From an uncultured Candidatus Bathyarchaeia archaeon (GTDB lineage: Archaea > Thermoproteota > CALKCG01 > B24 > JAWCPE01): DNA of 64,000 nucleotides. Below, piece after piece: positions 1 to 64,000 of this stretch (position 1 is its first letter; the number at the start of each line of letters is the position of its first letter). The stretch is taken from positions 1,007 to 65,006 of the forward strand of contig CAYNFI010000004.1 of assembly GCA_964396445.1 (NCBI GenBank). The letters run 5' to 3'. A program made the translations under genes and the position numbers. The notes below the pieces were generated by a model. The model was not told the origin of the DNA. It did not search any database and worked only from the letters and a program-made list of their open reading frames with translations.

Positions 1-57
1 ACCACGGGAGGTGGCATAGTTACAGGTGGTTCCTGCGGCGTCATAGCTGGGAGGATT

Positions 58-399
58 ATGGCTGAGGCGGTTACGGAATCCGACCTCTCCGGGAAGCGTC
101 TGTCAAGTTATGAGCGGGGCTGGTGGAAGATGTGGGGGCGTGAGCTTAGGAGCCAGGGTTTAGCCAGGTACGCGGCTAACGTCCTCTCGGATGAAGCCGT
201 TGATGAGCTCTTCAAGGTTGTGGTGGAGGAGGGGTTGACTGAGGATATTGAGGTGAGCGGGGACATCGATTTCCAAAGCCACGTAATCCGCATGCTCTTA
301 AGGAAGCCGAGCGTTTACAGGGTGTTGCTTAAAGCCTTAGGCAGCACCTTGACAAAGCCGATTTTGTTTAAACCGAAGCCTCCAAAGTACAGGGTTTGA
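58..399 (+). CDS. hypothetical protein (113 aa)
   Basis: ATG ORF with GGGAGG immediately upstream. No recognisable motif. The antisense ORF 108..293 is judged a shadow. Confidence 0.35.
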   Translation: MAEAVTESDLSGKRLSSYERGWWKMWGRELRSQGLARYAANVLSDEAVDELFKVVVEEGLTEDIEVSGDIDFQSHVIRMLLRKPSVYRVLLKALGSTLTKPILFKPKPPKYRV

Positions 400-488
400 A
401 AGGGTTTTGAGGTTCATGGTTTCTTAGAGGGTTAGATGGTAGGACTGTTTAGTGATAGGTTGATGAGGCTTATAGGGTGCTGTGCTCT

Positions 489-934
489 ATGATTTAGCAG
501 GAGGAACATCATACGACGGTTAATGAAGAGCTTGTTGAGGCTAGGATTCGGGAGGTCAACGATGCTGTTCAAATACTCAGGGTCATCACGGACAAGGCTT
601 TTGGTGAGTTAACGGTCTATGAGAGGCTTTCTGTAAGGTTCCTCCTGATCCAGCTTGTTGAGGCCGCTTCGGCATATGCATGAGTATTCTGAATGTTTTC
701 AACGAGAGGCCTGAGGGTTTCCCCGAATGTTTTGGAAGGCTTGGGGTGAAGGGTGTTATACCGGAAGGGTTGGCTTCTAGGTTGGTTGCCGCGGCTAGGC
801 TTAGGAACCTTCTCGTGCATAGGTATTGGGTGGTGGACGATGAGAAGGTGTATGAGAGCGTGAAGAGGGGGTTGGAGGGCTTTCTAAGCTTCACACTCCA
901 TGCTAGGGCGTTTCTGGAGGGGAAGAGGGTGTGA
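489..934 (+). pseudogene. hepT: HepT/DUF86 (HEPN) toxin, disrupted or split
   Basis: ORF 680..934 carries the HEPN Rx4-6H motif (LRNLLVHRY). The matching N-terminal helices (NEELVEARIREV...ERLSVRFLLIQLVEAASAYA) lie in another frame (498..683), whose TGA overlaps ATG 680 (ATGA). The only upstream ATG (489) is followed by TAG at codon 3, and that frame has no ATG/GTG/TTG. Confidence 0.55.
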
Positions 935-1395
935 GTGGGTTTATAGACTTGGCTGGGCTGGAGTTTAAACGCCGTGAACTGGCGGCTGATGAGAGGGTTA
1001 GGCTTCTTGAGAAAGTGAAGGTGAGGCTTGAGGGCTTAGACGAGGTACTGTTCGCTTACGCATATGGAAGCTTTATAGGCGGAGTTTCCTTTAGAGACTT
1101 AGACATCGCTGTTTGGTTAGGGAACCCTGGGAAAGCCTTCTACTACACGGTTGATTTCTCAGCCACGCTGGGACTTGAGGTTGGGGTTCCAGTTGATGTA
1201 CAGGTTTTAAACGAGGCGCCTCTGCCCTTTAAGTTCAACGTCTACACCCGAGGAAGGCTTCTGTTCTCAAAGGATGATCACCTAAGGCTGAGGCTTGTTG
1301 ATGAGGCTTTGAGGGAGTACATGGACTTGAAGCTGCTGAGGGAGATCACGTTGAAACTCTCGGGGAACATGAAGCTTGAAGCCCAGGGTCTGTGA
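931..1395 (+). CDS. mntA: MNT-type minimal nucleotidyltransferase (antitoxin partner of HepT)
   Basis: Has the GS-x-GG...DLDIAV nucleotidyltransferase signature (YGSFIGGVSFRDLDIAVWL). The GTG start overlaps the HepT stop (GTGA). Confidence 0.75.
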   Translation: MSGFIDLAGLEFKRRELAADERVRLLEKVKVRLEGLDEVLFAYAYGSFIGGVSFRDLDIAVWLGNPGKAFYYTVDFSATLGLEVGVPVDVQVLNEAPLPFKFNVYTRGRLLFSKDDHLRLRLVDEALREYMDLKLLREITLKLSGNMKLEAQGL

Positions 1396-1494
1396 GGCTG
1401 GAAACCCCGATTCTCGGAAAGCACTTTGACGGACCTCGATTTCAGCTGTGAACAGGGTTCACGGCCGTGTTCTCGCGGTTGAATTTTTTTCCAC

Positions 1495-1545
1495 GGAGTG
1501 GATAAGCCCGTTACAGGCTTCTTTTCCTGATCTGAGTATGTTTCC
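1495..1545. repeat. copy 1 of an imperfect ~50-nt direct repeat
   Basis: ggagtggataagcccgttacaggcttcttttcctgatctgagtatgtttcc aligns with 1841..1895 at roughly 80% identity. It contains a conserved small hairpin, AAGCC-N7-GGCTT. Confidence 0.6.
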
Positions 1546-1840
1546 TAGGGCTGTTAGGTATTACCAGAAGTGTGTTTACATGGATGAAAAAGTGTTCAGA
1601 ACCCAACACGGTTATAGAATTACGCCGTGGAAGCCTTGGGCAAGTTTATCATTCCCCGCTCCGCTCGTGGGGAGACGACGTTGACCGCTTCGTTGGGTCT
1701 TCAACAACCGTTGTGTGAAGGTGGTTAACATACTTTTGATACTTCTCTGAGGCTGTTCTTTTAGACTGCGGCTGTTAAGAGACCATGTGGCTTCGGTGAA
1801 AGGCTCCTCTGCGCTCTCTTGCGAAAGAGGGGGGAGGGGG

Positions 1841-1895
1841 GGAGTAGTCGAATAAGCCCGTTTCAGGCTCCGTTTCCCGATCTGAGACTGTTTAC
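1841..1895. repeat. copy 2 of an imperfect ~50-nt direct repeat
   Basis: ggagtagtcgaataagcccgtttcaggctccgtttcccgatctgagactgtttac. It is immediately preceded by the G-run aggggggagggggggag (1828..1844). Confidence 0.6.
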
Positions 1896-2144
1896 TATCT
1901 CCGTTCAAGATCCTTCAAAGGGGTAGCCTATGGAGACCAGAGGGAGATCCACGTAAGGGTTTAAAAATGACCGAGTAGGCTGATTTGATTAAGTTATGTT
2001 ACCTAACCTATTTTATGCGGAGGTCTTGAACTAGGTTCATCCTTCTGCTGAAAGCCTTTGAAGGTTGGAATATAGTATTGATCTAGAACATTTGCTAGCA
2101 AATCGACCAGCTCCATAAAAAAATAATGGAAACCGTGAAAACCT

Positions 2145-2702
2145 ATGGATAAATCCTTAGAATACACCGTTGAATATCGCAACGTAAAACACCCGAGACT
2201 CGAATACAAAACAGGCACTCTACTCCTCATACTGCCTAAAAGCTACAGAGACGAGAATCAGACACTTGAAAAATACAAGAAATGGATACAAAAGAAAGAA
2301 CCTGTCATAAGAAAAGCGTTAGAGGAAGCGAAAGTTAAAAACCTTAACATTAATAGAACAGACAAGGAACTAAGAAGCCTAATCCACACCCTCGCTGAAA
2401 ACTACCGAAAAGAAATCAACACCAAGATAAAAAGAATCTACTTCAGAAAAATGAGGACAAAGTGGGCGAGCTATAGCCAAAACGGAAACTTAACCGTCAA
2501 CACCCTTTTAAAATATCTGCCACAGGATATAATCGAATACATCATCTTCCACGAAACAACCCATTCCATAGAGAGAAAACACAACGAAAAATTCTGGAAC
2601 ATCATAACCAATAAATTCCCAGACTACCCAACCAAAGAAAAAGACCTACTAACCTACTGGTTCATAATACAAAAAACAAATCGTGAGGCTATCTATCCTT
2701 AG
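2145..2702 (+). CDS. DUF45/YgjP-like (M48-type) zinc metallohydrolase
   Basis: HExxH motif in IIFHETTHSIERKHNEKFW near the C-terminus of a 185-aa K/E-rich protein. The gene is visibly more A/T-rich than its flanks. Confidence 0.65.
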   Translation: MDKSLEYTVEYRNVKHPRLEYKTGTLLLILPKSYRDENQTLEKYKKWIQKKEPVIRKALEEAKVKNLNINRTDKELRSLIHTLAENYRKEINTKIKRIYFRKMRTKWASYSQNGNLTVNTLLKYLPQDIIEYIIFHETTHSIERKHNEKFWNIITNKFPDYPTKEKDLLTYWFIIQKTNREAIYP

Positions 2703-3025
2703 AAATCGATATCGAAAAAGCCTATTCAGTGTCTTCAAGTTTCCCCAAACCACATAGTAAAAACATTTTCCCGTTTTTCACGGAGTGAATCGACATAGGT
2801 ATTGAATGCTTACGAGTACCCCCTTCCCCCCTGAGGGGGATATACCCGTCTGTCTCTGTCCATCCCTTTCTTTTTCTCCATCTCCACGGGAAGGGTTGAG
2901 TAAACGCCGATGTGTCTCAACCGAAAACCCCGTAATACAGAGGTTCAACGTTATTCCAAGTCGTGTATCGGTCGTATGCCTCGGCCTTCGTCCAGGCGCC
3001 TTTGAAACCGTAGCACGACGTTTCT

Positions 3026-6000
3026 TCATCCACCGTGTTTCCTTACCGTCACGTATACTTTCGCTTCACCGGGACGTAGAGTAAGCTTCGCCGGCGTAGC
3101 GACCGCGTTCTCACAATCTGCTAGATAACGGCAACCTGGGACGTTAACGGACCTCGGTTCATCGCTGAGGTTTACTAAGCCTATAACCCTTCTTTCACCT
3201 ACATCATAACTGAGCGTGTAAATGAAGGGGTCTCCCTCAAGTCCGCAGAGCTCGCTGAAAACCGTTGAAAGCCCTCTCCTAAGCTCTGCGAGGTCCGTGA
3301 ACTCTGCGACCCACCTTTCTGAACTCCAAACAACTACCTTTTTCCCGCGGTTCAGCAGGACTTTCTCCCCAACCTTCTCGTATCCTTCCCCTACGAACTG
3401 CCCGTCTTTGAAGCACAGCCCAAGTGCCGCAAGCCAGTCCTCATCCACTCTTCTAAACTCCAGCGCTGCTCTATCCAGTAACAAGCCTTTGCCACGTTGC
3501 AGGAGAGATTTGAGTTCGTCGGCTGTTATCGCCAGGGATTCTGACCCAGCGATGCATACGACCGCTGATTCCTCGGGATATGGAGGAGCTGAGACTGTAG
3601 TCGGTATCCCGATTGCCATGGTCAGCGGGAAGGGGAAGAGTTCCCCGAACAGGCTGGTGTCCTTAGACCTGGATACACATACGCTACCAATAGGCGCTTT
3701 GGCTCTAGGTATCATTGAATGGAATAAACGAAGTCTCGCCTTATCCTGCGCTAAAGCGTCGAAGTAGTCGGGGATTGTATACAACTCCTCGGCTATTTGA
3801 ACCTCGTCGACGCCGCTGAGAACCGATATGTAAGCCTTCTTAACAAGATTATGTGGTGAAAGTGAATTGGTGAAATTGAACCCAGGGGTAATAGCCGATG
3901 TCTCACTATGGATGTGAAGATTCTTTCCCCTGCAGAAGCTTAGGTGAAATTGGATGGAAAGAGCCTCGTTGACCTGCTCCCAAGATGGTTCGAAATCCTT
4001 ATCCGCGAAGTGTTCCTCGCCTATCCTCACGCATCTAGGCTTGCCGAGCGCTTGAACCTGTGCATTCAGGTCTACGCCGTACCTGTCCTCGGCAAAGCGC
4101 ATCCACATAACACCTAGAGCCACGTTTTCACTGATTTGATCAAGCCCCTCCCTAATTTCTCGCAAAAGTGAGGTTAACTGGCTACACCTAAACTGATGCC
4201 AATCCTGGAGGAGACTACTCCCCCGGTCATTAGCTTCTACAACATCCCGAAGCGCATTTCTATCCACGGTGTAGCCGTACTCAGCTTTGAACTGTGATAT
4301 GCATCTGTCACAATAGCAGCCTTCAGCTTGTATGCCGCCGCGACTTCCAAGCCTGAAATCATCGTCTAGGAGAACTTTCCTGAAACCCATACCCGCCAGT
4401 TCCTTGATGACGAAGAGAATTTCCCTTCGCGTCTGCGGGTTACTTGGGCAGGCCATGTGTGGAATAGGCTCCCCATTGGCGTTAATGCGGTAGTTCCAAT
4501 GCTCAGGAAGCTCTACATTTGCAACCATCGGTGGAAAAATGGTGCCTGGATGGCCAAGGGGCATGACGTTAGCCCATGTCCTGATGCCTTTGTTCTCCAA
4601 TTCTTCCTTGATTCTCCTCAACTGCTCTGGTGTAGCGCTCCATCGACCCCAATACCAAGCTATCAACGCCAAATGAGTGATCCCCGCAGAACGGCATCTT
4701 TCCACTAATTCTTCTAAATATTGATGTGAAGTCAGTAGTCGTGGTTGGTACTCGTAGCGGCTAACCAACAGAGGTTCCTCAGTGACGGGCTGTCTAAGCC
4801 TCCTCGACCATTCCTTGGCGGTCGTTACAAGTTTGTTGCCTTCGTTGTCATAGTATTCCATACCTCCCGTTTCAGCATTTATTTCTCGCTGGGCAAAGTT
4901 GTTAAGATAGTAGAGCGTCGGCTCGGTTATGTGTAAATTGTTAAGCATCGGTTCAGTATACTTTATGTCCTCATATTGATTTCCACCGATGTGATGCTTA
5001 GCGCCTACGTGGTTATTCCAATCCACTCCCTCGGTTAGAAAACCATAGGGACCATGGTGATGCTTGGCTATGGCTCTCAGTACGGTGAGGGCTTTCAGCA
5101 GATATTCCCGCTTACCAGTGTCCTCATAAGCTTCAAGGTATGCCAGCGATACCTCAGCGTTCTCCCATAGATAGGCTGTGTCCCACGATTCCTCCATGTA
5201 CAAGAGGCCTTTCGTGGCAAGGCTGTTCCTGTCCTCGCATATTTCAAATTCCTCAAGGCCGGCTAATGAATTCTCGTAAGCAAACCTCGTTACCTTTTTA
5301 TCATCCAATACCTTTCCGGCGAGTCTTAAAGTGCGGAATGCCACCGCATACGATACGTTTTCACGTTTATCGAAGGTATCATGGTTTATACTGCCGTATA
5401 AACCCCCGTGCTCGATGAATGTTTTAACCCTTTCCCTGATAACAACCCTATAATCAGCTATCTTTCTTCGCGTTAATTCACACATCAACTGAACTGTGAA
5501 AAGACCGTCCCCGCTTTGGTCGAAGATTGGGTCGTTGCCCCCGTCTGGTTTTTTATCATATGACAAGCCCTCCGCCGTGCTTCTCCTAGGATACCAGCCG
5601 TTTGGGGCAAGCTTCACCTTGCCATCAATCCACATAGCCGTCTTAGCTGCAACTTCCCGCATTTTCCGCTTATTTGCTTCATCAGCCAATACGTCGCTGA
5701 ATATTAGGAGCTGGTAAGCCATCTTCGCCATAGAACCGGTGCAAATCCAATCGTTGTTTTTCGCGTAATTTAGGTAGTACTCGCCGGTGATAACATTACG
5801 ATATGGAGTGATGAATCCTGTTTCATAGTCGATGAATCCATCCTCTAGAACATGGTCGAGTATCAAGAGCGCCTTCTCAGACAATGTTAAGTCATCGATG
5901 AAGGAGGCGTAAAGATACAGCTCGTAAGCTCCGCCGATGGCATTAGCAGCCCAGCCTGGTCCCTCAAGGTCGCCGAAGCCATGCCAGCCTTGTCTATCAC

Positions 6001-6166
6001 CTTTGACATCAACGAAGCTTGACTTTGACATCAAATGCTCCCTGTAGGCAGTGAGTGTACGTTTCACCATGAACTCAATTGAGTCTCTCATGCTGTCAAA
6101 AATGGTATAACAGGGATCAGCGGAAAGGTAGAAACTCGGGTTTTCATCCACCATACGAACCATCAC
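3026..6166 (-). CDS. large multidomain glycoside-hydrolase-like protein (1046 aa)
   Basis: Uninterrupted 3.1-kb ORF. The N-terminal half resembles (alpha/alpha)6-toroid sugar enzymes. The centre resembles GH-like TIM barrels (LLDDDFRLG, CYCDRCISQFKAEYG). The precise family is not assignable by eye. Confidence 0.5.
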   Translation of the reverse strand: MMVRMVDENPSFYLSADPCYTIFDSMRDSIEFMVKRTLTAYREHLMSKSSFVDVKGDRQGWHGFGDLEGPGWAANAIGGAYELYLYASFIDDLTLSEKALLILDHVLEDGFIDYETGFITPYRNVITGEYYLNYAKNNDWICTGSMAKMAYQLLIFSDVLADEANKRKMREVAAKTAMWIDGKVKLAPNGWYPRRSTAEGLSYDKKPDGGNDPIFDQSGDGLFTVQLMCELTRRKIADYRVVIRERVKTFIEHGGLYGSINHDTFDKRENVSYAVAFRTLRLAGKVLDDKKVTRFAYENSLAGLEEFEICEDRNSLATKGLLYMEESWDTAYLWENAEVSLAYLEAYEDTGKREYLLKALTVLRAIAKHHHGPYGFLTEGVDWNNHVGAKHHIGGNQYEDIKYTEPMLNNLHITEPTLYYLNNFAQREINAETGGMEYYDNEGNKLVTTAKEWSRRLRQPVTEEPLLVSRYEYQPRLLTSHQYLEELVERCRSAGITHLALIAWYWGRWSATPEQLRRIKEELENKGIRTWANVMPLGHPGTIFPPMVANVELPEHWNYRINANGEPIPHMACPSNPQTRREILFVIKELAGMGFRKVLLDDDFRLGSRGGIQAEGCYCDRCISQFKAEYGYTVDRNALRDVVEANDRGSSLLQDWHQFRCSQLTSLLREIREGLDQISENVALGVMWMRFAEDRYGVDLNAQVQALGKPRCVRIGEEHFADKDFEPSWEQVNEALSIQFHLSFCRGKNLHIHSETSAITPGFNFTNSLSPHNLVKKAYISVLSGVDEVQIAEELYTIPDYFDALAQDKARLRLFHSMIPRAKAPIGSVCVSRSKDTSLFGELFPFPLTMAIGIPTTVSAPPYPEESAVVCIAGSESLAITADELKSLLQRGKGLLLDRAALEFRRVDEDWLAALGLCFKDGQFVGEGYEKVGEKVLLNRGKKVVVWSSERWVAEFTDLAELRRGLSTVFSELCGLEGDPFIYTLSYDVGERRVIGLVNLSDEPRSVNVPGCRYLADCENAVATPAKLTLRPGEAKVYVTVRKHGG

Positions 6167-6788
6167 ACAGACATGTTCCCCGCCAAACTCTGTATAAAGT
6201 TTCCGCTTAACTCCCCATCAGACTCAACCCGCCAAACAGGCGTGACGAGGACCGGTTTTAGAGAACATCTCAAACTCGAGGTATTCGAGGTTAAGACGAA
6301 GGGGCTTCTATACCATACGCTCTCCAGACTTACGAGCCTATACGTAACTTTGAAGTCAGATCAATTAAACCTCATAATCTCCGATAAGATTGAGAGATAT
6401 GAGGTGGAAAGCTTGGTAGCAATAATAATTTTAAGTGTCTTCTCCTTGGCAACCCAAAGGCTGAAAGTGTTAAAGTGGTTCTAGGTAAAGAACATTCATG
6501 AAAAATTGGGTTTTCATAAGGCTATTGTGCAACTGACGGAAAGGTGAAGTCAAAACTCGATACGACGTGCAGGTCTGGTGAATGGATATTAAGGTGAAGT
6601 GACCTGTTTTAGGCATTCACTCTAAAAGACGTAATGAGAAAGGTGCGGGATAATACGGGTATTATGAGTCAATCCTTGTTCTATAGATCACTTTACCATT
6701 CTTAGACGTTTAAAAAACCGTTTTTTTAAAAGATTCCAACTGCAAACAGTTGAAGGGCCTCTCTATCATGTCTGAGAGCTTACCCTCA

Positions 6789-8567
6789 TTAGAGCATAAA
6801 CCTTTCATAGGTTTTCATCGCCTCGCTTAGAACCATGTCCTTCAAATCTCTTTCAGGTTCATCGATCCGGTGGAGGGTTAGGTAGGGGTTGGCTTCAAGG
6901 GTTTTCACCTCTTCCGGGTAACGCCATCCGTAGAGGTGGAAGACCGCAACCCTATGCCCGTCCTCCCCGAGGCTTCTAAGCATGGGAGACGCCTCCTTGA
7001 TGTTCTGCCAGCCCCCGTCGGTGATGACGACGATGAAGCATGGTCCCCCGGCTTCCTTAACCAGTTCCTTAAGCACAGGCGTAGGTATGATGGTTAAGGC
7101 GTTAAAATGCGTTGCTAACACGAGTTCCTTAACCTCAGCTTGGTCGCTCCAATCGGCGACGAGGTGGTTTGTGGAGAAGGAAACCGCTGCGGCGTCACCT
7201 CCAGCCCATAGGGCGCTTAGGTAAGCGATGTACGCGGCTGTTGAGGCTTCGTCGAAGGCGTTTGACATGCTCTGGCTTGAGTCGAGCACCGTGACAACTG
7301 AGGGAACGTAGCCTGAGACCGGTCCCTGCCCGTAGCCCATCAGGCTTTCATGCCACTTAAGCGTTGTCACCTCGGGGATGATAGGGCCTTCGTCGAGGCT
7401 TGTCTCAAGGTCGAGGGCTTCGATGTCATCCTCGACACTCCACTCATCGGGGTAGCTTAAAACCTTCCAAGTAGGCTTAATCCTCGGGCTTTCAGTGAGG
7501 TATTGGATAAGGGTCTCCGCCGCCCTGGCACGGTACCAGAAACGCTTCCAAAGGGCGTCCTTATCCAACAGCAAGGGCTTTACCCCATGCTTCCTCCCGA
7601 GGGCTGTGGGAAGCTCATAGGATTCACCCTTCAACTTTCCCTCCAAGGCTTCCCCGGGCTTCTCCCTGCCTAAACCTGAAACCTTCTCTTCACGGCTTCC
7701 CCCAGCCCCCATAGCCGCACCAGGCTTCGTCGCCCTCTCAACCAAAGCCCGCACCTTCCCTTTCTCAAAGCTTCCCTCAGTCAGCCTAGGCTTCACCCAC
7801 TGTTCAAAGAAGCTACGCGCTTCCTCCCTGTCCTTAATCCCTCCGAGCACTTGGGCTACGAGCGTGGCGGAGTTTGGTGAGAAGTCCTCGCGGACTACAA
7901 GCCTCGCTCCGCCAAGCCGTCCACCGTACTTCCAGGTCGCTGAATCCTTAAGCAGCTTTGGGTTACGCGTCTTGAACGTTGAGAGGATGGAAGCGATGGT
8001 TTCCACCTTGACGCGCCAAGGCTTAGCTGAACGTATTGTTTCCGCTATAAGCCCGGCGTAGGTTGCGAACTCCTTAGGCACATGTCTACTCTTGATCTCA
8101 GGGTACATGGCTTTGTAAACGGCGTAGCCGAGCCTCCCCGCGCCCTTAGGGGAAGCCTTCCTAAACTCTTCCTCCACATGGTATGGAAGCCTATGGAAAC
8201 GGTTCCTTAAGTAGACGCCGTCCGTTTGGAGGTCGCAGAACAGGTGGAGGGTGAAGTAGGCGAGGCTCCTGCTCCCCGTAACCCTGTAAGCCGCCTTCTG
8301 CAACTGGTAAGCCGTCTTCACGTCGTAGGGGCAGTAGTGGGCGTGGCTGAGGTCGTGGCGAAGCGCCCAGAGCAGGTGCGCCTCAGGGTTCAGGCTTCCC
8401 GAGAAGGCTTCAGGGTTAACGTACACAGCTCCCTTGGAGACAGGGGCTGGATACCTACGCCTAGGAGCCTTCCCCTCCCTTGAAACCTCGAGCCTGCATG
8501 GGGGGCAGTAGAGTTCCACACGTGCCTGGTCGAAGGCTTTAACGATATCCGCTTCCTTCAACGCCAC
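6789..8567 (-). CDS. VWA-domain protein with N-terminal metallopeptidase-like region (DUF2201-like MoxR partner)
   Basis: MIDAS DxSxS motif (VLDSSQSMS) and IVVITDGG in the C-terminal half. The N-terminal region has LRHDLSHAH, an HDxxH variant of HExxH. GTG start. Confidence 0.7.
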   Translation of the reverse strand: MALKEADIVKAFDQARVELYCPPCRLEVSREGKAPRRRYPAPVSKGAVYVNPEAFSGSLNPEAHLLWALRHDLSHAHYCPYDVKTAYQLQKAAYRVTGSRSLAYFTLHLFCDLQTDGVYLRNRFHRLPYHVEEEFRKASPKGAGRLGYAVYKAMYPEIKSRHVPKEFATYAGLIAETIRSAKPWRVKVETIASILSTFKTRNPKLLKDSATWKYGGRLGGARLVVREDFSPNSATLVAQVLGGIKDREEARSFFEQWVKPRLTEGSFEKGKVRALVERATKPGAAMGAGGSREEKVSGLGREKPGEALEGKLKGESYELPTALGRKHGVKPLLLDKDALWKRFWYRARAAETLIQYLTESPRIKPTWKVLSYPDEWSVEDDIEALDLETSLDEGPIIPEVTTLKWHESLMGYGQGPVSGYVPSVVTVLDSSQSMSNAFDEASTAAYIAYLSALWAGGDAAAVSFSTNHLVADWSDQAEVKELVLATHFNALTIIPTPVLKELVKEAGGPCFIVVITDGGWQNIKEASPMLRSLGEDGHRVAVFHLYGWRYPEEVKTLEANPYLTLHRIDEPERDLKDMVLSEAMKTYERFML

Positions 8568-8579
8568 GCTAAAACCGCC

Positions 8580-9410
8580 TCAAGCGTTCTCTACTTTAAC
8601 CGCTAACACCAGTAGGCTTGAATGATGCAGCAGTCTCCTGTCATAGGACTCGAAGAGCATCGATAGCTGCGCCAGGATAGGAAGTAGGATGATTGAAACC
8701 ACTGGTTTGAACCTTTCCCTCAGCCCGTATCCATCGTTAAATGAGAATTCCCCGGGCCAGATATGAAGGTCATTATAACACATCTTCATGAATTTGGAAG
8801 CGTTTCCAGAGGTGTAGTAGAAAAAATCCTGGACCATGAAACCGTGTGACAGTAGCTTCCCCTTCAGAGCATCCACGGTGTAGTGTCTTTTATGCCCTAC
8901 GGTTTTATCGAAATCATCCCCGAACCATTCAGGGTAGAAGGGTGTGGGAACGGAGAGTACGAGTCTCCCACCGAGCTTCAACACCCTGTTCACGGCTTTC
9001 AGGGTAGACGCCTCTTCTTCAACGTGCTCCAGGACGTCTAACAGTAGAATCTGATCGGCAGAACCGTTCCTCACGGAAGCGAGGGTCTGGGCGTCATCCC
9101 TTCCCGTGGAAACGAGGTCGGAGACACCGAGAGCCTCTACGTTCCTCTTCAGCGACCGATACTGCTCCTCACTGTACGCCAGGGAGAGTATGGGTGAATT
9201 GAAACATTGGGAAAGCTCTATTGAAAACCATCCCTCACCGGCTCCGACATCCACCGTATGAGCGCATTTTCTGAAAACTTTTTTCGCGGCTGTTATCCTC
9301 AGGAAAGAGTGTAGGTCAGGCGATTGGCTGGTAAGCCTCATCAGTTTTAACGGGTTCGATAAACCTCTGATCAGAAGTTGATTCAACGCCTCCCAAGAGT
9401 TTAGGAACAC
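8580..9410 (-). CDS. class I SAM-dependent methyltransferase
   Basis: Motif I VDVGAGEGW and post-I LLLDVLEHV. GTG start. TATAAATA sits on the coding strand about 50 nt upstream. Confidence 0.75.
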   Translation of the reverse strand: MFLNSWEALNQLLIRGLSNPLKLMRLTSQSPDLHSFLRITAAKKVFRKCAHTVDVGAGEGWFSIELSQCFNSPILSLAYSEEQYRSLKRNVEALGVSDLVSTGRDDAQTLASVRNGSADQILLLDVLEHVEEEASTLKAVNRVLKLGGRLVLSVPTPFYPEWFGDDFDKTVGHKRHYTVDALKGKLLSHGFMVQDFFYYTSGNASKFMKMCYNDLHIWPGEFSFNDGYGLRERFKPVVSIILLPILAQLSMLFESYDRRLLHHSSLLVLAVKVENA

Positions 9411-9488
9411 GGTGAAGCCCGTCCATCAGCTCATACCGTAATGTTAAGGATACAGGTTATTTATAGCCCAACAGGGTTAACGTCAACC

Positions 9489-9524
9489 CCCCTCAGATGA
9501 TAGGCAGACGTCTACGCTGAGGGG
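9489..9524 (-). terminator. stem-loop immediately 3' of the MoxR-like ATPase gene
   Basis: 8-bp inverted repeat cccctcag/ctgagggg around a 20-nt loop, starting 3 nt after the stop codon. No long oligo-T follows, so its function is uncertain. Confidence 0.3.
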
Positions 9525-9526
9525 CT

Positions 9527-10732
9527 TCAACGCCATTCCATAACCGCCTCAAGGGTTTCCTCCCGTTTAACCTTCCCTTCCTGAAGCCACCTCACCTCAA
9601 GCTTCCTAAGCTCCTCGGCGAAAACGATGTCTTCCACAGCGATCTCCTTAGCGTGTTGGTACAGGCTTCGGTCAAACTGTTTTAACAGCTGGTTCATGAT
9701 CGGCCACTGCCTCCTACTTTCACGGTCCATCATCTTCACCCGCTCCCGCTCCAGCAGCTCCCTAAGGTCTTCTACGAGGTTCCTCACCCTTACAACGGAC
9801 ATGCGGTGGGGGAGAACCCATAAAGCCATTTTAAGAACCGTATCCACATCGCATTTCCCCTCAAGCCACGCCGTAGCCTTCGCAAGCTCCGTTAGAACAA
9901 CGCCGGCTCTCTCACTCGGCGGCTCCTTAACGTGCCCGCATACGTCTCTGATGAAATGGCATCCATCGCAGAGTACTGGGGGCTTCAGCTCCGACTGCTC
10001 CTTGTTCCGGATGCAGGCTTGGAAATCCCTGGTGAGGGTGTTGATTAAGCCGGCGAGGTCTGGGTTTAACTCAACCTCGTCTACTTCCCTCCGAGCCTCC
10101 TGGAGCTCATCGAAGGAAAGGACCTGGGGCATGGAGTCTACGAGGTTACCGCTGTGCCTGTCGAGGAGGGTTTGAAGCCTGAACTTCTCGCTTAGGGTTA
10201 GGGACTTGAGGAAGACGCAGACGTCGAAGCGGTCGTAGAAGGGTGGGGGATGGGCGAAGGTTGTAGGGTCCCCAGGGTTCTCGTTAGCGACTATGACGTA
10301 GTCCTCAACCCTAGCCCTCTGCCCGTAAGCCCAAACCTCACCGAACTGCATCATGTGGTGGATGTTCGCCGTTGTGTAAGGGTTAAGCCGATTAACCTCA
10401 TCGAGTCCCTTACCCCTAGCCTTGGCGAAGGCAGCCCATAAAACCCTCTCAACGCCATCCTTTTCAAGGGATGGTATGTGAAGCCTACCGATGACCTCAC
10501 CGCGTTTAACCTCGGAAGCCCCCGAGACCACGACGAGGTCTTCGCCGCATAGACCCTTCAAGACGAGGAGCATAAGCGTGGATTTCCCAACACCTCTAGG
10601 AGCCCTGATGAGGGAAGCCGCCCTCCTGTGAAGCTGGTTCAAGACGACGACGTCGAGGACTTCCTCGTTACCGACGAACCTCGCCTTAACCTCGTCCTTT
10701 AACTGCTTAACCTTAGCTTGGTAGCCGCCCAT
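9527..10732 (-). CDS. MoxR-like AAA+ ATPase with Cys-rich insertion
   Basis: Walker A APRGVGKST, Walker B/sensor LDEVNRLNP, and VIVANENP as in MoxR. It has an unusual CDGCHFIRDVCGH segment. Confidence 0.75.
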   Translation of the reverse strand: MGGYQAKVKQLKDEVKARFVGNEEVLDVVVLNQLHRRAASLIRAPRGVGKSTLMLLVLKGLCGEDLVVVSGASEVKRGEVIGRLHIPSLEKDGVERVLWAAFAKARGKGLDEVNRLNPYTTANIHHMMQFGEVWAYGQRARVEDYVIVANENPGDPTTFAHPPPFYDRFDVCVFLKSLTLSEKFRLQTLLDRHSGNLVDSMPQVLSFDELQEARREVDEVELNPDLAGLINTLTRDFQACIRNKEQSELKPPVLCDGCHFIRDVCGHVKEPPSERAGVVLTELAKATAWLEGKCDVDTVLKMALWVLPHRMSVVRVRNLVEDLRELLERERVKMMDRESRRQWPIMNQLLKQFDRSLYQHAKEIAVEDIVFAEELRKLEVRWLQEGKVKREETLEAVMEWR

Positions 10733-10738
10733 CGTAGA

Positions 10739-11077
10739 TCACGCTGTGAAGAAATGGAGGTAGATGAGGAAGAGTGTAAGGGCTGAGAGGGTTAGCGCAA
10801 CTACCTTAAGGACTTTATTGGCGATAGACGCGTTAACCAGCTTTTGGTCGAGCTCCGTGATCTGCCTCCTGAGAAGCTCAACCTCTGACTTGCTCAGGGT
10901 AACGGTTCCCACGGGCTCCTCCTCCCTGTAAACAACGTCTATAGACCCCGTTGGCACACCGTCTCCCCCCACTTCCAAGGGCTGCCCAGGCTCATCCCAG
11001 GCAACATGTTCACCCGATACCTTAACAGGTGTCTTCTTCACCTGTGAGTCGAGGAACTCCTTGAAACGCTCCTCCAT
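10739..11077 (-). CDS. small tail-anchored membrane protein
   Basis: 112-aa ORF 6 nt upstream of the MoxR gene, with a C-terminal hydrophobic helix (VVALTLSALTLFLIYLHFF). Confidence 0.5.
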   Translation of the reverse strand: MEERFKEFLDSQVKKTPVKVSGEHVAWDEPGQPLEVGGDGVPTGSIDVVYREEEPVGTVTLSKSEVELLRRQITELDQKLVNASIANKVLKVVALTLSALTLFLIYLHFFTA

Positions 11078-11512
11078 AGAACCTCTTCCTGCCAGTGTTC
11101 AATAATCTATAAAAGGTAAAATGCTAGAGTTAAACGTAATGTTTCCAGAAGATGGCTGAAAAACCTGCAACCATAATACCCGCAAACCCATAGATTCTTT
11201 CCTCTAAATTCCCAGCTCCACCTTCTGCCTCCCTTACCCAAAGTAGTCCAACATCTCCTAATACAGATTCTAACCAACGATGTAAAACAGCGTGAACTCA
11301 GAGAATCACGGTTGTCAACTTCATCCCTAAGTAATAGGAATTATTCTCATCGCGCATCCCCGGAGGGGGAAACGAGGAGGCAGAGGCTTGGTAAACCCGC
11401 ATAGGTAACACCCATTAAGGATAATATTTTCACAGGTCGCAACGAAACCCCATGTTGACAACCTCTAGGCTTTTATAGATATGCTTATAAAGGCTCAAGG
11501 GACAGAATCAGT

Positions 11513-11851
11513 GTGTGTTGGGAGATGCAGGTTAAGAAACTGGTTTTCATCGCGAACAAGAAGGATGTGCCCCGTGGTGAGGCTAAGGTCTTCAGGTTTC
11601 CAACAGGTGACCGGCCAGCGCTGTTGATCCACCTCCAAACCGGGGAGTTCGTTGCCTACGACGGTTTATGCACCCATCTACAGGGCGAGTTATACTGGGA
11701 TAAGAACCTGCAGAAGATCGCTTGCAGCTTCCACGATGGACTGTACCACCCTGAACACGGTGGACCCTACCGTGGACTTCCACAGAAATCCCTGCCGAGC
11801 ATCAATCTTGAGATCGAAGATAACGGCGACATATACGCGGTAAAGGAGTAA
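11513..11851 (+). CDS. Rieske [2Fe-2S] domain protein
   Basis: CxH (CTHLQG) and CxxH (CSFHDG) ligand boxes at Rieske spacing. The true start may be ATG 11525. Confidence 0.75.
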   Translation: MCWEMQVKKLVFIANKKDVPRGEAKVFRFPTGDRPALLIHLQTGEFVAYDGLCTHLQGELYWDKNLQKIACSFHDGLYHPEHGGPYRGLPQKSLPSINLEIEDNGDIYAVKE

Positions 11852-12009
11852 GGCTTCAGCCAATCCCGTTCCTAAGGCTTCAAAGTGAAATTATAAGCTT
11901 TGAAACAGAGGACGCTGAAGCACTTAATCCCTGTTTCTGAAGGATTTATTCACGCTAACACATAACCTGTTTCAGAGATAAGCCAAAGACATGTGTGTAA
12001 GCGAGGCGT

Positions 12010-13665
12010 TTGTGGATTATGGTTCTCAACCTGGTTCTGCGGAGCGGATGCGTCGTGGATGGCGCTGGTAATCCATGGTTTAGAGCCGATGTAGGCATTA
12101 AAAACGGGAAGGTCGTTAAGGTAGGTCATCTAGACCCCCGTATCGCGGATAGAGTCATCGAAGTGGATGGACTGATGGTCTCACCGGGTTTCATCAACAT
12201 ACACAGTCACTCAGAGGGTACGTTGCTGATCAACCCTAAGGCTGAGAGCGTTGTAAGGCAGGGGATTACAACCGAGGTAACGGGCAACTGCGGCTTCAGC
12301 CTCGCACCGATCTGCGACGGTACAAAGGACCTACTCCTGGATAACACACCCTTCCCGATGCCTAGGCTGGACATCAACTGGCGTAGTTTCAGCGAGTACC
12401 TAGAGCGATTGAAGAAGCGTGGCGTAGCCGTTAACGTCGCATCACTTGTTGGACACGGTGCTGTAAGGATCGCCGTTATGGGTTTGGATAACCGAACACC
12501 AACCCCTAGGGAGCTCAACGCCATGAAGGGCTTGGTAGCCGAAGCCATGAAAGCTGGGGGCTTCGGCTTATCCTCTGGACTGGCTTATCCCCCGGGCTTC
12601 TACGCTGGGACACAGGAGTTGATAGAGCTCTGTAAGGTTGTGTCGCGGTACCATGGTTTCTACGCCTCACACATCAGGGGTGAGGGTGCTAATGGTTTTA
12701 TACAAGGAGTTGTCGAAGCCGTAGAAATCGGTGAGAAAGCCCATGTTCCCGTACAGGTCTCACACATTGAAACCCATTATCCCGCATGGGGTAGGGGTGG
12801 AGAAGCCTTAAGATTGGTCGATGAGGCTCGGATGAGAGGCGTTGACGTGACATGCGATGTTCCCCCGTATATATTAGGGTACACCGCCCTCTACACGCTC
12901 CTCCCAGACTGGGTTCATGAAGGAGGCGCCGTTAAACTCTTGGAGAGGCTGAGGGGAATTGAGACCCGTGAGAAGATCGAGGAGGACGTGAGGGAGCAGC
13001 CGCCTAGAACATCGACGCAAGCCCTTGTGAAAGACGGTCACTGGGACAGAATCGTTGTTTCAACCTTCGAGGCGAAACCCGGGTTGGAGGGGATGAGCTT
13101 AGCTGAGGTCGCCCAACTGATGGGAAAGGATCCCTTCAACGCCGTATTCGACATGCTGTCGGAGGGTCCACCCTTCCCGAACGTGATGGCTTGGATACAC
13201 CATGAAGAGGACATCCGGAAAGTGATGAGGCATAGTACATCCATGGTTGAAACAGACCTCTACGCACTCGCACCCTACGGCTGCCTAGCCGAGAAGCGGA
13301 GCCATCCCAGGGGTTACGGAACGTTCCCGATGGTCTTCAGGAAATACGTGCGGGGTGAAACACTGGAGGACATGCCCTTAGAGGTCGGGGATAAAATCCT
13401 CACGTTAGAGGAAGCCGTGAGGAAGATGACGTCGCTTCCAGCGCAGAGGCTTGGGTTAAGGGACCGAGGCCTCATCAGGGAAGGCATGTGGGCTGATGTG
13501 ACGGTTTTCAACCCGAAGACAGTTAAAGACCGGGCTACGTACGAGAAACCCAACCTGTACCCGGAAGGCGTCGAATACGTGCTTGTCAACGGTCAGGTCG
13601 TCGTGGAGGAAGGTGAAAACACGGGCTTATTACCGGGAACCGTCCTAAGGCGAAGCTCCCCTTAG
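12010..13665 (+). CDS. N-acyl-D-amino-acid deacylase family amidohydrolase
   Basis: SPGFINIHSHSE metal-binding HxH motif and overall D-aminoacylase-like architecture. The start is either TTG 12010 or ATG 12019. Confidence 0.8.
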   Translation: MWIMVLNLVLRSGCVVDGAGNPWFRADVGIKNGKVVKVGHLDPRIADRVIEVDGLMVSPGFINIHSHSEGTLLINPKAESVVRQGITTEVTGNCGFSLAPICDGTKDLLLDNTPFPMPRLDINWRSFSEYLERLKKRGVAVNVASLVGHGAVRIAVMGLDNRTPTPRELNAMKGLVAEAMKAGGFGLSSGLAYPPGFYAGTQELIELCKVVSRYHGFYASHIRGEGANGFIQGVVEAVEIGEKAHVPVQVSHIETHYPAWGRGGEALRLVDEARMRGVDVTCDVPPYILGYTALYTLLPDWVHEGGAVKLLERLRGIETREKIEEDVREQPPRTSTQALVKDGHWDRIVVSTFEAKPGLEGMSLAEVAQLMGKDPFNAVFDMLSEGPPFPNVMAWIHHEEDIRKVMRHSTSMVETDLYALAPYGCLAEKRSHPRGYGTFPMVFRKYVRGETLEDMPLEVGDKILTLEEAVRKMTSLPAQRLGLRDRGLIREGMWADVTVFNPKTVKDRATYEKPNLYPEGVEYVLVNGQVVVEEGENTGLLPGTVLRRSSP

Positions 13666-13789
13666 GCTTAATGACTTCCTCCGTTAAACTCGGCATCCAC
13701 GGAACTGAACCACATTACATTTAAATATCTCGGTTCCCGTGTTTTCCCTAACTCTGAGCGATCCGCTTCTATTGAACTCGGTGACATCT

Positions 13790-15970
13790 ATGGGTAAGGA
13801 CGTGAGGCTTCAAGTCGCTGAGGTAAAGCAGCAACGTGACTTCGGCAGGGGTAAGGCGAGGATCAGCAGCAGAACCATGGAGGAACTCGGGGTCTCAACC
13901 GGCGACGTTATCGAGGTTAGAGGTAAGAGGACGACCTCAGCGGTTGTTTGGCCAGCCTACCCCGAGGATGCTGGGAAGACCATCATCAGAATCGACGGGA
14001 TAACGCGGGGGAACGCCGACGTTTCGATCAACGAGTTTGTAACCGTGAAGAAAGTTGAGGCTAAAGACGCGCAGCATATTACGCTGGCCCCTGTGAACGT
14101 CGCCATACCGGGGATCGACGAGGGCTTCCACGACTTCGTGAGAACACGGATCCTTGAAACCCCCCTGGTTGAAGGGGACAGTATCCAGGTAACCATCTTC
14201 GGGAACCCCGTGTACTTCACGGTTATGAAGACGCGCCCACACGGTATCGTGAGGGTTTCACCGAACACGGCGCTGCAGATCCTAAGCGAGCCTATACCGG
14301 AGAAGAAAGGCATTGCTAAGGTCACGTACGAGGATGTAGGTGGGTTACAGGAGGAAATTCAGAGGGTTAGGGAAATGGTTGAACTCCCTCTGAGACACCC
14401 TGAACTCTTCCAGAGGCTGGGCATCGAGCCTCCTAAAGGCGTTCTCCTCCACGGTCCCCCAGGCTGTGGGAAGACGCGGTTAGCTCAGGCTGTGGCCAAC
14501 GAGTCGGACGCCAACTTCTTCAACATCAATGGACCTGAGATCATGAGTAAATTCTACGGGGAATCCGAGGCCAGGCTTAGGGAAGTATTCCAGAAGGCTC
14601 AGGAAAGCTCTCCGAGCATCCTATTCATCGATGAACTCGACGCCATAGCTCCTAAGCGGGAGGAGGTAACGGGGGAGGTTGAGCGAAGGGTTGTAGCCCA
14701 GCTTCTAGCCCTCATGGACGGGCTTGAAAGCCGGGGAAACATCGTTGTCATAGGAGCGACTAACCGCCCCAACGCCCTCGACCCAGCCCTGAGGAGACCC
14801 GGGCGCTTCGACAGGGAGATCGAGATCGGTATACCTGATAAAAACGGGCGTTACGAGATCCTCCAGATCCATACGAGGGGTATGCCCTTAGCTGAAGACG
14901 TTAACTTGGTAAGGCTCGCGGAGATCAGCCATGGATACACGGGAGCCGACATCGCCGCCTTAAGCAGGGAAGCCTCCATGAGAGCGTTGAGAAGGTATCT
15001 TCCAGAGATCGACCTTGAAGCCGAACGGGTTCCATCAGAGGTTCTGGAGAAGATGGAGGTTAGGATGGAGGACTTCTGGAACGCCTACAGGGAGATCACA
15101 CCCACAGCCATGCGGGAAGTTGAGGTTGAGGTTCCAACAGTTCACTGGGATGAAATCGGGGGATTAGAGGAGGTTAAGCAACAGTTAATGGAAGCCATTG
15201 AGTGGCCGCTGAAGAAACCTGAAGCCTTCAAGAGGATGGGGATAAAACCTCCTAAGGGGATCCTCCTCTACGGGCCGCCGGGCTGCGGGAAAACCCTCGT
15301 AGCCAGGGCTGTGGCTACGGAGAGCGAGGCGAACTTCATATCGATCAAGGGGCCTCAAGTATACAGCAAATGGGTTGGGGAATCTGAGAAAGCCATCAGG
15401 GAGGTTTTCAGGAAGGCAAGGCTTTCATCGCCGTCCATAGTGTTCTTCGACGAGTTGGACTCCATAATCCCAGCCAGGGGCTTCGGTTACGCGGATTCAG
15501 GGGTTACGGAACGAGTGATAAGCCAGCTTCTAACAGAGTTAGACGGCATTGAAACACTGCAGAACGTGGTTGTCATAGGAGCGACTAACCGCCCAGACAT
15601 ACTAGACCCAGCCGTTCTAAGACCTGGACGCTTGGATAGGTTGATCTACGTCAACGCGCCCGATGAGGAGACGCGGCTTCAAATCTTTAAACTGTACACG
15701 GCGAACATGCCCTTAAATATGGACGTTGACCTACAGTACATGGCGAAGATCACACGGGGTTATTCAGGCGCAGACATAGAAACCATGTGCCGAGAAGCCG
15801 CTATGAACAGTTTAAGGCGGAGCATCGAGGTGGATAAGGTAACCATGGAAGACTTCAAGGACATCCTCGCGAGGATAAGGCCTAGCATAACACCTGAGAT
15901 GGAGACATGGTATCAAAACGTGGTTCAAGCCCGCCAAAAAGTCGGGAAACCCACCACACCCGTGGCTTAA
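13790..15970 (+). CDS. cdc48: Cdc48/VCP-like AAA+ ATPase, paralogue 1
   Basis: N-domain plus two AAA modules (GPPGCGKT twice, FIDELD/FFDELD Walker B, SRH regions). Start placed at ATG 13790 ([11 protein letters not shown]...). TTTAAATA lies about 65 nt upstream. Confidence 0.9.
14639..14695. repeat. 57-nt tract identical to 59749..59805 in the cdc48 paralogue
   Basis: gacgccatagctcctaagcgggaggaggtaacgggggaggttgagcgaagggttgta is identical in both genes, whereas flanking identical amino acids use different codons. Confidence 0.85.
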
Positions 15971-15976
15971 CGGTGG

Positions 15977-16213
15977 ATGGAGGATATGTGGGAGAAGACG
16001 AGGACGCTGCCGCTTCACACCTTAACCGTGGAAGTCCTTTCAAAACATCAAGGCTCCATATCTGATGAAGATCTATTCGAGGAGTTGAAGAGGTTTCACG
16101 AGGACCTTTCCATGGAAGCCTTAAGGAAAACCCTCTTTAAACTCGAGGTTGAAGGCGTCGTTAGAGTTACGAGCCTAACGAAGAACAGGAAAAGAATTGA
16201 GTTAACCCGATAA
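15977..16213 (+). CDS. small protein, possible winged-helix fold
   Basis: 78-aa ORF 6 nt after the cdc48 stop. Charged and helical, with no diagnostic motif. Confidence 0.4.
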   Translation: MEDMWEKTRTLPLHTLTVEVLSKHQGSISDEDLFEELKRFHEDLSMEALRKTLFKLEVEGVVRVTSLTKNRKRIELTR

Positions 16214-16252
16214 CAACAGAACACACGTCGTCCATTCGACCCAAGGTAGCGA

Positions 16253-17677
16253 GTGTGTTTGAAAACAGGTGTAGTCGAGCCTTACAGGTTACCGAAAGGC
16301 CCTAACCTATTCGTGGACTGGCGCTACGTCCGAGCTGGTGCCGTTCAGTGGGTTTCTAAGGATAATACCCCACTTTCCCTCTGGGGAGTAGAGGGGCAGG
16401 CTGGTACGCGCCCATCACCCATGGATGTACCTAAGGGTATCCGCATCGTCGTTCAAAAGGCTCAGAAAAGCGAGCCGTTTCTAACACGTACTAAGCCTTG
16501 GGAACACATGCTATACTGCTATTCCACGGTCATATACACTGAAGCATGTTACAGGCTTTGGTATGAGGTAAGCACCCCTGAACACGCGGACATACTGTGT
16601 TACGCGGAGTCAAAGGATGGAATGGTATGGGATAAGCCGTCCTTGGGAATTATGCAGTACCAAGGAATGGATGCGAACATCGTCTTCGGGGGAAGCCTCT
16701 GCCCGGAAACCGGGTTCCACGGAGGCGGAGTGTTCCCAGACCCCTCCGCTACATCCGGTGAACGCTATAAGATGGTCTTCTTGGGAAAAACCGGTGTATG
16801 CGGCGCAGTCTCACACGATGGACTGCACTGGAAACAGTTTGCAGAGCCTTTGTTGGCTTTAAGCAGTGATACGCAGAACACCGCGTACTACGATGACTCG
16901 TTGAAGCGGTATGTGGGGTTCTTCAGAATGTGGCGTCATGGAAGGCGTTGCGTAGGCAGAGCTGAGACAGACGTCTTTCACCGATGGCCTAACCCCACGC
17001 CGGTTTTATGCCCCAGCCCTAGTCAAGATGCCTCCGATGACTGGTACACCAACAGCAAATCCACGTATCCTGGCACAGTGGACTACCATTTCATGTTTCC
17101 CGCGCTCTACCACCGCGCCGTAGACAGTACGGAGCTCCACATGTTTTCAAGCCCAGACGGGATCGTGTGGATACAGGTGCCCGGAGGACCAGTTCTTTCA
17201 CCCGGTCCACCAGGCTCTTGGGACAGTGGCTGTATCTTCGGCGGCGTCGGTTTAGTCCCACTTCCAAACGACCGAGTTGGCTTACCGTACACGGGATTTC
17301 CTGTTCCCCACAAGTACCCGCGGAGCCTCCCGATGGGATCCATAGCCTATGCTTTGTGGCCTAGGGAGCGTTTAACCGCTTTAGAGGCATCAGAAGAGGG
17401 GGAATTTACCACACCGCAGCTTATCTTCACAGGGCGGAAGCTGCTTTTAAACGTACAGACAAAGAGGGCTGGGCAGGTTCTGGCTGAAGCGGCGGACAGT
17501 CATGGTACGCCTCTACCTGGACGAAGCTTCGCCGAAGCCGACCCAGTGAACGGAGATGCCGCCGATTTCCCAGTGACTTGGAAGGGTGAAGCAGACCTGG
17601 GGCATACTGTAGGTCAACCAGTGGTTCTAAGATTCCGCCTAAGAGCGGCGAAGCTTTTTGCATTTGAATTCGTATAA
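16253..17677 (+). CDS. putative beta-propeller glycoside hydrolase-like protein
   Basis: 474-aa ORF with repeated W/Y-rich blade-like segments (YAESKDGMVWDKP, VSHDGLHWKQ, SSPDGIVWIQ) as in GH32/43/130-type propellers. Family uncertain. Confidence 0.4.
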   Translation: MCLKTGVVEPYRLPKGPNLFVDWRYVRAGAVQWVSKDNTPLSLWGVEGQAGTRPSPMDVPKGIRIVVQKAQKSEPFLTRTKPWEHMLYCYSTVIYTEACYRLWYEVSTPEHADILCYAESKDGMVWDKPSLGIMQYQGMDANIVFGGSLCPETGFHGGGVFPDPSATSGERYKMVFLGKTGVCGAVSHDGLHWKQFAEPLLALSSDTQNTAYYDDSLKRYVGFFRMWRHGRRCVGRAETDVFHRWPNPTPVLCPSPSQDASDDWYTNSKSTYPGTVDYHFMFPALYHRAVDSTELHMFSSPDGIVWIQVPGGPVLSPGPPGSWDSGCIFGGVGLVPLPNDRVGLPYTGFPVPHKYPRSLPMGSIAYALWPRERLTALEASEEGEFTTPQLIFTGRKLLLNVQTKRAGQVLAEAADSHGTPLPGRSFAEADPVNGDAADFPVTWKGEADLGHTVGQPVVLRFRLRAAKLFAFEFV

Positions 17678-17820
17678 GCCAATTCCGATTCAGGGTTTCT
17701 ACGAAGTTCTTGTGAATGAAAAAGCTGAGGGGTTCATCTAAAGGCATTAAACTTCCACATAGCCCCCGTGGAAGAAAATGGAAGTACGTCGTTATTGATT
17801 GAATTCAGGGACTCCATCCA

Positions 17821-18546
17821 TCACAGGGAAGGTACGCAGTATACAGAGTTATTCACCTTCATCCCCCTGACCTCAGAGTAATGTTTCACCCATAGACCTT
17901 GACCAACAGGTGTTGGGCTTTGGACGATGAACTCCGCGTACTCGAAGGAGTTGTACGCTAAGTAGGCGGGTCTCAGCCACTCTACGATTCTAGGATTTTG
18001 AGAACCTAGATCCGGGTAGAGAACTGGGCCGGTATCGACTTGGAACACCTCTCTATCCGGGTTGACATTTATCGTCTTTATCGGGTACTCAATCGTCGCC
18101 GTGACGTTACTGGCTTCATCTTTCACCGTGGTCCTCCCTACAAGCCGCCTGTTCTGAAGCGTTGCGTCAACGATGTCTTTCTCCTGGCTGAGAACAGTCG
18201 CATCCGGTGTCCTACTCAAACTGGTACGGACCTCGTGGAAATTATCCTTAACCCGTCCGGTTGTGAACTCATCCTCCCTATCATTTTCATACGTGGCGAA
18301 TGTTCTGAAGAGCCTGTAATCCCTCTGGGAGAACACCCCAAACCAGTCGTAGCTCGGCTTCCTAAACAATTCCCCATCGACGTAGACGGTCTCTCCCTTA
18401 CATGAAGCGATGAGGAAGAACTCCTCAGAGCCCTTCCCGTGAACGAGCCTACACGAGGCTTCTATCGCTATCCGTGCCGTATTTTCCCTCCTGAGCGTAA
18501 CGAAAGTCACGTAGGAGTTTGAATAATCGTAGACCTCGGTCAACAA
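17821..18546 (-). CDS. hypothetical protein (241 aa)
   Basis: TTG start preceded by GGAGGTGA. No recognisable motif. Embedded in the glycan cluster. Confidence 0.5.
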   Translation of the reverse strand: MLTEVYDYSNSYVTFVTLRRENTARIAIEASCRLVHGKGSEEFFLIASCKGETVYVDGELFRKPSYDWFGVFSQRDYRLFRTFATYENDREDEFTTGRVKDNFHEVRTSLSRTPDATVLSQEKDIVDATLQNRRLVGRTTVKDEASNVTATIEYPIKTINVNPDREVFQVDTGPVLYPDLGSQNPRIVEWLRPAYLAYNSFEYAEFIVQSPTPVGQGLWVKHYSEVRGMKVNNSVYCVPSL

Positions 18547-18615
18547 CGTCGCTCACCTCCTTCCCATAAAATTCCCTTCCCGCTGAAATAAATGGGAGAA
18601 ACGAGTTTCAGGGGA

Positions 18616-19626
18616 TTATCCGTAAAACCAGTCTAACGGTATTATCTTAAGCTTTAGTGAGCGATGGTCACAGTAGTATGTGAGGAGAGCCTCATCGTCG
18701 ACGAAGGTTATGCTCGTGTAGGCATAGGTTTGGGTCTCATCGGTTTCGAGGTTTTTAAAGTTCTCCCACGTCACGCCGTCGTCACTGGATATGGCGGAGG
18801 TTAAGGGAACCCTCCTTGGACCGGGCGTATGGTTCCAGACCATGAGGAGGTCGCCTGTGGTTGGGATATGCTTGATGGTCTGCGGAGACCGCGGCGAGAC
18901 CACCCCCATCGACTCAGGCTTAGACCAGGTTTCACCTCCATCCGAGGAGTAAGCCTTATAGACGTAACCCAACCCTGTTCTCATCCACATCATAACCCTA
19001 CCATCTCTAAGCTGGATTACACCCGGCTCCTCAGCCGTGGACTCGGGGAGAAGGGATACCGAATCTAAACCCTTGTACCATGTCCTACCGTTGTCATCCG
19101 AGTAGAAGCACAGCGCAACCAGCTTCGGCCACGCCCAACCATTAACGGTATGTGAAGCCGGGAGCAGTATCCTCCCATTCTGAAGCTGTACAGCTCTATC
19201 GTTATTCAGCGTAAAGTATCCTGGGTGGAACTTAGCTACGGGTACCATATCGCTCCATGTCTTTCCCTCATCAGTGGACTTCCTCATGTATGGATGACAG
19301 TCGTATTCTGAGTTCTTTACGCAGAAGAAAAGTGATATTTCACCGTTCCTAAGCCTCAGGAAATCTGTTTCCATAACGTTCTCAACGCCGACGTTCTCTT
19401 GTACGGTGAAGGGTTCACCCCAGGTTCGACCCTTAGTCTCCGAGATCCTCCCCGTGATCCTAGCCGGAGCCATATCATGACCGCCATAATGGTAGAACTC
19501 CGTGTAACCCAGTAGCAACCGCCCACCCCTCAACTCGATGATATCAGCCTCAGTGTTCCTCGGGTTCTTCTCCGATGCTGGGCAGACTATAAGCTCGTAT
19601 ATCCCACCTTGGTCAACTGAACCCAT
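18616..19626 (-). CDS. BNR/Asp-box repeat sialidase-like glycosidase (GH33-like), no signal peptide
   Basis: Four Asp-boxes: STDEGKTWS, SDDNGRTWY, SSDGGETWS, SSDDGVTWE. Confidence 0.75.
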   Translation of the reverse strand: MGSVDQGGIYELIVCPASEKNPRNTEADIIELRGGRLLLGYTEFYHYGGHDMAPARITGRISETKGRTWGEPFTVQENVGVENVMETDFLRLRNGEISLFFCVKNSEYDCHPYMRKSTDEGKTWSDMVPVAKFHPGYFTLNNDRAVQLQNGRILLPASHTVNGWAWPKLVALCFYSDDNGRTWYKGLDSVSLLPESTAEEPGVIQLRDGRVMMWMRTGLGYVYKAYSSDGGETWSKPESMGVVSPRSPQTIKHIPTTGDLLMVWNHTPGPRRVPLTSAISSDDGVTWENFKNLETDETQTYAYTSITFVDDEALLTYYCDHRSLKLKIIPLDWFYG

Positions 19627-19651
19627 CTCTGGAAACTCCTCCCTTTAGGTT

Positions 19652-19728
19652 GATAACCTCATTATAACTTAGTCATTATAAAATTAACCTCTCCCGTTCC
19701 TCATTATAAAGCAGAAACCCGATAACCT
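19652..19728. promoter_or_regulatory. divergent promoter region with repeated motifs
   Basis: TCATTATAA occurs three times (19659, 19673, 19701) and GATAACCT twice (19652, 19721), between the divergent sialidase-like and oxidoreductase genes. Confidence 0.35.
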
Positions 19729-19795
19729 AAGCTTTACTCGGTGAATGTAAAGCTTTTAAACGGTAAGATATGAGCAGGGATATCTTTGATGGTAA

Positions 19796-20932
19796 ATGTT
19801 GAAGGCTGCGGTAGTAGGTGTAGGCAAGAGAGCGGCGGCTCACATACAGACCTTGAAGAAGCTTGAAGGCCTTTACAGCCTCATAGCTTTCTACGACTTG
19901 GATAGAAACCGGTTAAACACCGTGACTAAGGAGCTGAATGTGAGGGCTTACACTGACTTTAAAGCGATGTTGGAGGAGGCTAAGCCTGATGTAGCCCTTG
20001 TGGCTGTGGGGCCTGAAGGGCATAACGTGTTAACTAAACCCCTAATGGAAGCGGGCGTTCATGTTCTATCAGAGACCCCTATAGCCATGACGATGAGTTG
20101 CGCGAGGCAGATGATGGATGTAGCTAAGGAGAATAAAGTTGTTCTAGAGGTTGCGGAGAATGTGCCTAGATGGCCTAAGGAACGTTTAAAGCAGAGGCTT
20201 AAGTCAACAGGTGTTCTAGGAGGGTTGAAAAGCTTCTACCTCTCCTATACCTCAGGTTCCTACCACGGTATGGCAGCTATCAGAAGCCTCCTAGGCTCAG
20301 AAGCCTCAAACGTTAGCCTAGGTGAGTTCCCTGAACCTGACACCGTGTTAGAGAGGGCGTCCCTAGGGTTCCCAGGGGTTAAAGGCGTGTATGAGTCTAA
20401 CCGCAGCAGGGGTAACTACTGGGAGATTCATGGAGAGAAAGCGTCCCTAAGAGGGGGAGAACTGGATTTGGAAGGGGTTAAACACCCTTTAAAGGTTGAG
20501 TACGCGGAGCGGGAAGGCGTCTCTATTTTGAGAAGGGTTGGAGTAGAACTTAAACCTCCATTGTACTGGGATAACCCTTTCAAAGCCTATTCCCTAAACA
20601 GCGAGGACGATGTGGCTAGAGCCGACGCGTGGATAAGCCTCTACAACGCCGTAGTGCACGGTGGAAAGCCTGATTATGGGGCTGAAAACGCTGTTAAAGA
20701 CCTAGAGCTACTAATAGCGGTAAGAGAATCGGCTATGCGTGGAGGCGCTGAGATAAGGCTTCCACTATCTAAGGATACCTCGTATGAAGAAAACATTCAC
20801 AGGCAGTTCACGCAAGTATACGGCGTAGATCCCTTGAACACGACGGTAAAGGATTTAAAGGTTCAGTACACCCTCCCAGATGCGCTTTCCCAACTTCTAT
20901 ACTATGGACGTGTCACTAAAAGCCCGACTTGA
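19796..20932 (+). CDS. Gfo/Idh/MocA family oxidoreductase
   Basis: N-terminal Rossmann region (AAVVGVGKRAAAH) and a family-typical EKP-like SETPIAM segment. Confidence 0.7.
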   Translation: MLKAAVVGVGKRAAAHIQTLKKLEGLYSLIAFYDLDRNRLNTVTKELNVRAYTDFKAMLEEAKPDVALVAVGPEGHNVLTKPLMEAGVHVLSETPIAMTMSCARQMMDVAKENKVVLEVAENVPRWPKERLKQRLKSTGVLGGLKSFYLSYTSGSYHGMAAIRSLLGSEASNVSLGEFPEPDTVLERASLGFPGVKGVYESNRSRGNYWEIHGEKASLRGGELDLEGVKHPLKVEYAEREGVSILRRVGVELKPPLYWDNPFKAYSLNSEDDVARADAWISLYNAVVHGGKPDYGAENAVKDLELLIAVRESAMRGGAEIRLPLSKDTSYEENIHRQFTQVYGVDPLNTTVKDLKVQYTLPDALSQLLYYGRVTKSPT

Positions 20933-20938
20933 ATCATC

Positions 20939-20975
20939 GGATAAACCCTGGTTACGGTGGAGACCACGTTTATCC
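20939..20975 (+). terminator. stem-loop after the oxidoreductase gene
   Basis: GGATAAAC..TGGT-N10-ACCA..GTTTATCC nested inverted repeat beginning 7 nt after the stop. Confidence 0.35.
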
Positions 20976-21107
20976 AGCTTAAACGATCCTTGGAAAAAGT
21001 AATCCTCAATTAGCGTCACTCTTCGCCTGGAAATTCAGGGGTAAAAGTTCGTTGACATGTTGAACCGCTCTATCAGAGGGTCCTTCCAGTGTAACTCAAA
21101 GGCAAAA

Positions 21108-22205
21108 CTAGGTCTTAGTAACCGCTCTCGGGTATGAACCTAAGACCTTCAGGAAGATGCATTTCGACGCTAAGTCTGTTAAGGCTTCCCGGCATTTTAC
21201 GTCGTCTTTATGACCTTCGAAATCGAGGTAGAACACGTACTGCCAAGGCTGCCCTCGCGTAGGTCTTGACTCAACCTTGGTAAGGTTGATGTCTCGGGTA
21301 GAGAAGGCCTCTAAGGCTTTGAATAGGGCGCCTGGGACGTCGCGGACGGCGAAGATAATCGATGTTTTATCCCGGCCTGTAGTTTGGCAGTCAGTGTGTC
21401 CGAGGATGAAGAACCTTGTGAAATTATTCGGTTGGTCTTCGATGCCCTTGGCGAGAACCTCCATACCGTAGATCTTAGCCGATGTCATCGCGCCGATAGC
21501 CGCAGCGTTCTCCAATTCCTTCAACATCTCAACCGCCCGAGCTGTACTCGCGACCTCCCTCCTCTCGGCTTTAGGTAACGTACGTTCCAGGTATTCCCTG
21601 CATTGGGCAAGGGCTTGGCTGTGGGAAACAACCAGGCGGATGTCCTGTAGGCGGGTTCCCGGTTTGGCGATGAGGTTGTGGTGGATTCGACGTTCAACCT
21701 CCCCGCAGACCATCAGCCTTGTCTCAAGGAGTAGCCCAAGGGCTACGGTGTAGGAGCCTTCTAAGGAGTTCTCCACGGGGACGACGCCGAAGTCAGCGTC
21801 GCTTACGTCTACAAGCCTAGAAACGTCGTGTACGCTGGGGCAGGGTGTGAAATCAGCTCCAGCTGATTCAAAGTAGCTTCTAGCAGCCTCCTCGCTGAAG
21901 GTGCCCACGGGGCCGAGGTAGGCAACCTTCACCCTCCCTTTCTGCCCACGTTCACACATAGCCATAACCTCCTCGTATACGGCTTCAACATCGTCGGGGT
22001 TAAGCCCAAGCCCGGAGGCACGCTTCCTGACGTGGGCTAAGACCTGCCTCTCCCTCTCCACATCCTTAACACTTAGCCCAGCAGTCTTCTTAAGCTCACC
22101 GAGCTGAAGGGCTAGGTTCAACCTCTTCCTGAGAAGTTGAACTAGTTCCTCGTCGACGCTGTCAACCTCTTTCCTCAACCCCTCGATTTCCTCAACCCTT
22201 GTCAT
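21108..22205 (-). CDS. pheA: bifunctional chorismate mutase / prephenate dehydratase
   Basis: N-terminal CM helices (LRKEVDSVDEELVQLLRKRLNLA), a PDT core (VAYLGPVGTFSEEA) and a C-terminal ACT domain (TSIIFAVRDVPGAL...TKVESRP). The ATG overlaps the aroC stop (ATGA). Confidence 0.85.
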   Translation of the reverse strand: MTRVEEIEGLRKEVDSVDEELVQLLRKRLNLALQLGELKKTAGLSVKDVERERQVLAHVRKRASGLGLNPDDVEAVYEEVMAMCERGQKGRVKVAYLGPVGTFSEEAARSYFESAGADFTPCPSVHDVSRLVDVSDADFGVVPVENSLEGSYTVALGLLLETRLMVCGEVERRIHHNLIAKPGTRLQDIRLVVSHSQALAQCREYLERTLPKAERREVASTARAVEMLKELENAAAIGAMTSAKIYGMEVLAKGIEDQPNNFTRFFILGHTDCQTTGRDKTSIIFAVRDVPGALFKALEAFSTRDINLTKVESRPTRGQPWQYVFYLDFEGHKDDVKCREALTDLASKCIFLKVLGSYPRAVTKT

Positions 22206-23299
22206 TTCAAAACCCTCGGTATGCAGCCGAGCCTTAAGGCATGGTCCGTTATAACGATGGCGGTGCAGGCTTCAACCACGGGAACAGCCCTAGGAACGAT
22301 GCAGGGGTCGTGTCTCCCAGAAGCCTTCAAATTAGTTTCCCTCATCGTCTGAATGTCAACCGTGATCTGCATCCTAGCTATGGAGGCTGGTGGCTTAAAG
22401 GCAACCCTAAGGGTTATGGGCATCCCGGTTGCAAGACCTCCGAGAATGCCCCCTGCGTTGTTCGTTAAGGCTGTAACCCTTCCATCGCGGACCACGTAAG
22501 GGTCGTTGTTCTCAGAGCCCTTCATGGAAGCCGCTTTAAAGCCTGCCCCAAACTCCACACCCTTCACACCGGGTATGTTGAAGATAGCCTTAGCCAGGTC
22601 TGCGTCGAGGGAATCGAAAACGGGTTCGCCTAGACCGACGGGCACATTTAACGCGTTGCATTCAACAACGCCTCCTAAGCTATCCCCTTCCTGAAAAGCC
22701 TTAAGCACCGCCTCCTCCATCAAAGCAGCGGCGGCTGGGTCCGCGCATCTCACAGAGTTCTTGTACACCTGTCCCCGAGTCTCTTCGTAGGAAACGGTTC
22801 TCGAAAGTTTCACCGACCCGATTTGAACCGTGTGGGCTAAGACCTCCACGCCCAGCTTTCCCAGCAGCTTCTTTGCCAAAGCCCCAGCGGCGACGAAGGC
22901 TACGGTGATGCGGCCTGAGAAGCGTCCTCCACCTCTGTAGTCGTTGAAGCCTCCATACCTCATGTAAGCCGTGTAATCGGCGTGTCCAGGTCGCGGCTTC
23001 ATCCTCAACTGTTCGTATGTGGTTGAATCCACATCCCTGTTCCATACGACCATGCATATCGGCGCCCCAGTTGTTAAACCCTTGAAAACACCAGAGGTGA
23101 TCTCCACCTTATCAGGTTCAAGCCTCGCTGACGTTACTTTAACCAAGCCAGGTCTCCGTTTATCGAGCTCATGTTGGATATCTACCTCTGAGAGGGGAAG
23201 CCCTGCTGGGCACCCGTCTACTATAACTCCCACTTGGCGCCCATGGCTTTCCCCAAAGCATGTGACAACAAAGCTCTTCCCAATGGAGTTACCTGACAG
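22202..23299 (-). CDS. aroC: chorismate synthase (start extended to in-frame CTG)
   Basis: The conserved N-terminus GNSIGKSFVVTCFGESHG lies upstream of the first GTG (23233), in frame. A stop lies 10 codons further up, with no ATG/GTG/TTG between. The only plausible initiator is CTG 23299..23297. Confidence 0.8.
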   Translation of the reverse strand: MSGNSIGKSFVVTCFGESHGRQVGVIVDGCPAGLPLSEVDIQHELDKRRPGLVKVTSARLEPDKVEITSGVFKGLTTGAPICMVVWNRDVDSTTYEQLRMKPRPGHADYTAYMRYGGFNDYRGGGRFSGRITVAFVAAGALAKKLLGKLGVEVLAHTVQIGSVKLSRTVSYEETRGQVYKNSVRCADPAAAALMEEAVLKAFQEGDSLGGVVECNALNVPVGLGEPVFDSLDADLAKAIFNIPGVKGVEFGAGFKAASMKGSENNDPYVVRDGRVTALTNNAGGILGGLATGMPITLRVAFKPPASIARMQITVDIQTMRETNLKASGRHDPCIVPRAVPVVEACTAIVITDHALRLGCIPRVLK

Positions 23300-24590
23300 A
23301 AACCATCGCCCCCAACGAACGCATATCCTTCACGAAGTTTGGATAAGACTTACTGATGCTTTCAACGCCGCGGATGGTTGTACAGCCCTCCGCCCCCAGC
23401 GCCGCTACGGCGCATGCCATGGCGACCCTGTGGTCGTTATGGGCTTCAAGGGAAGCCCCGTAGAGTTTCACTGGGCCCTCAACGACCAACAGGTCCTCAA
23501 AATCTAACACTTTAGCCCCCATCTTTCTCAACTCCGATGCGATAGTGTAAAGCCTATCAGATTCCTTAAACCTCAACCTTCCAGCCCCTTCGACAACCGT
23601 TTTCCCCCTCGCGTAGCATCCTAGAACGGCGTAAACTGGTGTAAGGTCCGGGGTCTGCTTCACATCTACTGTAAGCCCCTTTAAAGGCTGGTCGCATCCG
23701 AGGACCTCGACGTAATCTGGTCCAATCAAGAGTTTAACACCCATTGCTCCCAGGGATTCTAGGATAACCTTGTCCCCTTGACACGTATCCTTTGGAAGAC
23801 CTGTAACTTGAACCTTGGAGTTTGTAACCGCAGCCGCGGCTAGGAGAAAGGCAGCGGATGAGTAGTCGCCTGGTACAAGGTGGTTGAACCTCCTGTAAAC
23901 CTGCCCGTTTGGGATATGGAAGCTCCTGTAATCACCTGAAGCTCCAACCCTCACTCCGTGCTTACTGAGAACCTCAACGGTCATCTCCACGTAGGAGCTG
24001 GATTCAAGCTCCGTGGTCACATTGATTTCTGTGCTCTCACGTGCCTTAGGCAGTGCGAATAAAAGCCCTGAAATAAACTGTGAGCTTACGTCACCAACTA
24101 TAGTAGCCTTCCCGCCTTTAATGCCCCCGCCGAAAACAACGATGGGGGGGCAGCCGTTACCCCTTGTAGAATAACAGTTAACACCGAGCTTTCTAAGGGC
24201 TTCGAGGAGGGGTTCCATAGGTCTCCTGCGGAGAGACCCGTTCCCCGAGAGCACCGACATGCCGTCGGCTAAGGCGCATACAGGTGTCAGGAACCTTATG
24301 GTTGAACCTGACCCCCCGCAGTCAACCACGTCTTCGGGAGTTCGCGGGTTAGTTAATCCCTTTACGACGGCTGATTCCTCATCCAAAGTTATGGAAGCAC
24401 CCAGCATACGGCAGGCTTCAACCGTGGCCACCGTATCCTCGCATACAAGGGGATGCTGAACCACGCTTTCATCTCCAGAAAGTGAAGCGGCTATCAGCGC
24501 CCTATGCGTGTACGCCTTGGAAGGTGGGGCTTTAACCTTACCCTTTAAGGCTTCAGTTTTCTCCACGATGAGGCTGGGCATAGTGCACAC
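23289..24590 (-). CDS. aroA: 3-phosphoshikimate 1-carboxyvinyltransferase (EPSP synthase)
   Basis: KAPPSKAYTHRALIAASL, LRRRPMEPL and DHRVAMA motifs. The start is GTG 24590 or ATG 24581. Confidence 0.9.
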   Translation of the reverse strand: MCTMPSLIVEKTEALKGKVKAPPSKAYTHRALIAASLSGDESVVQHPLVCEDTVATVEACRMLGASITLDEESAVVKGLTNPRTPEDVVDCGGSGSTIRFLTPVCALADGMSVLSGNGSLRRRPMEPLLEALRKLGVNCYSTRGNGCPPIVVFGGGIKGGKATIVGDVSSQFISGLLFALPKARESTEINVTTELESSSYVEMTVEVLSKHGVRVGASGDYRSFHIPNGQVYRRFNHLVPGDYSSAAFLLAAAAVTNSKVQVTGLPKDTCQGDKVILESLGAMGVKLLIGPDYVEVLGCDQPLKGLTVDVKQTPDLTPVYAVLGCYARGKTVVEGAGRLRFKESDRLYTIASELRKMGAKVLDFEDLLVVEGPVKLYGASLEAHNDHRVAMACAVAALGAEGCTTIRGVESISKSYPNFVKDMRSLGAMVSVR

Positions 24591-25463
24591 CTAGGGGATA
24601 ACGTGGGCTTTCCCCGTTTTAATCCCAGCTTCAATAACCTCACCTTCATAACGCCGCCATACATCCTTAACCTTCTCAACGTTTTCCTCTAGCACGACAG
24701 CGGCTACGGCCGGTCCCTTCCCTGAAAGCCCCGCGGCTACAGCGCCCTGAGCCAGGGCGTCTACGGCTATGCCTGGGTTATACCCGAGCGTGGATGCGTA
24801 TATGAGCCCGTTCAGCTTCATCGCTGTCCAGTAGTTACCTGTAAGGGCTTCCCTGAAGGCCACATCTACTTCCCCAGCCATTAACCTCATCCGCTCAATA
24901 TCAGCCTTAACCGTGTAGGCTTTACCTTGGGGCACAAGGATCAGGACCCTGAACCCTTCCTCCACCTTAAAGTGTTTCAGAACCTTCCTCGCCATGTTAT
25001 CCGTTACGACGATGTTTCCTAGGTATGAGGCGCAAGCGTCGTCGAAGGCTCCCGTCACCGTAACCTTAGCTTCTAGAGCCACGTCAACCGCCATGTTAAT
25101 GACGTCTAAATCCTCTAGGCTTCCGCCGACGGCTGATAAGGCGGCGAGGACGAGGGCGTTCGCGGCTACGCTGCTGCTCTTCAACCCCCTAGCTATGGGG
25201 ATGTTAGAGCGCGTCTCCACATAGGCTCCATGGCTTCCCTCTAAGCCGAAGCGTTTCAACACCCTTTTAACTATCTTCTCTATGAGGCTTGTGTCTTCAC
25301 CTGGGTCTGACAGGATCTTTCCCCGGATGATTCCAGGTTCATCTGTTAACTTTACCGCAGCCTCGGTCCAGAGGTCGATGCCCAGCGCAGCACCCTTTCC
25401 ACCCGCGAGGGCGTTAACCACGGTAACAGCGCCGTAAGCCACTGCTTTCCCAACCCGACCCAT
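24591..25463 (-). CDS. aroK: archaeal GHMP-family shikimate kinase
   Basis: GHMP-like PIARGLKSSSVAANA motif and the N-terminus typical of archaeal shikimate kinases. Positioned between aroE and aroA. Confidence 0.8.
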   Translation of the reverse strand: MGRVGKAVAYGAVTVVNALAGGKGAALGIDLWTEAAVKLTDEPGIIRGKILSDPGEDTSLIEKIVKRVLKRFGLEGSHGAYVETRSNIPIARGLKSSSVAANALVLAALSAVGGSLEDLDVINMAVDVALEAKVTVTGAFDDACASYLGNIVVTDNMARKVLKHFKVEEGFRVLILVPQGKAYTVKADIERMRLMAGEVDVAFREALTGNYWTAMKLNGLIYASTLGYNPGIAVDALAQGAVAAGLSGKGPAVAAVVLEENVEKVKDVWRRYEGEVIEAGIKTGKAHVIP

Positions 25464-25480
25464 TCCACCTCATCCTTCCT

Positions 25481-26338
25481 TTAGATACTTGGTCTAACCT
25501 CTTCCGCAGCTTTCATCATCGCATCAACGGGTGCCTTAACACCTGTCCAGATCTCGAAGGAGGCAGCGGCTTGGTATACGAGCATCTGTATACCATCGAT
25601 GGTTTTAGCCCCTACGTTCCGCGCTTCCATCAGTAGCCTTGTTTTCACAGGGTTATAGACAAGCTCGAACACGGTGAGAGACCTTCTAAGAAGGTCTGCG
25701 TCTACGGGGATCTCCGCTCCCAGTGGATTCATGCCAACCGGGGTTGCGTTGATGAGGATGTCGGCGTCAGCTAACTCCCTTTCAACGTTTTCCCTTTCAA
25801 GACCCCCGCTTGATAACACTCCCTCCGCGTTCATCGCAGCCTCCTCAGCTAGGGCTCTGGCTTTTTCAACCGTTCTATTGAGTATGACGGTGTAGCAGGG
25901 GGTCTGCGCTAGTCTGTGAGCGATAGCCCTCGATGTGCCTCCCGCCCCTAGCATGACGACTTTACTATCCTCCAGTGTTTGACCGTTCTCCCTTAGAGCA
26001 TTTAACGCGCCTACACCATCTGTGTTATAACCGATAAGCCTTCCATCAGCGTTCACCACCGTGTTGACGGCGCCGATTCTCCGCGTGGTTTCCTCCAATT
26101 CATCGAGGTATTGTATGATATCGGTTTTATGGGGCATGGTCACGTTTAAGCCCCTGAGCGCAAGCGCACGCGCACCCTTTACGGCGTCTCTGAGCCCTTC
26201 GCGTTTAACGGTTAACGCTACATAGACATAGTTGAGGCTGAGGACTTTGAAAGCGGCGTTGAGAATGTAAGGGCTTAGCGAGTGCTTAACAGGGTCACCT
26301 ATGACCGCGTAGACCCCTGTATCCCCTGAAACCTTCAG
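25481..26338 (-). CDS. aroE: shikimate dehydrogenase (start extended to in-frame CTG)
   Basis: The substrate-binding N-terminus VYAVIGDPVKHSLSP...NVTMPHK is in frame upstream of the called GTG (26143). There is no ATG/GTG/TTG back to the stop. CTG 26338..26336 overlaps the aroD TGA (CTGA). Also has the GAGGTSRAIA NADP motif. Confidence 0.8.
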   Translation of the reverse strand: MKVSGDTGVYAVIGDPVKHSLSPYILNAAFKVLSLNYVYVALTVKREGLRDAVKGARALALRGLNVTMPHKTDIIQYLDELEETTRRIGAVNTVVNADGRLIGYNTDGVGALNALRENGQTLEDSKVVMLGAGGTSRAIAHRLAQTPCYTVILNRTVEKARALAEEAAMNAEGVLSSGGLERENVERELADADILINATPVGMNPLGAEIPVDADLLRRSLTVFELVYNPVKTRLLMEARNVGAKTIDGIQMLVYQAAASFEIWTGVKAPVDAMMKAAEEVRPSI

Positions 26339-27021
26339 GTTTCAACCCCCAGTTTCTCATAGATGCTCATCAAGTCACCTATCCATAGTTGACCCCGCGC
26401 CGTCTCAAATCCCTTCTTAACACTGGCGTAGGTGAAGTAGGCTCCGAGTAGCGGCGAAGCAACCCTTGAAAGAATCCCCGCGGAGCCCATGGCGAAGCAC
26501 ACGATCTTGCACTTTTGCCCCGCCTCACCTGTTAGGGTTAGGCAGGTAAGGTTATCCTTCGCCTCCCGCGCTGTGGTTACGACTTTGCAGACATAGGCTC
26601 CCGCCTCAATTTCCCGCCTCAAGAGGCCTCTGATGTCAGTTAGACTCGGGGTACTCTGGAAATTATGATGAGATACTATAGGTTTAACCCCTTGGGCCTT
26701 CAACTCATGTACTGTTCCACTTAGCCCTTCGGATGTTAGTTCAGCGTCCGCGTACTCGAAACCTGTTCCTGCAACTTTAACGAGCCGTTTCAAGCGTTCT
26801 CCTTCGCTTCCAGCCCACAGTCCACCCTGTGATGCTTGCCTATTCGTGGCGATGAGGGGTAGCTTCGTGGAAGCCGCTAGGTCCTCGACGCCGTTTAATC
26901 CCTTTAGGTAATCGATTCTAAGTTCTGCTAAAGCAGCTCCATAGGCTTCAGCCTTCTCGAGAAGTTTAAGGGCTTCGGCTATGCTCCGTGCGGGGATCGG
27001 TGTACATATCCTAGCCTTCAC
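26335..27021 (-). CDS. aroD: 3-dehydroquinate dehydratase, type I
   Basis: ELRIDYL, IVSHHNFQSTP and CKVVTTA (Schiff-base Lys region). The GTG start overlaps the upstream stop (GTGA). Confidence 0.85.
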   Translation of the reverse strand: MKARICTPIPARSIAEALKLLEKAEAYGAALAELRIDYLKGLNGVEDLAASTKLPLIATNRQASQGGLWAGSEGERLKRLVKVAGTGFEYADAELTSEGLSGTVHELKAQGVKPIVSHHNFQSTPSLTDIRGLLRREIEAGAYVCKVVTTAREAKDNLTCLTLTGEAGQKCKIVCFAMGSAGILSRVASPLLGAYFTYASVKKGFETARGQLWIGDLMSIYEKLGVET

Positions 27022-28115
27022 CTCTCGATCACCGTCTCTTCCTTTACTAGTGTTCCGAAGTGCCTCCCACCCTCCTCAACGTGGGCTAGGATCTCGTCGC
27101 CGGGTTTAAGCTCGGTAACGGATTTTGAGCCTTCCCGTGTTACAAAACGGATTGTCTCAGCGTTTTGAACGATCACCTTGCCAACTCTTTCTTGGCATAG
27201 GGCTTCGACTAGGATTAGGGGGCGCCACTCAACCTTCACCCTGCAAACGTTCGCCGCTCTCGACATTCCCTCTCGGTCAACTATGAGTACATCCTTTCCG
27301 GCGCCTAGCTCTGATAGATACCTTGTCTTCCCACCCGGTGTGAGGGTGTAATGCGACACGGGTCCGGCGTTAACCCTGAAGGGTCTAGGCTCCACATGCG
27401 GGTTTTCATAAACCTCGGCTTGGACGAGGAAGAGGCTGGATGACTGGCAGCCTACGAGCATGCCTTCGCCTTGCTTCATGAGGTCGCATGTGTCAACGCA
27501 TACCCGTGCGCCGATGCCTAGGGGCGTCGATGCTATAACCTCCGCTGGTGTGATAGTCATCCTTTCAGCCGTCTTTTTCTCCTCAACCCTCGTTTTAACC
27601 GTCTTTAACACCTCGTTAACCTGCTGAAGCCCCTTCGACGTCGGGTTCTCAACGACTACGCCGTCAACGCCGATTTCTAGGGCTTCAAGTGTAAGCCGTG
27701 CTTTTCCAGCGTCTGGGATGAGTGCTAGGAGCCTGCTTTTTCCGTGAACGGAGGCGATGATGTTTTCAATGGGGATCACTTCCCAGTTTGGGCATCTTAG
27801 GATGATGTAGTCAGCCCCTGCTTCAGCTGCCCTAGCGACTGACGCTTCGTCATCCCGGGACTTCACGGTTACAGTTATGCACGTTGCGCCTCCTGTCTTC
27901 TTCGCTTCCTTGGCTTCCTTCAGGTCTTCGACGATCGTGATGTCCGCGTCCCTCGCTGAAGCTGTTTTAAAACCTAGACCTTTAACCGCAGTTACGTCAA
28001 CGGGGTCAAGTATGCATGCTTGGCACAGCTTAGATGCGGCTTCGATAAGCCTGCCCTTTTCCTCCACGTTCAGTGAGGGGTTGATCCTAGCCCAAAGTTC
28101 CCTCACAGGCTTCAC
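27018..28115 (-). CDS. 3-dehydroquinate synthase II (archaeal type)
   Basis: Family-typical [20 protein letters not shown]-like segment ([21 protein letters not shown]). Located between the ADH synthase gene and aroD. Confidence 0.8.
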
Positions 28116-28918
28116 CCAACCTTTTCACCGCTAACAAGCTTGTACGCTTCTTCCACAGTCATTCCTCGATGGACAACTCCGGCGATTGCTTTACCCATAC
28201 CAGTCGGAGTCTCGTGTTGGAATACGTTTCTCCCGATACTGACTCCGGCGCCTCCAGCACGCATGGAGTTGTAAACCATCTCTAGGATCTCCCCGTCTGT
28301 TTCAGCCTTAGGTCCTCCGGCGATGATGACGGGGACAGGGCATCCCCTCACCACTTCACGGAAGGAATCGATGCTTCCCGTGTAGTTTGTTTTTATGATG
28401 TCAGCTCCAAGCTCTACTCCAAGCCTTGCGGCGTGAGCTACGGCTTCAAAGTCATGCTCGCTCTTGATCCCTGGTCCCCTCGGGTACATCATAGCCAGTA
28501 AAGGCATGCCCCAAGCGTCACATTCGTCAGCCACATCACCTAGCTTTGTGAGCATGTCATGCTCCTTATCCGCACCTACGTTGATGTGAACTGAGACCGC
28601 GTCTGCGCCGAGCATGAGGGCTTCCTCAACCGAGGCAACTCTTACCTTCCAGTTTGCGTTGGGTCCGAGCTTAGTGCTGGCTGAGATGTGAACGATTAAT
28701 CCCAGCCCCCGTGTGTCCACGTTCTTAGCGATGCCTTTATGGAGGACAACGGCGTCCACATCGCCCTCTACGAGCTTGTCGACGATGCTCTGCATGTCCA
28801 CTAGGCCCTTCACAGGTCCTAGGCTTACACCGTGGTCCATCGGGGTTACCACGGTTTTTCCATCGACTCGGAAGATCCTTCCCATTCTCCTCCTTTTTCC
28901 TACATCCATTTGTCTCAC
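28112..28918 (-). CDS. 2-amino-3,7-dideoxy-D-threo-hept-6-ulosonate (ADH) synthase, DhnA-type class I aldolase
   Basis: DhnA aldolase-like sequence ([23 protein letters not shown] lysine region). Operon context with DHQ synthase II. Confidence 0.75.
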
Positions 28919-28921
28919 CTC

Positions 28922-29998
28922 CTAAACGTAACCTGCTTTAACGAGGAATTCCGCCACAAGGGTGGCGCCTTTAGCCGCTCCCATCTTGGTGTTATGGGAT
29001 ACTAGAACGTACTTCACACCGTTTTCCAAGGCGTTGTCCTCCCTGATCCTTCCTACGACCGTTGCCATCCCCCCGTAGGTATCCCTGTCAAGCCTCGGCT
29101 GAGGTCTGAAGGGGTCGTCGTGGACAACGATCAACTCCTTCGGAGCCGATGGTAGGTTAAGCTCCCGGAGGACGCCGGCGAAGTTCCTCATAGCCGCCGC
29201 CACCTCCTCTACGCTGCAGCGTTTCCGCGTTGAGGCGAACACGGTTTCCGTGTGGCCTTCCCTTACATTCACCCTTGTGCAGGTGCAGCTTACCTTGAAA
29301 CCCGCTGGTTTAATGGTTATATCTTCGTAGCTTCCGAGGATCTTCAGGGTTTCGGTTTGCACCTTCTCCTCCTCCATGGCGATGTAGGGGATGATGTTGT
29401 CTACGATGTCGAGGGCGAGAACCCCCGGTGAGCGACCGGCGCCTGAAACCGCCTGCATAGACGTCATAACGACTTTCTCCAACCCGAAGCTGTCATGGAT
29501 GGGTTTAAGCGAAACCACCAGCCCCGTCGTCGTACAGTTTGGTATAGGTGTGATGAACCCATTCCAACCCCTATTCTTCCTTTGAACGTTAATAATCGAC
29601 GCGTGTTCAAGGTTTACACCTGGGACTAGGACTGGGACGTCGTTTTCATACCTGAAGGCTGAGGCTGTGCTTATGACAGGTCTGCTCCTAGCCATAAGGG
29701 GTTCAAGCTCCTTAGCCTGCTCCGACTCGATAGCTGAGAAGATGATATCCACGTCTGAGAACTTGACCTCAGCCGCGTCTTCCACGGTCATCTCAAGTGA
29801 TGACGCTGGCGGCGCCTCCTCGCAGAACCATCGTAGGGCTCCGGTTTTCTCGTCTTTCAGGGCTTCCAGGTACGTTTTCCCAGCTGACCGCTTTGATGCA
29901 GCTAGGGCTGCCACCTCAAACCATGGATGCCGATCTAGGGCTACCATGAACTGTTGTCCCACAACCCCTGTAGCTCCGATAACCAGCGTTTTCAACAT
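28922..29998 (-). CDS. asd: aspartate-semialdehyde dehydrogenase
   Basis: VIGATGVVGQ NAD(P) fold, active-site IPNCTTTG, and QAVSGAG. Confidence 0.85.
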   Translation of the reverse strand: MLKTLVIGATGVVGQQFMVALDRHPWFEVAALAASKRSAGKTYLEALKDEKTGALRWFCEEAPPASSLEMTVEDAAEVKFSDVDIIFSAIESEQAKELEPLMARSRPVISTASAFRYENDVPVLVPGVNLEHASIINVQRKNRGWNGFITPIPNCTTTGLVVSLKPIHDSFGLEKVVMTSMQAVSGAGRSPGVLALDIVDNIIPYIAMEEEKVQTETLKILGSYEDITIKPAGFKVSCTCTRVNVREGHTETVFASTRKRCSVEEVAAAMRNFAGVLRELNLPSAPKELIVVHDDPFRPQPRLDRDTYGGMATVVGRIREDNALENGVKYVLVSHNTKMGAAKGATLVAEFLVKAGYV

Positions 29999-30004
29999 CG
30001 TGTT

Positions 30005-31252
30005 TCACCTCTTACCTTCCCTTAACGCCTCCTGTACAAGCTTTATAACTCTCTCCCTCTCAACCCAGTCCACGAAAACAAGGATGCTTGAAGTGATGGT
30101 TAGGATTCCGGCGATGTTGATGGCGTTTTCATGCAGGGGCCCTGCGATACTACCGATGACACCTGGGGTTTCCTCTAAACCAACACCTCTAACCTTGATG
30201 AAGGCAAGGTTCCTCCTCGCGGCGAGGGCTAAGGTTTCGCTGTGATGCTCGAGGACTACGGTGTGGAGGGCTTCAAGTAGCCTTGACGCGTTCTCTTCTG
30301 GGAGGTAGAGTATGAGGGAATCAGCGTTCGTCGACATTCCCAGGTTTGAGGCTCCCACCTTCCTAACTTCCTCTACAACGCGGCTTAGAACCTTCGGCGA
30401 GTCTGCTAGGGCTTTGCCCACGATGGTGACGGCTACAACGGGTCGCTCGTAGGCTACGTCTACGGCAAGCTCCTTTGGGAGACCGCCGTGGATGATGGTT
30501 CCCTCAGAGTCAAGCCTTCCAGCGTTGTAGTCGATAACCTTCACGTCTATGGATGGGTCCTTGTACTTCAAAGCCTTTTTATGGATAAACTTAACATCGG
30601 AATCAGCGAGGCCGGCTAAGGCTTCAACCCCTATCTCCCTGAGCACCCTTGGCTTACTCACCACCTTTGGGTCGGCGGTCATGATGCCCTCAACGCTTGT
30701 CACGAGGACGATCTGGTCGGCTTTAAGCGCCTTACCTAGGATGAACGCTGTGGTATCGCTTCCACCCCTGCCAAGAGTGGTTATGCTCCCATCCTTTGTC
30801 TTACCTATGAACCCAGGGATCACGGGGACCACGCCTCGCTCCATGACAGGTTGAACGTGTCTCTGAACGAGTTCCTCGCATAGTGGAACCGCGGGTTTGG
30901 CGTTGTTGAACGCTTCATCGGTGATTATCGGCCACTCATCGTCGGCTGGGTCGAAGTATCGGGTTTCAACACCGCATTCCCTTAAACCGGCTGTGAATAC
31001 CCGCGCGCTCGTCCTTTCACCCATGGACAGGATGTCGTCGAGTTCTTTCACGGATACATCGCTGCCACATGCCTGCTTAGCCGTTTCGATGAGGTTGTCC
31101 GTTGTTTTACCTATGGCTGAGACAACCACCGCAACCTTCGTGCCATTCTTAACCTCATCGGATACGGCCTTAATGGCTTTCAGTATCCTAGCTCCATCGC
31201 CTAAACTGGCGCCACCAAATTTCACAACGAGACAACGATTCTTCTCCTTCAC
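30005..31252 (-). CDS. lysC: aspartate kinase with C-terminal ACT domains
   Basis: VVKFGGASL, TLGRGGSDTTA, and two ACT-like repeats. GTG start. Confidence 0.85.
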   Translation of the reverse strand: MKEKNRCLVVKFGGASLGDGARILKAIKAVSDEVKNGTKVAVVVSAIGKTTDNLIETAKQACGSDVSVKELDDILSMGERTSARVFTAGLRECGVETRYFDPADDEWPIITDEAFNNAKPAVPLCEELVQRHVQPVMERGVVPVIPGFIGKTKDGSITTLGRGGSDTTAFILGKALKADQIVLVTSVEGIMTADPKVVSKPRVLREIGVEALAGLADSDVKFIHKKALKYKDPSIDVKVIDYNAGRLDSEGTIIHGGLPKELAVDVAYERPVVAVTIVGKALADSPKVLSRVVEEVRKVGASNLGMSTNADSLILYLPEENASRLLEALHTVVLEHHSETLALAARRNLAFIKVRGVGLEETPGVIGSIAGPLHENAINIAGILTITSSILVFVDWVERERVIKLVQEALREGKR

Positions 31253-31307
31253 CTTAAACCACCCCGAAGAGGACCGGAACCTTGAAGCCTAAGCGCTTAA
31301 CCAGCTC

Positions 31308-31323
31308 GGTCCCCTTAGGGACC
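31308..31323 (-). promoter_or_regulatory. hairpin GGUCCC-UAAG-GGGACC enclosing the leader-ORF stop codon
   Basis: Perfect 6-bp stem. The UAA stop of the 14-codon ORF lies in the tetraloop. A second GGUCC (31275..31271) could pair alternatively with GGGACC. Confidence 0.45.
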
Positions 31324-31359
31324 GAAATAATAGAAGTAGAAGTAGCCGAACATACGCAT
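31315..31359 (-). CDS. candidate leader peptide MRMFGYFYFYYFGP upstream of the aromatic amino-acid operon
   Basis: ATG CGT ATG TTC GGC TAC TTC TAC TTC TAT TAT TTC GGT CCC TAA. Eight of 14 codons are Phe/Tyr. It ends 62 nt upstream of the aspartate kinase GTG. Confidence 0.4.
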   Translation of the reverse strand: MRMFGYFYFYYFGP

Positions 31360-31473
31360 CGTTCTTTGACGTGTTAAGCTTCGGCTCATGGACAGGTCCT
31401 CTGGCTGCCTCAATAGTAGCTCGGCTACACCTTATAAGCTTTATGCGGGTTATGGCATTATTGGGCTAACAGT

Positions 31474-31485
31474 TTTTATTAATAG
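31474..31485 (+). promoter_or_regulatory. TATA-like box for the AOR gene
   Basis: TTTTTATTAATA lies 25-35 nt upstream of ATG 31508/31517, consistent with a leaderless or short-leader transcript. Confidence 0.4.
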
Positions 31486-31516
31486 ACCTTATGTCTTATC
31501 CGGTGTGATGCGGTCT

Positions 31517-33385
31517 ATGCTCCGGGGATATGTAGGTAAGCTTTTACGCGTTGAACTAACAAGCGATGAGTTCAGGGTTGAGCAGCTTCAGGAGGATTTA
31601 GCGCGGAATTACCTTGGAGGTAGCGGGATAGCAGCTCGGATCCTGTACGATAATCTGGACCCTATGGTTGAGCCATTAAGCCCTGAAAACATACTCGTCT
31701 TTATGACAGGTCCTTTAACAGGTACTATAGCGCCTTCCTGTGGACGGTACACGGTTTGCACAAAGTCCCCGCTGACTGGGATATGGGCTGAGTCTCACTC
31801 AGCTGGTTTCTGGGGTCCTGAGCTGAAGTTCGCAGGCTTCGACGGCGTTGTATTCAATGGAAGAGCGGAGGGCCCTGTCTATCTCTGGGTTCACGATGGG
31901 GAAGCTGAGCTTCGGTCTGCGAAGCATCTCTGGGGCTTAGATACTTATGAAACTGAGCTGGCGTTGAGGAAGGAGCTAAACGATGAAAGGGTAAAGGTTA
32001 CCTGCATCGGACCCGCAGGGGAGAGACTAGTACGGGTCGCATCAGTTCTCAACGATATGGGACGTGCGGCGGGGAGGTGTGGCACAGGCGCCGTCATGGG
32101 TTCGAAGCATTTGAAAGCCATCGCAGTTAGAGGGACCAAGGTTAACATCATCGAGGCGGCTGAGGAGGTTATGCTTAGAAGCTTCTTGAAGAAGATCTAT
32201 GTGACGATCCGCTCCCACCCCACGGTTCAAACCTTCGCCTCCTATGGCACAGATGGGCTTATGGAGATGATGCATGAGTACGGGGACGTACCGGTCAAGT
32301 ATTTCCAACGTGGGGAGTGGGCTGACGGTATACCGAGGATCAGCGGGGAAGCCATGGCGAAGACTATTCTAAAACGGTCTTACGCCTGCTTCAGATGCCC
32401 AATCGCCTGCGGAAGAATCGTGGCTGTGAAGGAGGGCCCATACGCTACAGGTGAGGGTATGGGCCCAGAGTATGAAACCTGCGCCTCCCTAGGCGCTTTA
32501 TGCCTCAACGACAGCATCGAAGCCATTGCTAAGGCTAATGAACTCTGCAACCGCTACGGGGTCGACACCATATCCACGGGCAACCTCATCGCCTTCACCA
32601 TGGAATGTTATGAAAAGAACCTTCTGACGAAGGAAGACCTAGACGGCGTTGACCTAACCTGGGGGAACGAAAAAGCGGTTATGGGGATGATCACACGGAT
32701 CGCTATGCGGGAAGGCTTCGGAAACGTTTTAGCCGAGGGTGTGCGGAGGGCTTCTCAGCGGGTCGGTAAGGGTTCAGAGGGCTTCGCTATGCATGTGAAG
32801 GGCTTAGAAGTTCCTATGCACGACCCGAGAGCCTTCAAGGGGCTTGGGCTTCAATACGCCACCTCTCATAGGGGTGCATGCCACCTCCGCGGCGAAGTCT
32901 TCTTCATCGAGCAGGGGGAGCGTATCCCAGACCTAGGCATCCATGAAAGGGTTTACAGGTTCACAACCGAGGGGAAGCCTTGGATCGTTATGACGATGCA
33001 GAACTGGCACGATGTTCTCGACGCCCTCATCCTCTGCAAGTTCACGTATCTCCCACCGGCTTCCGTAGCCGCTGTCTACTCTATGGTTACAGGCTGGAAG
33101 ACTTACCACCTAGAGCTTTTGAAGTCTGGGGAGAGGGTGTACAACCTGAAACGTGTGTTCAGCCTCAGATGCGGGGTTACAGGGCGGGAAGACACGTTGC
33201 CTCGTAGGCTGCTTCAAGAACCCTTGGCTGAAGGAGGGTCTAAAGGGGAGGTTGTTGAACTCGGTAAGATGCTACCTGAATACTACAGGCTTAGAGGGTG
33301 GAGTGAGGAAGGCATCCCAACGGTTGAGAAACTTAAGGAACTTAACCTCCACGACGTAGTCATGGATGTTCAGAGGCTAGGCTGA
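31517..33385 (+). CDS. aor: tungsten-containing aldehyde:ferredoxin oxidoreductase family protein
   Basis: The N-terminus MLRGYVGKLLRVELTS is typical of AORs. Also has GPEYET and the CFRCPIACGR cluster ligands. The ORF-track start 31388 is judged too far upstream. Confidence 0.85.
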   Translation: MLRGYVGKLLRVELTSDEFRVEQLQEDLARNYLGGSGIAARILYDNLDPMVEPLSPENILVFMTGPLTGTIAPSCGRYTVCTKSPLTGIWAESHSAGFWGPELKFAGFDGVVFNGRAEGPVYLWVHDGEAELRSAKHLWGLDTYETELALRKELNDERVKVTCIGPAGERLVRVASVLNDMGRAAGRCGTGAVMGSKHLKAIAVRGTKVNIIEAAEEVMLRSFLKKIYVTIRSHPTVQTFASYGTDGLMEMMHEYGDVPVKYFQRGEWADGIPRISGEAMAKTILKRSYACFRCPIACGRIVAVKEGPYATGEGMGPEYETCASLGALCLNDSIEAIAKANELCNRYGVDTISTGNLIAFTMECYEKNLLTKEDLDGVDLTWGNEKAVMGMITRIAMREGFGNVLAEGVRRASQRVGKGSEGFAMHVKGLEVPMHDPRAFKGLGLQYATSHRGACHLRGEVFFIEQGERIPDLGIHERVYRFTTEGKPWIVMTMQNWHDVLDALILCKFTYLPPASVAAVYSMVTGWKTYHLELLKSGERVYNLKRVFSLRCGVTGREDTLPRRLLQEPLAEGGSKGEVVELGKMLPEYYRLRGWSEEGIPTVEKLKELNLHDVVMDVQRLG

Positions 33386-33387
33386 GG

Positions 33388-34455
33388 TTAGGATAGAAGT
33401 GTCCTATGGCTTTCTCGGAGCATCTCTTGAACCGGCAATGTGTAAGGGCATCGTGGTTCACATTCGCCGCATCGCGTGCAACGGTCAGCCTTCACAGACA
33501 GTCTTTGATACTCGTTTTTACCCCAATTCCTCAAACCGTAGGTTCTTGAGCATTCGAAAAGCCTTAGGATCGTAGGGATTTCTAGGAGCTCTGGGCAAGG
33601 CATGCATAATTTGCATACGTTAAGGGTGCCAGTGCTTCTGCAATAAGGTTCTCTAGGCCTTGCCTCCAGCTCTTCACGTTCACTGGTTGTAAGCTCCTTA
33701 AACCCCTCCGCGGTCTTAACGGCGGCTTCAACTTCATCTTGGTTGAGGAATCCCGGGATTACTGTGGCAACGTCGTGTGCCAGCAGGTATCGGAGGGCGG
33801 TACAAGCGATCTCATTTTTATCAACGCCGAAAAGGGCTTTAAACTCAGGGCATTGCTCGATGGACCCCATGGCGCCGAAAGGCTTCATTACCACCACACC
33901 GATGTTTTCTTTTCGCGCCAAGGGGATGAGTTCATCGGCTGCGTGACGCGTTACGATGTTCAGGGGAACTTGGACTACGTCAAACTCGCCTGTACGGATG
34001 GCTTGGATTAACACACTCGGATAATGACTTGTTATACCTATGAAGTCCAAGTTCCCTTTGGCTTTAGCTTCCTTGAGGGTTTCAAAAACTCCATCGGGCC
34101 CTAAGACCCTTCCCAAGTCTTCATCACTGTCGACTACGTGAACCTGCACGATGTCAATCCGGTTGGTTTTAAGATAATGGAGGCTGTGCTTCACTAGGGT
34201 TTCAGCTTCACCCCTCGTCCTTAGATGAACCTTTGTGGCGAGAACGCATCGATCCCGCACCGTTTCTAGGGCTAGCCCCATCTTCTCCTCGCTGTCACCG
34301 TAGCTTCTGGCCGTGTCGAAGTAGTTGATGCCTAGGTCGAAGGCTCCCCTTACGACCTTAACGGCTGAATCCTTGCCTAGGCTCATGATACCTGCGCCGC
34401 CGAAGCCTACCACAGAGGCTTCGAGACCTGTTCGTCCGAGACGCCGCTTCTTCAA
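33388..34455 (-). CDS. aldo/keto reductase with C-terminal 4Fe-4S ferredoxin-like domain
   Basis: RRLGRTGLEASVVGFGG, FDTARSYGDSE, and C-terminal CTRCGECEPRCP. Confidence 0.8.
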   Translation of the reverse strand: MKKRRLGRTGLEASVVGFGGAGIMSLGKDSAVKVVRGAFDLGINYFDTARSYGDSEEKMGLALETVRDRCVLATKVHLRTRGEAETLVKHSLHYLKTNRIDIVQVHVVDSDEDLGRVLGPDGVFETLKEAKAKGNLDFIGITSHYPSVLIQAIRTGEFDVVQVPLNIVTRHAADELIPLARKENIGVVVMKPFGAMGSIEQCPEFKALFGVDKNEIACTALRYLLAHDVATVIPGFLNQDEVEAAVKTAEGFKELTTSEREELEARPREPYCRSTGTLNVCKLCMPCPELLEIPTILRLFECSRTYGLRNWGKNEYQRLSVKADRCTRCGECEPRCPYTLPVQEMLRESHRTLLS

Positions 34456-34619
34456 TACCTATTCTCCCTCTTCACGACCTATAGACGCGTCTATGTCGTG
34501 TTCTTAAAGTTTTATGGATGGTCGCCTGAGCATCTGTTTTCCGCTGTGAAAAATGCTTCTGCGAGGCTGAGGAAAAGCTTTTACCCCGTTTGGGCTATTA
34601 ACCCCTTGGTGGGAGGGAG

Positions 34620-35864
34620 CTGACGCAGCTTCGCTTCTTCGGTGGGGTTGAGGGAGCCATCGGCGGTAACCAGGTTCTCCTCGAGGATGGTACAGCGAAG
34701 GTTTTCATCGATTTCGGGATGAACTACGCCCTTTGGAAGGACTACTTTGAATTCATCTTCGCTGAGCCCAAGGGTTTCAGCGACCTAAGACAGGTTGGCT
34801 TGATACCAAGCTTAGAGGATTTAACGGATGTAGACGCGTGCTTCATCAGCCACGCCCACGGTGACCACTGGCGCTTCATATCGGCTCTACCTGAAGGCAC
34901 GCCGGTTTACTTAGGTGAATGTACGTTGAAGCTTGTGAAAGCCTGGGTTGAGACGCGGAGGAGGAGAAAAGGCGTTGACAGTTATGGGCATCTCTCCTTT
35001 AAAACTTTTCACAGCGGGGATAGGATGAGGGTTGGGGGATTGGAGGTTGAAGCCTACAGCGTAGACCACAGCGTCCCTGGTGCTTACGGCTTCATCTTCA
35101 ACACGTCTTCAGGACCCATTGTTTACACGGGGGATTTCAGGCTTCACGGTACTTATAAACCGGAAGTCTCAGTTCTCGACATCACCGTCGACTGCGGAGT
35201 AAGAGCGCTTATCTGTGAAGGAACAAACGTGGGTCAAGTTGTTTCCCCTACGTCTGAGCGTGACGTTGAGGAGCGTGTAACGGCGCTCCTTCAAAGATGT
35301 GAATGTCTCGCCATCGCCGACATGTCTCCAGCTGATGTTGATAGGATAAAGACCTTCTATAAGGCTTCGTTATCCGCGGGGAGGCGCCTCGTTGCCACTG
35401 AGCGCATAGTCACGGTCCTTCAGAAACTCAGCGATGATACGAGGCTTAAACCTCCAAGGGTTGGCGACGAGGTTCTCGAATACTCATGCGTTGAGGATGA
35501 AATTAGGAAGCATCCTTCAGGCTTCATCCTATGTACATCATTCTACAGCGACCGGGAAGTCCGAGAGCTTAAACCCCCGCCTGGAAGCGTATACATCCTA
35601 AGCTGCTCAGAGCCCTTCGAGGAGGAGCGTGTTATAGCCTTCCAGAGGCTTCAGAACTGGCTTCACCTATGCGGAGCCCCAACCTACCACATCCACTCCT
35701 CGGGGCACGTCTACCCAATCGACCTAAGGGCTTTCGTGAGTAGCTTGAAACCCAAGGAAGTATTCCCAATGCACACAGCTTTCCCCAACGCTTTAAAGGT
35801 CTTCATAGAAGACCTAACCCCGGTTACCGTACCCAAGAGGGCGGAAACCTATATCCTTACTTAA
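34620..35864 (+). CDS. MBL-fold metallo-hydrolase (start extended to in-frame CTG)
   Basis: HxHxDH motif (ISHAHGDHW). The conserved first beta-strands TQLRFFGGVEGAIGGNQVLLEDG lie upstream of ATG 34719, in frame. TAA is at 34599, and the only candidate initiator is CTG 34620, preceded by GGTGGGAGGGAG. Confidence 0.7.
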   Translation: MTQLRFFGGVEGAIGGNQVLLEDGTAKVFIDFGMNYALWKDYFEFIFAEPKGFSDLRQVGLIPSLEDLTDVDACFISHAHGDHWRFISALPEGTPVYLGECTLKLVKAWVETRRRRKGVDSYGHLSFKTFHSGDRMRVGGLEVEAYSVDHSVPGAYGFIFNTSSGPIVYTGDFRLHGTYKPEVSVLDITVDCGVRALICEGTNVGQVVSPTSERDVEERVTALLQRCECLAIADMSPADVDRIKTFYKASLSAGRRLVATERIVTVLQKLSDDTRLKPPRVGDEVLEYSCVEDEIRKHPSGFILCTSFYSDREVRELKPPPGSVYILSCSEPFEEERVIAFQRLQNWLHLCGAPTYHIHSSGHVYPIDLRAFVSSLKPKEVFPMHTAFPNALKVFIEDLTPVTVPKRAETYILT

Positions 35865-36372
35865 CGGCATCCTGAGGGGAACACGATGAGGGCTAAAGAG
35901 CCTGTAAAAATCCTTTTCAAGGTTAATCCATGTGTAGATAAAGCTGGGAAAACAGCGGTGACCTGTTCCTTTCAGTACATACGTGGTCAACCATCATGGT
36001 GGCTTCATAGGGGTCAATGATACAAGACGGATAATGCAGGCTCCTCTGAAGACGATCTGAGGAGAGAATATTGTGTGAAAAATGAACTTATCTCCAGGAA
36101 TCCTAACCAATAAGGAGCCTATGTTAAAAGCATTGTTGACCTAGGTCGAGTTAACCACCTGATTTTCCGCAAACAGCATCTAACAGAAGCTTCAGGGATG
36201 AATGGTTTCATTGAAACAGTAATCGAGATATACTTAATGTCTCGGGAAATTGAGTAGTTCTCGGCGGATAGTAAGGTTCATATCAGGAGATGTGATTCTA
36301 TGGTTCCCCTGACGTAGGGGAACGCTGGAGGATTTTTATCACCGTTTAAGGTTACTAAAGGAGTGTGGTAGA

Positions 36373-36948
36373 ATGTATAGTCGTCAAACTAAGTTGTATC
36401 CAACTGTCGGCTGCTGCGGCCTCGACTGTGGGCTATGCCCAAGATACTATACGGTTGGCAGTTCGAAGTGTCCTGGGTGCTTTGGACCAGATTTCCTCAA
36501 TAAACACCCATCCTGTTCCTTCATCACCTGTTGTGTGAAGAAAAAGAACCTTGAAGTCTGTGCTGAATGCAATGATTTCCCATGCCTAAAATTCGGGGGC
36601 TTCGATGCCGGCGACTCCTTCTTAACCCATCGGAAATCCATCGTTAATCTAGATTTCATAAAGGAAAACGGTGTAGAAGAATTCGTGAAACAGCAGAAAA
36701 GACGGATTGAACTACTTGGAAAGATGCTGAAGCAATTCGATGAGGGAAGGTCAAGAAGCTTCTACTGTCTCGCTGCAGCTTTGCTTTCTATTAAAGACTT
36801 GGAGAAGTCGTTGGAGTACAGCGAGCAGAGAATGGAAGCGGATAAGGTTGGTTTAAAGGACGTTAAGACCAGGTCTAAAATCCTCCGGGGGTACCTCAGC
36901 GACTTTGCAGCCAAGCAGCGAATCGAACTTAGACTGAGGAAAAGGTGA
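36373..36948 (+). CDS. DUF3795-like Cys-rich protein
   Basis: CCGLDCGLCPRYY...CPGC...CAECNDFPC cysteine pattern. AAGGAG lies upstream. Confidence 0.6.
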   Translation: MYSRQTKLYPTVGCCGLDCGLCPRYYTVGSSKCPGCFGPDFLNKHPSCSFITCCVKKKNLEVCAECNDFPCLKFGGFDAGDSFLTHRKSIVNLDFIKENGVEEFVKQQKRRIELLGKMLKQFDEGRSRSFYCLAAALLSIKDLEKSLEYSEQRMEADKVGLKDVKTRSKILRGYLSDFAAKQRIELRLRKR

Positions 36949-37050
36949 TACTCAATGAGGGGGAGTAGGTATATAATCTATTGTTGAAAACCTTACAGTG
37001 GTGGTCAGAGTTGAGAACAGAGGAACAGAGATTGAACAAATGATAAATTT

Positions 37051-37713
37051 CTACTTTCGGTTTAGAAGAGGTTTTACATAGGGCAGGATGCTTTGTAGGT
37101 CATCGCTGCGGATGACGGCATCAGCTTCCTTTTCAAGTTCAGGGCTTCGCGGGTTGAAGGCGATTCTAAACCCGGCTTCTCTGAAAAGGTATATGTCTGC
37201 CAAGTCGTCTCCAACTGCTAGGCATTGAGACACCTCGCATCCAAGGCTTCTCAAGAGCTTCTTCAGAACCTCTCCCTTCCCTTCGAAGGCAACGTTGATG
37301 ATAACCTCACCTGTCACCCTTCCATCCTTCACGATGAGCTCATTTGCGATAGCGTAGTCTAATCCAAGGTCCCTCAAAGCCTTATCCGCTATTAGGGATA
37401 AGCCTGCGCTGACCACGGCGACCTTGACGCCATGGCTTTGCAGGAAGCTCACCGTCTCCGCTGCACCGCGTGTGTATGAAATGGAAGAAACGATTCTCTC
37501 CATCTCCTCTAGGGTCTTCCCCCTCCATAACCCAGCGTCAAGGCGAGCCCACTCCTTGTAGCTGACTTGACCTCTGAAGAACATGGCAGCGTATAAAGAG
37601 CCCCTGTCCCACGTACCTAAGGCTTCATGGATGTAACGCCAAACGCTGCCCACTTTTGTAAGAGTTCCATCGAGGTCGAATACCACGAGCTTAATCCGTT
37701 TCATGCTTGGCAT
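37051..37713 (-). CDS. HAD-superfamily phosphatase (SerB-like)
   Basis: Motif I FDLDGTLT, motif II VSAG, motif IV GDDLADI. Confidence 0.8.
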   Translation of the reverse strand: MPSMKRIKLVVFDLDGTLTKVGSVWRYIHEALGTWDRGSLYAAMFFRGQVSYKEWARLDAGLWRGKTLEEMERIVSSISYTRGAAETVSFLQSHGVKVAVVSAGLSLIADKALRDLGLDYAIANELIVKDGRVTGEVIINVAFEGKGEVLKKLLRSLGCEVSQCLAVGDDLADIYLFREAGFRIAFNPRSPELEKEADAVIRSDDLQSILPYVKPLLNRK

Positions 37714-38025
37714 AGCGCGTTATCCCCAACACGTTTTAAGAAAACGGGGTTGAAGTCTCTTGGGTCTCGCCGTTCTCCTTTCTCACCAGTATACAGGGGT
37801 AGAGGAAGTGGTTGTATAACCAATCTTGCGCCACTAGCCCTCTCAGAACACTTGCGTAGAAGCCTAAGAAGATGTCCCAAGCGTACTCGCTTATGAGGGT
37901 TCTATCTGCCCCTAGGATGACCTTATAAGCTGCAGACATCTATGCCACCCATTAGCAGGCTGAGAGTATTAGCAAATATCAACTCATATATACGGGTTTT
38001 TATGGAGTTAGGGAAGGGTTGAGCT

Positions 38026-38535
38026 ATGTATGTGTTGTGGGCGCCTTGGAGGATGGAGTACATTCTAAAGGAGGCTGGGGGCTGTATCTTCTGCCAGAAA
38101 CCCCGTGAAGCCAGGGATGTGGAGAACTACATCCTTCACAGGGGTAGTACATGCTTTGTTATGCTGAACAGGTTTCCGTACAACAATGGGCATTTGATGG
38201 TTGTGCCTTACAAGCATGTTCCAAGCCTCGAGGACTTGGATGATGGGGAAGCCCTTGAACTCATGAAGACCATAGCGTTTTCAATACGCTGTTTACAGGA
38301 AGCCACGAAACCCCATGGCTTCAACGTTGGCTTAAACATTGGTAAGGTAGCAGGAGCGGGCTTCGAGGGTCACGTCCACGTCCACGTCGTTCCAAGGTGG
38401 GAGGGTGATACGAACTTTATGCCCGTATTCGCCGATACTAAAGTTGTTTCAGAAGCCCTCCAGACGACCTTTAACAGGCTTAAGGATACGTGGACGAGGT
38501 TGGGTTTAGGGTCTAGGGATGAAGACGAGGGCTGA
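38026..38535 (+). CDS. HIT-family nucleotide hydrolase/transferase
   Basis: Histidine triad GHVHVHVVPRW. Confidence 0.8.
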   Translation: MYVLWAPWRMEYILKEAGGCIFCQKPREARDVENYILHRGSTCFVMLNRFPYNNGHLMVVPYKHVPSLEDLDDGEALELMKTIAFSIRCLQEATKPHGFNVGLNIGKVAGAGFEGHVHVHVVPRWEGDTNFMPVFADTKVVSEALQTTFNRLKDTWTRLGLGSRDEDEG

Positions 38536-39015
38536 GATCACTGTGCCATAATGGTCCATGGGGATGTTAAGGATGTCGACCTGATACCTTATCTGCCCGA
38601 GCGTGATCCCCCTGTTCTTAGCCATCTCCGTAACCTTCCAGTTCAGGATCTCCTTCAAAGCTCTCCCCTCCATGTATCCATGCGCCTCAGCCACGATTCC
38701 ATAACGTCCCTCCTTTTCCCAAGCCCAGGCGATCCCAGCTCCGATGGTTTCACCTTCGTTTCCATCCATCCGCGCGATGACGGCATGGGTTATGGCTCCT
38801 ATGGGTATACGCCTCCTCCGAACCTGCCTCACGCCTGGTGGTAGGATTGAGCTTACAATGCAGAGGTTGCACTGCCCTATACCCGCCTTGATCAAAGCTA
38901 AGTCGAAGGCGTTAAGCTGTGAAACATGGGCTACGGCTTTGCCGCTTGTTACGAAGAACTCCTTCGGGACCACGTTTACTACACAACCCCATTTTTCATC
39001 GATTAGCAATACCAC
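38506..39015 (-). CDS. pdaD: pyruvoyl-dependent arginine decarboxylase
   Basis: PKEFFVTSGKAV...NLCIVSSILPP (self-processing Ser-Ser region). The 3' end overlaps the HIT gene by 30 nt, in convergent orientation. Confidence 0.85.
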   Translation of the reverse strand: MVLLIDEKWGCVVNVVPKEFFVTSGKAVAHVSQLNAFDLALIKAGIGQCNLCIVSSILPPGVRQVRRRRIPIGAITHAVIARMDGNEGETIGAGIAWAWEKEGRYGIVAEAHGYMEGRALKEILNWKVTEMAKNRGITLGQIRYQVDILNIPMDHYGTVISALVFIPRP

Positions 39016-39213
39016 TAGTATTAATATCTTTTCCTCCTATCTTAATTTCGCATAGAAGACGCTTATGGTGTCGTTATAGTGCAGTAGAATTTTTCAGTAA
39101 TACCTAGGATGGAGATACATTCTCTAGCTTATCCTTAAGATAATCTAGGTCTCCTTATACGTTAGTTAAGTTACGTAGGTACGGAAAAGGATGCCAGAGT
39201 CTTTTCCTAGAAG

Positions 39214-39794
39214 TTATTGCCCAAGGATTGACAAGAAAACCGCGTATAAAAACAACAAGATCAACCCTTCCCTCCTACCTAACCTTCCTCTTCCTGTTAG
39301 GAAATACCATAAAACCATGTTTGTGAGGAGTGAAAATGTCACCAAGTCTGAGTAAACCCTCATATCCATTGTAAAGGTTGTAACTATTAGGAAGGCTCCT
39401 AGGATTAATGATATGTTTGTGAATCCACTCCCGACCACTGTTCCAAGGGCTAAACCAGGTTGACCTTTGCTAAAAGCGCGATAGGAGACTGCCAGCTCAG
39501 GGAGACTTGTACCCAAGGCCACTATCGTCGCGCCAATCAAACCCTTGGAAACCCCAAAGGCTACAGCTATCCAGCCATAACCGAGACTGCCAGCTCAGGG
39601 AGGGAGGTAGAGGTGGCTAAGAGGGTGAAACCAACCGCGGTCTTCCCTATTCTGGTGACCTCCGATATCTTAACCGTATGGGTGATGGTCAATTCGCTGC
39701 TCTTATCTAGGACTACCATAGAAACGATTAGGATAACTACATTGATTACCAAGGAATACCACGTGTCTGCCGGCAGTTCCTGCAAGTTATTCAC
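39214..39794 (-). pseudogene. decayed Ca2+/cation antiporter (CaCA) paralogue
   Basis: Two ORFs (39567..39794 and 39214..39540) each carry a G(T/S)SLPELAVS alpha-repeat, but only about 30 codons apart and in different frames. The intact paralogue has them about 170 codons apart, so TM3-TM6 are missing. Confidence 0.6.
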
Positions 39795-40100
39795 CCCGTT
39801 GTTCTCTTAGTTAACTGACTATGAGATAAATAGTAAAAACCTTTCCCTATGGATTGGTTTTGTTCGACCATAGGAAATCAATGGATTTTAAACTATCCAG
39901 TTTCCAGCCACTTACAAGTTTGTCAATGTCTTTATTTTAACATAAAAAAAAGTTGTAATACTGATACCCATCTCCTAGAAATACATAAAGGTGTAGGCTA
40001 TGTATTTCGTGTTGAAAAACCTTGGATTTTTCACCTAAGCTTTCACTGTTCCCTTATCAAAACCCCTATATGAGTCAAAAGTGGGGATTTCGGTTAGGAA

Positions 40101-41075
40101 ATGGACCTAATCATCCAAGCCTTTGTACTCCTTGTTTCAGTGCTAGTCCTCGCTAAATCCAGCCACATTGTTATTCACAACGCCGTTAGTTTGGCGCGGT
40201 TCACAAGGCTCGACGAGTTGGTTATCGGCTTCCTCATAATCTCGGTTACCACATCTCTACCTGAACTAGCTGTCTCCATATCCTCTGTGTTAAAGGGTAA
40301 CATAGGAGTATCTGTTGGTAACCTCCTCGGCTCCAACATCACCGATATTTGCCTCATCGTCGGCATCGTCGCCCTGTTAAAACCCATGAAGGTCTCTAAG
40401 TGGACGTTCAGAGACCTCTCAGCTATACTGTTCCTAACATCTGTGGTCCCCATCTTCCTACTTTTTATCAAGGAAGCGGGACAACTCATCGGTGTCGTAT
40501 TACTAGCACTCTTCGTCTTCTTCTGCGGTTATTCCTTGAAGCAGAACATTGTGAGGAGACATCGGAGACATAGAAAAGCGAATACGTCTAAAATTCCCCA
40601 TGTGGATAAGGTACCCATTCTATTAACAACGGCCTTTCTCCTCGCAGGAATCGGAGGTGTTGTCATAAGCTCAAGCTTCGCCGTGGACTCAGCTTTGAAC
40701 GTGGCTTCAATCATAGGTATAGCTCCTACTGTTATCGGAGCAGCAGTCGTAGCAGTGGGCACATCCCTACCGGAGTTGTCAGTTAACTTAGCGGCTTTAA
40801 GGACTAAGCATTATAATTTGGCCCTAGGCGACGCTATAGGCGCTTGCATGACGAACGCAAGTTTAAACCTCGGCATCGTTCTCTTAGTCGCCCCGGTTAC
40901 TGTGAACATAAGCGTCTTCTCAACCCTCATATTTTTCCTCCTCCTCGCCAACCTCTTCATGTGGTATTTCCTAGAGCTCAGGAAGCTCACACACCGTGAG
41001 GGATTATTACTACTTATCATCTACAATATTTTCCTCGCCACAACCTTCGAGGCTCAAGTAGTGCTATTCAAGTAA
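40101..41075 (+). CDS. Ca2+/Na+(H+) antiporter, CaCA family
   Basis: 10-TM pattern with alpha-1 (TTSLPELAVSI...GNLLGSNITD) and alpha-2 (GTSLPELSVNL...GDAIGACMTN) repeats. Confidence 0.85.
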   Translation: MDLIIQAFVLLVSVLVLAKSSHIVIHNAVSLARFTRLDELVIGFLIISVTTSLPELAVSISSVLKGNIGVSVGNLLGSNITDICLIVGIVALLKPMKVSKWTFRDLSAILFLTSVVPIFLLFIKEAGQLIGVVLLALFVFFCGYSLKQNIVRRHRRHRKANTSKIPHVDKVPILLTTAFLLAGIGGVVISSSFAVDSALNVASIIGIAPTVIGAAVVAVGTSLPELSVNLAALRTKHYNLALGDAIGACMTNASLNLGIVLLVAPVTVNISVFSTLIFFLLLANLFMWYFLELRKLTHREGLLLLIIYNIFLATTFEAQVVLFK

Positions 41076-41622
41076 GTAATAGTATAACAGCGACGCGTTC
41101 AATACCCTTGCACTCTCACATACAACGAAGAGTTATAGTAAAACCATGAACTCAAGATGTCAAATGCAGAGGTTTACTGCATTTCCGAAGTACAGGTTTT
41201 TCTGAGAAGGTCTCTCTGACAATCTTCAAAATCATTCTTTACCTCATTCTCCGGCGAAAACCTTGTTTCAATTTTTTAGGATCATCAAAGGAAAATATCC
41301 GCACCTAATAAGGTGTGAACATCCACGGTTTTTACAAACTAATCCGAATAAAAGATTATACTAACCCTAGTAATCAGGTATGCCTTAAAAGCTTACTCAC
41401 ATAATTCCCGCGGGTTATTTTCCACATGATAGTGGCACTCGAACCTACGCATGCTGCTTTAAAATACTCGAAGATTATTTTAACCCATTACCTAGTTCGA
41501 GTACTTCACGAATCGAGTTCACATACAGTTCCAATGAAACATATGCTGTAGGACGTTACGTTCGTAATACCAAGGTTCATTTTTCATACTTCTGTCATGA
41601 TAGTCGGGAGTTCGCAGTCACA

Positions 41623-44358
41623 ATGGTTAGAGATGGGGTAGGTGAAAGTCTTCCAAACCAGATAATTGGTGTGACTTGGCATGCGACCCCTACACAGGAA
41701 ACCCTAGCCTTATTACAAACATCTGAAAAGGGTCTGAAGGCTACAGAGACTGAGTATAGGCTTCGACAACACGGAGCAAATGAGCTCAACCAGACCAAAC
41801 GCGTCTCAGCTCTACAGACGTTTCTCAGCCAGTTTAAGAGCATTCTCGTCCTTATACTCCTCGCGGCGACAATCATCTCAGCGCTTATAGGTGAGGTAAC
41901 AGATGCTCTTGTAATTACCTTAATAATTTTGGCTAACGCCCTCCTTGGGTTCGTACAGGAGAGGCGTGCTGAGAAAGCACTTGAGGCAATGAAGAATTTA
42001 ACTGCGTCCAAGGCTCGCGTGATGCGTGATGGTGAAACAACTGAGATTCCCGCCCGAGAGGTTGTTCAAGGGGATATCTTGCTTCTGGAGGCAGGGGATA
42101 GAGTAGCTGCCGATGCGAGGCTACTGCACACTGCAAGCTTAGAGATGGACGAGTCCTCCTTGACGGGGGAATCCACCCCTGTCCGTAAATTGGCGCGTGA
42201 CTTTAACCCTGAAACATCACTTGCGGACCGGGGGAATATGGTCTACATGAGCACCAGTGTGATGAGTGGTCGGGGAAGAGCTGTGGTCGTTGCCACAGCC
42301 ATGGGAACCGAGCTCGGGAAGATAGCTAAGCTCGTCCAAGCCGAAGAGCAGACTGAAACCCCCTTACAGCAAAAGCTGAATCGATTTGGGAAACAGATCG
42401 GCTTACTCGTCGTAGCCATTATAATCATCATCTTCGCAGCCAAGATGTTGGAGGGTCTAAACCCAGTTGAGGTCTCCATGGTCGCGATCAGCTTAGCCGT
42501 CGCAGCGGTCCCCGAGGGGTTACCGGCGATCGTAACCGTTACCCTAGCCTTGGGCGTAGCTAGGATGGCATTAAAAAACGCTGTAGTGAGGCGGCTTTCA
42601 TCTGTGGAGACGTTGGGCTCAGTTACAGTCATCTGCTCTGACAAGACTGGTACATTGACGAGAAACGAGATGACAGTCAAGCAGCTATATGTAGGTAGGG
42701 ACTTGGTCGAGGTCACAGGGGAAGGCTATAGACCGGAGGGACAACTACTCCGAGACGAGATGTCTGTTGACAGTCTACACGATACAGGGATATCAAGGTT
42801 AATGCAGACAGTAGCACTCTGCAACGACGCGGATTTAGTTCAGGAAGGTGAGTTCTGGAGGATTAGAAGTGATCCCACCGAGGGTGCGCTCCTTGTCGCA
42901 GCCGCGAAATCCGGGATAATGTTTGATGAACTTAGGGAATCCTCACCACGTATTGACGAAGTGCCCTTCTCTTCTGAGCGGAAAAGGATGACGACGATCA
43001 ACAAGGCGCCGGACGAAGGCGTCTTCGCCTACATGAAGGGAGCCCCCGAGGTTGTTTTAGAATGTTGTAATAGCATCTTCAATAACGGAGGGGAGCGCGA
43101 CCTGAGCAAGGAAGAAAAGCTGAAGATTTTGGATTTGAATCAAGAGATGGCTAGTCATGGGTTAAGGCTGCTCGGCGCGGCTTACAAACAGTTACCTAGT
43201 GTAGCTCAATACGATCCAGTTGATGTCGAGAGGAACATGGTCTTCGTTGGCCTAGTTGGGATGATCGATGCACCAAGGGAGGAGGCTAAAAGGGCGATCA
43301 TGACCTGTAAGGAGGCGGGGATTAAAGTCGTGATGATTACCGGCGATCACAAGTCGACAGCCGTCGCCGTCGCCCAGGAACTCGGCCTCATCGAAGGCTC
43401 GGGAATAGTTCTTACCGGCGCGGAGGTAGATCGATTGAACGATACCGAGCTTGATGAGGTTATAGAGGACGTAGTCATCTATGCCAGGGTTTCGCCAGAA
43501 CACAAGACTAGGATTGTGAGGGCACTTAAGAAGAAGGGCCACATCGTCGCAATGACTGGAGATGGGGTGAACGATGCGCCGGCACTTAAGAACGCTGACA
43601 TGGGTATCGCGATGGGTATCACAGGCACTGAGGTCTCGAAGGAGGCCTCAGACATGGTCCTCGCAGACGATAATTTCGCAACAATAGTGACGGCGGTCGA
43701 GGAGGGGAGACGGATCTACGATAACATAGCTGGGTTCATTCGTTTCCTTCTCGCCGTAAACTTCGCCGAAGTCGCCCTTATACCCCTAGCTACCGTTCTC
43801 GGAATACCCTTTCCCCTCCTCCCTGTTCAAATCCTCTTCGTTAATGTTGTTACTGATGGGTTGCCAGCCGCAGCTCTAGGGTTCGACCCACCAGACCCTG
43901 ATGTAATGCAACAAAGACCGAGGAACCCTAAGGAGGGGCTCCTGAGCAGATGCAAGCTCTTCATCCTAGCCTCTACCCTCCTTATGCTAATAGGTGCTAT
44001 GGCATCGTTCTACTGGGGCCTGATAACTGCGAATGAAGTTGTCGCGCGCACGATGACGTTCACACAAATAGTCTTCTTTGAACTCATCGTTATCTTTAAC
44101 TGCCGATCTGAGACAAGATCAGTCTTCCGGCTGAATCCGACTTCAAATAGATGGTTACTAGCTGCTGTCGCCTCTTCCGCTCTCATCCAACTGCTAGTAG
44201 TCTACATGCCCTTCTTTCAGAACCTCCTCGGAACAACCCCTCTTGATACAACGCAATGGATCGTGGTTTTACTGACATCAAGTCTGGCGTTCTTAGCACT
44301 CCCGGAATTTTTCATCAAGCGAGCAGAGAACGCTTTTAAGTCAAGAACATACAACTGA
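41623..44358 (+). CDS. P-type cation-transporting ATPase (P2, Ca2+-ATPase-like)
   Basis: CSDKTGTLT phosphorylation site, TGES, MITGDH, GDGVNDAPAL, and the PEGLP motif in TM4. Confidence 0.9.
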   Translation: MVRDGVGESLPNQIIGVTWHATPTQETLALLQTSEKGLKATETEYRLRQHGANELNQTKRVSALQTFLSQFKSILVLILLAATIISALIGEVTDALVITLIILANALLGFVQERRAEKALEAMKNLTASKARVMRDGETTEIPAREVVQGDILLLEAGDRVAADARLLHTASLEMDESSLTGESTPVRKLARDFNPETSLADRGNMVYMSTSVMSGRGRAVVVATAMGTELGKIAKLVQAEEQTETPLQQKLNRFGKQIGLLVVAIIIIIFAAKMLEGLNPVEVSMVAISLAVAAVPEGLPAIVTVTLALGVARMALKNAVVRRLSSVETLGSVTVICSDKTGTLTRNEMTVKQLYVGRDLVEVTGEGYRPEGQLLRDEMSVDSLHDTGISRLMQTVALCNDADLVQEGEFWRIRSDPTEGALLVAAAKSGIMFDELRESSPRIDEVPFSSERKRMTTINKAPDEGVFAYMKGAPEVVLECCNSIFNNGGERDLSKEEKLKILDLNQEMASHGLRLLGAAYKQLPSVAQYDPVDVERNMVFVGLVGMIDAPREEAKRAIMTCKEAGIKVVMITGDHKSTAVAVAQELGLIEGSGIVLTGAEVDRLNDTELDEVIEDVVIYARVSPEHKTRIVRALKKKGHIVAMTGDGVNDAPALKNADMGIAMGITGTEVSKEASDMVLADDNFATIVTAVEEGRRIYDNIAGFIRFLLAVNFAEVALIPLATVLGIPFPLLPVQILFVNVVTDGLPAAALGFDPPDPDVMQQRPRNPKEGLLSRCKLFILASTLLMLIGAMASFYWGLITANEVVARTMTFTQIVFFELIVIFNCRSETRSVFRLNPTSNRWLLAAVASSALIQLLVVYMPFFQNLLGTTPLDTTQWIVVLLTSSLAFLALPEFFIKRAENAFKSRTYN

Positions 44359-44821
44359 CCATATTGAGACGTTCTTTACCAAGCAATACAAAATTCCGTA
44401 GCACACATACACAGCCACAAAATATAAACAGAGGAATAGTTATGGTAGGCTAATACCCTCACCGATCAAATCATATCTTAACTAAGCCAGTCAAGGGACA
44501 GTCTCAAGAAGCTTGGGAAGCGGAGGACTTAGTTACGTTTCGCAGCAAGTTTCCAGCGAAGTACCAGAGGTACGCTGTTAAGAGAAGCATGGTAAACAGA
44601 TGAATAATTAATTTGACCTTATTATGCTCTTCACAATCTGTCCTATTCTGTAATGCAGGAAGCTTCACTGTGTCAAGCAATCGGCTGATTCGGAGTTCCC
44701 TTTGTATAATTCAAATCTACACTTTCAACATTTTATAGGGTACTCAACAACAATTAGACATTATAGTTTTTATTGAACGCTGTGTAAGTCTATCCTTCAG
44801 CAGTGGAGTGGCTAACTTGGT

Positions 44822-45304
44822 ATGAGAAGTGGTAGAAAGCATTCTGTGACTATAAGGGAAATGACCATCGATGACCTACCCGCCGTCTATCATCTAGGGG
44901 AAAGACTTTTCACAAGTGCAACTTTTCCCCTCCTCTACCGCACATGGGATGAATACGAGGTTACACATTATTTTAACACGGAACCCGAGCTTTGTTTAGT
45001 CGCAGAGGTTGAAGGGAGAATAGTCGGCTTCGCCATCGGTACAACGGTTGAGAAGCCTGGTACAGCGTGGAAATACGGTTATCTCCTTTGGCTCGGCGTG
45101 AAGAGGAGCTACCAAAGGACGGGGATGGGAAGAAGATTATACTCGGAGATGGAGAAGAGAATGCTTAAACAAGGTGTAAGAATGGTTATCGTCGACACGG
45201 AAGGCGATAATCTTAAAGCGATTAGTTTCTTTAAGAAGGCCGGTTTCTCAGAAGCTCGAACCTATATATGGATGACCAAAACCCCTTCGAAGGAGAAGGA
45301 GTGA
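44822..45304 (+). CDS. GNAT family N-acetyltransferase
   Basis: Acetyl-CoA motif A, RSYQRTGMGRRL. Confidence 0.75.
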   Translation: MRSGRKHSVTIREMTIDDLPAVYHLGERLFTSATFPLLYRTWDEYEVTHYFNTEPELCLVAEVEGRIVGFAIGTTVEKPGTAWKYGYLLWLGVKRSYQRTGMGRRLYSEMEKRMLKQGVRMVIVDTEGDNLKAISFFKKAGFSEARTYIWMTKTPSKEKE

Positions 45305-45317
45305 GGCTGTGTAGGCT

Positions 45318-46442
45318 CTAGATTGAATCAACTAGTTGATGCCAATCCTGTTTCAGCCGCGGTCTTGGATACCACAGCTCCTTCTTCTCCACAAGGGCTC
45401 TAAAGAGAAAGGGCAGAGCTATTGTCGCATCCATGTACACTGTGGCGTGGAAAGCTTCCGCGGTTAGCTTACCCCAAGACTGTGCTTCCTCAAGGGTGCA
45501 TCCTGATAAACCACCCCATTTAGGATCATCGGTTGTTATCTGCACCGCGTAGACATGTCCCTGGACATTAGACCCGACTACTTCGGCCATAGGCTCTAGT
45601 TGTTGGATGTAATTCTTTGGAACCCCTCCCCCAATATAGATCGTCGCAGTTTTCCCAGATGCCTCCTTGATCCGAAGGATCTCTAAGTTATCCTCAATAG
45701 GGTCTATCAGGAAATACTTTTTTCCCTCCTTTAGCTTCTTGGCCCTATGTGCGGTGAGAGCGATCCCTATTGAGCTGTCGTTGAGGGCTGGGCAAAAGAT
45801 AGGCACGTTCTCCTCAGCTGCTGTCGCGAGAATCGATTCTTTATCCTGTAACTGCTTTCCAAGAAGGTAGAGAAACTCCCTGCTTGAGTATGGACGTGGC
45901 ATCAGGGTTTCAGCGAAGTTTACGATGGATAGGTCAGTTTGTATAAACTCATTATCATGAGCGTAGGTGTCGTAGATCCTGTCCACACGCATCTCCCTTA
46001 ACTCCACATCGCTGACTTGCTTGTTTTCAACGTAATGGTGGAAACCTAGGGCTTCATGTAAATCGTGTAGAAGGTTTGCTCCCGTCGAAACGAGGACATC
46101 CACGATATGTAACTTAACCATGTCCCGTACAACCTTTCTCATACCTCCGGGAACCATTGCCCCAGCTAAACCCATGAAGACAACTGGTCTAGTAGGGTCT
46201 GTTAACATTTTTAACAAGACATCGAGGCATCGGGAAAGGTTTCTACTCTGAAAAGACGTGTATTTGAAGGATTCTATTAACTCACTGACACCTGAATGGG
46301 ATAAACCGTCGAAATGCCTGACAGGCGTCCCTAAAACGCTACTCGCCTTAATTTCCGCTGTAGAAGAGTCGACAGAAGGTTCTACCTTACCAGAAACCTT
46401 CTTGGGGCATCTTTTCAACTTAGAGTTTCGTTTCGGGCTCAT
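45318..46442 (-). CDS. dys: deoxyhypusine synthase
   Basis: FMGLAGAMVPGGMR, LVSTGANLLHD, and DPKWGGLSGCTLEEAQSWGK. It has a basic ~45-aa N-terminal extension, so the true start is uncertain. Confidence 0.85.
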   Translation of the reverse strand: MSPKRNSKLKRCPKKVSGKVEPSVDSSTAEIKASSVLGTPVRHFDGLSHSGVSELIESFKYTSFQSRNLSRCLDVLLKMLTDPTRPVVFMGLAGAMVPGGMRKVVRDMVKLHIVDVLVSTGANLLHDLHEALGFHHYVENKQVSDVELREMRVDRIYDTYAHDNEFIQTDLSIVNFAETLMPRPYSSREFLYLLGKQLQDKESILATAAEENVPIFCPALNDSSIGIALTAHRAKKLKEGKKYFLIDPIEDNLEILRIKEASGKTATIYIGGGVPKNYIQQLEPMAEVVGSNVQGHVYAVQITTDDPKWGGLSGCTLEEAQSWGKLTAEAFHATVYMDATIALPFLFRALVEKKELWYPRPRLKQDWHQLVDSI

Positions 46443-46838
46443 TCCTACAGATAAGTTACTTTATGTTCGAAATATTATTATTAATAAAACGCATTTAAAC
46501 CTTTCTCCGCATAATTGAAATGACGGATCCTAGCGTAGATTCGTAAACACCACAGGAACCCCTAATTCACAAAAACGTCCAACCATAATTCAAGCTTTTT
46601 TTAGGATTGAAACTGGAACTTGGTACTTCATAGCTTATGTACGACGAAAAACACCTATACTACAAATACGAACAGTTTTTCTCCAACGCAAACTAAGGCT
46701 CATGTATCGATTTCTCATTTCTTTTTAAAAACCATTACCTGTTACCTCACAGTTAAAAACTATAAAAAATAGTTTACCTTAAGTTAATGGGCTGCACTTA
46801 TATTCCTGAATCCATTCCGTGAACATTAAAAGTGATCA

Positions 46839-48839
46839 TTAAAACAAGGAATACACAACTATGAGTGGGGCAAAAACTGAAGCAACTAGGGCCATGACAG
46901 TGATCATGGTGTTGAGGGAAGGACCAGCAGTGTCCTTGAACGGGTCTCCAACAGTATCACCTATGACTGCTGCCTTATGAGCATCAGACCCCTTACCACC
47001 AAAGGCTCCAGCCTCTATGTATTTCTTAGCGTTATCCCACATTCCACCCGAATTAGCCATTAGCAATGCGAAGACTATTCCTGTGATGATGCTACCTCCT
47101 AGGAAACCTCCGAGAGCTTGAACGCCGAGTATGAACCCAACCGATAAAGGAGCGATCATAGCTGCCACAGATGGTATTACGAGTTCCTTCAAGGCACCCT
47201 TAGTCGCCATATCAACGCATCTTTTATAATCAGGCTTACCTTCGCCTTGGAGTAGACCCGGTATCTCCCTGAACTGCCTTCTAACCTCTTCAACCATCTT
47301 AAAAGCGTTCTTTCCCACAGCTAGTATCAACAAGGCTGAAAGCACTGGGGGCATCATCGCGCCGAGGAAAATTCCAGCTATAACCTTCGGGTCCATAAGG
47401 TTGACCACTTCGATTTCAACTAACACCGCGTAGGCGGCGAACAAGGCGAGAACCTGTAAAGCCGCAGCGCCAATGGCGAAACCCTTAGATATGGCTTTCG
47501 CAGTGTTACCTGCTGCGTCCAACTTGTCAGCCACTTCAATCACTTCTTCACCTAAGCCGGACTGCTCAGCTATACCCTTCGCGTTATCCACTATCGGACC
47601 ATAAGCGTCAGCGGAGATGATCATTCCAAGCGTAGATAACATCCCGACTGCGGCTATCGTTACGCCATATATTGGACTAAGTCCATACATCGCTGCGATA
47701 TACCAAGAAGCTAGTGTCGCAACGACTATGCCGATCACAGGAGGTATGATGCTGATTATTCCATATGAAAAACCTGATAGAATATTTATCGCTGCGCCTG
47801 TTTTTGCGGCTTCAGCGGTCTTTCTTACCGGTAGTTTATCTATCGAAGTGAAAAAGTCAGTGGTCATCCCTATTAATAACCCAGCTACTAACCCTGCAAT
47901 CGTTGCAAAGAATATTCCAAGACCATGATTTCCAATCCCTAAGGAATATATAATTACGAAATTTAAGATCGCGAATATGACGCATGTTGCATAGGTTCCC
48001 CTGTTGAGCGCCGCGCCGGGGTTTCCCCTTTTCCCTACCTTCGTAAAAAGCATTCCAATCACTGAAGATATTATCCCCGCTGCCTCAATCAGAAGAGGAA
48101 GAATGACGTATGTTCCCCCTAGGGTTGAACCGATTATCATCGCTGCGATGATACCGGCTATGTAAGAATCGATGAGGTCCGCGCCCATACCCGCCACATC
48201 ACCGACATTGTCACCGACATTATCTGCGATCACAGCGGGATTCCTGGGATCGTCCTCTGGAATACCAAGTTCTACTTTACCCACCAAATCAGCGCTTATA
48301 TCAGCTGTTTTTGTGTATATGCCTCCACCCGCCTTCGCAAATAACGCTAAGGCACTCGCTCCAAAACTGAAGCCTAGAATAACCTCTAGTTTTCCAGGTC
48401 CAAAAAAGTAGAAAAGAACGCTGATCCCGAGTAAAGCAATTCCGACCGTGGATAAACCCATTATCGCCCCTCCGTAGAAGCCTGTGGAAAAAGCCTTGTT
48501 CAACCCTTTTCTAGCAGCGTTAGCCGTCCGAACGTTCGACCTTACCGCTGCGTTCATCCCGAAAAAGCTTGCTATACTAGTACAGAAAGAGCCTAAAAGA
48601 TAGGATAAAGCCATTTCGTAACCGAAAAAGGTTCCTAATAAAGCGGCTACGACAAAGACGAAAACAGATAACGTCATATACTGCCTTTTTAGATAGGTAT
48701 TAGCACCTTCCATAATAGCCTCGGAAATTTCCTTCATTCTGGGAGTACCGATCTCCTGTTTTCTTATGTAATAGAACAAGCAAATCGCGGAAAAAATTGA
48801 AATTATACTCGAGATCGGAGCGATCAGCAATAAATCCAT
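46839..48839 (-). CDS. hppA: membrane-bound H+/Na+-translocating pyrophosphatase
   Basis: GDNVGDVAGMGADL, GGMWDNAKKYIE, and GDTVGDPFKDTAGPSLN. Confidence 0.9.
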   Translation of the reverse strand: MDLLLIAPISSIISIFSAICLFYYIRKQEIGTPRMKEISEAIMEGANTYLKRQYMTLSVFVFVVAALLGTFFGYEMALSYLLGSFCTSIASFFGMNAAVRSNVRTANAARKGLNKAFSTGFYGGAIMGLSTVGIALLGISVLFYFFGPGKLEVILGFSFGASALALFAKAGGGIYTKTADISADLVGKVELGIPEDDPRNPAVIADNVGDNVGDVAGMGADLIDSYIAGIIAAMIIGSTLGGTYVILPLLIEAAGIISSVIGMLFTKVGKRGNPGAALNRGTYATCVIFAILNFVIIYSLGIGNHGLGIFFATIAGLVAGLLIGMTTDFFTSIDKLPVRKTAEAAKTGAAINILSGFSYGIISIIPPVIGIVVATLASWYIAAMYGLSPIYGVTIAAVGMLSTLGMIISADAYGPIVDNAKGIAEQSGLGEEVIEVADKLDAAGNTAKAISKGFAIGAAALQVLALFAAYAVLVEIEVVNLMDPKVIAGIFLGAMMPPVLSALLILAVGKNAFKMVEEVRRQFREIPGLLQGEGKPDYKRCVDMATKGALKELVIPSVAAMIAPLSVGFILGVQALGGFLGGSIITGIVFALLMANSGGMWDNAKKYIEAGAFGGKGSDAHKAAVIGDTVGDPFKDTAGPSLNTMITVMALVASVFAPLIVVYSLF

Positions 48840-49034
48840 TTGCCCATCATTTCCTCATCGCATATAACATAATACGCGTGTAGCGTCTACGCTCGCTTAT
48901 CTCTCCCTCTTCAAGCATTGCGACCACTTTACTTTGCCCATCAACTTATTAAAGACTTCGAATAAGATTGTTAAGCCGATGGTTTAAGCTCTTTCAGATA
49001 GGGAAAGCGCGTTTATTCACTCTGGGGGTCTCAG

Positions 49035-51020
49035 TTGGAGGTTTCAGAAACTGATGTGAAGAGGTTTTTCCCCTACCCAGAATTCCGACCTTATCAACTC
49101 GATACGATACGCTTCACCTATAACGTTATGAAAAGTGGGAGGATCGGGCTTCTCTCAGCGCCCTGCGGCGTCGGTAAAAGCATCTCTGTCCTATCCGCCT
49201 TCTTCACAGCGCGGTATGCGGGCTTCGGGCAGCGGCTTCTAGCCTTAACGCGGACGCGGAACCAGCTGGAGATCTACAGTCGAGAATTGAAGCGGATTAA
49301 GGAACACTCTGACCTAAGGTTTACGGCTTCGATGTTTAAGAGCAAGCAGGACATGTGTCCCTTGGTCCGTGAGGGTAAGGAGCTTAAGGACATAGCTTAC
49401 GGAGACTTTCTCCGTTACTGTAGAAGCCTTAAAACAGGCGCGTTCGGGCAAACCTGTGAGCACTACGAACGGACTTTTCAAGGTTGGAAACCATGTTGGA
49501 GAACGCTTCAAACGGTATATAGGATTACTAAAGACGGTCCGTTTCTACCCGATGAAGTGTACACTGTATGCGTTGAATCAGGGTTGTGCCCATACGAGGT
49601 GACGAAGTTCCTAGCGAAGCAAGCAGATGTCATCATCGGCAACTACAACTACCTCCTTGTACAGCCCATAAGGGCTTCAATCCTAGGAAAAGCCGGAGTA
49701 AGGCTTGAGAAGGTTAATTGCATACTCGATGAAGCCCATTCACTTCCAAGGTACGCGGCTGGAATCCTCTCCGATGAGCTTTCAACCGTCTCCATTAAAC
49801 GCGCCTTAGGCGAGGTTGAACAATACGGGGTTAGGGATTATGGGATCCTATCGGTTCTCAAGGAACTCGTCGAGGATTTGGGAAGCCGAGCTTATACGCG
49901 GTATGGTAAGGACGGAGCTTTGGTAATAAAGCGACAGAATGCAGTAAACACCTTTCTCAAGGATCTTGCGTTACAGGGTGAGGATGAGCTCCTAAAGCTC
50001 CTCTCAGACCTCTCAGATGAAGGTGAAATGGTTCGATGGAAGAGGGTTGAGGGAGGTAAGACTCCTGTCTCCTATCTCTCTAGATGTGCTTCCTTCCTAA
50101 CGGAGTGGGTGGGTATCGGCGAGTTAGGTTACATCCGCTACGCGATTGCTGGGGATAAGGATAATGGTGAGGGTGTTCATAGCCGGATTGGGGTTAAATG
50201 CCTCGACCCATCCATCAGCGGAAACGTGATTAACAGCCTCCACGCCGCTGTTGTTATGTCAGGAACCCTCTGGGACATGGATTACTACACAGATGTCCTC
50301 GGGTTGAACAGAGAAAGGGTTGACTCAATCGAAGTACCCAGTCCCTTCCCGAAGAAGCACAGGTTAATAATTGTTGACAAGGCGGTGACAACACGTTATC
50401 CAATGAGGGGTACAGCTGAGTGGATAAAGATCGCGGCTCACATTGAAGGGATTTCTGAAGTCGTAAAAGGGAGCGCCGCTTTCTACTTCCCATCATACGA
50501 GGTTATGGAAGCCGTTTTGAAACATGTGAAAACACCCTACCCGATCCTCGTTGAGCGAAGGGATACAGATGTACGAGATGTTCTCACCTTCCTCAAATCA
50601 GGGAGTAAAGTACTCGTCTTCGGCGTGGCAACGGGGAAGATCAGCGAGGGCATCGACATGGCTGTTAGAGGACGAAGCCTCCTAACATGCGTGGCAATCG
50701 TAGGCTTACCGTACCCAAAGAAGACGGAAACTCAATACGCGTTATTAAAGTACTTCGAGGCGAAGTTCGGCGGGGAAGGCTTCACGTACGCGAATGAGGT
50801 TCCCTGCCTAACCGCCATAGCTCAGTCAGCTGGGAGGCTACTCCGCAGCCCTGAGGATAAAGGCGTCATTGTTCTCATGGATGGAAGGGTCACGGGAAGG
50901 CTGAGGGAGAAGCTTCCAAAGGAGTGGATGGACGATATGGTAGTGCACACGAATGTTGAAAAGCTTCTGATACGCATAAGAACTTTTCAAGAACAGTTCA
51001 TGAACGCGGAGAAGCCTTAA
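49035..51020 (+). CDS. xpd: XPD/Rad3-family 5'-3' DNA helicase with Fe-S domain
   Basis: Walker A SAPCGVGKS, DEAH box (ILDEAHSL), and four Cys between them (CPLV, YCRS, TCEH, LCPYE). TTG start. Confidence 0.85.
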   Translation: MEVSETDVKRFFPYPEFRPYQLDTIRFTYNVMKSGRIGLLSAPCGVGKSISVLSAFFTARYAGFGQRLLALTRTRNQLEIYSRELKRIKEHSDLRFTASMFKSKQDMCPLVREGKELKDIAYGDFLRYCRSLKTGAFGQTCEHYERTFQGWKPCWRTLQTVYRITKDGPFLPDEVYTVCVESGLCPYEVTKFLAKQADVIIGNYNYLLVQPIRASILGKAGVRLEKVNCILDEAHSLPRYAAGILSDELSTVSIKRALGEVEQYGVRDYGILSVLKELVEDLGSRAYTRYGKDGALVIKRQNAVNTFLKDLALQGEDELLKLLSDLSDEGEMVRWKRVEGGKTPVSYLSRCASFLTEWVGIGELGYIRYAIAGDKDNGEGVHSRIGVKCLDPSISGNVINSLHAAVVMSGTLWDMDYYTDVLGLNRERVDSIEVPSPFPKKHRLIIVDKAVTTRYPMRGTAEWIKIAAHIEGISEVVKGSAAFYFPSYEVMEAVLKHVKTPYPILVERRDTDVRDVLTFLKSGSKVLVFGVATGKISEGIDMAVRGRSLLTCVAIVGLPYPKKTETQYALLKYFEAKFGGEGFTYANEVPCLTAIAQSAGRLLRSPEDKGVIVLMDGRVTGRLREKLPKEWMDDMVVHTNVEKLLIRIRTFQEQFMNAEKP

Positions 51021-51022
51021 CA

Positions 51023-52030
51023 CTAATGTGTTCTTAATGAAGCGTCCAATATGTCGAGGAACTCCTGCACTCTCTCTGTTGGCACCTCCACACCCACGGC
51101 TTTCGGATGTCCACCACCATGACCGCCAAGCTTCATAGCCAATTTCCTACACAGCTCGTTTAGGTTTATCAAGGGATCTCTGGTTCTAAGGCTTAGGTCT
51201 GCTCTCCCGTTTCTCAATGTGACACCGACTCCAACCTTTGCTCCTGTAATCGCTGAAGCGTAAATGGCGGCTTTCCCGCCGAAGCCTTTAACTGGAAGCT
51301 GGGTTACTACGGCGAGGTTACCCCTTCTCTCACTGAATTTTTTCACATACTCATAAACCCTATACTCGTCTTTCAATGTCTTCAAGGCTTCATTAACCAC
51401 CTCCTCGACTTCACTCGGGCTCCGTCCCTCAGCGAGTTGTTCAACAACCATCCTCTGGAAATCATAGTCTCTTCTCCGCGTTAGGGCTTCAACAAGAAGC
51501 CCAGATTCTAGATACAATACCCTTTTATCCCATCGATTAAGCTCATCGGCAATGAGTGGCGAATGATCGGCGTAGTCGCCTACGGCTCCATAAACAGCGA
51601 GGAAGACTGATTCAGAGCCAGCCAAGTCTTGGAAGGCTTTATAGGTTAATTCTGAAGCGCTGACCCGCTCATCATGGATGAGTGTCACTCCATGGAAGTC
51701 CAAGGCAGTGGTAGAGAGAGGTAGCTGATGGTGGTCGATGTACATAACCCTCCCCCCGATAGAAACAAGCCTCCTAAACTCCATAAGAACAGCGTCCCTG
51801 TCTTCCTCGTTGATGGCTAAGTCGCAGACCACAAGGTTTAACCTAGCCTCCAATCGGCTTAGGTCTCTACGTAAGTCGGTTGGACGGGAAAATACGACAT
51901 CGCTTTTCGGGATAGCCCTTTTCACGATAGCTCCCGCGCATACGCCATCACAGTCTATGGGTGAAAGCTAAGGCCTTCACTCTCCATGTGTGATGACGAC
52001 AAAGTCACCCTCAACCAGCCAGTCAACCAT
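51023..52030 (-). CDS. DHH/DHHA1 phosphoesterase, coding sequence interrupted by a 27-nt BHB element
   Basis: Motifs II (VVCDLA), III (YIDHHQ), IV (GAVGDYAD) and DHHA1 (GGHGGGHPKA) lie in ORF 51023..51925. Motif I and 17 N-terminal codons (MVDWLVEGDFVVITHG..DCDG) continue in the same frame up to ATG 52030, but across TGA and TAG. Confidence 0.7.
51955..51981 (-). other. candidate bulge-helix-bulge intron (27 nt; boundaries ambiguous by 1-2 nt because both bulges are AGA)
   Basis: 4-bp helix AUGG/CCAU flanked by two 3-nt AGA bulges on opposite strands. The outer helix is CGUCAUCACA/UGUGAUGGCG and the inner helix GUGAAGG/CUUUCAC with a 6-nt loop. Excision removes both stops and keeps the frame. 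Confidence 0.55.
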
Positions 52031-52175
52031 GTGTATATCCCGAAGTCCCTTCTAAGTCCATTGCGATATTAACTTTCCCTACCTAAGAGAAGATCCATGT
52101 TCTTTGGATAAAATTTAAAAAGTTTCTACAACATGAAAACATCTTAAATAGGTGGAGTCAGAAATATAATAAAAG

Positions 52176-52526
52176 ATGATTTTTATGACTTGGGGACAAG
52201 GCATAATCATAGTTACGACACCCACTGTGCCTGGTTACCGGGTCCGAAGGGTCTTAGGGGTTATTACAGGTCTAAGTCCGAGGACGAGGGGGGTTGGTGG
52301 TAAATTTGTAGCTGGGATACAGTCCATGTTCGGAGGCGAGGTTACCGCCTTCACCTCGGAGATCGAGAAGGCTAGGGTTGAGGCGTTGGAGCGATTGAAG
52401 GAGAAAGCTATGGCAATGGGTGCCAACGCCGTAGTCGGCGTGGATATTGAAACATCCGATGTTTTTCAGGGACTTGTTTTGATTTCCGCAACGGGCACAG
52501 CTGTTGTGGTGGAACCCGAGCAGTGA
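52176..52526 (+). CDS. YbjQ/UPF0145 family protein
   Basis: The family-typical GEVTAFTSEIEKARVEALERLKEKAMAMGANAVVGVDIE core. Confidence 0.75.
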   Translation: MIFMTWGQGIIIVTTPTVPGYRVRRVLGVITGLSPRTRGVGGKFVAGIQSMFGGEVTAFTSEIEKARVEALERLKEKAMAMGANAVVGVDIETSDVFQGLVLISATGTAVVVEPEQ

Positions 52527-52641
52527 GCCTGCCTTTTTGAAAAAGCCGTAGAGTATATCGCATCCCAGGTACCCAAGCTTTTTCCATGAGCAAAGTTAAA
52601 ATCTCCTTTACACATCTTCAACTCCATGCGAAGCTGATGAT

Positions 52642-54420
52642 ATGTCGAATAGAAAGCCTAACGCGCTAGGAGTTAAGGGAATTTTTACATTAACGGTTAT
52701 CATCTTAACGCTCTTCACAATAATTGATGTAACTTCTCTGGGAAAAGCTGAAGCAGGGACTCAGACGAGTGCGGAGTACCAGTATTTCTTCACAGTCAAC
52801 GAAGATGGTGACACAGATGTCGAAACAATTTTCATCCATGAGACACCAAGTCAAGGTTCGAGTTGGTTACTGGTTCCGAGTTATACGGAGTTTAGGAATC
52901 AGACAGCACGCGGCGTCATAGCCTCATATAAACTTCAACCGCTCACCTCAGAAGGTGTTGTTAACCCCTTCTGGCAGAACTACAGCTTTACCTATACCCC
53001 TGTAAACGGCGTCTTCAACCTCACCCTATGGTTCAGGTTTTCACACTATACCCAGATCATCGAGCCCGACGGCTTCTTTCTCTCCCCACAACTAGAGTAC
53101 AACCCCTCTGCAAACGCTAGGTTGTTTTTAGTTCTACCTCAAAACACTGAGGTGAAGGGGTCTGATGTAAAGCTTCTAGACTACTTGTCAGGAAGTATAA
53201 ACGCTCCAAGCGGCCTCCTTATTACGCGCCTAGCCGATAGAAGGCTTAGGATCACGGGGTTGGCTACGGCATCAAGCCGTCTAGCCGTTGCCTTCACCCT
53301 TCCCGGTAGGAAACCTGATTTAATAACGCCCCCGCCGAGCATAGGGAGGTTCTCCGCGTATACGGTGAAGAGGTATGAGGATCGGGCTTGGAGTATCCTC
53401 GCGCTCTTTAACGCCACATACCCCACCTTCACTGAAACCTTCGGTGTAGACATCGGAAACATGAGCTTTGAGTTCTTCGTTCCATCTATGAATGAGTTCC
53501 TTCAAGGCCTAGCTGGGTTTGTTCCCCTTTCGGGAAAGGATACACGCATCTTTCTGAACCCCTTCTTCTACAGGATGATGGAAGGGTACATCGAGATCGT
53601 AGCCCTCCACGAGTTAGTCCATCACTTCTTATTGGATGCTGGGATATCACCTTCAAGGCTTTGGGTTCACGAGGGTATGGCTGAATACTTCAGCACCGAG
53701 GTTGCGAAGATTGTTGGGTATGCAACGGCTGCTATGGAGAATGAGAACGCCTTGAAAACCATCGCTGAGGGGCTAGGTGGAAACCTCGGGTTTATACAGG
53801 AATGGACGGTAGGAGCGACACCTCGTGACGTTAAGAAGTACTATGCCGCGGCTTACGAGGTCTTCAAGGTTTTAGGAGACCGCTACGGTGGATTAAACTA
53901 CTACAAAAGTTTCTTCAGCTTAATCAAGGGTTATATGAATAGGACTGATGACGCCATCATCGTTTCCACGCTCGGAAGGACTGCTAACGATGTACCAGCG
54001 GTTATCACCCAGTTTGGAACATGGGGTTTTACAAATATCATCGACCCCTTGGAGATGGAAAGCCGAATTGAACAGGCGCAGACCTTGATTTCAGAGCTTA
54101 ACCCCGTTCTCCAACCCTATAAAATCCTTGCTCAGTGGACCTTAAGCCGTGCTGTAGAAGCGTACCGTAATGGAAGATACTATACGGCCTTAACCTACAT
54201 TAACGACGCTGTTTTCCTCGCCGAGAACGCTTTCACCTTAACGGTTGCCACATTCATAGGCGTCGCCTTCATTGCTCTGGCTGTCTACGGGTTTAAGATA
54301 AAGCGTACTGCTCGGGTACCTGGTCCCAGGCTTGAGGAGGCAAGGTATTGCTTATACTGCGGTTCTAGGCTTCCGCCTGAAGCCGTTTACTGCCCTACAT
54401 GTGGACTGAAGCAAAAGTGA
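52642..54420 (+). CDS. membrane-anchored putative zinc metallopeptidase with C-terminal zinc ribbon
   Basis: N-terminal TM (IFTLTVIILTLFTII), HExxH plus downstream Glu (ALHELVHH...HEGMAEY), a second TM near the C-terminus, then CLYCGSRLPPEAVYCPTCG. Confidence 0.5.
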   Translation: MSNRKPNALGVKGIFTLTVIILTLFTIIDVTSLGKAEAGTQTSAEYQYFFTVNEDGDTDVETIFIHETPSQGSSWLLVPSYTEFRNQTARGVIASYKLQPLTSEGVVNPFWQNYSFTYTPVNGVFNLTLWFRFSHYTQIIEPDGFFLSPQLEYNPSANARLFLVLPQNTEVKGSDVKLLDYLSGSINAPSGLLITRLADRRLRITGLATASSRLAVAFTLPGRKPDLITPPPSIGRFSAYTVKRYEDRAWSILALFNATYPTFTETFGVDIGNMSFEFFVPSMNEFLQGLAGFVPLSGKDTRIFLNPFFYRMMEGYIEIVALHELVHHFLLDAGISPSRLWVHEGMAEYFSTEVAKIVGYATAAMENENALKTIAEGLGGNLGFIQEWTVGATPRDVKKYYAAAYEVFKVLGDRYGGLNYYKSFFSLIKGYMNRTDDAIIVSTLGRTANDVPAVITQFGTWGFTNIIDPLEMESRIEQAQTLISELNPVLQPYKILAQWTLSRAVEAYRNGRYYTALTYINDAVFLAENAFTLTVATFIGVAFIALAVYGFKIKRTARVPGPRLEEARYCLYCGSRLPPEAVYCPTCGLKQK

Positions 54421-54432
54421 GACAGGATGTTG

Positions 54433-55107
54433 CTAAGTGTAAAGCTTGGGGCATTCAAACCTCACAGGGCAAGTAAAGCAACGTGGTTTTCTGGCTTTAC
54501 AGTAGCTTCGGCCTAGGCGGATGAGGAGTAGATGCGCTTCCATATACAAAGCTGGTGAATACAGGATCTGAAGTGTTCTACGCGTCTCCTCGTATCCTGC
54601 TTTTTGCGACGCGAAGCCCGTCCTCTTAGAAACTCTCCAGATATGCGTGTCAATAGGGAATGTCGGCATATGCATTGAGAAGAGGAGGAGAACATCGGCT
54701 GTCTTCGGTCCGACACCTGGAAGCCTCATCAGTCTCTGCCTCGCCTCATCCAATGGAAGCGTAAATAGGCTGTTTAAGCTGCCTTTAAACTCCTGAACGA
54801 GTGTCTGCGCAAGCCGCTTAAGCATACGCGCTTTGTTTCTGTAGAGACCGGCTACTTTTATAGCCTCACCCAGCTCCTCCTCATCGGCTAAAGCGATGGT
54901 TTCAGGAGTCACCCTAAACCTAACTGACAAGTTTTTAAAAGCCCTTCCAGAGTTCAAATCGTTTGTATGCTGGGAAAGCACGGTAGCAACTAGGGCCTCG
55001 AAAGGTTCTAAATCGCGGCGCGTAACCTCAACTTTACCGAACTCTTGAAAGAGGATGTTCAAGACCCTATGCGCTCTATCTTTCTCACTTACACCTACCA
55101 TTCCCAT
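54433..55107 (-). CDS. nth: endonuclease III family DNA glycosylase
   Basis: HhH-GPD (LMRLPGVGPKTADVLLLF...D) and a C-terminal CX6CX2CX5C Fe-S loop (CKARKPRCFTCPVRFEC). Confidence 0.85.
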   Translation of the reverse strand: MGMVGVSEKDRAHRVLNILFQEFGKVEVTRRDLEPFEALVATVLSQHTNDLNSGRAFKNLSVRFRVTPETIALADEEELGEAIKVAGLYRNKARMLKRLAQTLVQEFKGSLNSLFTLPLDEARQRLMRLPGVGPKTADVLLLFSMHMPTFPIDTHIWRVSKRTGFASQKAGYEETRRTLQILYSPALYMEAHLLLIRLGRSYCKARKPRCFTCPVRFECPKLYT

Positions 55108-55361
55108 AGCTTAACCACCCGATCTACAAACACGACAGTATCTTTCAAGGATGGCAGCATCATACATGCTGTAAGCAAACAACAGAGTTATACAGTGGAG
55201 TTTATACTTTAACTGAGACGCTTCCCCCCTTCATAATCCCCTCTAATATAAACCCTTCCCTCAACCTCACGAACTCACAACCCTCTCGTCCTTCCATTAT
55301 GATTCCTCGAAGCGTAAGTGAGTTTCCCACATAAGTCTCTTTATCCACGGCAGTCCAAGGT

Positions 55362-56603
55362 TTACCCGCCTCTTCCATGGAGTCTAAATAAATCAGCGGC
55401 TTTCCTCTTGGCTTTACGTGCTTCGATAACCGATTCCCTACCGAAAAGCTTAGCGCCTAGGAGTAGGAAGGCTACGCTGAAGGCTAGGAGGTAGAGGATG
55501 TGGGGAATCCAAGTGGAAAAGGGCTTTGCATAGACAACGGCGTCGGCTATGAGGAGCTGTCCATGACTGAAGGGGATGAGCTGTACGACCAACTGGGCGA
55601 TAGGCGGCCAATCTTCAAGCCTCGATGTGAGGGTTGGCATGAGGGCGAAGACGCTTAATGTGTACACAACTTGGTAATAAACCTCGGCGTCCCGTACACT
55701 CTTAGCTAGGCTTGAAACCACTATGCCCACGGATATGGCGGCGAGCACGGTGAGGGCTACGGCACCGAGTACAACAGCTGTCTTCTCAGGCGTGAGGGCG
55801 ATCTGCCCTACTGCCACCCCTGCCTGGGATGAAAAAGCCCCTGTAAGCGACTCGTTGAAGTACAGGATTCCGATGAAGTTCATGAGAAGGTAGAGGGCTG
55901 TGAAGATGAGGGCTGAGACCAGCTTTCCGATGAGGATGGAAAGCCTCGTAACCGGCGTTACGAGGAGGGCTTCAAGGCTCTTCCTCTCCCTCTCCCCTGC
56001 GAAGCTCGTGGTGACAACGGGCATGGGTCCGACGAATGCCATAACCGTCAGGATGTAGGCTACGATGTTGAACCCGAAGGAGAAGGAGTATATAGCTTTC
56101 TGCCTAACCATCAACTGATACCGTGGTGACTCGATGACCGGCTCTAAGGTTGCAGCGATCACGCTGGCAACGGTTGACGCCCTTATGCTTGTTTGGTCAA
56201 GCCAGACATCGACATCGGCGTGTGCCGAGGACTCAAGGGACTTAGTGAAGTTAGGGCTTACATAGATGAAGAGGGATATCTTCCCCTCGCGGGCCAAGCG
56301 TTCACCGGCTTCAGCCTCCACATTCATTATCTTAATGTTCAAGGGTTGAGCTAGAGCCTGAATGGTTGATTGTATACGGTCACCTCCCCATCCCTGGTCC
56401 TCTATGGCCATGTAGACCTCTAAGGGAGTTTGAGCTCCAGCACCAGCACCACCTCCACCCGGTGTTGCCATGGAGAAGAAGCCCGCGTAGAAGAGCCCCA
56501 TACCTATCCAAAGGATGAGGGGGAGTAGGATGAGGAGAGCCATGGTTTTCTTAGTTCTCAACTGCTCCTTTACTTCCTTCGAAGCCACTATGAGGTAGTC
56601 CAT
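55362..56603 (-). CDS. ABC-2 type transporter permease
   Basis: Has an N-terminal TM, a large loop, then 5 TMs. Directly abuts the ABC ATPase gene. Confidence 0.7.
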   Translation of the reverse strand: MDYLIVASKEVKEQLRTKKTMALLILLPLILWIGMGLFYAGFFSMATPGGGGAGAGAQTPLEVYMAIEDQGWGGDRIQSTIQALAQPLNIKIMNVEAEAGERLAREGKISLFIYVSPNFTKSLESSAHADVDVWLDQTSIRASTVASVIAATLEPVIESPRYQLMVRQKAIYSFSFGFNIVAYILTVMAFVGPMPVVTTSFAGERERKSLEALLVTPVTRLSILIGKLVSALIFTALYLLMNFIGILYFNESLTGAFSSQAGVAVGQIALTPEKTAVVLGAVALTVLAAISVGIVVSSLAKSVRDAEVYYQVVYTLSVFALMPTLTSRLEDWPPIAQLVVQLIPFSHGQLLIADAVVYAKPFSTWIPHILYLLAFSVAFLLLGAKLFGRESVIEARKAKRKAADLFRLHGRGG

Positions 56604-57362
56604 TTAGGACTCCTCCTCCCCTATGGTCAACCGTGCAAGGAGGGCTTCGAGGCTTGGCTCGTTAAACCTCTCCTTAAGCTCAGCTGAGCCTCCTATAGCC
56701 ACAACCTTACCCCGGTCCATGATGGCAACCCTGTCGCACAGCCTCTCAGCCTCATCGAGGTCGTTTGTACATACAATAACTGTCCTCCCAGGCTCCTTGG
56801 CTACGCTTCTTATGAGGTCCCTCACTCTCCTCGCTGAGAAAATGTCTAAGCCGATCGTCGGCTCATCGAGTATGAGAAGCCTCGGTCTATGCACGATGGC
56901 CCTCGCGATCATAAGCCTCCGCTTCATACCCCCGGAATATGTGCCCGCCCGCTCAGCTGCCCTACCCCTTAAACCTACAACCTTTAACGCGTCATCGACG
57001 GCTTCCCGTAGCTTAGCTCCGCTAAGGTGGCATAGCTTCGCGAAGTACGCAACGTTCTCCCAGCCTGTAAGTTGCTCATAGACGTCTCCTTCTTGTGGGA
57101 GAAGTCCTATGAAGCTCCGAGTGTTTAAAGGCTCCTTAACGATGTCGAAGCCGAAGACTTTGGCTTTACCTGAGGTGGGTTTCAGAAGTGTACAGACCAT
57201 CCTGATGGTGGTGGTTTTCCCCGCTCCGTTAGGTCCTAGGAGGCCGAAAACCTCACCTTCATAAACGAAGAGGTCTACGTTATCAACGGCCACGTTGTTC
57301 CCGAAAACCTTTGTTAACCCGTGAAACTCAACAGCCTCGCTTTCAGAAGTCAAGGTCTCCAA
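56604..57362 (-). CDS. ABC transporter ATP-binding protein
   Basis: Walker A GPNGAGKTT, signature YSGGMKRRL, Walker B LLILDEPT. Confidence 0.9.
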   Translation of the reverse strand: METLTSESEAVEFHGLTKVFGNNVAVDNVDLFVYEGEVFGLLGPNGAGKTTTIRMVCTLLKPTSGKAKVFGFDIVKEPLNTRSFIGLLPQEGDVYEQLTGWENVAYFAKLCHLSGAKLREAVDDALKVVGLRGRAAERAGTYSGGMKRRLMIARAIVHRPRLLILDEPTIGLDIFSARRVRDLIRSVAKEPGRTVIVCTNDLDEAERLCDRVAIMDRGKVVAIGGSAELKERFNEPSLEALLARLTIGEEES

Positions 57363-57558
57363 CTCTGAAAAATTGGATTGGACACAGCGTCTAAAAAGGT
57401 TTCCTGTCCATGTTTTCCATAGATTATCCAGGTACTTGATGGGGTGGTGGATAAAGGCTGGAGTGAGGTTTAAGCTTCTATGAGATTGTTTTAGATTGGA
57501 TTAAGCGCTGCTTTTATACGTGCGAATTGAATGGGGTGTGCCTTTTAGGAGGAATTTT

Positions 57559-57604
57559 GTTACCAATGGTAACATTTATATGGGAGGATGTTACGTAAGG
57601 TAAC
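57559..57604 (+). promoter_or_regulatory. TATA box bracketed by two GTTAC-N-GTAAC palindromes
   Basis: GTTACCaatGGTAAC (57559..57573), ATTTATAT (57574..57581) and GTTACgtaagGTAAC (57590..57604), just upstream of GTG 57616. Confidence 0.45.
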
Positions 57605-57615
57605 GGTGAAGCCCT

Positions 57616-58365
57616 GTGAGGCTTAGACTACACCCAGCTTCAACGAGATCAAGGGTTCAATCAACGCACATCATGGACTACGGCACGTTCAAAGAACGCT
57701 TCGGTTTACACAGCGGGGAAACAGAGCTGCACATGCTTGAGAAGTTCTACGCTGCGCACTTCCTAGCTGAACAAGGTTTTTCAAGGATGTACGTTGAAGC
57801 TACTCTGCAATGTGTTCCAAGGGTTAGACAGGATGAAACGCTATACGCGGATGTATGCGGTGAAGATAACGACGAATTCACCATCGTCTTCTGTGAAACA
57901 ACTCCGCCTTCAACCACCTTGTACGAGGGCTTAAAACTTGTGAACGCGGCTGAGAACTCAAGGGCGTTTCTACTATACCCATTTAAGGTAAACGTTGACG
58001 TCTTAGCCGATAGGTTTCCAGAAGCCTTTGAATCAGGTAAGATCATGGTTGAGCAGTTCTGCTGGCTTGACAGTGGTTTGGAGGAAGCCTTCCGGGAAGC
58101 CTTAGAACTCATGGACCTCTTAGCGAATGAAACACGTGTGAGGATGCTCATGCCTCTGCTTGAGAGACCGTATCGGAAGGGATATTACAGGAGGGAGATC
58201 AACCCAAAGCTCGTGTACGAAAACATATCCTCCCTTCTTACACGCGGCTTAATCAACGAGCTTCCCGAGGATGAATACCAGCTAAGCTCGGTAGGTAGAC
58301 GGATCCTATGTGAGTACATAACCTTCCTTGAGAGGGTGAAGCGGGTCTTGGAGGAGTCTGGGTAG
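57616..58365 (+). CDS. putative transcriptional regulator (C-terminal ArsR-like wHTH; N-terminal domain of unknown function)
   Basis: The C-terminus LLANETRVRMLMPLL...LVYENISSLLTRGLI resembles an ArsR/wHTH. The N-terminal domain has a D...E-x-T pattern (YADVCGE...IVFCETT) reminiscent of PD-(D/E)xK folds, which is speculative. Confidence 0.5.
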   Translation: MRLRLHPASTRSRVQSTHIMDYGTFKERFGLHSGETELHMLEKFYAAHFLAEQGFSRMYVEATLQCVPRVRQDETLYADVCGEDNDEFTIVFCETTPPSTTLYEGLKLVNAAENSRAFLLYPFKVNVDVLADRFPEAFESGKIMVEQFCWLDSGLEEAFREALELMDLLANETRVRMLMPLLERPYRKGYYRREINPKLVYENISSLLTRGLINELPEDEYQLSSVGRRILCEYITFLERVKRVLEESG

Positions 58366-58397
58366 GCGGAGGACTGAAAGGAAAAGGAGGTGTCTAT

Positions 58398-61170
<2,773 letters not shown>

Positions 61171-61368
61171 CAGCTTATACCGAATACCTCAAGACCCCCT
61201 CAACGTATACAGGCAAAACCCTGCTTTCCATGTATTCCGAAACGAATCCTCTTAAAGAGGGGTCTGTGACTAACCTAGACTAGACTTAAAGATGTATAGG
61301 TCATAGATTGTGTAAGCCTGTCTTAAAGGAGAACGTTGATAACCGCTAGGGTTCCATGACCTAGCACA

Positions 61369-61899
61369 ATGGTTAATAGGGACTTCATCAATGACTTCAA
61401 CAGAGGTGTCTATAAAATGGCGTATGGAGAGTCGCATGGTAGCGGCGAAAGCATTAAGGTGGAGAAGCTGGAGCCTAGTTCAAGGGAAGTGAACGTGTCG
61501 GTGAAGGTTGTTTCCAAGACAGCCGTAAGGGATACAATATCGCGAAGCGATGGTTCAACACACCGCGTCACCGATGCCTTGGTTGGAGATGAAACCGGAT
61601 GTATCTACCTTACCCTTTGGGATGACAACATTGAGAGGGTTAAGGACGGCGATACAATTGCCATAAGGAACGGCTACATCTCGTTGTTCAGGGGCTCAAT
61701 GCGTCTAAACATCGGTCGATACGGTAGCTTTGAGCCTACGGAAGCCACTATTGGCGAAGTCAAAACGGATAATAACCTTTCTGACAAGCAGTATGAGCAG
61801 CAGCCGCGTTACCCTACCTTCCGCCCCTCCTTTAGAGACGAGGGTTACCGTGGAGGCAGTGGAGGTAGAAGAGGTTACCGACCTAGACGAAGATATTAA
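61369..61899 (+). CDS. ssb: OB-fold single-stranded DNA-binding protein (crenarchaeal SSB type) with RGG-rich tail
   Basis: ALVGDETGCIYLTLWDDN...IRNGYISLFRGSMRLNIG OB core plus a YRGGSGGRRGYRPRRRY tail. The start may be ATG 61417 or a later GTG. Confidence 0.75.
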   Translation: MVNRDFINDFNRGVYKMAYGESHGSGESIKVEKLEPSSREVNVSVKVVSKTAVRDTISRSDGSTHRVTDALVGDETGCIYLTLWDDNIERVKDGDTIAIRNGYISLFRGSMRLNIGRYGSFEPTEATIGEVKTDNNLSDKQYEQQPRYPTFRPSFRDEGYRGGSGGRRGYRPRRRY

Positions 61900-62155
61900 G
61901 GGTTTAAGCCTAGGGGGGAACCAGCGTTTTCCTTAGGGCCTTCCTACTTTTATCCAATTAGATTCCCCTAGGATATTTCCCAATTTTTTTAAGTTACAAA
62001 GCATTTCAACAAAAAACAATCCTCTGTGGCTTTCAAAAAAGGCTAGAGTGACTGCTAAATCGAAGCACATAAACCGGCGTTAGGCTTCGATGCTAAATCT
62101 ATCGGCGTGAATCCCGGTCTCAGGGTTTCCATCAGATCGCTGATGCTGACATTGT

Positions 62156-62458
62156 TCAGCCGCTTTTCACAGCTGAGGACTTGCCAATGATGATCTCTAT
62201 GGTGGAGACATTGCTCATCCGGCCATCTTGGCTGGTAAGCTGCTCAGTGCCGATGTTGATGCCCCTAACTTCCAAGTCCTTTATGAATGACCGGCGGACC
62301 ACCTCAACGGTGTCAACGGCCCTAGGTATAGCCATACCTCGAGCCTTCACCGTGACCTCGGTCATGCCTGCGTTGAATAGGGTCATACAGGCAACTACAT
62401 AGTTCATCACTGGCTTGACCCCGATGTAAACCACGTTCTCAGGTCTCGATTCAGACAT
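62156..62458 (-). CDS. albA: Alba (Sso10b) chromatin/RNA-binding protein
   Basis: [22 protein letters not shown]...[20 protein letters not shown]. Start placed at ATG 62458, because the upstream part of the called ORF is not Alba-like. Confidence 0.85.
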
Positions 62459-62797
62459 TGGGTTGCACCTCCTAAACGACTTCCAGACCTCTACGTCCTT
62501 CACTATCCTCTTTAGAGGTGTAAGATAATCACAGCTGAAACTTATATAGGTTTCCATCCATTGTATGGAATAGAGAAAGCGTGGCATGCAACAAACATCT
62601 TCTGCGAAACTGAATGTCCAGCTGTCATATACAGCCTTTTAACGGTCACAGTCTATTCATCGGCATTAAATGGTTCCATCGGATGATTTTCCGCTTAAGC
62701 TTCTTCCACAATCAAGATGACTTATAACCTAAGGTTCCACACACTTGCAGTGCAGGGTTGAGGTCATATATTTTTATCGAGGGGTGTTAATGAATCG

Positions 62798-63688
62798 ATG
62801 ATACGCCGACTAGGCTTTGAGGGTTTACAGATGACTGTAATCGACGATATGGAAGCCACGATTGAGCGCCTTAACTCCGAATTGTCTCCTCTTAGGGGTA
62901 AGCACCTTGAATTGACAAATGAAGCTAAGCGGCTTAGAGAAGAAAGAGATCGGCTGAACCTTGAACATCGCAGCCTCGTAGCTGAGTTAAAGAAGCTGAG
63001 AGCGAGAGTTAAGGAGGTTAACCAAGGTATCAGCGATCTGAGCGAGAAAATTACTCAGAAGAAGGAGAAGGTTAATGAAACCCTTAAAGTGCTTACGGGG
63101 CTCAGAGATGAGATTAACCTCGTAAGGAAACAGGTTAAAACCCCGTTTAACGCTGTAAGACAGGAGATGGATGATATAGAATGGGAGCTTCAGACATCCC
63201 CAACCGAGATGCAGAAGGAAAGGCGGCTTATGAAGAGGTTGAAGGCACTCTCTGTTGAGCGTGGTATCTATGAGAGGGCTGAAGACCTCAGGAAACGAAT
63301 GGTTGAAACCAAGGTCGAGATTGAAAGTTTTAGGCTCTCAATGCGGGAAAACTGGGGAAGCCTTAGGAAGCTCCTTGAGGAAAGGAAACTCCTCCGTCAT
63401 AGAGTATCCGCTGTTGAGACTCGCGCTTCAACAGTTAAGGATAAAGCCGATGATCTTCACAGTCGATATATCAAGAAAAGGGAGGAAGTTAATGCATTAA
63501 CGCGACAGATGGGTTGTTTAACCTTAGAAGTACTGGCTTTACGGGAGAAGATAGCTGAAAGGGAAGAGGTTATCAGAAAAGGTAAAATAAAGGATTTAGC
63601 TTACGATATACGTGAAAGGATGAAACGCGGGGAGAAAATAACCTTCCAAGAGCTGCAGGTGTTGTCGGAGGCGGAAGGTTCTTCCTAG
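62798..63688 (+). CDS. archaeal coiled-coil protein (COG1340-like)
   Basis: Heptad-rich K/E/R/L sequence throughout. The start may be ATG 62831. Confidence 0.55.
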   Translation: MIRRLGFEGLQMTVIDDMEATIERLNSELSPLRGKHLELTNEAKRLREERDRLNLEHRSLVAELKKLRARVKEVNQGISDLSEKITQKKEKVNETLKVLTGLRDEINLVRKQVKTPFNAVRQEMDDIEWELQTSPTEMQKERRLMKRLKALSVERGIYERAEDLRKRMVETKVEIESFRLSMRENWGSLRKLLEERKLLRHRVSAVETRASTVKDKADDLHSRYIKKREEVNALTRQMGCLTLEVLALREKIAEREEVIRKGKIKDLAYDIRERMKRGEKITFQELQVLSEAEGSS

Positions 63689-63691
63689 GTT

Positions 63692-64000
63692 ATGTGTTGG
63701 GGGATGAACGGGGAGAGGATAAGCAAGGAACCTAAAAACATCCTCATCCTATGTGTTGACAGGGACGACGACGTAGGCGTAAAAACAGGGATACCCACGC
63801 CTCTCATAGGAAGAGAGGCTGTGTACAACGCGGCTATGCAGTTGATCGTTAAGGACCCCGAAGAAGCCGATGCAAACACCATGTTTGAAAGCCTCAGGGT
63901 GCTCAACGCACTCCGCTCGATGGCTGGGGATGAACGCTACGAGGTCGCCGCTGTCGCCGGCTCCCCTTTGGGTGAAATGGAGGCGGATAGGAAGATCGCT
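63692..64000 (+). CDS. DUF373-like archaeal protein, 5' partial (runs off the window)
   Basis: Open frame from ATG 63692/63704: MNGERISKEPKNILILCVDRDDDVGVKTGIPTPLIGREAV... It is not in the ORF track because no stop falls inside the window. Confidence 0.5.
   Translation, partial: MCWGMNGERISKEPKNILILCVDRDDDVGVKTGIPTPLIGREAVYNAAMQLIVKDPEEADANTMFESLRVLNALRSMAGDERYEVAAVAGSPLGEMEADRKIA

Follow-up and report, generated by a model that had tools for sequence, protein, structure and literature searches.

The aroE and aroC genes of this uncultured Candidatus Bathyarchaeia archaeon probably begin with CTG. Both lie on the minus strand of the window, the 64,000-nucleotide stretch of DNA analysed here, within an aro operon, and neither has an ATG, GTG or TTG upstream of its conserved N-terminal segment. 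We consider it likely that CUG initiation at the two sites is directed by a Shine-Dalgarno (SD) site, is organism-wide and does not require coupling to the translation of the upstream cistron. This type of start is known but rare, and it is little documented in archaea. To our knowledge, archaea are usually said to start at AUG, GUG or UUG only. The two CTGs were pointed out in an earlier note on this DNA, which raised CUG initiation or coupled reinitiation as explanations. Reading of the sequence bears out all of its coordinates for the two codons and the lack of upstream canonical codons, and the ATGA and GTGA overlaps it described at other junctions lie where it placed them (22202-22205, 27018-27021 and 28112-28115).

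Counted from the CTG at 26336-26338, aroE (shikimate dehydrogenase; 25481-26338, minus strand) comprises 285 codons. Its minus-strand frame reads TGA AAC CTG AAG GTT TCA GGG, with the CTG at 26338-26336. The proposed start codon shares the letters CTGA with the stop codon TGA (26335-26337) of the cistron 5' of it, aroD (26335-27021, minus strand), which encodes 3-dehydroquinate dehydratase I according to a Pfam DHquinase_I match on identical contigs. The codon after the CTG, AAG, is a near-cognate codon. The earliest ATG, GTG or TTG in the frame is a GTG at 26143; this codon, the 66th from the CTG, encodes the V of NVTMPHK. The Pfam profile Shikimate_dh_N is matched over its full length (1-83 of 83) by residues 12-94 from the CTG, NCBIfam NF001319 matches residues 5-281 with 302.8 bits (cut-off 252), and the NCBIfam aroE models begin at residues 5-9, so that the Pfam and NCBIfam models reach 54 codons 5' of the first canonical start. 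An alignment of nine genomes, including all four in which aroE has the CTG, contains 15 invariant columns within residues 1-65, among them H19, S20, L21, S22 and P23 of the HSLSP motif, and the segment is therefore under purifying selection. Among the 1,940 genes of the genome called in our scan, aroE ranked first in coding potential 5' of the first canonical start.

The aroC gene (chorismate synthase; 22202-23299, minus strand) has 365 codons from its proposed start codon, a CTG at 23297-23299 that lies 5 nt before the TAA stop (23289-23291) of aroA. The latter (EPSP synthase; 23289-24590, minus strand) is the cistron 5' of aroC and overlaps its start by 11 nt. The aroC frame reads TGA AGG ATA TGC GTT CGT TGG GGG CGA TGG TTT CTG TCA GGT AAC TCC ATT GGG, with the CTG at 23299-23297; it also includes the near-cognate codons ATT and ATA. 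The earliest canonical start is a GTG at 23233, 3' of FGESHG. All of the Pfam profile Chorismate_synt (1-327 of 327) is matched by residues 10-355 from the CTG, and the NCBIfam models TIGR00033 and NF003793 match with 442.6 bits and 461 bits (cut-off 321), respectively. The Pfam and NCBIfam models reach 13 codons 5' of the first canonical start, and AroC orthologues are 364-374 aa long. Gene callers restricted to ATG, GTG and TTG do truncate both enzymes, as had been expected: the public AroC proteins have 343 or 314 aa compared with 365, and AroE has 218 compared with 285. The segments lost on truncation, HSLSP in AroE and GESHG in AroC, carry substrate-binding and catalytic residues in the structures of these enzymes. 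The N-terminal segments are not dispensable in orthologues, in that the family models and the invariant aroE columns cover them.

The comparison of start positions covered about 110 orthologues of aroE and about 100 of aroC, more than 200 loci together. In both genes the CTG occupies the codon position that holds the canonical start in orthologues. The aroC CTG lies at position -14 from FGESHG, a codon that is TTG in the closest orthologues; a canonical start is found at -14 or -13 in the genome relatives read and in 77 of 77 metagenome orthologues, from a scan that covered relatives no closer than 70% identity and left genomes near that of the window outside its scope. Among the roughly 100 aroC orthologues the CTG is restricted to one species, in which it may have arisen recently as a mildly deleterious but tolerated change. 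The aroE CTG lies at position -12 from IGDP. This position is TTG in family f2 and ATG in family f4; ATG, GTG or TTG stands there in the roughly 40 other Bathyarchaeia genome loci read and in 41 of 42 metagenome loci. Within the order, which is represented by 17 species genomes, aroE has CTG in the window genome (G000) and in G001 and G002, which make up the whole of family f1, as well as in G004, the sole genome of family f3 with aroE; none of the four has a usable canonical aroE start. As these comparisons indicate, the aroE CTG has been retained in four species, whose proteins share 54-60% identity with branch lengths of 0.4-0.6. One clade of the four genomes and several clades are both compatible with the aroE tree, as are a single and a repeated origin of the CTG.

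Both CTGs are present in the genuine DNA sequence. Since MAGs in general contain errors, a sequencing or assembly error has that prior, and only that, in its favour. Against it, an exact-protein look-up recovered seven independent contigs from seven samples (six JGI metagenomes and one Logan run), with 99.89-99.98% identity to the window and CTG at both sites in all seven, and the aroE CTG is found in three other MAGs. The independent assemblies refute this explanation, and its probability is practically nil.

The use of CUG appears to be a property of the organism rather than of two junctions. Of about 1,940 genes, some 10 (roughly 0.5%), aroE and aroC among them, appear to start at CTG, and the genome-wide scan that the earlier note had suggested thus adds about eight genes. 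A third CTG start within the window belongs to a gene for an MBL-fold hydrolase (34620-35864, plus strand), whose CTG at 34620-34622 follows GGTGGGAGGGAG (34608-34619) with an SD energy of -10.4. Its Pfam Lactamase_B match begins 19 residues before the first ATG, and the position of the CTG is TTG or ATG in relatives, in an exact codon match. The corresponding position of the NYN gene is ATG in G002 and GTG in G001. In the genes for the MBL hydrolase, NYN, alpha-L-fucosidase, SRPBCC, Pcc1, DUF7347-NrdD and DUF2116, a Pfam domain begins 5' of the first canonical start; for a PF0610-like gene the Pfam support is weak. The codon-usage score is itself weak (0.19 nat per codon) and was used for ranking only, candidates being confirmed by Pfam coordinates. 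Adenylosuccinate lyase, aIF2-gamma, isochorismatase, creatininase, PhoU, a helicase and a methyltransferase also ranked high and were rejected, as canonical starts fit them. Among unambiguous starts in the genome, GTG accounts for 26% and TTG for 25%. Other genes of the genome seemingly use ATT, ATC or ACG.

The candidate CTG starts are accompanied by strong SD-like sites. Exact-match scoring was too coarse and missed sites of the GGGGG type, and duplex energies were used instead. By this measure, aroE has GGGGGT (26345-26350, minus strand) 6 nt 5' of its CTG, with an anti-SD duplex of -10.5 kcal/mol that ranks within the strongest 2.3% for internal codons and the strongest 12% for canonical starts. 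The GGGGG 9 nt 5' of the aroC CTG (23309-23313, minus strand) forms a duplex of -11.9 kcal/mol, within the strongest 0.5% for internal codons. Both distances are typical of a ribosome-binding site before a start. G-rich sites occur at the matching place before aroE in relatives. For six CTG sites picked without regard to SD, the duplexes range from -9.1 to -15.7 kcal/mol against an assumed anti-SD sequence, all within the strongest 0-6% for internal codons (combined p = 2e-7, Fisher). Among in-frame codons at least 6 codons 5' of the first canonical start, the share with a strong SD is highest for CTG of all codons (16/121, or 13.2%, compared with 4.9% overall); for CTC, CTT and CTA it is 3.7% (p = 2.5e-4). 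SD sites stronger than average precede all of the roughly ten candidates, a list that was drawn up with a crude gene caller of our own and an assumed anti-SD, the MAG being without the 16S 3' end.

These observations suggest how initiation may proceed. The G-run 6-9 nt 5' of the CUG would place the small ribosomal subunit on the site, and the initiator tRNA would most likely read CUG despite a mismatch at the first position, as happens with GUG and UUG. Ribosomes would then initiate at these CTGs, yielding full-length AroE of 285 aa and AroC of 365 aa, probably with Met as the N-terminal residue. In the aro operon, overlap with the upstream stop may add translational coupling that is not itself required. 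A tRNA search with aragorn returned 13-27 tRNAs, none of them tRNA-Met, and searching by pattern turned up no more than a fragment of an initiator-like anticodon arm. It counts against CUG initiation that, in the bacteria in which it has been measured, CUG initiates poorly. So does a report that archaeal aIF1 discriminates against non-canonical starts (PMC6237735). Loss of aIF1 as the cause is ruled out, as its SUI1 domain was found in all 17 genomes of the order.

One alternative is that CUG works solely because ribosomes finishing aroD or aroA restart at the overlapping NUG, and not independently. Short overlaps, the known setting for coupling in archaea (PMC10666635), are seen here: 4 nt (CTGA) between aroD and aroE, in G004 as well, 11 nt between aroA and aroC, and 8 and 11 nt where the Pcc1 and PF0610-like CTGs overlap their upstream genes. 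However, 5' of the MBL, NYN, fucosidase, DUF7347-NrdD and DUF2116 genes the neighbouring gene is divergent and lies at a distance of 134-456 nt, and all five genes have a strong SD. Five of the ten CTG candidates are therefore without a same-strand upstream gene, and reinitiation is not needed. In addition, the aroE CTG comes after the aroD stop, rather than overlapping it, in G001 (TAG AGG CTG) and G002 (TAA GG CTG). Of the two mechanisms raised at the outset, CUG initiation is thus favoured by start homology, aroE conservation, the seven assemblies and the SD sites, while coupling as a general requirement is contradicted by the divergent genes and the junctions without overlap, and we regard reinitiation as the sole route as unlikely.

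It is also very unlikely that the CTGs are decayed start codons, inactivating or strongly hypomorphic, that leave the enzymes absent or truncated. The restriction of the aroC CTG to a single species would fit such decay, as would the great rarity of CUG switches among closely related prokaryotes (PMC5622118), but all 8 operon genes are intact and identical in 8 assemblies, four species retain the aroE CTG together with a conserved N-terminus of 65 residues, and truncated products would lose HSLSP and GESHG. The N-termini might instead arise by another route: a near-cognate AAG, ATT or ATA start, C-to-U editing of CUG to UUG, or frameshifting or readthrough into AroD-AroE and AroA-AroC fusions. 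Near-cognate codons do lie close by, such codons seemingly start other genes of the genome, and in G001 aroD and aroE share one frame with TAG AGG between them. Nevertheless, CTG is the only candidate common to the four aroE genomes 5' of strand beta-1, and relatives with the same gene order have an ordinary TTG or ATG at the CTG codon. The frame relation of aroD and aroE varies from one genome to another (-1, in frame with a stop, and -1), aroA-aroC would need +1, and there is therefore no common recoding signal; no slippery site is shared by the aroD-aroE junctions of G000, G001, G002 and G004. We know of no mRNA editing in archaea. Any of these routes seems highly improbable, and SD-directed CUG initiation is preferred.

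Starts of this kind have precedents. The E. coli genes hda and yfjD have verified CTG starts (EcoGene 3.0, PMC3531124) and resemble the present genes in having one in-frame CTG behind an RBS, predicted by N-terminal conservation, and a downstream canonical codon that is not the true start. They differ in being bacterial and verified by mutagenesis, and in numbering 2-3 among about 4,300 genes, whereas this archaeon, with its eukaryote-like initiation factors, has about 10 among about 1,940, known from sequence alone. In Caulobacter crescentus, CTG makes up 0.7% of starts by ribosome profiling (PMC4117421), a comparable genome-wide frequency beside ATG, GTG and TTG; direct ribosome and LC-MS evidence exists for that bacterium, whereas the evidence here is comparative. 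Belinky, Rogozin and Koonin (2017) described GUG and UUG starts with a compensating strong SD (PMC5622118). As in their survey, orthologues differ in the first base of NUG, and the weaker start codon goes with the stronger SD; CUG switches occurred there at 1e-5 to 4e-4 per start, whereas the aroE CUG has been kept across family-level divergence. Termination-reinitiation coupling at -4 and -1 overlaps has been described in archaea (PMC10666635). The aroD-aroE junction is a classic 4-nt NTGA overlap of this type with ATGA and GTGA at neighbouring junctions, although its restart codon is CTG and the genome also has CTG starts without an upstream cistron.

Standard gene finders shorten AroE and AroC, each without a conserved N-terminal segment, and the same probably holds for at least eight further genes. 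These truncations are passed on to pathway reconstructions, alignments of protein families and structure predictions that draw on MAG gene calls. The aro junctions offer concrete material for reporter or cell-free tests. With about ten CUG starts backed by SD sites, and one of these conserved between families, the genome offers comparative evidence for CUG as a natural archaeal initiator. A wider reading, which we put forward tentatively and would not call probable, is that in this Bathyarchaeia lineage, and perhaps widely in archaea, each of the four NUG codons can serve as an initiator. CUG would then be a fourth start codon that is stable over evolution, serving about 0.5% of genes and always with a strong SD, and the aroE CUG would be selected across families, for example for low AroE output, rather than being a transient defect. 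If so, the archaeal initiation complex would, in its first-base tolerance, resemble eukaryotes, in which CUG is the preferred non-AUG start, more than the textbook archaeal set of AUG, GUG and UUG.

The source assembly comprises 2.08 Mb in 125 contigs, and the window spans positions 1007-65006 of its contig C4. The minus strand of the window carries an archaeal-type shikimate operon encoding, in order, ADH synthase, DHQ synthase II, aroD, aroE, a GHMP-type shikimate kinase, aroA, aroC and a chorismate mutase/prephenate dehydratase gene. The earlier note had correctly read from the sequence that aroE (25481-26338, minus strand) has no ATG, GTG or TTG before codon 66, and that a CTGA overlap joins it to the aroD stop; codon 66 is the GTG at 26143. 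The frame reads TGA AAC CTG AAG GTT TCA GGG, with the CTG at 26338-26336 and the aroD stop at 26337-26335 (both minus strand; overlap -4 nt). It was equally right that the conserved segment of aroC (22202-23299, minus strand) lies upstream of its first GTG, which falls downstream of the AroC anchor motif FGESHG. Here the frame is TGA AGG ATA TGC GTT CGT TGG GGG CGA TGG TTT CTG TCA GGT AAC; its CTG occupies 23299-23297 and the aroA stop TAA 23291-23289 (both minus strand), giving an aroA/aroC overlap of -11 nt. The N-termini expected from CTG starts are (M/L)KVSGDTGVYAVIGDPVK for AroE and (M/L)SGNSIGK for AroC. Counting from CTG, position 1 of the Shikimate_dh_N profile falls on AroE residue 12 and that of Chorismate_synt on AroC residue 10. 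The family models thus reach into both N-termini, and both proteins exceed their NCBIfam equivalog cut-offs along the whole length.

Sequencing error, which the earlier note wished to see excluded, is refuted as the source of the two CTGs. The window's aroC is present in the public protein collection only as a shortened product of 343 aa, and its 90% cluster adds three proteins of 343 or 314 aa. These cluster members come from seven contigs, each from a different sample (six JGI metagenomes, one Logan assembly). Over about 6 kb the contigs match the window at 99.89-99.98% identity, and every one of them has CTG at both sites. Because the CTGs recur in independent assemblies, a base-call error is excluded. 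The public call for aroE on these seven contigs is 218 aa long, so gene callers limited to ATG, GTG and TTG do shorten both enzymes, as had been anticipated. In practice, MAG annotations systematically shorten conserved enzymes.

Comparison with orthologues places both CTGs at positions homologous to canonical starts. In aroE, the start-homologous codon lies about 12 codons before the anchor motif IGDP. Family f2 has TTG there and family f4 has ATG; one of ATG, GTG and TTG also fills the position in about 40 other Bathyarchaeia genome loci that were read and in 41 of 42 metagenome loci. One metagenome contig from a different Bathyarchaeia lineage (Ga0068714_10009744) has ATA at this position and no canonical start nearby, a further putative non-canonical start of aroE. 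Among the 17 species genomes of the order, CTG is found in all three of the window's family (the window's own G000, G001 and G002) and also in G004, the one f3 genome possessing aroE. None of the four has a usable canonical start before AroE strand beta-1. In aroC, a canonical start stands at -14 or -13 from FGESHG in all 77 metagenome loci with that anchor, and likewise in the genome relatives read. As the closest orthologues have TTG at -14, exactly where the window has CTG, the change is from TTG to CTG and specific to the window's species.

Identity among the AroE proteins of the four CTG genomes is 54-60%, and their branches measure 0.4-0.6 substitutions per site; a tree of this one gene does not separate one origin of the CTG from several. 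An alignment including them has 15 invariant columns in residues 1-65, HSLSP among them. This conservation despite such divergence argues that the first 65 residues are translated and under selection. Decay of the start codons is unlikely: eight assemblies have an intact operon, and aroE has kept its CTG over deep divergence while the N-terminus is still conserved. The segments could instead be translated as AroD-AroE and AroA-AroC fusions by frameshift or readthrough. In G001 (contig C5) the junction reads TAG AGG CTG with aroD in frame with aroE, where readthrough of the stop would yield an AroD-AroE fusion, an arrangement absent from the other genomes. The junction is a CTGA overlap in G000 and G004 and TAA GG CTG in G002; the CTG is the sole feature common to all four, and fusion would need a separate mechanism in each genome. 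Such recoding, initiation at other near-cognate codons and editing of the mRNA from CUG to UUG are, even taken together, highly improbable. We consider it very likely that CUG is the functional start of aroE and aroC.

Both CTGs are preceded by a Shine-Dalgarno-like (SD) site on the minus strand: GGGGGT 6 nt before that of aroE (-10.5 kcal/mol) and GGGGG 9 nt before that of aroC (-11.9 kcal/mol). Duplex energies were computed against an assumed anti-SD sequence; the 3' end of 16S rRNA was not found in the whole assembly. The aroE site ranks in the top 2.3% of internal codons and the top 12% of unambiguous canonical starts, the aroC site in the top 0.5% and 6%, and relatives have G-rich sites at the same place upstream of the aroE start. 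Six CTG sites picked without regard to SD all rank within the top 0-6% of internal codons by duplex energy (combined p = 2e-7). When in-frame codons located 6 or more codons ahead of the first canonical start are compared, a strong SD site is most frequent before CTG: 13.2%, compared with 4.9% for all codons and 3.7% for CTC, CTT and CTA (p = 2.5e-4).

Unambiguous starts in this genome are 49% ATG, 26% GTG and 25% TTG. Of 1,940 genes from a simple home-made caller, aroE shows the highest coding potential ahead of its first canonical start. The genome-wide scan proposed in the earlier note yielded further genes in which a Pfam domain begins before any canonical start and a single in-frame CTG is well placed. 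Candidate CTG starts, located by Pfam coordinates, belong to an MBL-fold hydrolase (window 34620), an NYN-domain protein (GGAGGTG-7 nt-CTG), an alpha-L-fucosidase, Pcc1, a DUF7347-NrdD protein, a DUF2116 zinc-ribbon protein and an SRPBCC protein (ATT or CTG), together with a PF0610-like protein with a weak Pfam match. In the hydrolase gene the CTG coincides exactly with TTG or ATG of relatives, and in the NYN gene with ATG of G002 and GTG of G001. Other near-cognate starts, on contigs outside the window, are also candidates: ATC in ProC (C69, ~2484, plus strand), whose Rossmann motif precedes the first ATG, with AAGGAGAGG directly before ATC; ATT in a phosphoribosyltransferase (C3, 48986-49439, minus strand), whose conserved N-terminus begins just after the back-stop; and ACG in a secreted protein (C8, ~2984, plus strand), with GGAGGTGG-5 nt-ACG (-16.7 kcal/mol) ahead of the signal peptide. 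A pyruvate-kinase-C-terminal-like gene (C6, 10823-11129, minus strand) seems to have no in-frame N-terminal half and may have suffered a frameshift or be a pseudogene.

SD-directed initiation at CUG is the best-supported reading. We infer both initiation at the CUG itself and the identity of the first residue. The initiator tRNA would probably read CUG with a first-position mismatch, and strong SD pairing would offset the weak codon, as reported for GUG and UUG (PMC5622118). The -4 and -11 nt overlaps may contribute translational coupling inside the aro operon, as is reported for short gene overlaps in archaea (PMC10666635). The earlier suggestion of CUG initiation or coupled reinitiation is supported, except that coupling is not a requirement: in 5 of 10 CTG candidates the upstream neighbour, 134-456 nt away, is divergently oriented, and those five starts cannot result from reinitiation behind another cistron. 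Loss of aIF1, which is reported to discriminate against non-canonical starts (PMC6237735), is ruled out as the cause, since all 17 genomes of the order encode aIF1 (SUI1). The sister-genus genomes G001 and G002 have two aIF1 genes each and the other 15 have one. Aragorn found only 13-27 tRNAs in the whole assembly and detected no tRNA-Met; many of the tRNAs probably have unusual introns. Contig C24 has an initiator-like anticodon arm (GGGCTCATAACCC) at ~19872 (plus strand).

Genetic code table 11 lists CTG among its rare starts. Verified examples are hda and yfjD of E. coli (PMC3531124); CTG also accounts for 0.7% of starts in Caulobacter (PMC4117421) and was assigned to 5% of newly predicted small ORFs in Methanosarcina mazei (PMC11456600). 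Among closely related prokaryotes, switches to CUG amount to just 1e-5 to 4e-4 per start (PMC5622118). CTG starts as such are therefore already known; what is unusual is their number in one archaeal genome and the persistence of the aroE CTG at the level of the family.

Follow-up and report, generated by a model that had tools for sequence, protein, structure and literature searches.

A conserved Phe/Tyr-rich leader ORF upstream of the aromatic amino-acid operon of Bathyarchaeia: a candidate leader-peptide attenuator in Archaea

The aromatic amino-acid operon of an uncultured Bathyarchaeia archaeon is preceded by a short open reading frame (sORF) rich in phenylalanine and tyrosine codons, and the same arrangement recurs in related genomes of this class. 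The element lies in a stretch of 64,000 nucleotides, analysed here as a whole and referred to as the window. Its sequence and conservation indicate that it is very probably a functional leader that senses Phe and Tyr. With somewhat less certainty, it is likely to represent the first leader-peptide attenuator in Archaea, in which a Phe/Tyr-rich upstream ORF (uORF) reports aromatic supply and sets expression of the AK-asd-aro-pheA genes class-wide in Bathyarchaeia. The initial annotation of this DNA had proposed a leader-peptide-type regulatory uORF in an archaeal aromatic operon, and this central reading is strongly supported by conservation across about 80 species-level Bathyarchaeia genomes.

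The operon, its leader ORF and the start signals

The operon is located on the minus strand and comprises ten genes identified by their Pfam domains. Aspartate kinase (AK; 31252..30005), carrying AA_kinase and ACT domains, is the first gene, and is followed between 29998 and 21108 by asd, a DeoC-type ADH synthase, DHQ synthase II, aroD, aroE, a GHMP shikimate kinase, EPSP synthase, chorismate synthase and chorismate mutase/prephenate dehydratase (CM/PDT). This confirms the ten-gene operon described at the outset, with AK first and chorismate synthase and CM/PDT last. Neighbouring genes overlap or are separated by at most 17 nt, the exception being a gap of 55 nt before the listed chorismate synthase start. 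Homologues of the window AK come exclusively from Bathyarchaeia, and no other amino-acid operon is present in the 64-kb window. The Shine-Dalgarno (SD) sequence of AK, GGGGUGG (31265..31259, minus strand), is positioned 6 nt 5' of the GTG start codon. On the opposite side, a divergent ORF for aldehyde:ferredoxin oxidoreductase (AOR), annotated from 31388, has its most probable start at 31508, and the intergenic region therefore measures about 255 nt and not 135 nt.

The ORF first noticed in this region has 14 codons (MRMFGYFYFYYFGP; 31359..31315, minus strand) and reads ATG CGT ATG TTC GGC TAC TTC TAC TTC TAT TAT TTC GGT CCC TAA. The sequence was re-read and the description proved correct, eight of the 14 codons being Phe or Tyr (four of each). 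The stop codon occupies 31317..31315 and the AK GTG 31252..31250, coordinates that agree with the spacing of 62 nt reported between them. The start at 31359 was revised: the most likely start is the in-frame ATG at 31389, since it is preceded by GAGGA and yields a length and layout similar to those of the homologues. The resulting sORF, MSRSLTRQRTMRMFGYFYFYYFGP (31389..31315, minus strand), consists of 24 codons and TAA, with the 14-codon ORF nested inside it. Its presumed sensing codons form the aromatic run TTC GGC TAC TTC TAC TTC TAT TAT TTC (F G Y F Y F Y Y F; 31350..31324, minus strand), and eight of its final 12 codons are F or Y. Among the 3002 stop-terminated ORF segments found in the six frames of the window, it is the sole segment with at least six aromatic codons in the last 12; the runner-up has five.

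Signals for transcription and translation are recognizable upstream of the sORF. A BRE/TATA-like leader promoter, ATAAAGCTTATAAG, is found at 31444..31431 (minus strand), and would place the transcription start site near 31412..31405. In most of 71 relatives a TATA-like box occurs 41-48 nt 5' of the sORF ATG, as exemplified by CCGAAACGCTTATATTTT in the main group and AAAGCTTATAAGC in locus L001. The TTATAA promoter suggested earlier was thus retained, its position and sequence being kept in relatives, with its coordinates corrected from 31440..31433 to 31437..31432. Translation of the sORF would be initiated from an SD-like GAGGA (31401..31397, minus strand) located 8-12 nt 5' of the ATG. Relatives carry a similar GAGG, AGGA or AGGT at the equivalent place, 8-16 nt before the conserved ATG, and the mean anti-SD duplex energy at the sORF SD is -3.8 kcal/mol, compared with -2.0 kcal/mol at background positions. 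As in an attenuator, the sORF lies downstream of the predicted operon promoter and possesses translation start signals of its own.

Conservation and coding constraint of the leader

The comparison set consisted of about 80 species-level Bathyarchaeia genomes, which are metagenome-assembled and provide loci that are phylogenetically non-independent. An F/Y-rich sORF tail was detected in all 79 related loci with upstream DNA, ending 47-83 nt before AK; the initial annotation had proposed a search for such short ORFs before orthologous operons. The homologous sORFs span 22-29 codons and begin with an ATG preceded by an SD. At least seven aromatics in the last 12 codons are found in 67 of 80 sORF tails, compared with 12 of 27,471 background ORF tails, none of which reaches eight. 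The leader therefore has the enrichment in codons for the end products, Phe and Tyr, that characterizes the short leader ORF of an attenuator. Across the last 12 codons of 78 leaders, 34% are Y, 28% are F (62% F+Y) and 1% are W.

The variation within these tails follows the reading frame. In the last 12 codons of 78 leaders, T accounts for 64% of first positions, A/T for 74% of second positions and C/T for 92% of third positions, and alignment gaps within the sORF are of 3, 6 or 9 nt only, compared with 1-4 nt in the 25 nt upstream. Codon-phased variation and indels in multiples of three speak for translation and against a promoter box. An early caveat, that the tract might be merely a TATA/BRE promoter element, can thus be rejected, given its codon-phased T-[T/A]-[C/T] variation and multiple-of-three indels. 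A promoter-only tract is also excluded by the conserved ATG, SD and stop, together with the separate BRE/TATA about 45-50 nt 5' of the ATG. What is kept in the tail is its composition and not a peptide sequence, and the N-terminal half varies; both speak against a functional role of the peptide.

The element appears once per locus. A covariance-model scan of 727 kb recovered one copy per locus, each upstream of AK, and no second copies; likewise, all five matches of a 22-nt pattern scan of metagenomes were AK leaders. Apart from this element, no further biased leader sORFs with hairpins were found in the 64-kb window and 640 kb of related loci. Comparison of the window and 10 loci with Rfam 15 at gathering score returned no match, leader families included, and the E-value threshold likewise gave nothing. 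The lone Rfam signal in the region was a snoRNA at chance level (E = 0.19).

RNA structure, proposed mechanism and alternatives

A stable hairpin, P1 (AAGGGGACCGAGCU ... GGUU.CCGGUCCUCUU; 31316..31267, minus strand; -24.3 kcal/mol, z -3.7), begins at the stop codon of the sORF. Its counterparts in 78 loci, window included, start -3 to +6 nt from the stop, mostly at 0 to -3, with a median offset of 0, a median length of 14.5 bp and a median energy of -19 kcal/mol. The arms vary in sequence across lineages and pairing is maintained by covariation: 93% of the cells form pairs, and double changes are seen in 43 cells, compared with 9.1 in shuffles (0 of 500 shuffles were as high). G-U is far commoner than A-C in P1, which points to an RNA structure on the sORF strand. 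In all relatives, the G-rich AK SD lies 3-10 nt 3' of P1 and is followed by AK.

The initial annotation had drawn attention to a smaller alternative hairpin with the stop codon in its loop, UCGGUCCC-UAAG-GGGACCGA (31325..31306, minus strand; 8 bp, -15.2 kcal/mol, z -3.6), the core of which consists of GGTCCC (31323..31318), TAAG and GGGACC (31313..31308). This hairpin is present and is clade-specific: GGU CCC UAA GGGGACC is nucleotide-identical in L001, L081-L085 and L087 and missing from other lineages, the family-wide hairpin being P1. A second GGTCC (31275..31271), followed by a C(TTCG)G mini-hairpin (31269..31264), was found as described and is incorporated into P1. A further helix, P0, appears in the minimum free energy (MFE) fold of the leader. 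Its 5' strand, AGCCGAA (31386..31380, minus strand), lies just 3' of the sORF ATG, and its 3' strand, UUCGGCU (31350..31344, minus strand), covers the first aromatic codons, F-G-Y. The main-group form, UCGAAGC:GCUUCGR, has 7 bp, and 15 of 16 variant cells are still wobble-compatible; in other subfamilies, the same two regions are joined by equivalent helices of different sequence.

The preferred explanation is a cis-acting leader, read by the ribosome, that controls the aromatic operon through exposure of the AK ribosome-binding site (RBS). Transcription would begin about 20 nt 5' of the ATG at 31389, from the BRE/TATA at 31444..31431, and a ribosome would then translate the 24-codon sORF. As the last half of the sORF is made up almost entirely of Phe/Tyr codons, the speed of the ribosome would report the supply of charged tRNA-Phe and tRNA-Tyr, and its position would set the folding of the leader around P1, which extends from the stop codon to a few nt before the AK SD. 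When the run is ribosome-free, GGU CCC and the F/Y codons would pair with the AK SD/start region beneath P1, and AK would be poorly translated. A ribosome at the stop codon would melt P1, and the freed 3' arm would pair with the AK SD/start region, again leaving AK poorly translated. A ribosome stalled on the F/Y run would cover the masking strand and leave P1 intact, so that the AK RBS would be exposed and the operon switched on. P0, formed between the sORF start region and the first aromatic codons, would prevent new rounds of sORF translation after the ribosome has left the run. This scheme as a whole is given about an even chance, and unmasking of the AK RBS as the specific output of the leader is proposed a little more tentatively.

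The masking step was addressed by a ribosome-position scan, a thermodynamic model of the energy required to open the AK SD-to-start region. With no ribosome, opening costs 13.6 kcal/mol in the window, and the mean of 78 loci is 6.0 kcal/mol. When the A-site is placed in the F/Y run of the window, the cost is 1.1-3.4 kcal/mol at codons -10 to -7 and -4 to -1, with exceptions at codon -6 (9.4 kcal/mol) and codon -5 (7.3 kcal/mol); with the ribosome at the stop codon, it is 8.1 kcal/mol. The corresponding means of 78 loci are 4.5 kcal/mol at codon -4 and 5.7 kcal/mol at the stop, and codon -4 differs from the ribosome-free state (p = 1e-8) and from the stop (p = 1e-6) across these 78 phylogenetically non-independent loci. 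The family-wide effect is modest, about 1.5 kcal/mol, with a dip of at least 2 kcal/mol in only 18 of the 78 loci, and is strong in the window. Within the window clade, a clear profile is seen in the window and L001 only, partly in L085, and not in L081 or L083.

The ribosome-free MFE fold of the whole window leader pairs SD GGGGU with GUCCC of the last sORF codons, and AK codons 2-4 with CUUCUACUU. The probability of SD-tail pairing is 0.66 for real tails, compared with 0.69 for codon-shuffled and 0.55 for random tails, so the predicted masking of the SD by the sORF tail appears to be largely generic. No co-evolution of tail and SD was detected, own duplexes (-5.2 kcal/mol) being no stronger than cross-lineage ones (-5.7 kcal/mol).

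Alternative pairings of the classical type were also considered. Pairing of the sORF with the P1 5' arm (1:2) has a median z of about 0 and falls below -2 in 4 of 77 loci; as a general feature it was rejected, being confined to the window, L001, L003 and L031. Sequestration of the SD by the freed P1 3' arm (3:4) is no better than with shuffled arms in most lineages. In the window clade, the 1:2 and 2:3 helices are present and the 3:4 mini-hairpin is non-significant (z -0.6), and no conserved pair of mutually exclusive antiterminator (2:3) and terminator (3:4) helices was found. The likeness to bacterial attenuators that was first pointed out therefore holds for the leader-peptide-type uORF, conserved in about 80 genomes, and not for the classical 1:2/2:3/3:4 scheme, which is not general. 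A scan of 31150..31650 for intrinsic terminators (a GC hairpin and a U run) revealed no terminator-like site, and the accompanying sigma-70 promoter scan is uninformative, the host being an archaeon. In line with the early remark that an oligo-T terminator is missing, the window contains no T5 tract, and hence no run of at least five U of the kind found in archaeal U-tract/aCPSF1 terminators.

In many relatives the region between stop and AK does contain such runs. A run of at least five T occurs in 46 of 78 leaders, compared with 12% of windows of 62 nt taken at random and 1% of those within AK coding sequence. In 41 of them, the loop of P1 carries the U-tract, +19 to +25 as counted from the stop, as part of an A5-6/U5-8 motif whose place hardly shifts between subfamilies with unrelated stems. 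Seven of 78 relatives have U5-6 beyond the hairpin; in L006, L008, L014 and L030, the 5-6 U follow immediately 3' of the hairpin and resemble a bacterial terminator, and in L027 MTIQCSKRLVSVIRNTYFFSCNATYTTF is followed by a hairpin and U6. The U5-8 tract at a fixed loop place in over half of relatives hints at a transcriptional layer, and the RBS-unmasking model leaves the conserved A5-6/U5-8 motif of the 41 relatives unexplained.

These observations bear on an archaeal-style transcription attenuation, in which Phe and Tyr would be sensed in the same way and the output would be termination or pausing at oligo-U, either intrinsic or dependent on aCPSF1 (FttA), with read-through decided by the ribosome-RNA polymerase distance or by P1 folding. 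The enrichment of T runs over random and AK coding windows, the near-constant +19 to +25 position of 41 loop U-tracts despite unrelated stems, and the hairpins with U5-6 in L006, L008, L014 and L030 are consistent with this reading, as is the finding that aCPSF1 binds U-tract RNA and sets archaeal termination efficiency (PMC8716108). A ribosome coming to the end of the run would encounter RNA polymerase at the loop U-tract, and P0 would allow only the first ribosome, the one following transcription, to translate the sORF, which is also a feature of classical attenuators. However, neither the window nor its clade has a U5 tract, 32 of 78 leaders are without one, and no conserved terminator/antiterminator alternative was found. 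The loop U-tract is also transcribed before the P1 3' arm, so P1 would be unable to control termination there, and the known form of coupling, in which a close ribosome suppresses termination, would lead to a response opposite to the one that a biosynthetic operon needs. Transcription attenuation is thus considered unlikely, although it keeps an appreciable share of the probability.

Control of mRNA stability is a more improbable account. A stalled ribosome together with P1 would act as a 5' stabiliser against the 5'-to-3' exonucleases aRNase J and aCPSF2, giving a longer-lived operon mRNA under starvation. The leader is indeed situated at the extreme 5' end of a ten-gene mRNA, with a stable hairpin just 3', and a stalled ribosome stabilises the ermC mRNA of Bacillus in this manner. 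Against this, P1 by itself should stop an exonuclease with or without a stalled ribosome, no sequence feature specifically indicates decay, and the model would not account for the conserved distance at which the SD lies from P1.

A positive coupling of reverse logic, in which P1 (with the U-tract in some lineages) forms a terminator or roadblock melted only by a ribosome completing the sORF, is very improbable. The hairpin starts at the stop, so that a ribosome decoding the last four codons or the stop must open P1, and in several lineages U5-6 comes after the hairpin; yet such a device would cut aromatic biosynthesis just when Phe and Tyr run short, an implausible outcome in physiological terms, and most lineages, the window included, have no U run 3' of the hairpin. 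Least credible of all is the absence of a translated sensor, whether the tract is a TATA/BRE element, a U-rich SD mask of the fourU-thermometer type with an incidental ORF, or the code for a functional aromatic micropeptide: the AT- and pyrimidine-rich tract can pair with the SD regardless of codon order, but the codon-phased variation, the multiple-of-three indels, the fixed places of ATG, SD and stop and the separate upstream BRE/TATA all contradict it, and a micropeptide does not fit a tail that keeps composition without a peptide sequence, behind a variable N-terminal half.

Relation to known systems

Attenuation mediated by the ribosome is textbook knowledge for bacteria, but no archaeal amino-acid operon is known to use it. 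The literature searched gave no precedent for a leader peptide or attenuator in archaea, and archaeal Ribo-seq papers have described uORFs as merely "reminiscent" of leader peptides. Like pheL-pheA, trpL, hisL, thrL and leuL of Proteobacteria, the Bathyarchaeia element has a leader ORF packed with end-product codons in the 5' leader of a biosynthetic operon. As in the pheL/trpL type, the position of the stop codon is such that a ribosome terminating there would disrupt the major leader hairpin, and a helix includes the start region of the leader itself. Unlike that type, it occurs in an archaeal host, mixes Phe and Tyr codons, matches no Rfam leader family and has no conserved terminator/antiterminator pair; the window has no GC hairpin with a U-run terminator, and the operon is headed by AK and asd, which supply the DKFP/ASA route by which archaea make dehydroquinate.

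Translational systems offer further parallels. For the leaderless poly-Cys sORFs of mycobacteria, translational regulation has been proposed, in which a ribosome stalling within the tract prevents a duplex that would otherwise sequester the RBS of the downstream gene (bioRxiv 10.1101/834739). Both systems place an amino-acid-rich sORF before biosynthetic genes, and folding of the Bathyarchaeia leader predicts a similar release of the RBS. In contrast to the mycobacterial sORFs, the archaeal leader has an SD-led start and a conserved clamp hairpin abutting the stop, between tract and RBS; the predicted masking is weak and generic with no defined duplex, and the host belongs to a different domain of life. 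In the ermC/cat translational attenuators, a ribosome stalled on the leader remodels adjacent hairpins and frees the next SD, as is modelled here. The ermC/cat ribosome stalls on a drug and a specific nascent peptide, whereas a shortage of charged tRNA is proposed for the Bathyarchaeia leader, and the SD lies inside a hairpin in ermC/cat but just outside P1 here.

The U-tracts suggest a possible link to archaeal transcription termination. Archaeal RNA polymerase and aCPSF1 recognise U-tracts (PMC8716108, PMC7515710), and the sense-strand U5-8 in 46 of 78 leaders resembles U-tract/aCPSF1 (FttA) terminators. These terminators are known at gene 3' ends and not in regulated 5' leaders, have no described link to leader translation, and have no corresponding tract in the window. 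If the proposed role is correct, the leader could reveal an interplay of archaeal ribosomes, RNA polymerase and U-tract/aCPSF1 termination. With an 80-nt sORF and a 50-nt hairpin, it represents a compact and testable cis-element for studying transcription-translation coupling and U-tract termination in archaea, and it may serve as an annotation marker for regulated aromatic biosynthesis in metagenome-assembled genomes of Bathyarchaeia. Its conservation in about 80 species of an abundant uncultured class would mean that sensing through the speed of translation evolved, or persisted, beyond Bacteria. As judged from sequence, the combination of P0, an aromatic run, a hairpin abutting the stop codon and often a U-tract in its loop is an architecture distinct from that of bacterial attenuators.

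The leader ORF and its operon

The initial annotation likened a small ORF (sORF) of 14 codons at 31359..31315 (-) to bacterial leader-peptide attenuators. Both its sequence and its translation, MRMFGYFYFYYFGP, were recovered exactly, and its TAA (31317..31315) lies 62 nt before the GTG of aspartate kinase (AK) at 31252. The frame is real but nested, as an in-frame ATG at 31389 gives a 24-codon ORF instead (MSRSLTRQRTMRMFGYFYFYYFGP), preceded by GAGGA at 31401..31397 (-). Its last 12 codons, here called the tail, hold eight aromatic residues; none of the other stop-terminated ORF segments among the window's 3002, counted over six frames, exceeds five.

AK opens a tight minus-strand operon whose ten genes, as first proposed, are borne out by Pfam and gene spacing: AK, asd, a DeoC-family aldolase (ADH synthase), DHQ synthase II, aroD, aroE, a GHMP-type shikimate kinase, EPSP synthase, chorismate synthase and chorismate mutase/prephenate dehydratase. 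AK and asd together yield aspartate semialdehyde. In the non-classical archaeal route this compound is a precursor of dehydroquinate (PMC4162585); since AK and asd feed dehydroquinate through it, the entire operon serves aromatic, specifically Phe-branch, synthesis. By its AK homologues the window is assigned to Bathyarchaeia: the best non-self match is 64% identical, and all named matches are Bathyarchaeia or Bathyarchaeota.

Several gene starts deserve comment. The frame of aroE (shikimate dehydrogenase; 26334..25481, -) is intact right after the aroD stop (…NLKVSGDTGVYAVIGDPVKHSLSP…), and it holds no ATG, GTG or TTG before GTG 26143, a start that would remove the N-terminal domain; a non-canonical start (e.g. 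CTG at ~26331), coupling to aroD or a sequence error are possible explanations. For chorismate synthase (region 23233..23289, -) the ORF begins at GTG 23233 but agrees with its Pfam profile only from position 14, and 55 nt lie between it and EPSP synthase; a non-listed start codon farther upstream may therefore be the real one. Although listed from ATG 31388 (31388..33385, +), the divergent aldehyde:ferredoxin oxidoreductase (AOR) ORF shows the N-terminus typical of its family, MRSMLRGYVGKLLRVELT, from ATG 31508 onward. Its orthologues in relatives (L083-L085) are 624-649 aa long, with starts 235-250 nt away from AK; together with the N-terminus fit, this makes 31508 almost certainly the true start. 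The AOR-AK intergenic region thus measures 255 nt, with space for two divergent promoters. A strong TATA-like TTTTTATTAATA at 31474..31485 (+) would make the AOR mRNA nearly leaderless.

Conservation and coding character

An alignment-based scan with one genome per species gave 80 Bathyarchaeia loci, and all 79 that hold upstream DNA carry an F/Y-rich small-ORF tail on the AK strand (that of locus L027 confirmed by eye). From tail end to AK start the distance is 47-83 nt (median 62); typical tails are ...SFDYYFYYYFP, ...WQFYSFGYFFYR and ...RFFTYFSGYYTTF. At least seven aromatic residues among the last 12 occur in 67 of the 80 tails, against 12 of 27,471 tails of background ORFs in these loci, where none has at least eight. 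A pattern scan of metagenomes, together with three closer relatives whose AK is 61-64% identical, contributed ten more loci (L081-L090), with sORFs such as MVDGCRFKATGAFQAYFFYYGP and MMIPSEGSKKTAFGFFYGYGYGYSFSFYFYFGP; all five pattern matches were AK leaders, one of them identical to the window. This is L090 (Ga0129298_10011464), a 4-kb JGI metagenome contig identical to the window leader region at 300/300 positions and therefore from the same organism. L087 (Ga0080004_1118853) has an enlarged 33-codon leader with Gly-Tyr repeats (…FGFFYGYGYGYSFSFYFYFGP). Two loci labelled 'Nitrososphaerota archaeon' (L023, JAISPR010000087.1) and 'Methanocella sp.' (L024, JBLNCY010000053.1) carry a leader typical of the main group, one of the leader subfamilies, and a Bathyarchaeia AK 54% identical to that of the window, which suggests mis-binning or outdated taxonomy.

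Across 78 leaders, the last 12 codons have T at position 1 in 64%, A/T at position 2 in 74% and C/T at position 3 in 92%, so that variation keeps to the reading frame, as exchange between F and Y or as synonymous change; tryptophan is rare (1%). Gap runs inside the ORF are all 3, 6 or 9 nt (seven distinct events in a 39-sequence alignment), and those in the 25 nt upstream are 1-4 nt. A conserved ATG gives 22-29 codons, with a Shine-Dalgarno (SD)-like motif 8-16 nt upstream (mean anti-SD duplex energy -3.8 versus -2.0 kcal/mol background). A BRE/TATA box lies 41-48 nt before this ATG (CCGAAACGCTTATATTTT in the main group, AAAGCTTATAAG in the window and locus L001, GGCTTATTAAAA in L081-L085); it supports the upstream TTATAA promoter suggested earlier, whose position is corrected to 31437..31432 (-). 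The caveat that the F/Y tract is itself just a TATA/BRE element is ruled out by the codon-phased variation, triplet gaps, conserved ATG and SD, and this separate promoter.

Helices P0 and P1

Helix P0 is formed by the ribosome-binding or start region of the sORF and the first codons of the aromatic run. Its strands in the window are AGCCGAA (31386..31380, -) and UUCGGCU (31350..31344, -); main-group leaders pair UCGAAGC with GCUUCGR (e.g. L052:3829-3835 with 3888-3894), where 15 of 16 variant cells remain wobble-compatible and S-F-D/G is invariably AGC UUC GRC because of this pairing. The L019 group pairs UAUGAAUAGCCA with UGGCAGUUCUAUA. P0 may limit sORF translation to the first, co-transcriptional ribosome.

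The hairpin first noted at the stop codon, UCGGUCCC-UAAG-GGGACCGA (31325..31306, -), is a real fold (-15.2 kcal/mol, z -3.6), but its nucleotide-level conservation (GGU CCC UAA GGGGACC) is restricted to the window's clade. The C(UUCG)G and the second GGUCC (31275..31271) lie at the positions first described; this GGUCC serves as 3' arm of P1 (31316..31267, -), a hairpin that is longer and more stable (-24.3 kcal/mol, z -3.7). In 78 loci, counting the window, the spacer between stop and AK adopts a hairpin as its MFE fold; pairing begins -3 to +6 nt from the stop (median 0), and the medians are 14.5 bp, -19 kcal/mol and z -3.3. The hairpin closes off ~17-22 nt ahead of the AK start, so that the SD falls immediately beyond it. 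The arms differ wholly between lineages while complementarity is kept (GCCCAGAACU/AGUUCUGGGC; GGGGAAAGGGC/GCUCUUUCCUC; GCUUCAAAACCU/AGGUUUUGAAGC; window AAGGGGACCG/CGGUCCUCUU). From a 74-sequence alignment RNAalifold recovers the outer eight pairs, all eight with compensatory changes; 93% of cells are paired (slid controls 25-57%), and double-change cells number 43 versus 9.1 in shuffles, with 0/500 shuffles as high. The large excess of G-U over A-C pairs places the constraint on the RNA of the AK strand. Scanned over 727 kb, a covariance model of the element detects a single copy at each locus, invariably upstream of AK, and no others.

Regulatory output and known systems

Folding was modelled with a 28-nt ribosome footprint at successive codons, reading out the energy to open the AK SD-to-start region. 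The mean over 78 loci is 6.0 kcal/mol without a ribosome, 4.5 with the A-site at codon -4 (codon -1 being the last sense codon) and 5.7 at the stop; the window gives 13.6, 1.1 and 8.1 kcal/mol. Codon -4 differs from no ribosome at p = 1e-8 and from the stop at p = 1e-6, across loci that are related to each other, and the mean effect is small. For the window, codons -10 to -7 and -4 to -1 give 1.1-3.4 kcal/mol, and between them the value climbs back to 9.4 (codon -6) and 7.3 (codon -5). Its predicted ribosome-free fold pairs the SD GGGGU with GUCCC of the last two sORF codons, beneath P1, and AK codons 2-4 with CUUCUACUU of the aromatic run. P1 would thereby act as a clamp bringing the tail beside the AK ribosome-binding site (RBS); a ribosome stalled on the F/Y run would remove the mask and leave P1 intact, and one at the stop would melt P1 and free another pyrimidine-rich strand. 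Masking is largely architectural and compositional: SD pairing probability is 0.66 with real tails, 0.69 with codon-shuffled and 0.55 with random ones. Co-evolution of tail and SD region was looked for and not found. RBS unmasking is the favoured output for the window, with moderate support from the modelling and at best an even chance of being correct.

Its serious rival, or addition, is a transcriptional layer of U-tract/aCPSF1 attenuation, which is plausible in relatives. U-tracts are the termination signal of archaea and the site to which aCPSF1 binds (PMC8716108), and a run of at least five T lies between stop and AK in 46 of 78 leaders, versus 12% of random 62-nt windows and 1% of AK coding windows. 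In 41 leaders a U5-8 run lies +19 to +25 from the stop, inside the loop of P1 (e.g. L052:3943-3949), usually directly after an A5-6 run and at near-constant stop distance across subfamilies with unrelated stems; RBS unmasking leaves this conserved motif unexplained. If bacterial expressome geometry is taken as a guide, RNA polymerase on the loop U-tract would contact a ribosome with its A-site on the last one or two sense codons. Four loci (L006, L008, L014, L030) have a U5-6 run directly after P1. The layer applies less to the window, whose leader has no U-tract of at least five and no terminator-like site within 31150..31650. Alternative pairing of the sORF with the P1 5' arm, or of the 3' arm with the SD, is not general across lineages.

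The Phe/Tyr leader ahead of this archaeal aromatic operon is real and deeply conserved, looks translated and carries two conserved helices; sensing of Phe/Tyr supply, well supported by the comparative evidence, is very probably its principle. The evidence base is computational, comprising metagenome-assembled genomes and statistics across related sequences. The leader matches no Rfam family. As the initial annotation supposed, the 8 million papers and preprints searched yielded no archaeal leader-peptide attenuator, and Ribo-seq studies of archaea go no further than calling 5'-UTR sORFs 'reminiscent' of leader peptides. The leader would be a variant of a known regulator type in a domain without an established case. 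It differs from a classical transcription attenuator in defining structure: no conserved terminator/antiterminator pair was found among related leaders, and no hairpin-plus-U terminator in that of the window. It would work like the bacterial pheL and trpL attenuators, and its likeness to the translational attenuators of ermC and the mycobacterial Cys sORFs is greater. In the mycobacterial poly-Cys sORFs, unmasking by a stalled ribosome was shown experimentally (bioRxiv 10.1101/834739), and this logic matches the unmasking predicted by folding models for Bathyarchaeia.

What the first reader, a model, noticed from the sequence alone, without database searches (positions are those of the whole stretch)
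51943..52030. Two in-frame stops in a DHH phosphoesterase gene sit inside a near-perfect bulge-helix-bulge motif: candidate archaeal mRNA intron
**What the sequence shows (minus strand, from ATG 52030).** It reads MVDWLVEGDFVVITHGE-TGA-RP-TAG-LSPIDCDGVCAGAIVKRA... The first 17 codons and the rest of the DHH/DHHA1 enzyme share one frame but are separated by two stop codons. The canonical-start ORF (GTG 51925) begins after catalytic motif I.

**RNA fold around the stops.**
- Outer helix: CGUCAUCACA (51998..51989) pairs with UGUGAUGGCG (51952..51943), with one G-U and an adjacent C-C mismatch.
- Central 4-bp helix: AUGG (51987..51984) pairs with CCAU (51960..51957).
- One 3-nt bulge AGA on the 5' strand (51983..51981) and one on the 3' strand (51956..51954).
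- Inner helix: GUGAAGG/CUUUCAC, closed by a 6-nt loop.

**Why it matters.** Two 3-nt bulges on opposite strands separated by 4 bp is the hBHBh' substrate geometry of the archaeal splicing endonuclease. Symmetric cleavage removes exactly 27 nt and both stops. The product reads ...VVITHGDCDGVCAGAIV..., which restores the HxDxDG spacing of DHH motif I. BHB introns in protein-coding transcripts are, to my knowledge, established only for cbf5 in Crenarchaeota, so a second host gene would be notable.
Basis: partly seen in the sequence, partly recalled or inferred. Interest (0 to 1): 0.9.

Follow-up and report, generated by a model that had tools for sequence, protein, structure and literature searches.

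The report
Spliced mini-intron in archaeal DHH gene
A 27-base hairpin interrupting an enzyme gene of an uncultured Bathyarchaeia archaeon is very probably a real intron, cut out of the messenger RNA by the tRNA-splicing enzymes; if so, it is only the second archaeal protein-coding gene known to need such splicing.

Summary
On the minus strand, ATG 52030 opens 16 codons of a DHH/DHHA1 phosphoesterase. A 27-nt insert (51981..51955) carrying TGA and TAG follows, then the rest of the gene to 51023.

[quoted passage not shown] The 5' half is canonical. The 3' bulge is relaxed by a C·C mismatch.

Comparative evidence supports the intron reading:
- Six diverged Bathyarchaeia orthologues (42-77% protein identity) carry an insert at exactly this position, between nt 1 and 2 of the first motif-I Asp codon.
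- Insert lengths are 19, 27, 30, 30, 30 and 31 nt, and the interiors are largely unrelated.
- The 19- and 31-nt inserts shift the frame. Only excision at the predicted bulge sites restores the invariant HGDCDG.
- 153 other archaeal orthologues read H-x-D-x-DG without interruption.
- The exon-exon helix (8-10 bp) is specific to intron-bearing genes. Five of 17 pairs show compensatory changes.
- dN/dS is 0.13-0.18.
- The spliced protein models as an intact DHH fold (pLDDT 95).

All public gene calls are N-terminally truncated. No RNA evidence exists, and EndA was not located in this genome. The literature knows only cbf5 (coding region) and one Haloferax 5'-UTR case. Verdict: a new member of a known kind, with about 85% confidence.

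The parts
52067..52072 (-). TATA-like box (TTAATA) upstream of exon 1
   Evidence: A TTAATA/TTAGTA/TTTAAG box lies 73-84 nt upstream of the His codon in all six alleles and 29-42 nt upstream of the in-frame ATG in five of them. That it acts as a promoter is inferred from archaeal promoter architecture and was not tested.
51982..52030 (-). Exon 1: ATG plus 15 further codons and the first nucleotide (G) of the Asp-17 codon. Encodes MVDWLVEGDFVVITHG, which is strand beta-1 and the His of motif I.
   Evidence: Orthologues have an in-frame start 42-48 nt upstream of the His codon. Beta-1 is residues 10-15 in the model.
51955..51981 (-). 27-nt BHB intron (AGUGAAGGCCUUAGCUUUCACCCAUAG) containing in-frame TGA and TAG
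   Evidence: Orthologous inserts of 19, 30, 30, 30 and 31 nt sit at the same position.
51023..51954 (-). Exon 2: AC of the Asp-17 codon through to the stop. Encodes the rest of the DHH/DHHA1 phosphoesterase.
   Evidence: The spliced protein is 326 aa, with pLDDT 95.3 and pTM 0.91. Nearest folds are archaeal RecJ-Cdc45, RecJ2, PAP phosphatase and NrnA.
51989..51998 (-). Outer (exon-exon) helix h, 5' arm: CGUCAUCACA
   Evidence: 10 bp with 51952..51943. All intron-bearing alleles have 8-10 consecutive bp here. The mean longest run in 153 intron-less orthologues is 3.2.
51943..51952 (-). Outer helix h, 3' arm: UGUGAUGGCG
   Evidence: Compensatory A-U to G-C changes occur at two pairs.
51984..51987 (-). 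Central 4-bp helix H, 5' strand: AUGG (part of the His-Gly codons)
   Evidence: Pairs with CCAU at 51960..51957. The His wobble base U/C covaries with intron A/G: U-A in this window, C-G in the other five alleles.
51957..51960 (-). Central helix H', 3' strand: CCAU (intronic)
51981..51983 (-). 5' splice-site bulge AGA. Predicted cut is after G51982.
   Evidence: Unpaired in the MFE of all six alleles. The rule that the cut falls between the 2nd and 3rd bulge residue comes from PMC2738675.
51954..51956 (-). 3' splice-site bulge AGA. Predicted cut is after G51955. It is flanked by the C51988·C51953 mismatch, so the bulge is relaxed.
   Evidence: The mismatch is forced by coding: His is CAY and Asp is GAY.
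51961..51980 (-). Intron hairpin h': GUGAAGG(C)/(G)CUUUCAC with a loop containing UAG
   Evidence: The closing G-C pair is invariant. The next two pairs show changes on both sides.

Best explanation
The 27 nt at 51981..51955 are an archaeal bulge-helix-bulge intron inside the coding sequence of a DHH/DHHA1 phosphoesterase, a distant relative of RecJ, NrnA and PAP phosphatase.

Proposed mechanism:
1. The gene is transcribed from a promoter upstream of ATG 52030.
2. In the pre-mRNA, the codons for V-I-T (exon 1) pair with the codons for C-D-G (exon 2) to form the outer helix.
3. The His/Gly codons (AUGG) pair with intronic CCAU to form the 4-bp central helix.
4. The intron interior forms a hairpin.
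5. This presents two AGA bulges on opposite strands, each 3' of its central-helix strand.
6. The splicing endonuclease EndA cuts after the second nucleotide of each bulge. In TACK archaea EndA is the broad-specificity (alpha-beta)2 type, which tolerates the relaxed 3' bulge.
7. RtcB joins ...CAUGGAG to ACUGUGAUGG..., and the 27-mer is released, probably as a circle.
8. The junction creates the GAC codon for Asp-17, the first Asp of the metal-binding motif I (H15-G-D17-C-D19-G20). The 326-aa enzyme can be made only from spliced mRNA.
9. Unspliced mRNA terminates at the TGA one codon after the junction.

Shown here: the sequence, the fold, orthologous introns at the same site, frame restoration, covariation, intron-specific exon complementarity, purifying selection, and an intact fold for the spliced product.

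Inferred: that EndA and RtcB are the enzymes, that the cuts fall at those exact phosphodiesters, and that the proposed promoter is used.
For: 1. Same-site inserts in orthologues. Six distinct alleles share the insertion point: W 27 nt, L007 19 nt, L001 30, L003 30, L004 30, L009 31. All lie between nt 1 and nt 2 of the first motif-I Asp codon. Host proteins are 42-77% identical.
2. Frame logic. 19 and 31 nt are not multiples of three, so exon 1 lies in another frame. In all six alleles, excision at AG|A...AG|A yields one full-length ORF reading (T/A)HGDCDG with an upstream start.
3. Of the 160 archaeal orthologue loci scanned, 153 read H-x-D-x-D-G without interruption. H15, D17, D19 and G20 are invariant in 37 homologues.
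4. All six alleles fold to the same architecture. The 5' AGA bulge is unpaired in every MFE, and enforcing the canonical register costs 0.8 kcal/mol or less.
5. Pair counts: 87% of cells are paired, against 32-46% when partners are slid. Five of 17 pairs change on both sides (reached in 2 of 500 shuffles). The covariation score is 0.275 against 0.157 (0 of 500).
6. Control. The exon-exon helix is 8-10 consecutive bp in intron-bearers. The mean longest run is 3.2 in 153 intron-less orthologues, and only two distant ones reach 9, via G·U pairs.
7. dN/dS is 0.13-0.18 at dS 0.8-1.6. DCDGVC directly after the intron, upstream of every called start, is conserved through synonymous changes.
8. The spliced product models with pLDDT 95.3. 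The junction sits at the beta1-alpha1 turn, and the N-terminus aligns with motif I of GAN and RecJ2.
9. The allele is identical in 11 independent assemblies.
10. Literature. cbf5 introns are cut between the 2nd and 3rd bulge residues and mostly have unconventional BHBs (PMC2738675). The (alpha-beta)2 EndA with the Crenarchaea-specific loop is conserved in TACK and cleaves relaxed motifs (PMC5829648).
Against: - There is no RNA-level evidence. No spliced transcript or full-length near-identical protein exists in the protein collection, and all 15 cluster members are truncated.
- The 3' splice site is not a clean 3-nt bulge. A C·C mismatch is present in all alleles. In four alleles the outermost central-helix pair is A·G and the first outer pair is U·U, giving a roughly 3x6 internal loop. 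Their MFE prefers a slightly different local pairing.
- Only six sequences support the covariation, and several changes map to a single branch. The shuffle controls ignore phylogeny.
- EndA and RtcB were not found in the window (31 of the 53 long ORFs were scanned). They could not be checked in the rest of the genome. The EndA type in Bathyarchaeia is inferred from other TACK lineages.
- No native tRNA-intron BHB from these organisms was available for comparison.
Confidence: 0.85

Rival explanations
1. Translational bypassing (a ribosome 'hop', as in phage T4 gene 60). The ribosome takes off at the GGA Gly codon before a stop and hairpin, then lands on a matching GGA downstream. This would give the same protein without RNA splicing.
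For: In four alleles (L001, L003, L004, L009) the junctions form a direct repeat CGGAGA...CGGAGA. A GGA take-off codon is matched by a GGA at the 3' end of the insert, with a stop and a hairpin in between.
Against: The window allele ends ...CCAUAG|AC and L007 ends ...CCGUAG|AC. Neither has a landing GGA. What is conserved is complementarity to the 5' strand (AUGG/CCAU, ACGG/CCGU, ACGG/CCGG), not identity with it. The repeat in the four alleles is a by-product of the nearly palindromic CCGG. Bypassing also does not explain the 8-10 bp exon-exon helix found only in insert-bearing genes, or its compensatory changes. Bypassing is not known in archaea (own knowledge).
Confidence: 0.04
2. The insert is not removed. 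The gene is expressed as an N-terminally truncated protein from an internal start, as annotated, and the hairpin is merely a structured leader or remnant.
For: All gene callers predict such ORFs of 240-302 aa. The DHHA1 domain and the DHH triad remain in the truncated ORF.
Against: - The called starts are not conserved. They fall at residue 27 in W and about 90 residues in for L004.
- The truncated protein lacks beta-1 and the invariant H15, D17 and D19 of motif I.
- The codons between the insert and the called starts (DCDGVC[AS]..) are conserved by synonymous substitution, so they are translated.
- Exon 1 keeps an ORF, a start codon and a TATA-like box.
Confidence: 0.05
3. A pseudogene: an ancient small insertion (for example a MITE-like footprint with a 3-nt AGA duplication) inactivated the gene.
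For: In-frame stops are present. AGA is repeated at both ends. An IS (DDE transposase) lies just upstream of the gene in L001 and L182.
Against: - dN/dS is 0.13-0.18 across dS 0.8-1.6, and there are no other disruptions in any of the six lineages.
- The insert interior diverges freely, but the helices are kept by compensatory change.
- Insert length varies from 19 to 31 nt, yet the exact excision boundaries are preserved.
- Exon complementarity is maintained.
Confidence: 0.03
4. A sequencing or assembly artefact in the window.
For: None beyond the general possibility in metagenome assemblies.
Against: The 27-nt allele and its flanks are identical in 11 contigs from independent samples and assemblers. 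Diverged alleles occur in other MAGs.
Confidence: 0.005

Closest known systems
cbf5 pre-mRNA intron of Crenarchaeota (Watanabe 2002; Yoshinari 2006; Yokobori 2009, PMC2738675)
   Same: Both are short introns inside a protein-coding sequence, defined by a mostly relaxed BHB and with predicted cuts between the 2nd and 3rd bulge residues. Both occur in a TACK lineage. Both show a patchy distribution implying gain and loss. Both have been mis-annotated as truncated or split genes. [quoted passage not shown]
   Different: The host gene differs: a DHH/DHHA1 phosphoesterase rather than a pseudouridine synthase. The lineage differs: Bathyarchaeia rather than Sulfolobales/Desulfurococcales. Here the outer helix is built entirely from coding sequence of both exons. 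Splicing of cbf5 has been confirmed experimentally; this case has not.
Haloferax volcanii HVO_1309 5'-UTR BHB intron (Schwarz et al. 2020, PMC7714728)
   Same: An mRNA substrate of the tRNA splicing endonuclease that lies outside tRNA and rRNA.
   Different: That intron lies in the untranslated leader of a euryarchaeal mRNA and does not interrupt a reading frame. The one here splits a catalytic motif, so it is obligatory for producing the protein.
Archaeal pre-tRNA introns (canonical hBHBh' at 37/38, and relaxed HBh'/hBH forms in TACK archaea)
   Same: The same motif geometry: h-H-bulge-h' on each strand, a 4-bp central helix and 3-nt bulges. The presumed enzymes are also the same (EndA, RtcB). 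Relaxed bulges are typical of lineages with (alpha-beta)2 EndA (PMC5829648).
   Different: There is no tRNA body. The exons are coding sequence. The 3' bulge carries a coding-imposed C·C mismatch.
HAC1/XBP1 unconventional mRNA splicing in eukaryotes (IRE1 + tRNA ligase/RtcB)
   Same: Spliceosome-independent excision of a short structured intron from an mRNA by an endonuclease, followed by RtcB-type ligation. Splicing changes the protein that is made.
   Different: The endonuclease is different (IRE1) and it recognises stem-loops rather than a BHB. That system is stress-regulated. No regulation is shown here.

Membership tests
Archaeal BHB intron (EndA substrate), strict hBHBh' | Two 3-nt bulges on opposite strands, each closed directly by Watson-Crick or G-U pairs, separated by exactly 4 bp | tested here: not met
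   The 5' bulge and the 4-bp helix are canonical in W and L007. The 3' bulge abuts a C·C mismatch in all six alleles. In four alleles the outer central-helix pair is A·G.
Archaeal BHB intron (EndA substrate), relaxed form (HBh' plus outer helix) | One canonical bulge-helix unit (H-B-h'), with the second cleavage site in a disrupted bulge or loop at the symmetric position, 4 bp away on the other strand | tested here: met
   In all six alleles H (3-4 bp), the AGA bulge and the G-C-closed h' form in the MFE. The second AGA lies at the symmetric position, followed by an 8-10 bp outer helix.
Archaeal BHB intron (EndA substrate) | Strand topology h-H-bulge-h', with the cut after the 2nd bulge residue | tested here: met
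   The strand order is as in pre-tRNA. This is derived from the intron at 37/38, the stem ending at 31:39 and the 4-bp H (established tRNA numbering), together with the cut rule in PMC2738675. Cutting there gives exactly the conserved HGDCDG.
Archaeal BHB intron (EndA substrate) | Structure conserved among homologous introns through compensatory change while the interior sequence drifts | tested here: met
   Five of 17 pairs change on both sides. 87% of cells are paired against 32-46% when slid. The interiors are largely unalignable.
Archaeal BHB intron (EndA substrate) | Cleavage by the splicing endonuclease and ligation by RtcB, observed in vivo or in vitro | not testable with these tools
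   No RNA data or biochemistry is available. No spliced-form protein is present in public collections.
Archaeal BHB intron (EndA substrate) | The host genome encodes an EndA able to cut relaxed motifs, i.e. (alpha-beta)2 or epsilon2 with the specificity loop | not tested
   No EndA was found among the 31 largest of 53 window ORFs scanned. The literature places (alpha-beta)2 EndA with the loop across TACK (PMC5829648), but Bathyarchaeia are not named there.
cbf5 intron family | The host gene is cbf5 and the intron sits at its catalytic Asp codon | tested here: not met
   The host is a DHH/DHHA1 protein. Only the position type (G|AY of a catalytic Asp) is shared.
DHH/DHHA1 phosphoesterase superfamily (host protein) | Motif I DxD, the DHH triad, the GGGH motif of DHHA1, and the two-domain fold | tested here: met
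   Pfam DHH and DHHA1 are both above their cut-offs only for the spliced protein. The called truncated ORF P0001 has DHHA1 only. D17/D19, D90-H91-H92 and G296-G-G-H299 are invariant. The fold matches RecJ-Cdc45, RecJ2, PAP phosphatase and NrnA. The protein is not an equivalog of archaeal RecJ or GAN, since scores fall far below their cut-offs.
Programmed translational bypass (T4 gene 60 type) | Matching take-off and landing codons flanking the gap | tested here: not met
   GGA...GGA is present in four alleles but absent in W (landing context AUA GAC) and in L007 (GUA GAC).

The most novel reading that the evidence does not exclude
BHB introns in protein-coding genes may not be a one-gene curiosity. 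They may be a recurrent and systematically overlooked feature of uncultured TACK archaea, hidden behind 'truncated' gene calls. They may also lodge preferentially at G|AY codons of catalytic aspartates in nucleic-acid enzymes, as in both cbf5 and this DHH gene. Sites where the flanking codons already happen to be reverse complements (ACA/UGU, AUC/GAU, GCC/GGC) would be favoured. In that case production of the active enzyme would depend on, and might be regulated by, the tRNA-splicing machinery.
Probability: 0.2. Interest if true: 0.85.

Novelty: new member of a known kind. Interest (0 to 1): 0.75.

Why it matters
For more than twenty years cbf5 has been the only archaeal protein-coding gene known to be interrupted by an endonuclease-spliced intron. 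Papers from 2020 and 2025 still cite only it, plus one 5'-UTR case (PMC7714728, PMC12397907).

- **A second host gene in another class.** A second, unrelated host gene in a different archaeal class, with an intron that has persisted over long divergence, shows that mRNA splicing by the tRNA machinery is a general capability and not a quirk of one gene.
- **A natural test set.** Six intron variants of 19-31 nt are available for defining what an (alpha-beta)2 EndA accepts outside a tRNA context.
- **Intron gain and loss.** The case shows intron gain and a precise loss in a prokaryotic protein-coding gene.
- **Annotation.** Every public model of this gene is wrong: it is N-terminally truncated and lacks the catalytic motif.
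- **Origin.** The intron sits where the exon codons are intrinsically complementary, which suggests how such introns can arise.

Tried and rejected
- **Other BHB introns in the window.** A strict BHB scan of both strands gave 69 loose hits, and this site was clearly the best. An ORF-joining test flagged two others.
  - 31307-31288 (minus strand) lies upstream of the natural start of an aspartate kinase. It folds as an unremarkable hairpin with z = -1.6. Rejected.
  - 56661-56493 is simply the junction of two abutting ABC-transporter genes, an ATPase and a permease. Rejected.
  - A relaxed scan was dominated by noise.
- **RNA genes.** There are no tRNA genes or Rfam families in the window.
- **Native tRNA-intron BHB for comparison.** Sixty related loci yielded only two intron-less tRNA-Met genes.
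- **Spliced transcripts or intron-less twins.** All 15 members of the six truncated-protein clusters are themselves truncated.
- **L158 and L171.** These intron-less genes have 9-bp exon complementarity and looked like possible recent intron losers. They are in fact distant Desulfurococcales-type relatives, and the pairing is mostly G·U, so it is a coincidence.
- **EndA or RtcB in the window.** None was found among the 31 of 53 long ORFs scanned.
- **Recoding.** Stop-codon recoding (Sec/Pyl) and programmed frameshifting were considered and rejected. W has both TGA and TAG in frame, and the inserts vary between lengths of 3n and 3n+1.
- **Intein.** Rejected because the insert is too short and contains stops.
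Full report
**1. The observation**

On the minus strand, ATG 52030 opens the reading MVDWLVEGDFVVITHGE, followed by TGA, two codons, TAG, and then LSPIDCDGVCAGAIVKRA... in the same frame down to the stop at 51023. Mechanical ORF calling starts the gene at GTG 51925 and gives 300 aa. Public gene callers do the same (P0001).

- a 10-bp outer helix, 51998..51989 with 51952..51943, including one G-U;
- a C51988·C51953 mismatch;
- AUGG/CCAU, 51987..51984 with 51960..51957;
- AGA bulges at 51983..51981 and 51956..51954;
- an inner hairpin at 51980..51961.

The 72-nt region folds at -26.5 kcal/mol, with z = -3.4, and 0 of 200 shuffles fold as well. The MFE differs from the idealised drawing in two details. 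The inner stem gains an eighth pair. C51988 pairs with G51955 rather than leaving a clean 3-nt 3' bulge. Enforcing the canonical register costs only 0.2 kcal/mol.

A purpose-written BHB scanner ranks this site first on both strands of the window. A motif of equal quality arose in 1 of 40 dinucleotide shuffles, about 0.025 expected per window. The structure alone is therefore unusual but not decisive.

**2. What removal of the 27 nt does**

Excising 51981..51955 means cutting after the second nucleotide of each AGA bulge. This joins ...CAU GGA G to AC UGU GAU GGC... and yields a 326-aa protein reading VVITHGDCDGVCAGAIV.
- Only this spliced protein passes both the Pfam DHH and DHHA1 thresholds. 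The called ORF has DHHA1 only.
- Its N-terminus aligns with motif I of the solved archaeal GAN and RecJ2 nucleases (lISHRDADGITAGAIL, VITHHDTDGLSSGGIL).
- H15, D17, D19 and G20 are invariant in an alignment of 37 homologues.
- AlphaFold models the spliced product at pLDDT 95.3 and pTM 0.91. Strand beta-1 is residues 10-15 and helix alpha-1 is 18-30, so the junction (G16|D17) lies in the catalytic beta1-alpha1 turn.
- The closest solved folds are archaeal RecJ-Cdc45, RecJ2, an archaeal PAP phosphatase and NrnA.
- The annotated ORF begins at residue 27, so it lacks beta-1, motif I and most of alpha-1.

**3. Comparative evidence**

Homologues are archaeal, and the closest are Bathyarchaeia. Most are full length and read THGDCDG, THGDGDG or GHGDADG at this point. 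Five close homologues (plus the window's own called ORF, P0001) are N-terminally truncated, like the window's ORF.

Their DNA shows an insert at exactly the same position, between nucleotides 1 and 2 of the first Asp codon of motif I:

| Allele | Insert length | Insert sequence |
|---|---|---|
| L001 | 30 nt | AGCCACCGCGCCAGUAGACGGUGCCCGGAG |
| L003 | 30 nt | AGCCAUAGCCUCACUAGGCGACGCCCGGAG |
| L004 | 30 nt | AGCCACCCUCUUCCUAGGCGGGGCCCGGAG |
| L009 | 31 nt | AGCCCUAGUCCCGGUUGACGGGGGCCCGGAG |
| L007 | 19 nt | AGCUUAGGUUAGCCCGUAG |

The host proteins are 42-77% identical to one another.

The 19- and 31-nt inserts are not multiples of three, so the upstream exon lies in a different frame from the downstream one. 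In every allele, removal between AG|A and AG|A produces one continuous ORF of about 320-350 codons with an upstream start and the sequence (T/A)HGDCDG. That excludes stop-codon read-through, a tolerated in-frame insertion, and a fixed frameshift.

In a scan of genome and metagenome collections, 153 of 160 orthologue loci across the Archaea have a contiguous H-x-D-x-D-G. Four of the other seven are copies of the intron alleles, and three lack the region.

The window's allele is identical in 11 independent contigs. All 15 members of the six truncated-protein clusters are truncated. There are no near-identical intron-less alleles, and also no spliced-transcript-derived proteins.

**4. Structure conservation**

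All six alleles fold to the same architecture. The 5' AGA bulge is unpaired in every unconstrained MFE, and the canonical register costs 0.8 kcal/mol or less.

On an alignment of the six alleles I specified 17 pairs. The counts are as follows:
- 87% of cells are paired, against 32-46% when the 3' partners are slid by 1-3 columns.
- Five pairs carry changes on both sides, a level reached in 2 of 500 shuffles.
- The covariation score is 0.275 against a shuffled mean of 0.157, reached in 0 of 500 shuffles.

The compensatory pairs are informative.
- In the central helix, the His wobble base (CAU or CAC) covaries with an intron base: U-A in this window and C-G elsewhere.
- In the outer helix, Thr-ACA/Cys-UGU alternates with Ala-GCN/Cys-UGC.
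- Also in the outer helix, Ile-AUC/Asp-GAU alternates with Val-GUC/Asp-GAC.

Six related sequences are few, and the shuffle control ignores phylogeny. I therefore weight an independent control more heavily. The exon-exon outer helix is 8-10 consecutive base pairs in all six intron-bearing genes. Across 153 intron-less orthologues the mean longest run at the same positions is 3.2. The two intron-less outliers that reach 9 do so mostly through G·U pairs and are distant relatives. Exon complementarity is therefore maintained only where there is an intron to remove.

**5. Not a pseudogene and not a truncated protein**

Pairwise dN/dS among intron-bearing genes is 0.13-0.18 where dS is measurable (0.8-1.6).

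The codons immediately downstream of the insert (DCDGVC[A/S]) lie upstream of every called start. They are conserved through synonymous differences (UGU/UGC, GAU/GAC, GGC/GGG, GUA/GUC), so they are translated. That requires initiation in exon 1.

Five of six alleles keep an in-frame ATG 42-48 nt upstream of the His codon, with a TATA-like TTAATA box 29-42 nt further up. In the window this box is at 52072..52067.

Unspliced messages would terminate 1-8 codons after the junction, and every intron contains at least one UAG.

**6. Mechanism**

The strand order here is h-H-bulge-h' on both strands. That is the pre-tRNA topology. It follows from an intron at 37/38, an anticodon stem ending at 31:39, a 4-bp central helix and cleavage after the second bulge residue. 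The last point is stated for cbf5 in PMC2738675.

The 3' site is relaxed. The C·C mismatch next to the bulge is forced by coding, because His is CAY and Asp is GAY. In four alleles the outermost central-helix pair is A·G.

Relaxed motifs are cut only by (alpha-beta)2 and epsilon2 endonucleases that carry a specificity loop. [quoted passage not shown] Most cbf5 introns are likewise 'unconventional' BHBs (PMC2738675).

I therefore propose cleavage by EndA after G51982 and G51955, and RtcB ligation that creates the GAC codon for Asp-17. These enzymatic steps are inferred. The window contains no EndA or RtcB among the ORFs scanned, and I could not examine the rest of the genome.

**7. Rivals**

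- **Translational bypassing.** This is superficially attractive for the four alleles whose junctions form a CGGAGA direct repeat (GGA take-off and landing). The window allele (...CCAUAG|AC) and L007 (...CCGUAG|AC) have no landing GGA. What is conserved is complementarity to the 5' strand, not identity with it. Bypassing also does not explain the intron-specific exon helix.
- **Truncated protein, pseudogene and artefact.** These are addressed in sections 3 and 5.

**8. Evolution**

In a neighbour-joining tree of 144 orthologues, the smallest clade containing all six intron-bearers has eight tips. The other two (L017 and L097, which read THGDGDG) are intron-less. They nest inside the intron-bearing clade in 95 of 100 bootstrap replicates, and intron-bearers alone are monophyletic in only 4. 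The simplest history is one gain followed by one precise loss, the same pattern described for cbf5.

Intron-less orthologues still show 6.1 of 10 complementary positions, against about 3.75 expected for random sequence. The reason is that codons for (A/V)-I-(T/A) are near reverse complements of codons for C-D-G. This pre-existing proto-helix may have predisposed the site to intron gain. That last step is an inference.

Gene order is shared between the window and L004 (HhH-GPD glycosylase, a roughly 600-aa protein, then the DHH gene), which confirms orthology.

**9. Comparison with what is known, and novelty**

Full-text searches and targeted reading found only two archaeal mRNA BHB introns:
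- cbf5 in Crenarchaeota, in the coding region (PMC2738675);
- the HVO_1309 5'-UTR intron in Haloferax (PMC7714728, which states that cbf5 is the only other case).

A 2025 structural paper on these endonucleases still cites only the cbf5 work for pre-mRNA splicing.

The present case works like the cbf5 intron but is not a member of that family. The host gene and the lineage are different, and the helices are unrelated in sequence. [quoted passage not shown] I classify it as a new member of a known kind.

**10. Verdict**

Confidence that this is a genuinely spliced BHB intron is about 0.85. The remaining doubt comes from the absence of RNA or biochemical data and from the relaxed 3' site. Interest is 0.75.

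Noticed in passing
window 51982|51954 (minus strand); compare PMC2738675: [quoted passage not shown] The cbf5 paper describes the same position type for the cbf5 intron. This may be coincidence or a site preference of BHB intron gain.
   Followed up: partly
window 51998..51989 / 51952..51943, and the same positions in 153 intron-less loci (L015-L174): Codons for (A/V)-I-(T/A) before His-Gly are near reverse complements of the codons for C-D-G after the first Asp. Even intron-less orthologues average 6.1 of 10 complementary positions, against about 3.75 expected at random. This looks like a pre-existing proto-helix that could have favoured intron gain at this site.
   Followed up: partly
L017 and L097 (intron-less; proteins P0003 and P0002): These two intron-less genes nest inside the intron-bearing clade in 95 of 100 bootstraps. 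They read THGDGDG instead of THGDCDG and have lost the exon-exon complementarity. This is an apparent precise intron loss.
   Followed up: partly
introns of W, L001, L003, L004, L007, L009 (window 51970..51968 for W): Every intron allele contains at least one UAG, usually in or next to the hairpin loop. Unspliced messages would terminate 1-8 codons after the junction. This may be selection against translating unspliced mRNA, or only shared ancestry.
   Followed up: no
window 31345..31250 (minus strand): A long imperfect hairpin with BHB-like local geometry lies in the intergenic region upstream of an aspartate kinase gene (start GTG 31252). The fold z-score is only -1.6. It is probably not a 5'-UTR intron, but no comparative check was done.
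   Followed up: partly
L001 1584..2789 and L182 1..989: A DDE transposase (IS240/rve_3-type) sits immediately upstream of the intron-bearing DHH gene in one lineage. It replaces the neighbours seen in the window and in L004.
   Followed up: no
window 49035..51020 (+), 54433..55107 (-), 61369..61899 (+): The DHH gene is convergent with an XPD/Rad3-type helicase. It lies near an HhH-GPD glycosylase, an arrangement also seen in L004, and the window also contains an SSB-like OB-fold protein about 9 kb away. This hints at a DNA-repair role for this RecJ-like enzyme.
   Followed up: no
window 3026..6166 (-), 6789..8567 (-), 16253..17677 (+), 52642..54420 (+): Several large ORFs (1046, 592, 474 and 592 aa) have no Pfam match at E <= 1e-5. 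The 592-aa ORF next to the DHH gene has an HELVHH metalloprotease-like motif and a C-terminal zinc-ribbon-like CxxC...CxxC. It also has a 608-aa counterpart at the same relative position in L004.
   Followed up: no
NCBI proteins MEM2904693.1 and MEM3046626.1 (P0013), and all members of clusters P0001, P0004, P0006, P0007 and P0019: All public gene models of the intron-bearing orthologues are N-terminally truncated (240-302 aa), with non-homologous start sites. This is a systematic annotation error caused by the intron.
   Followed up: yes
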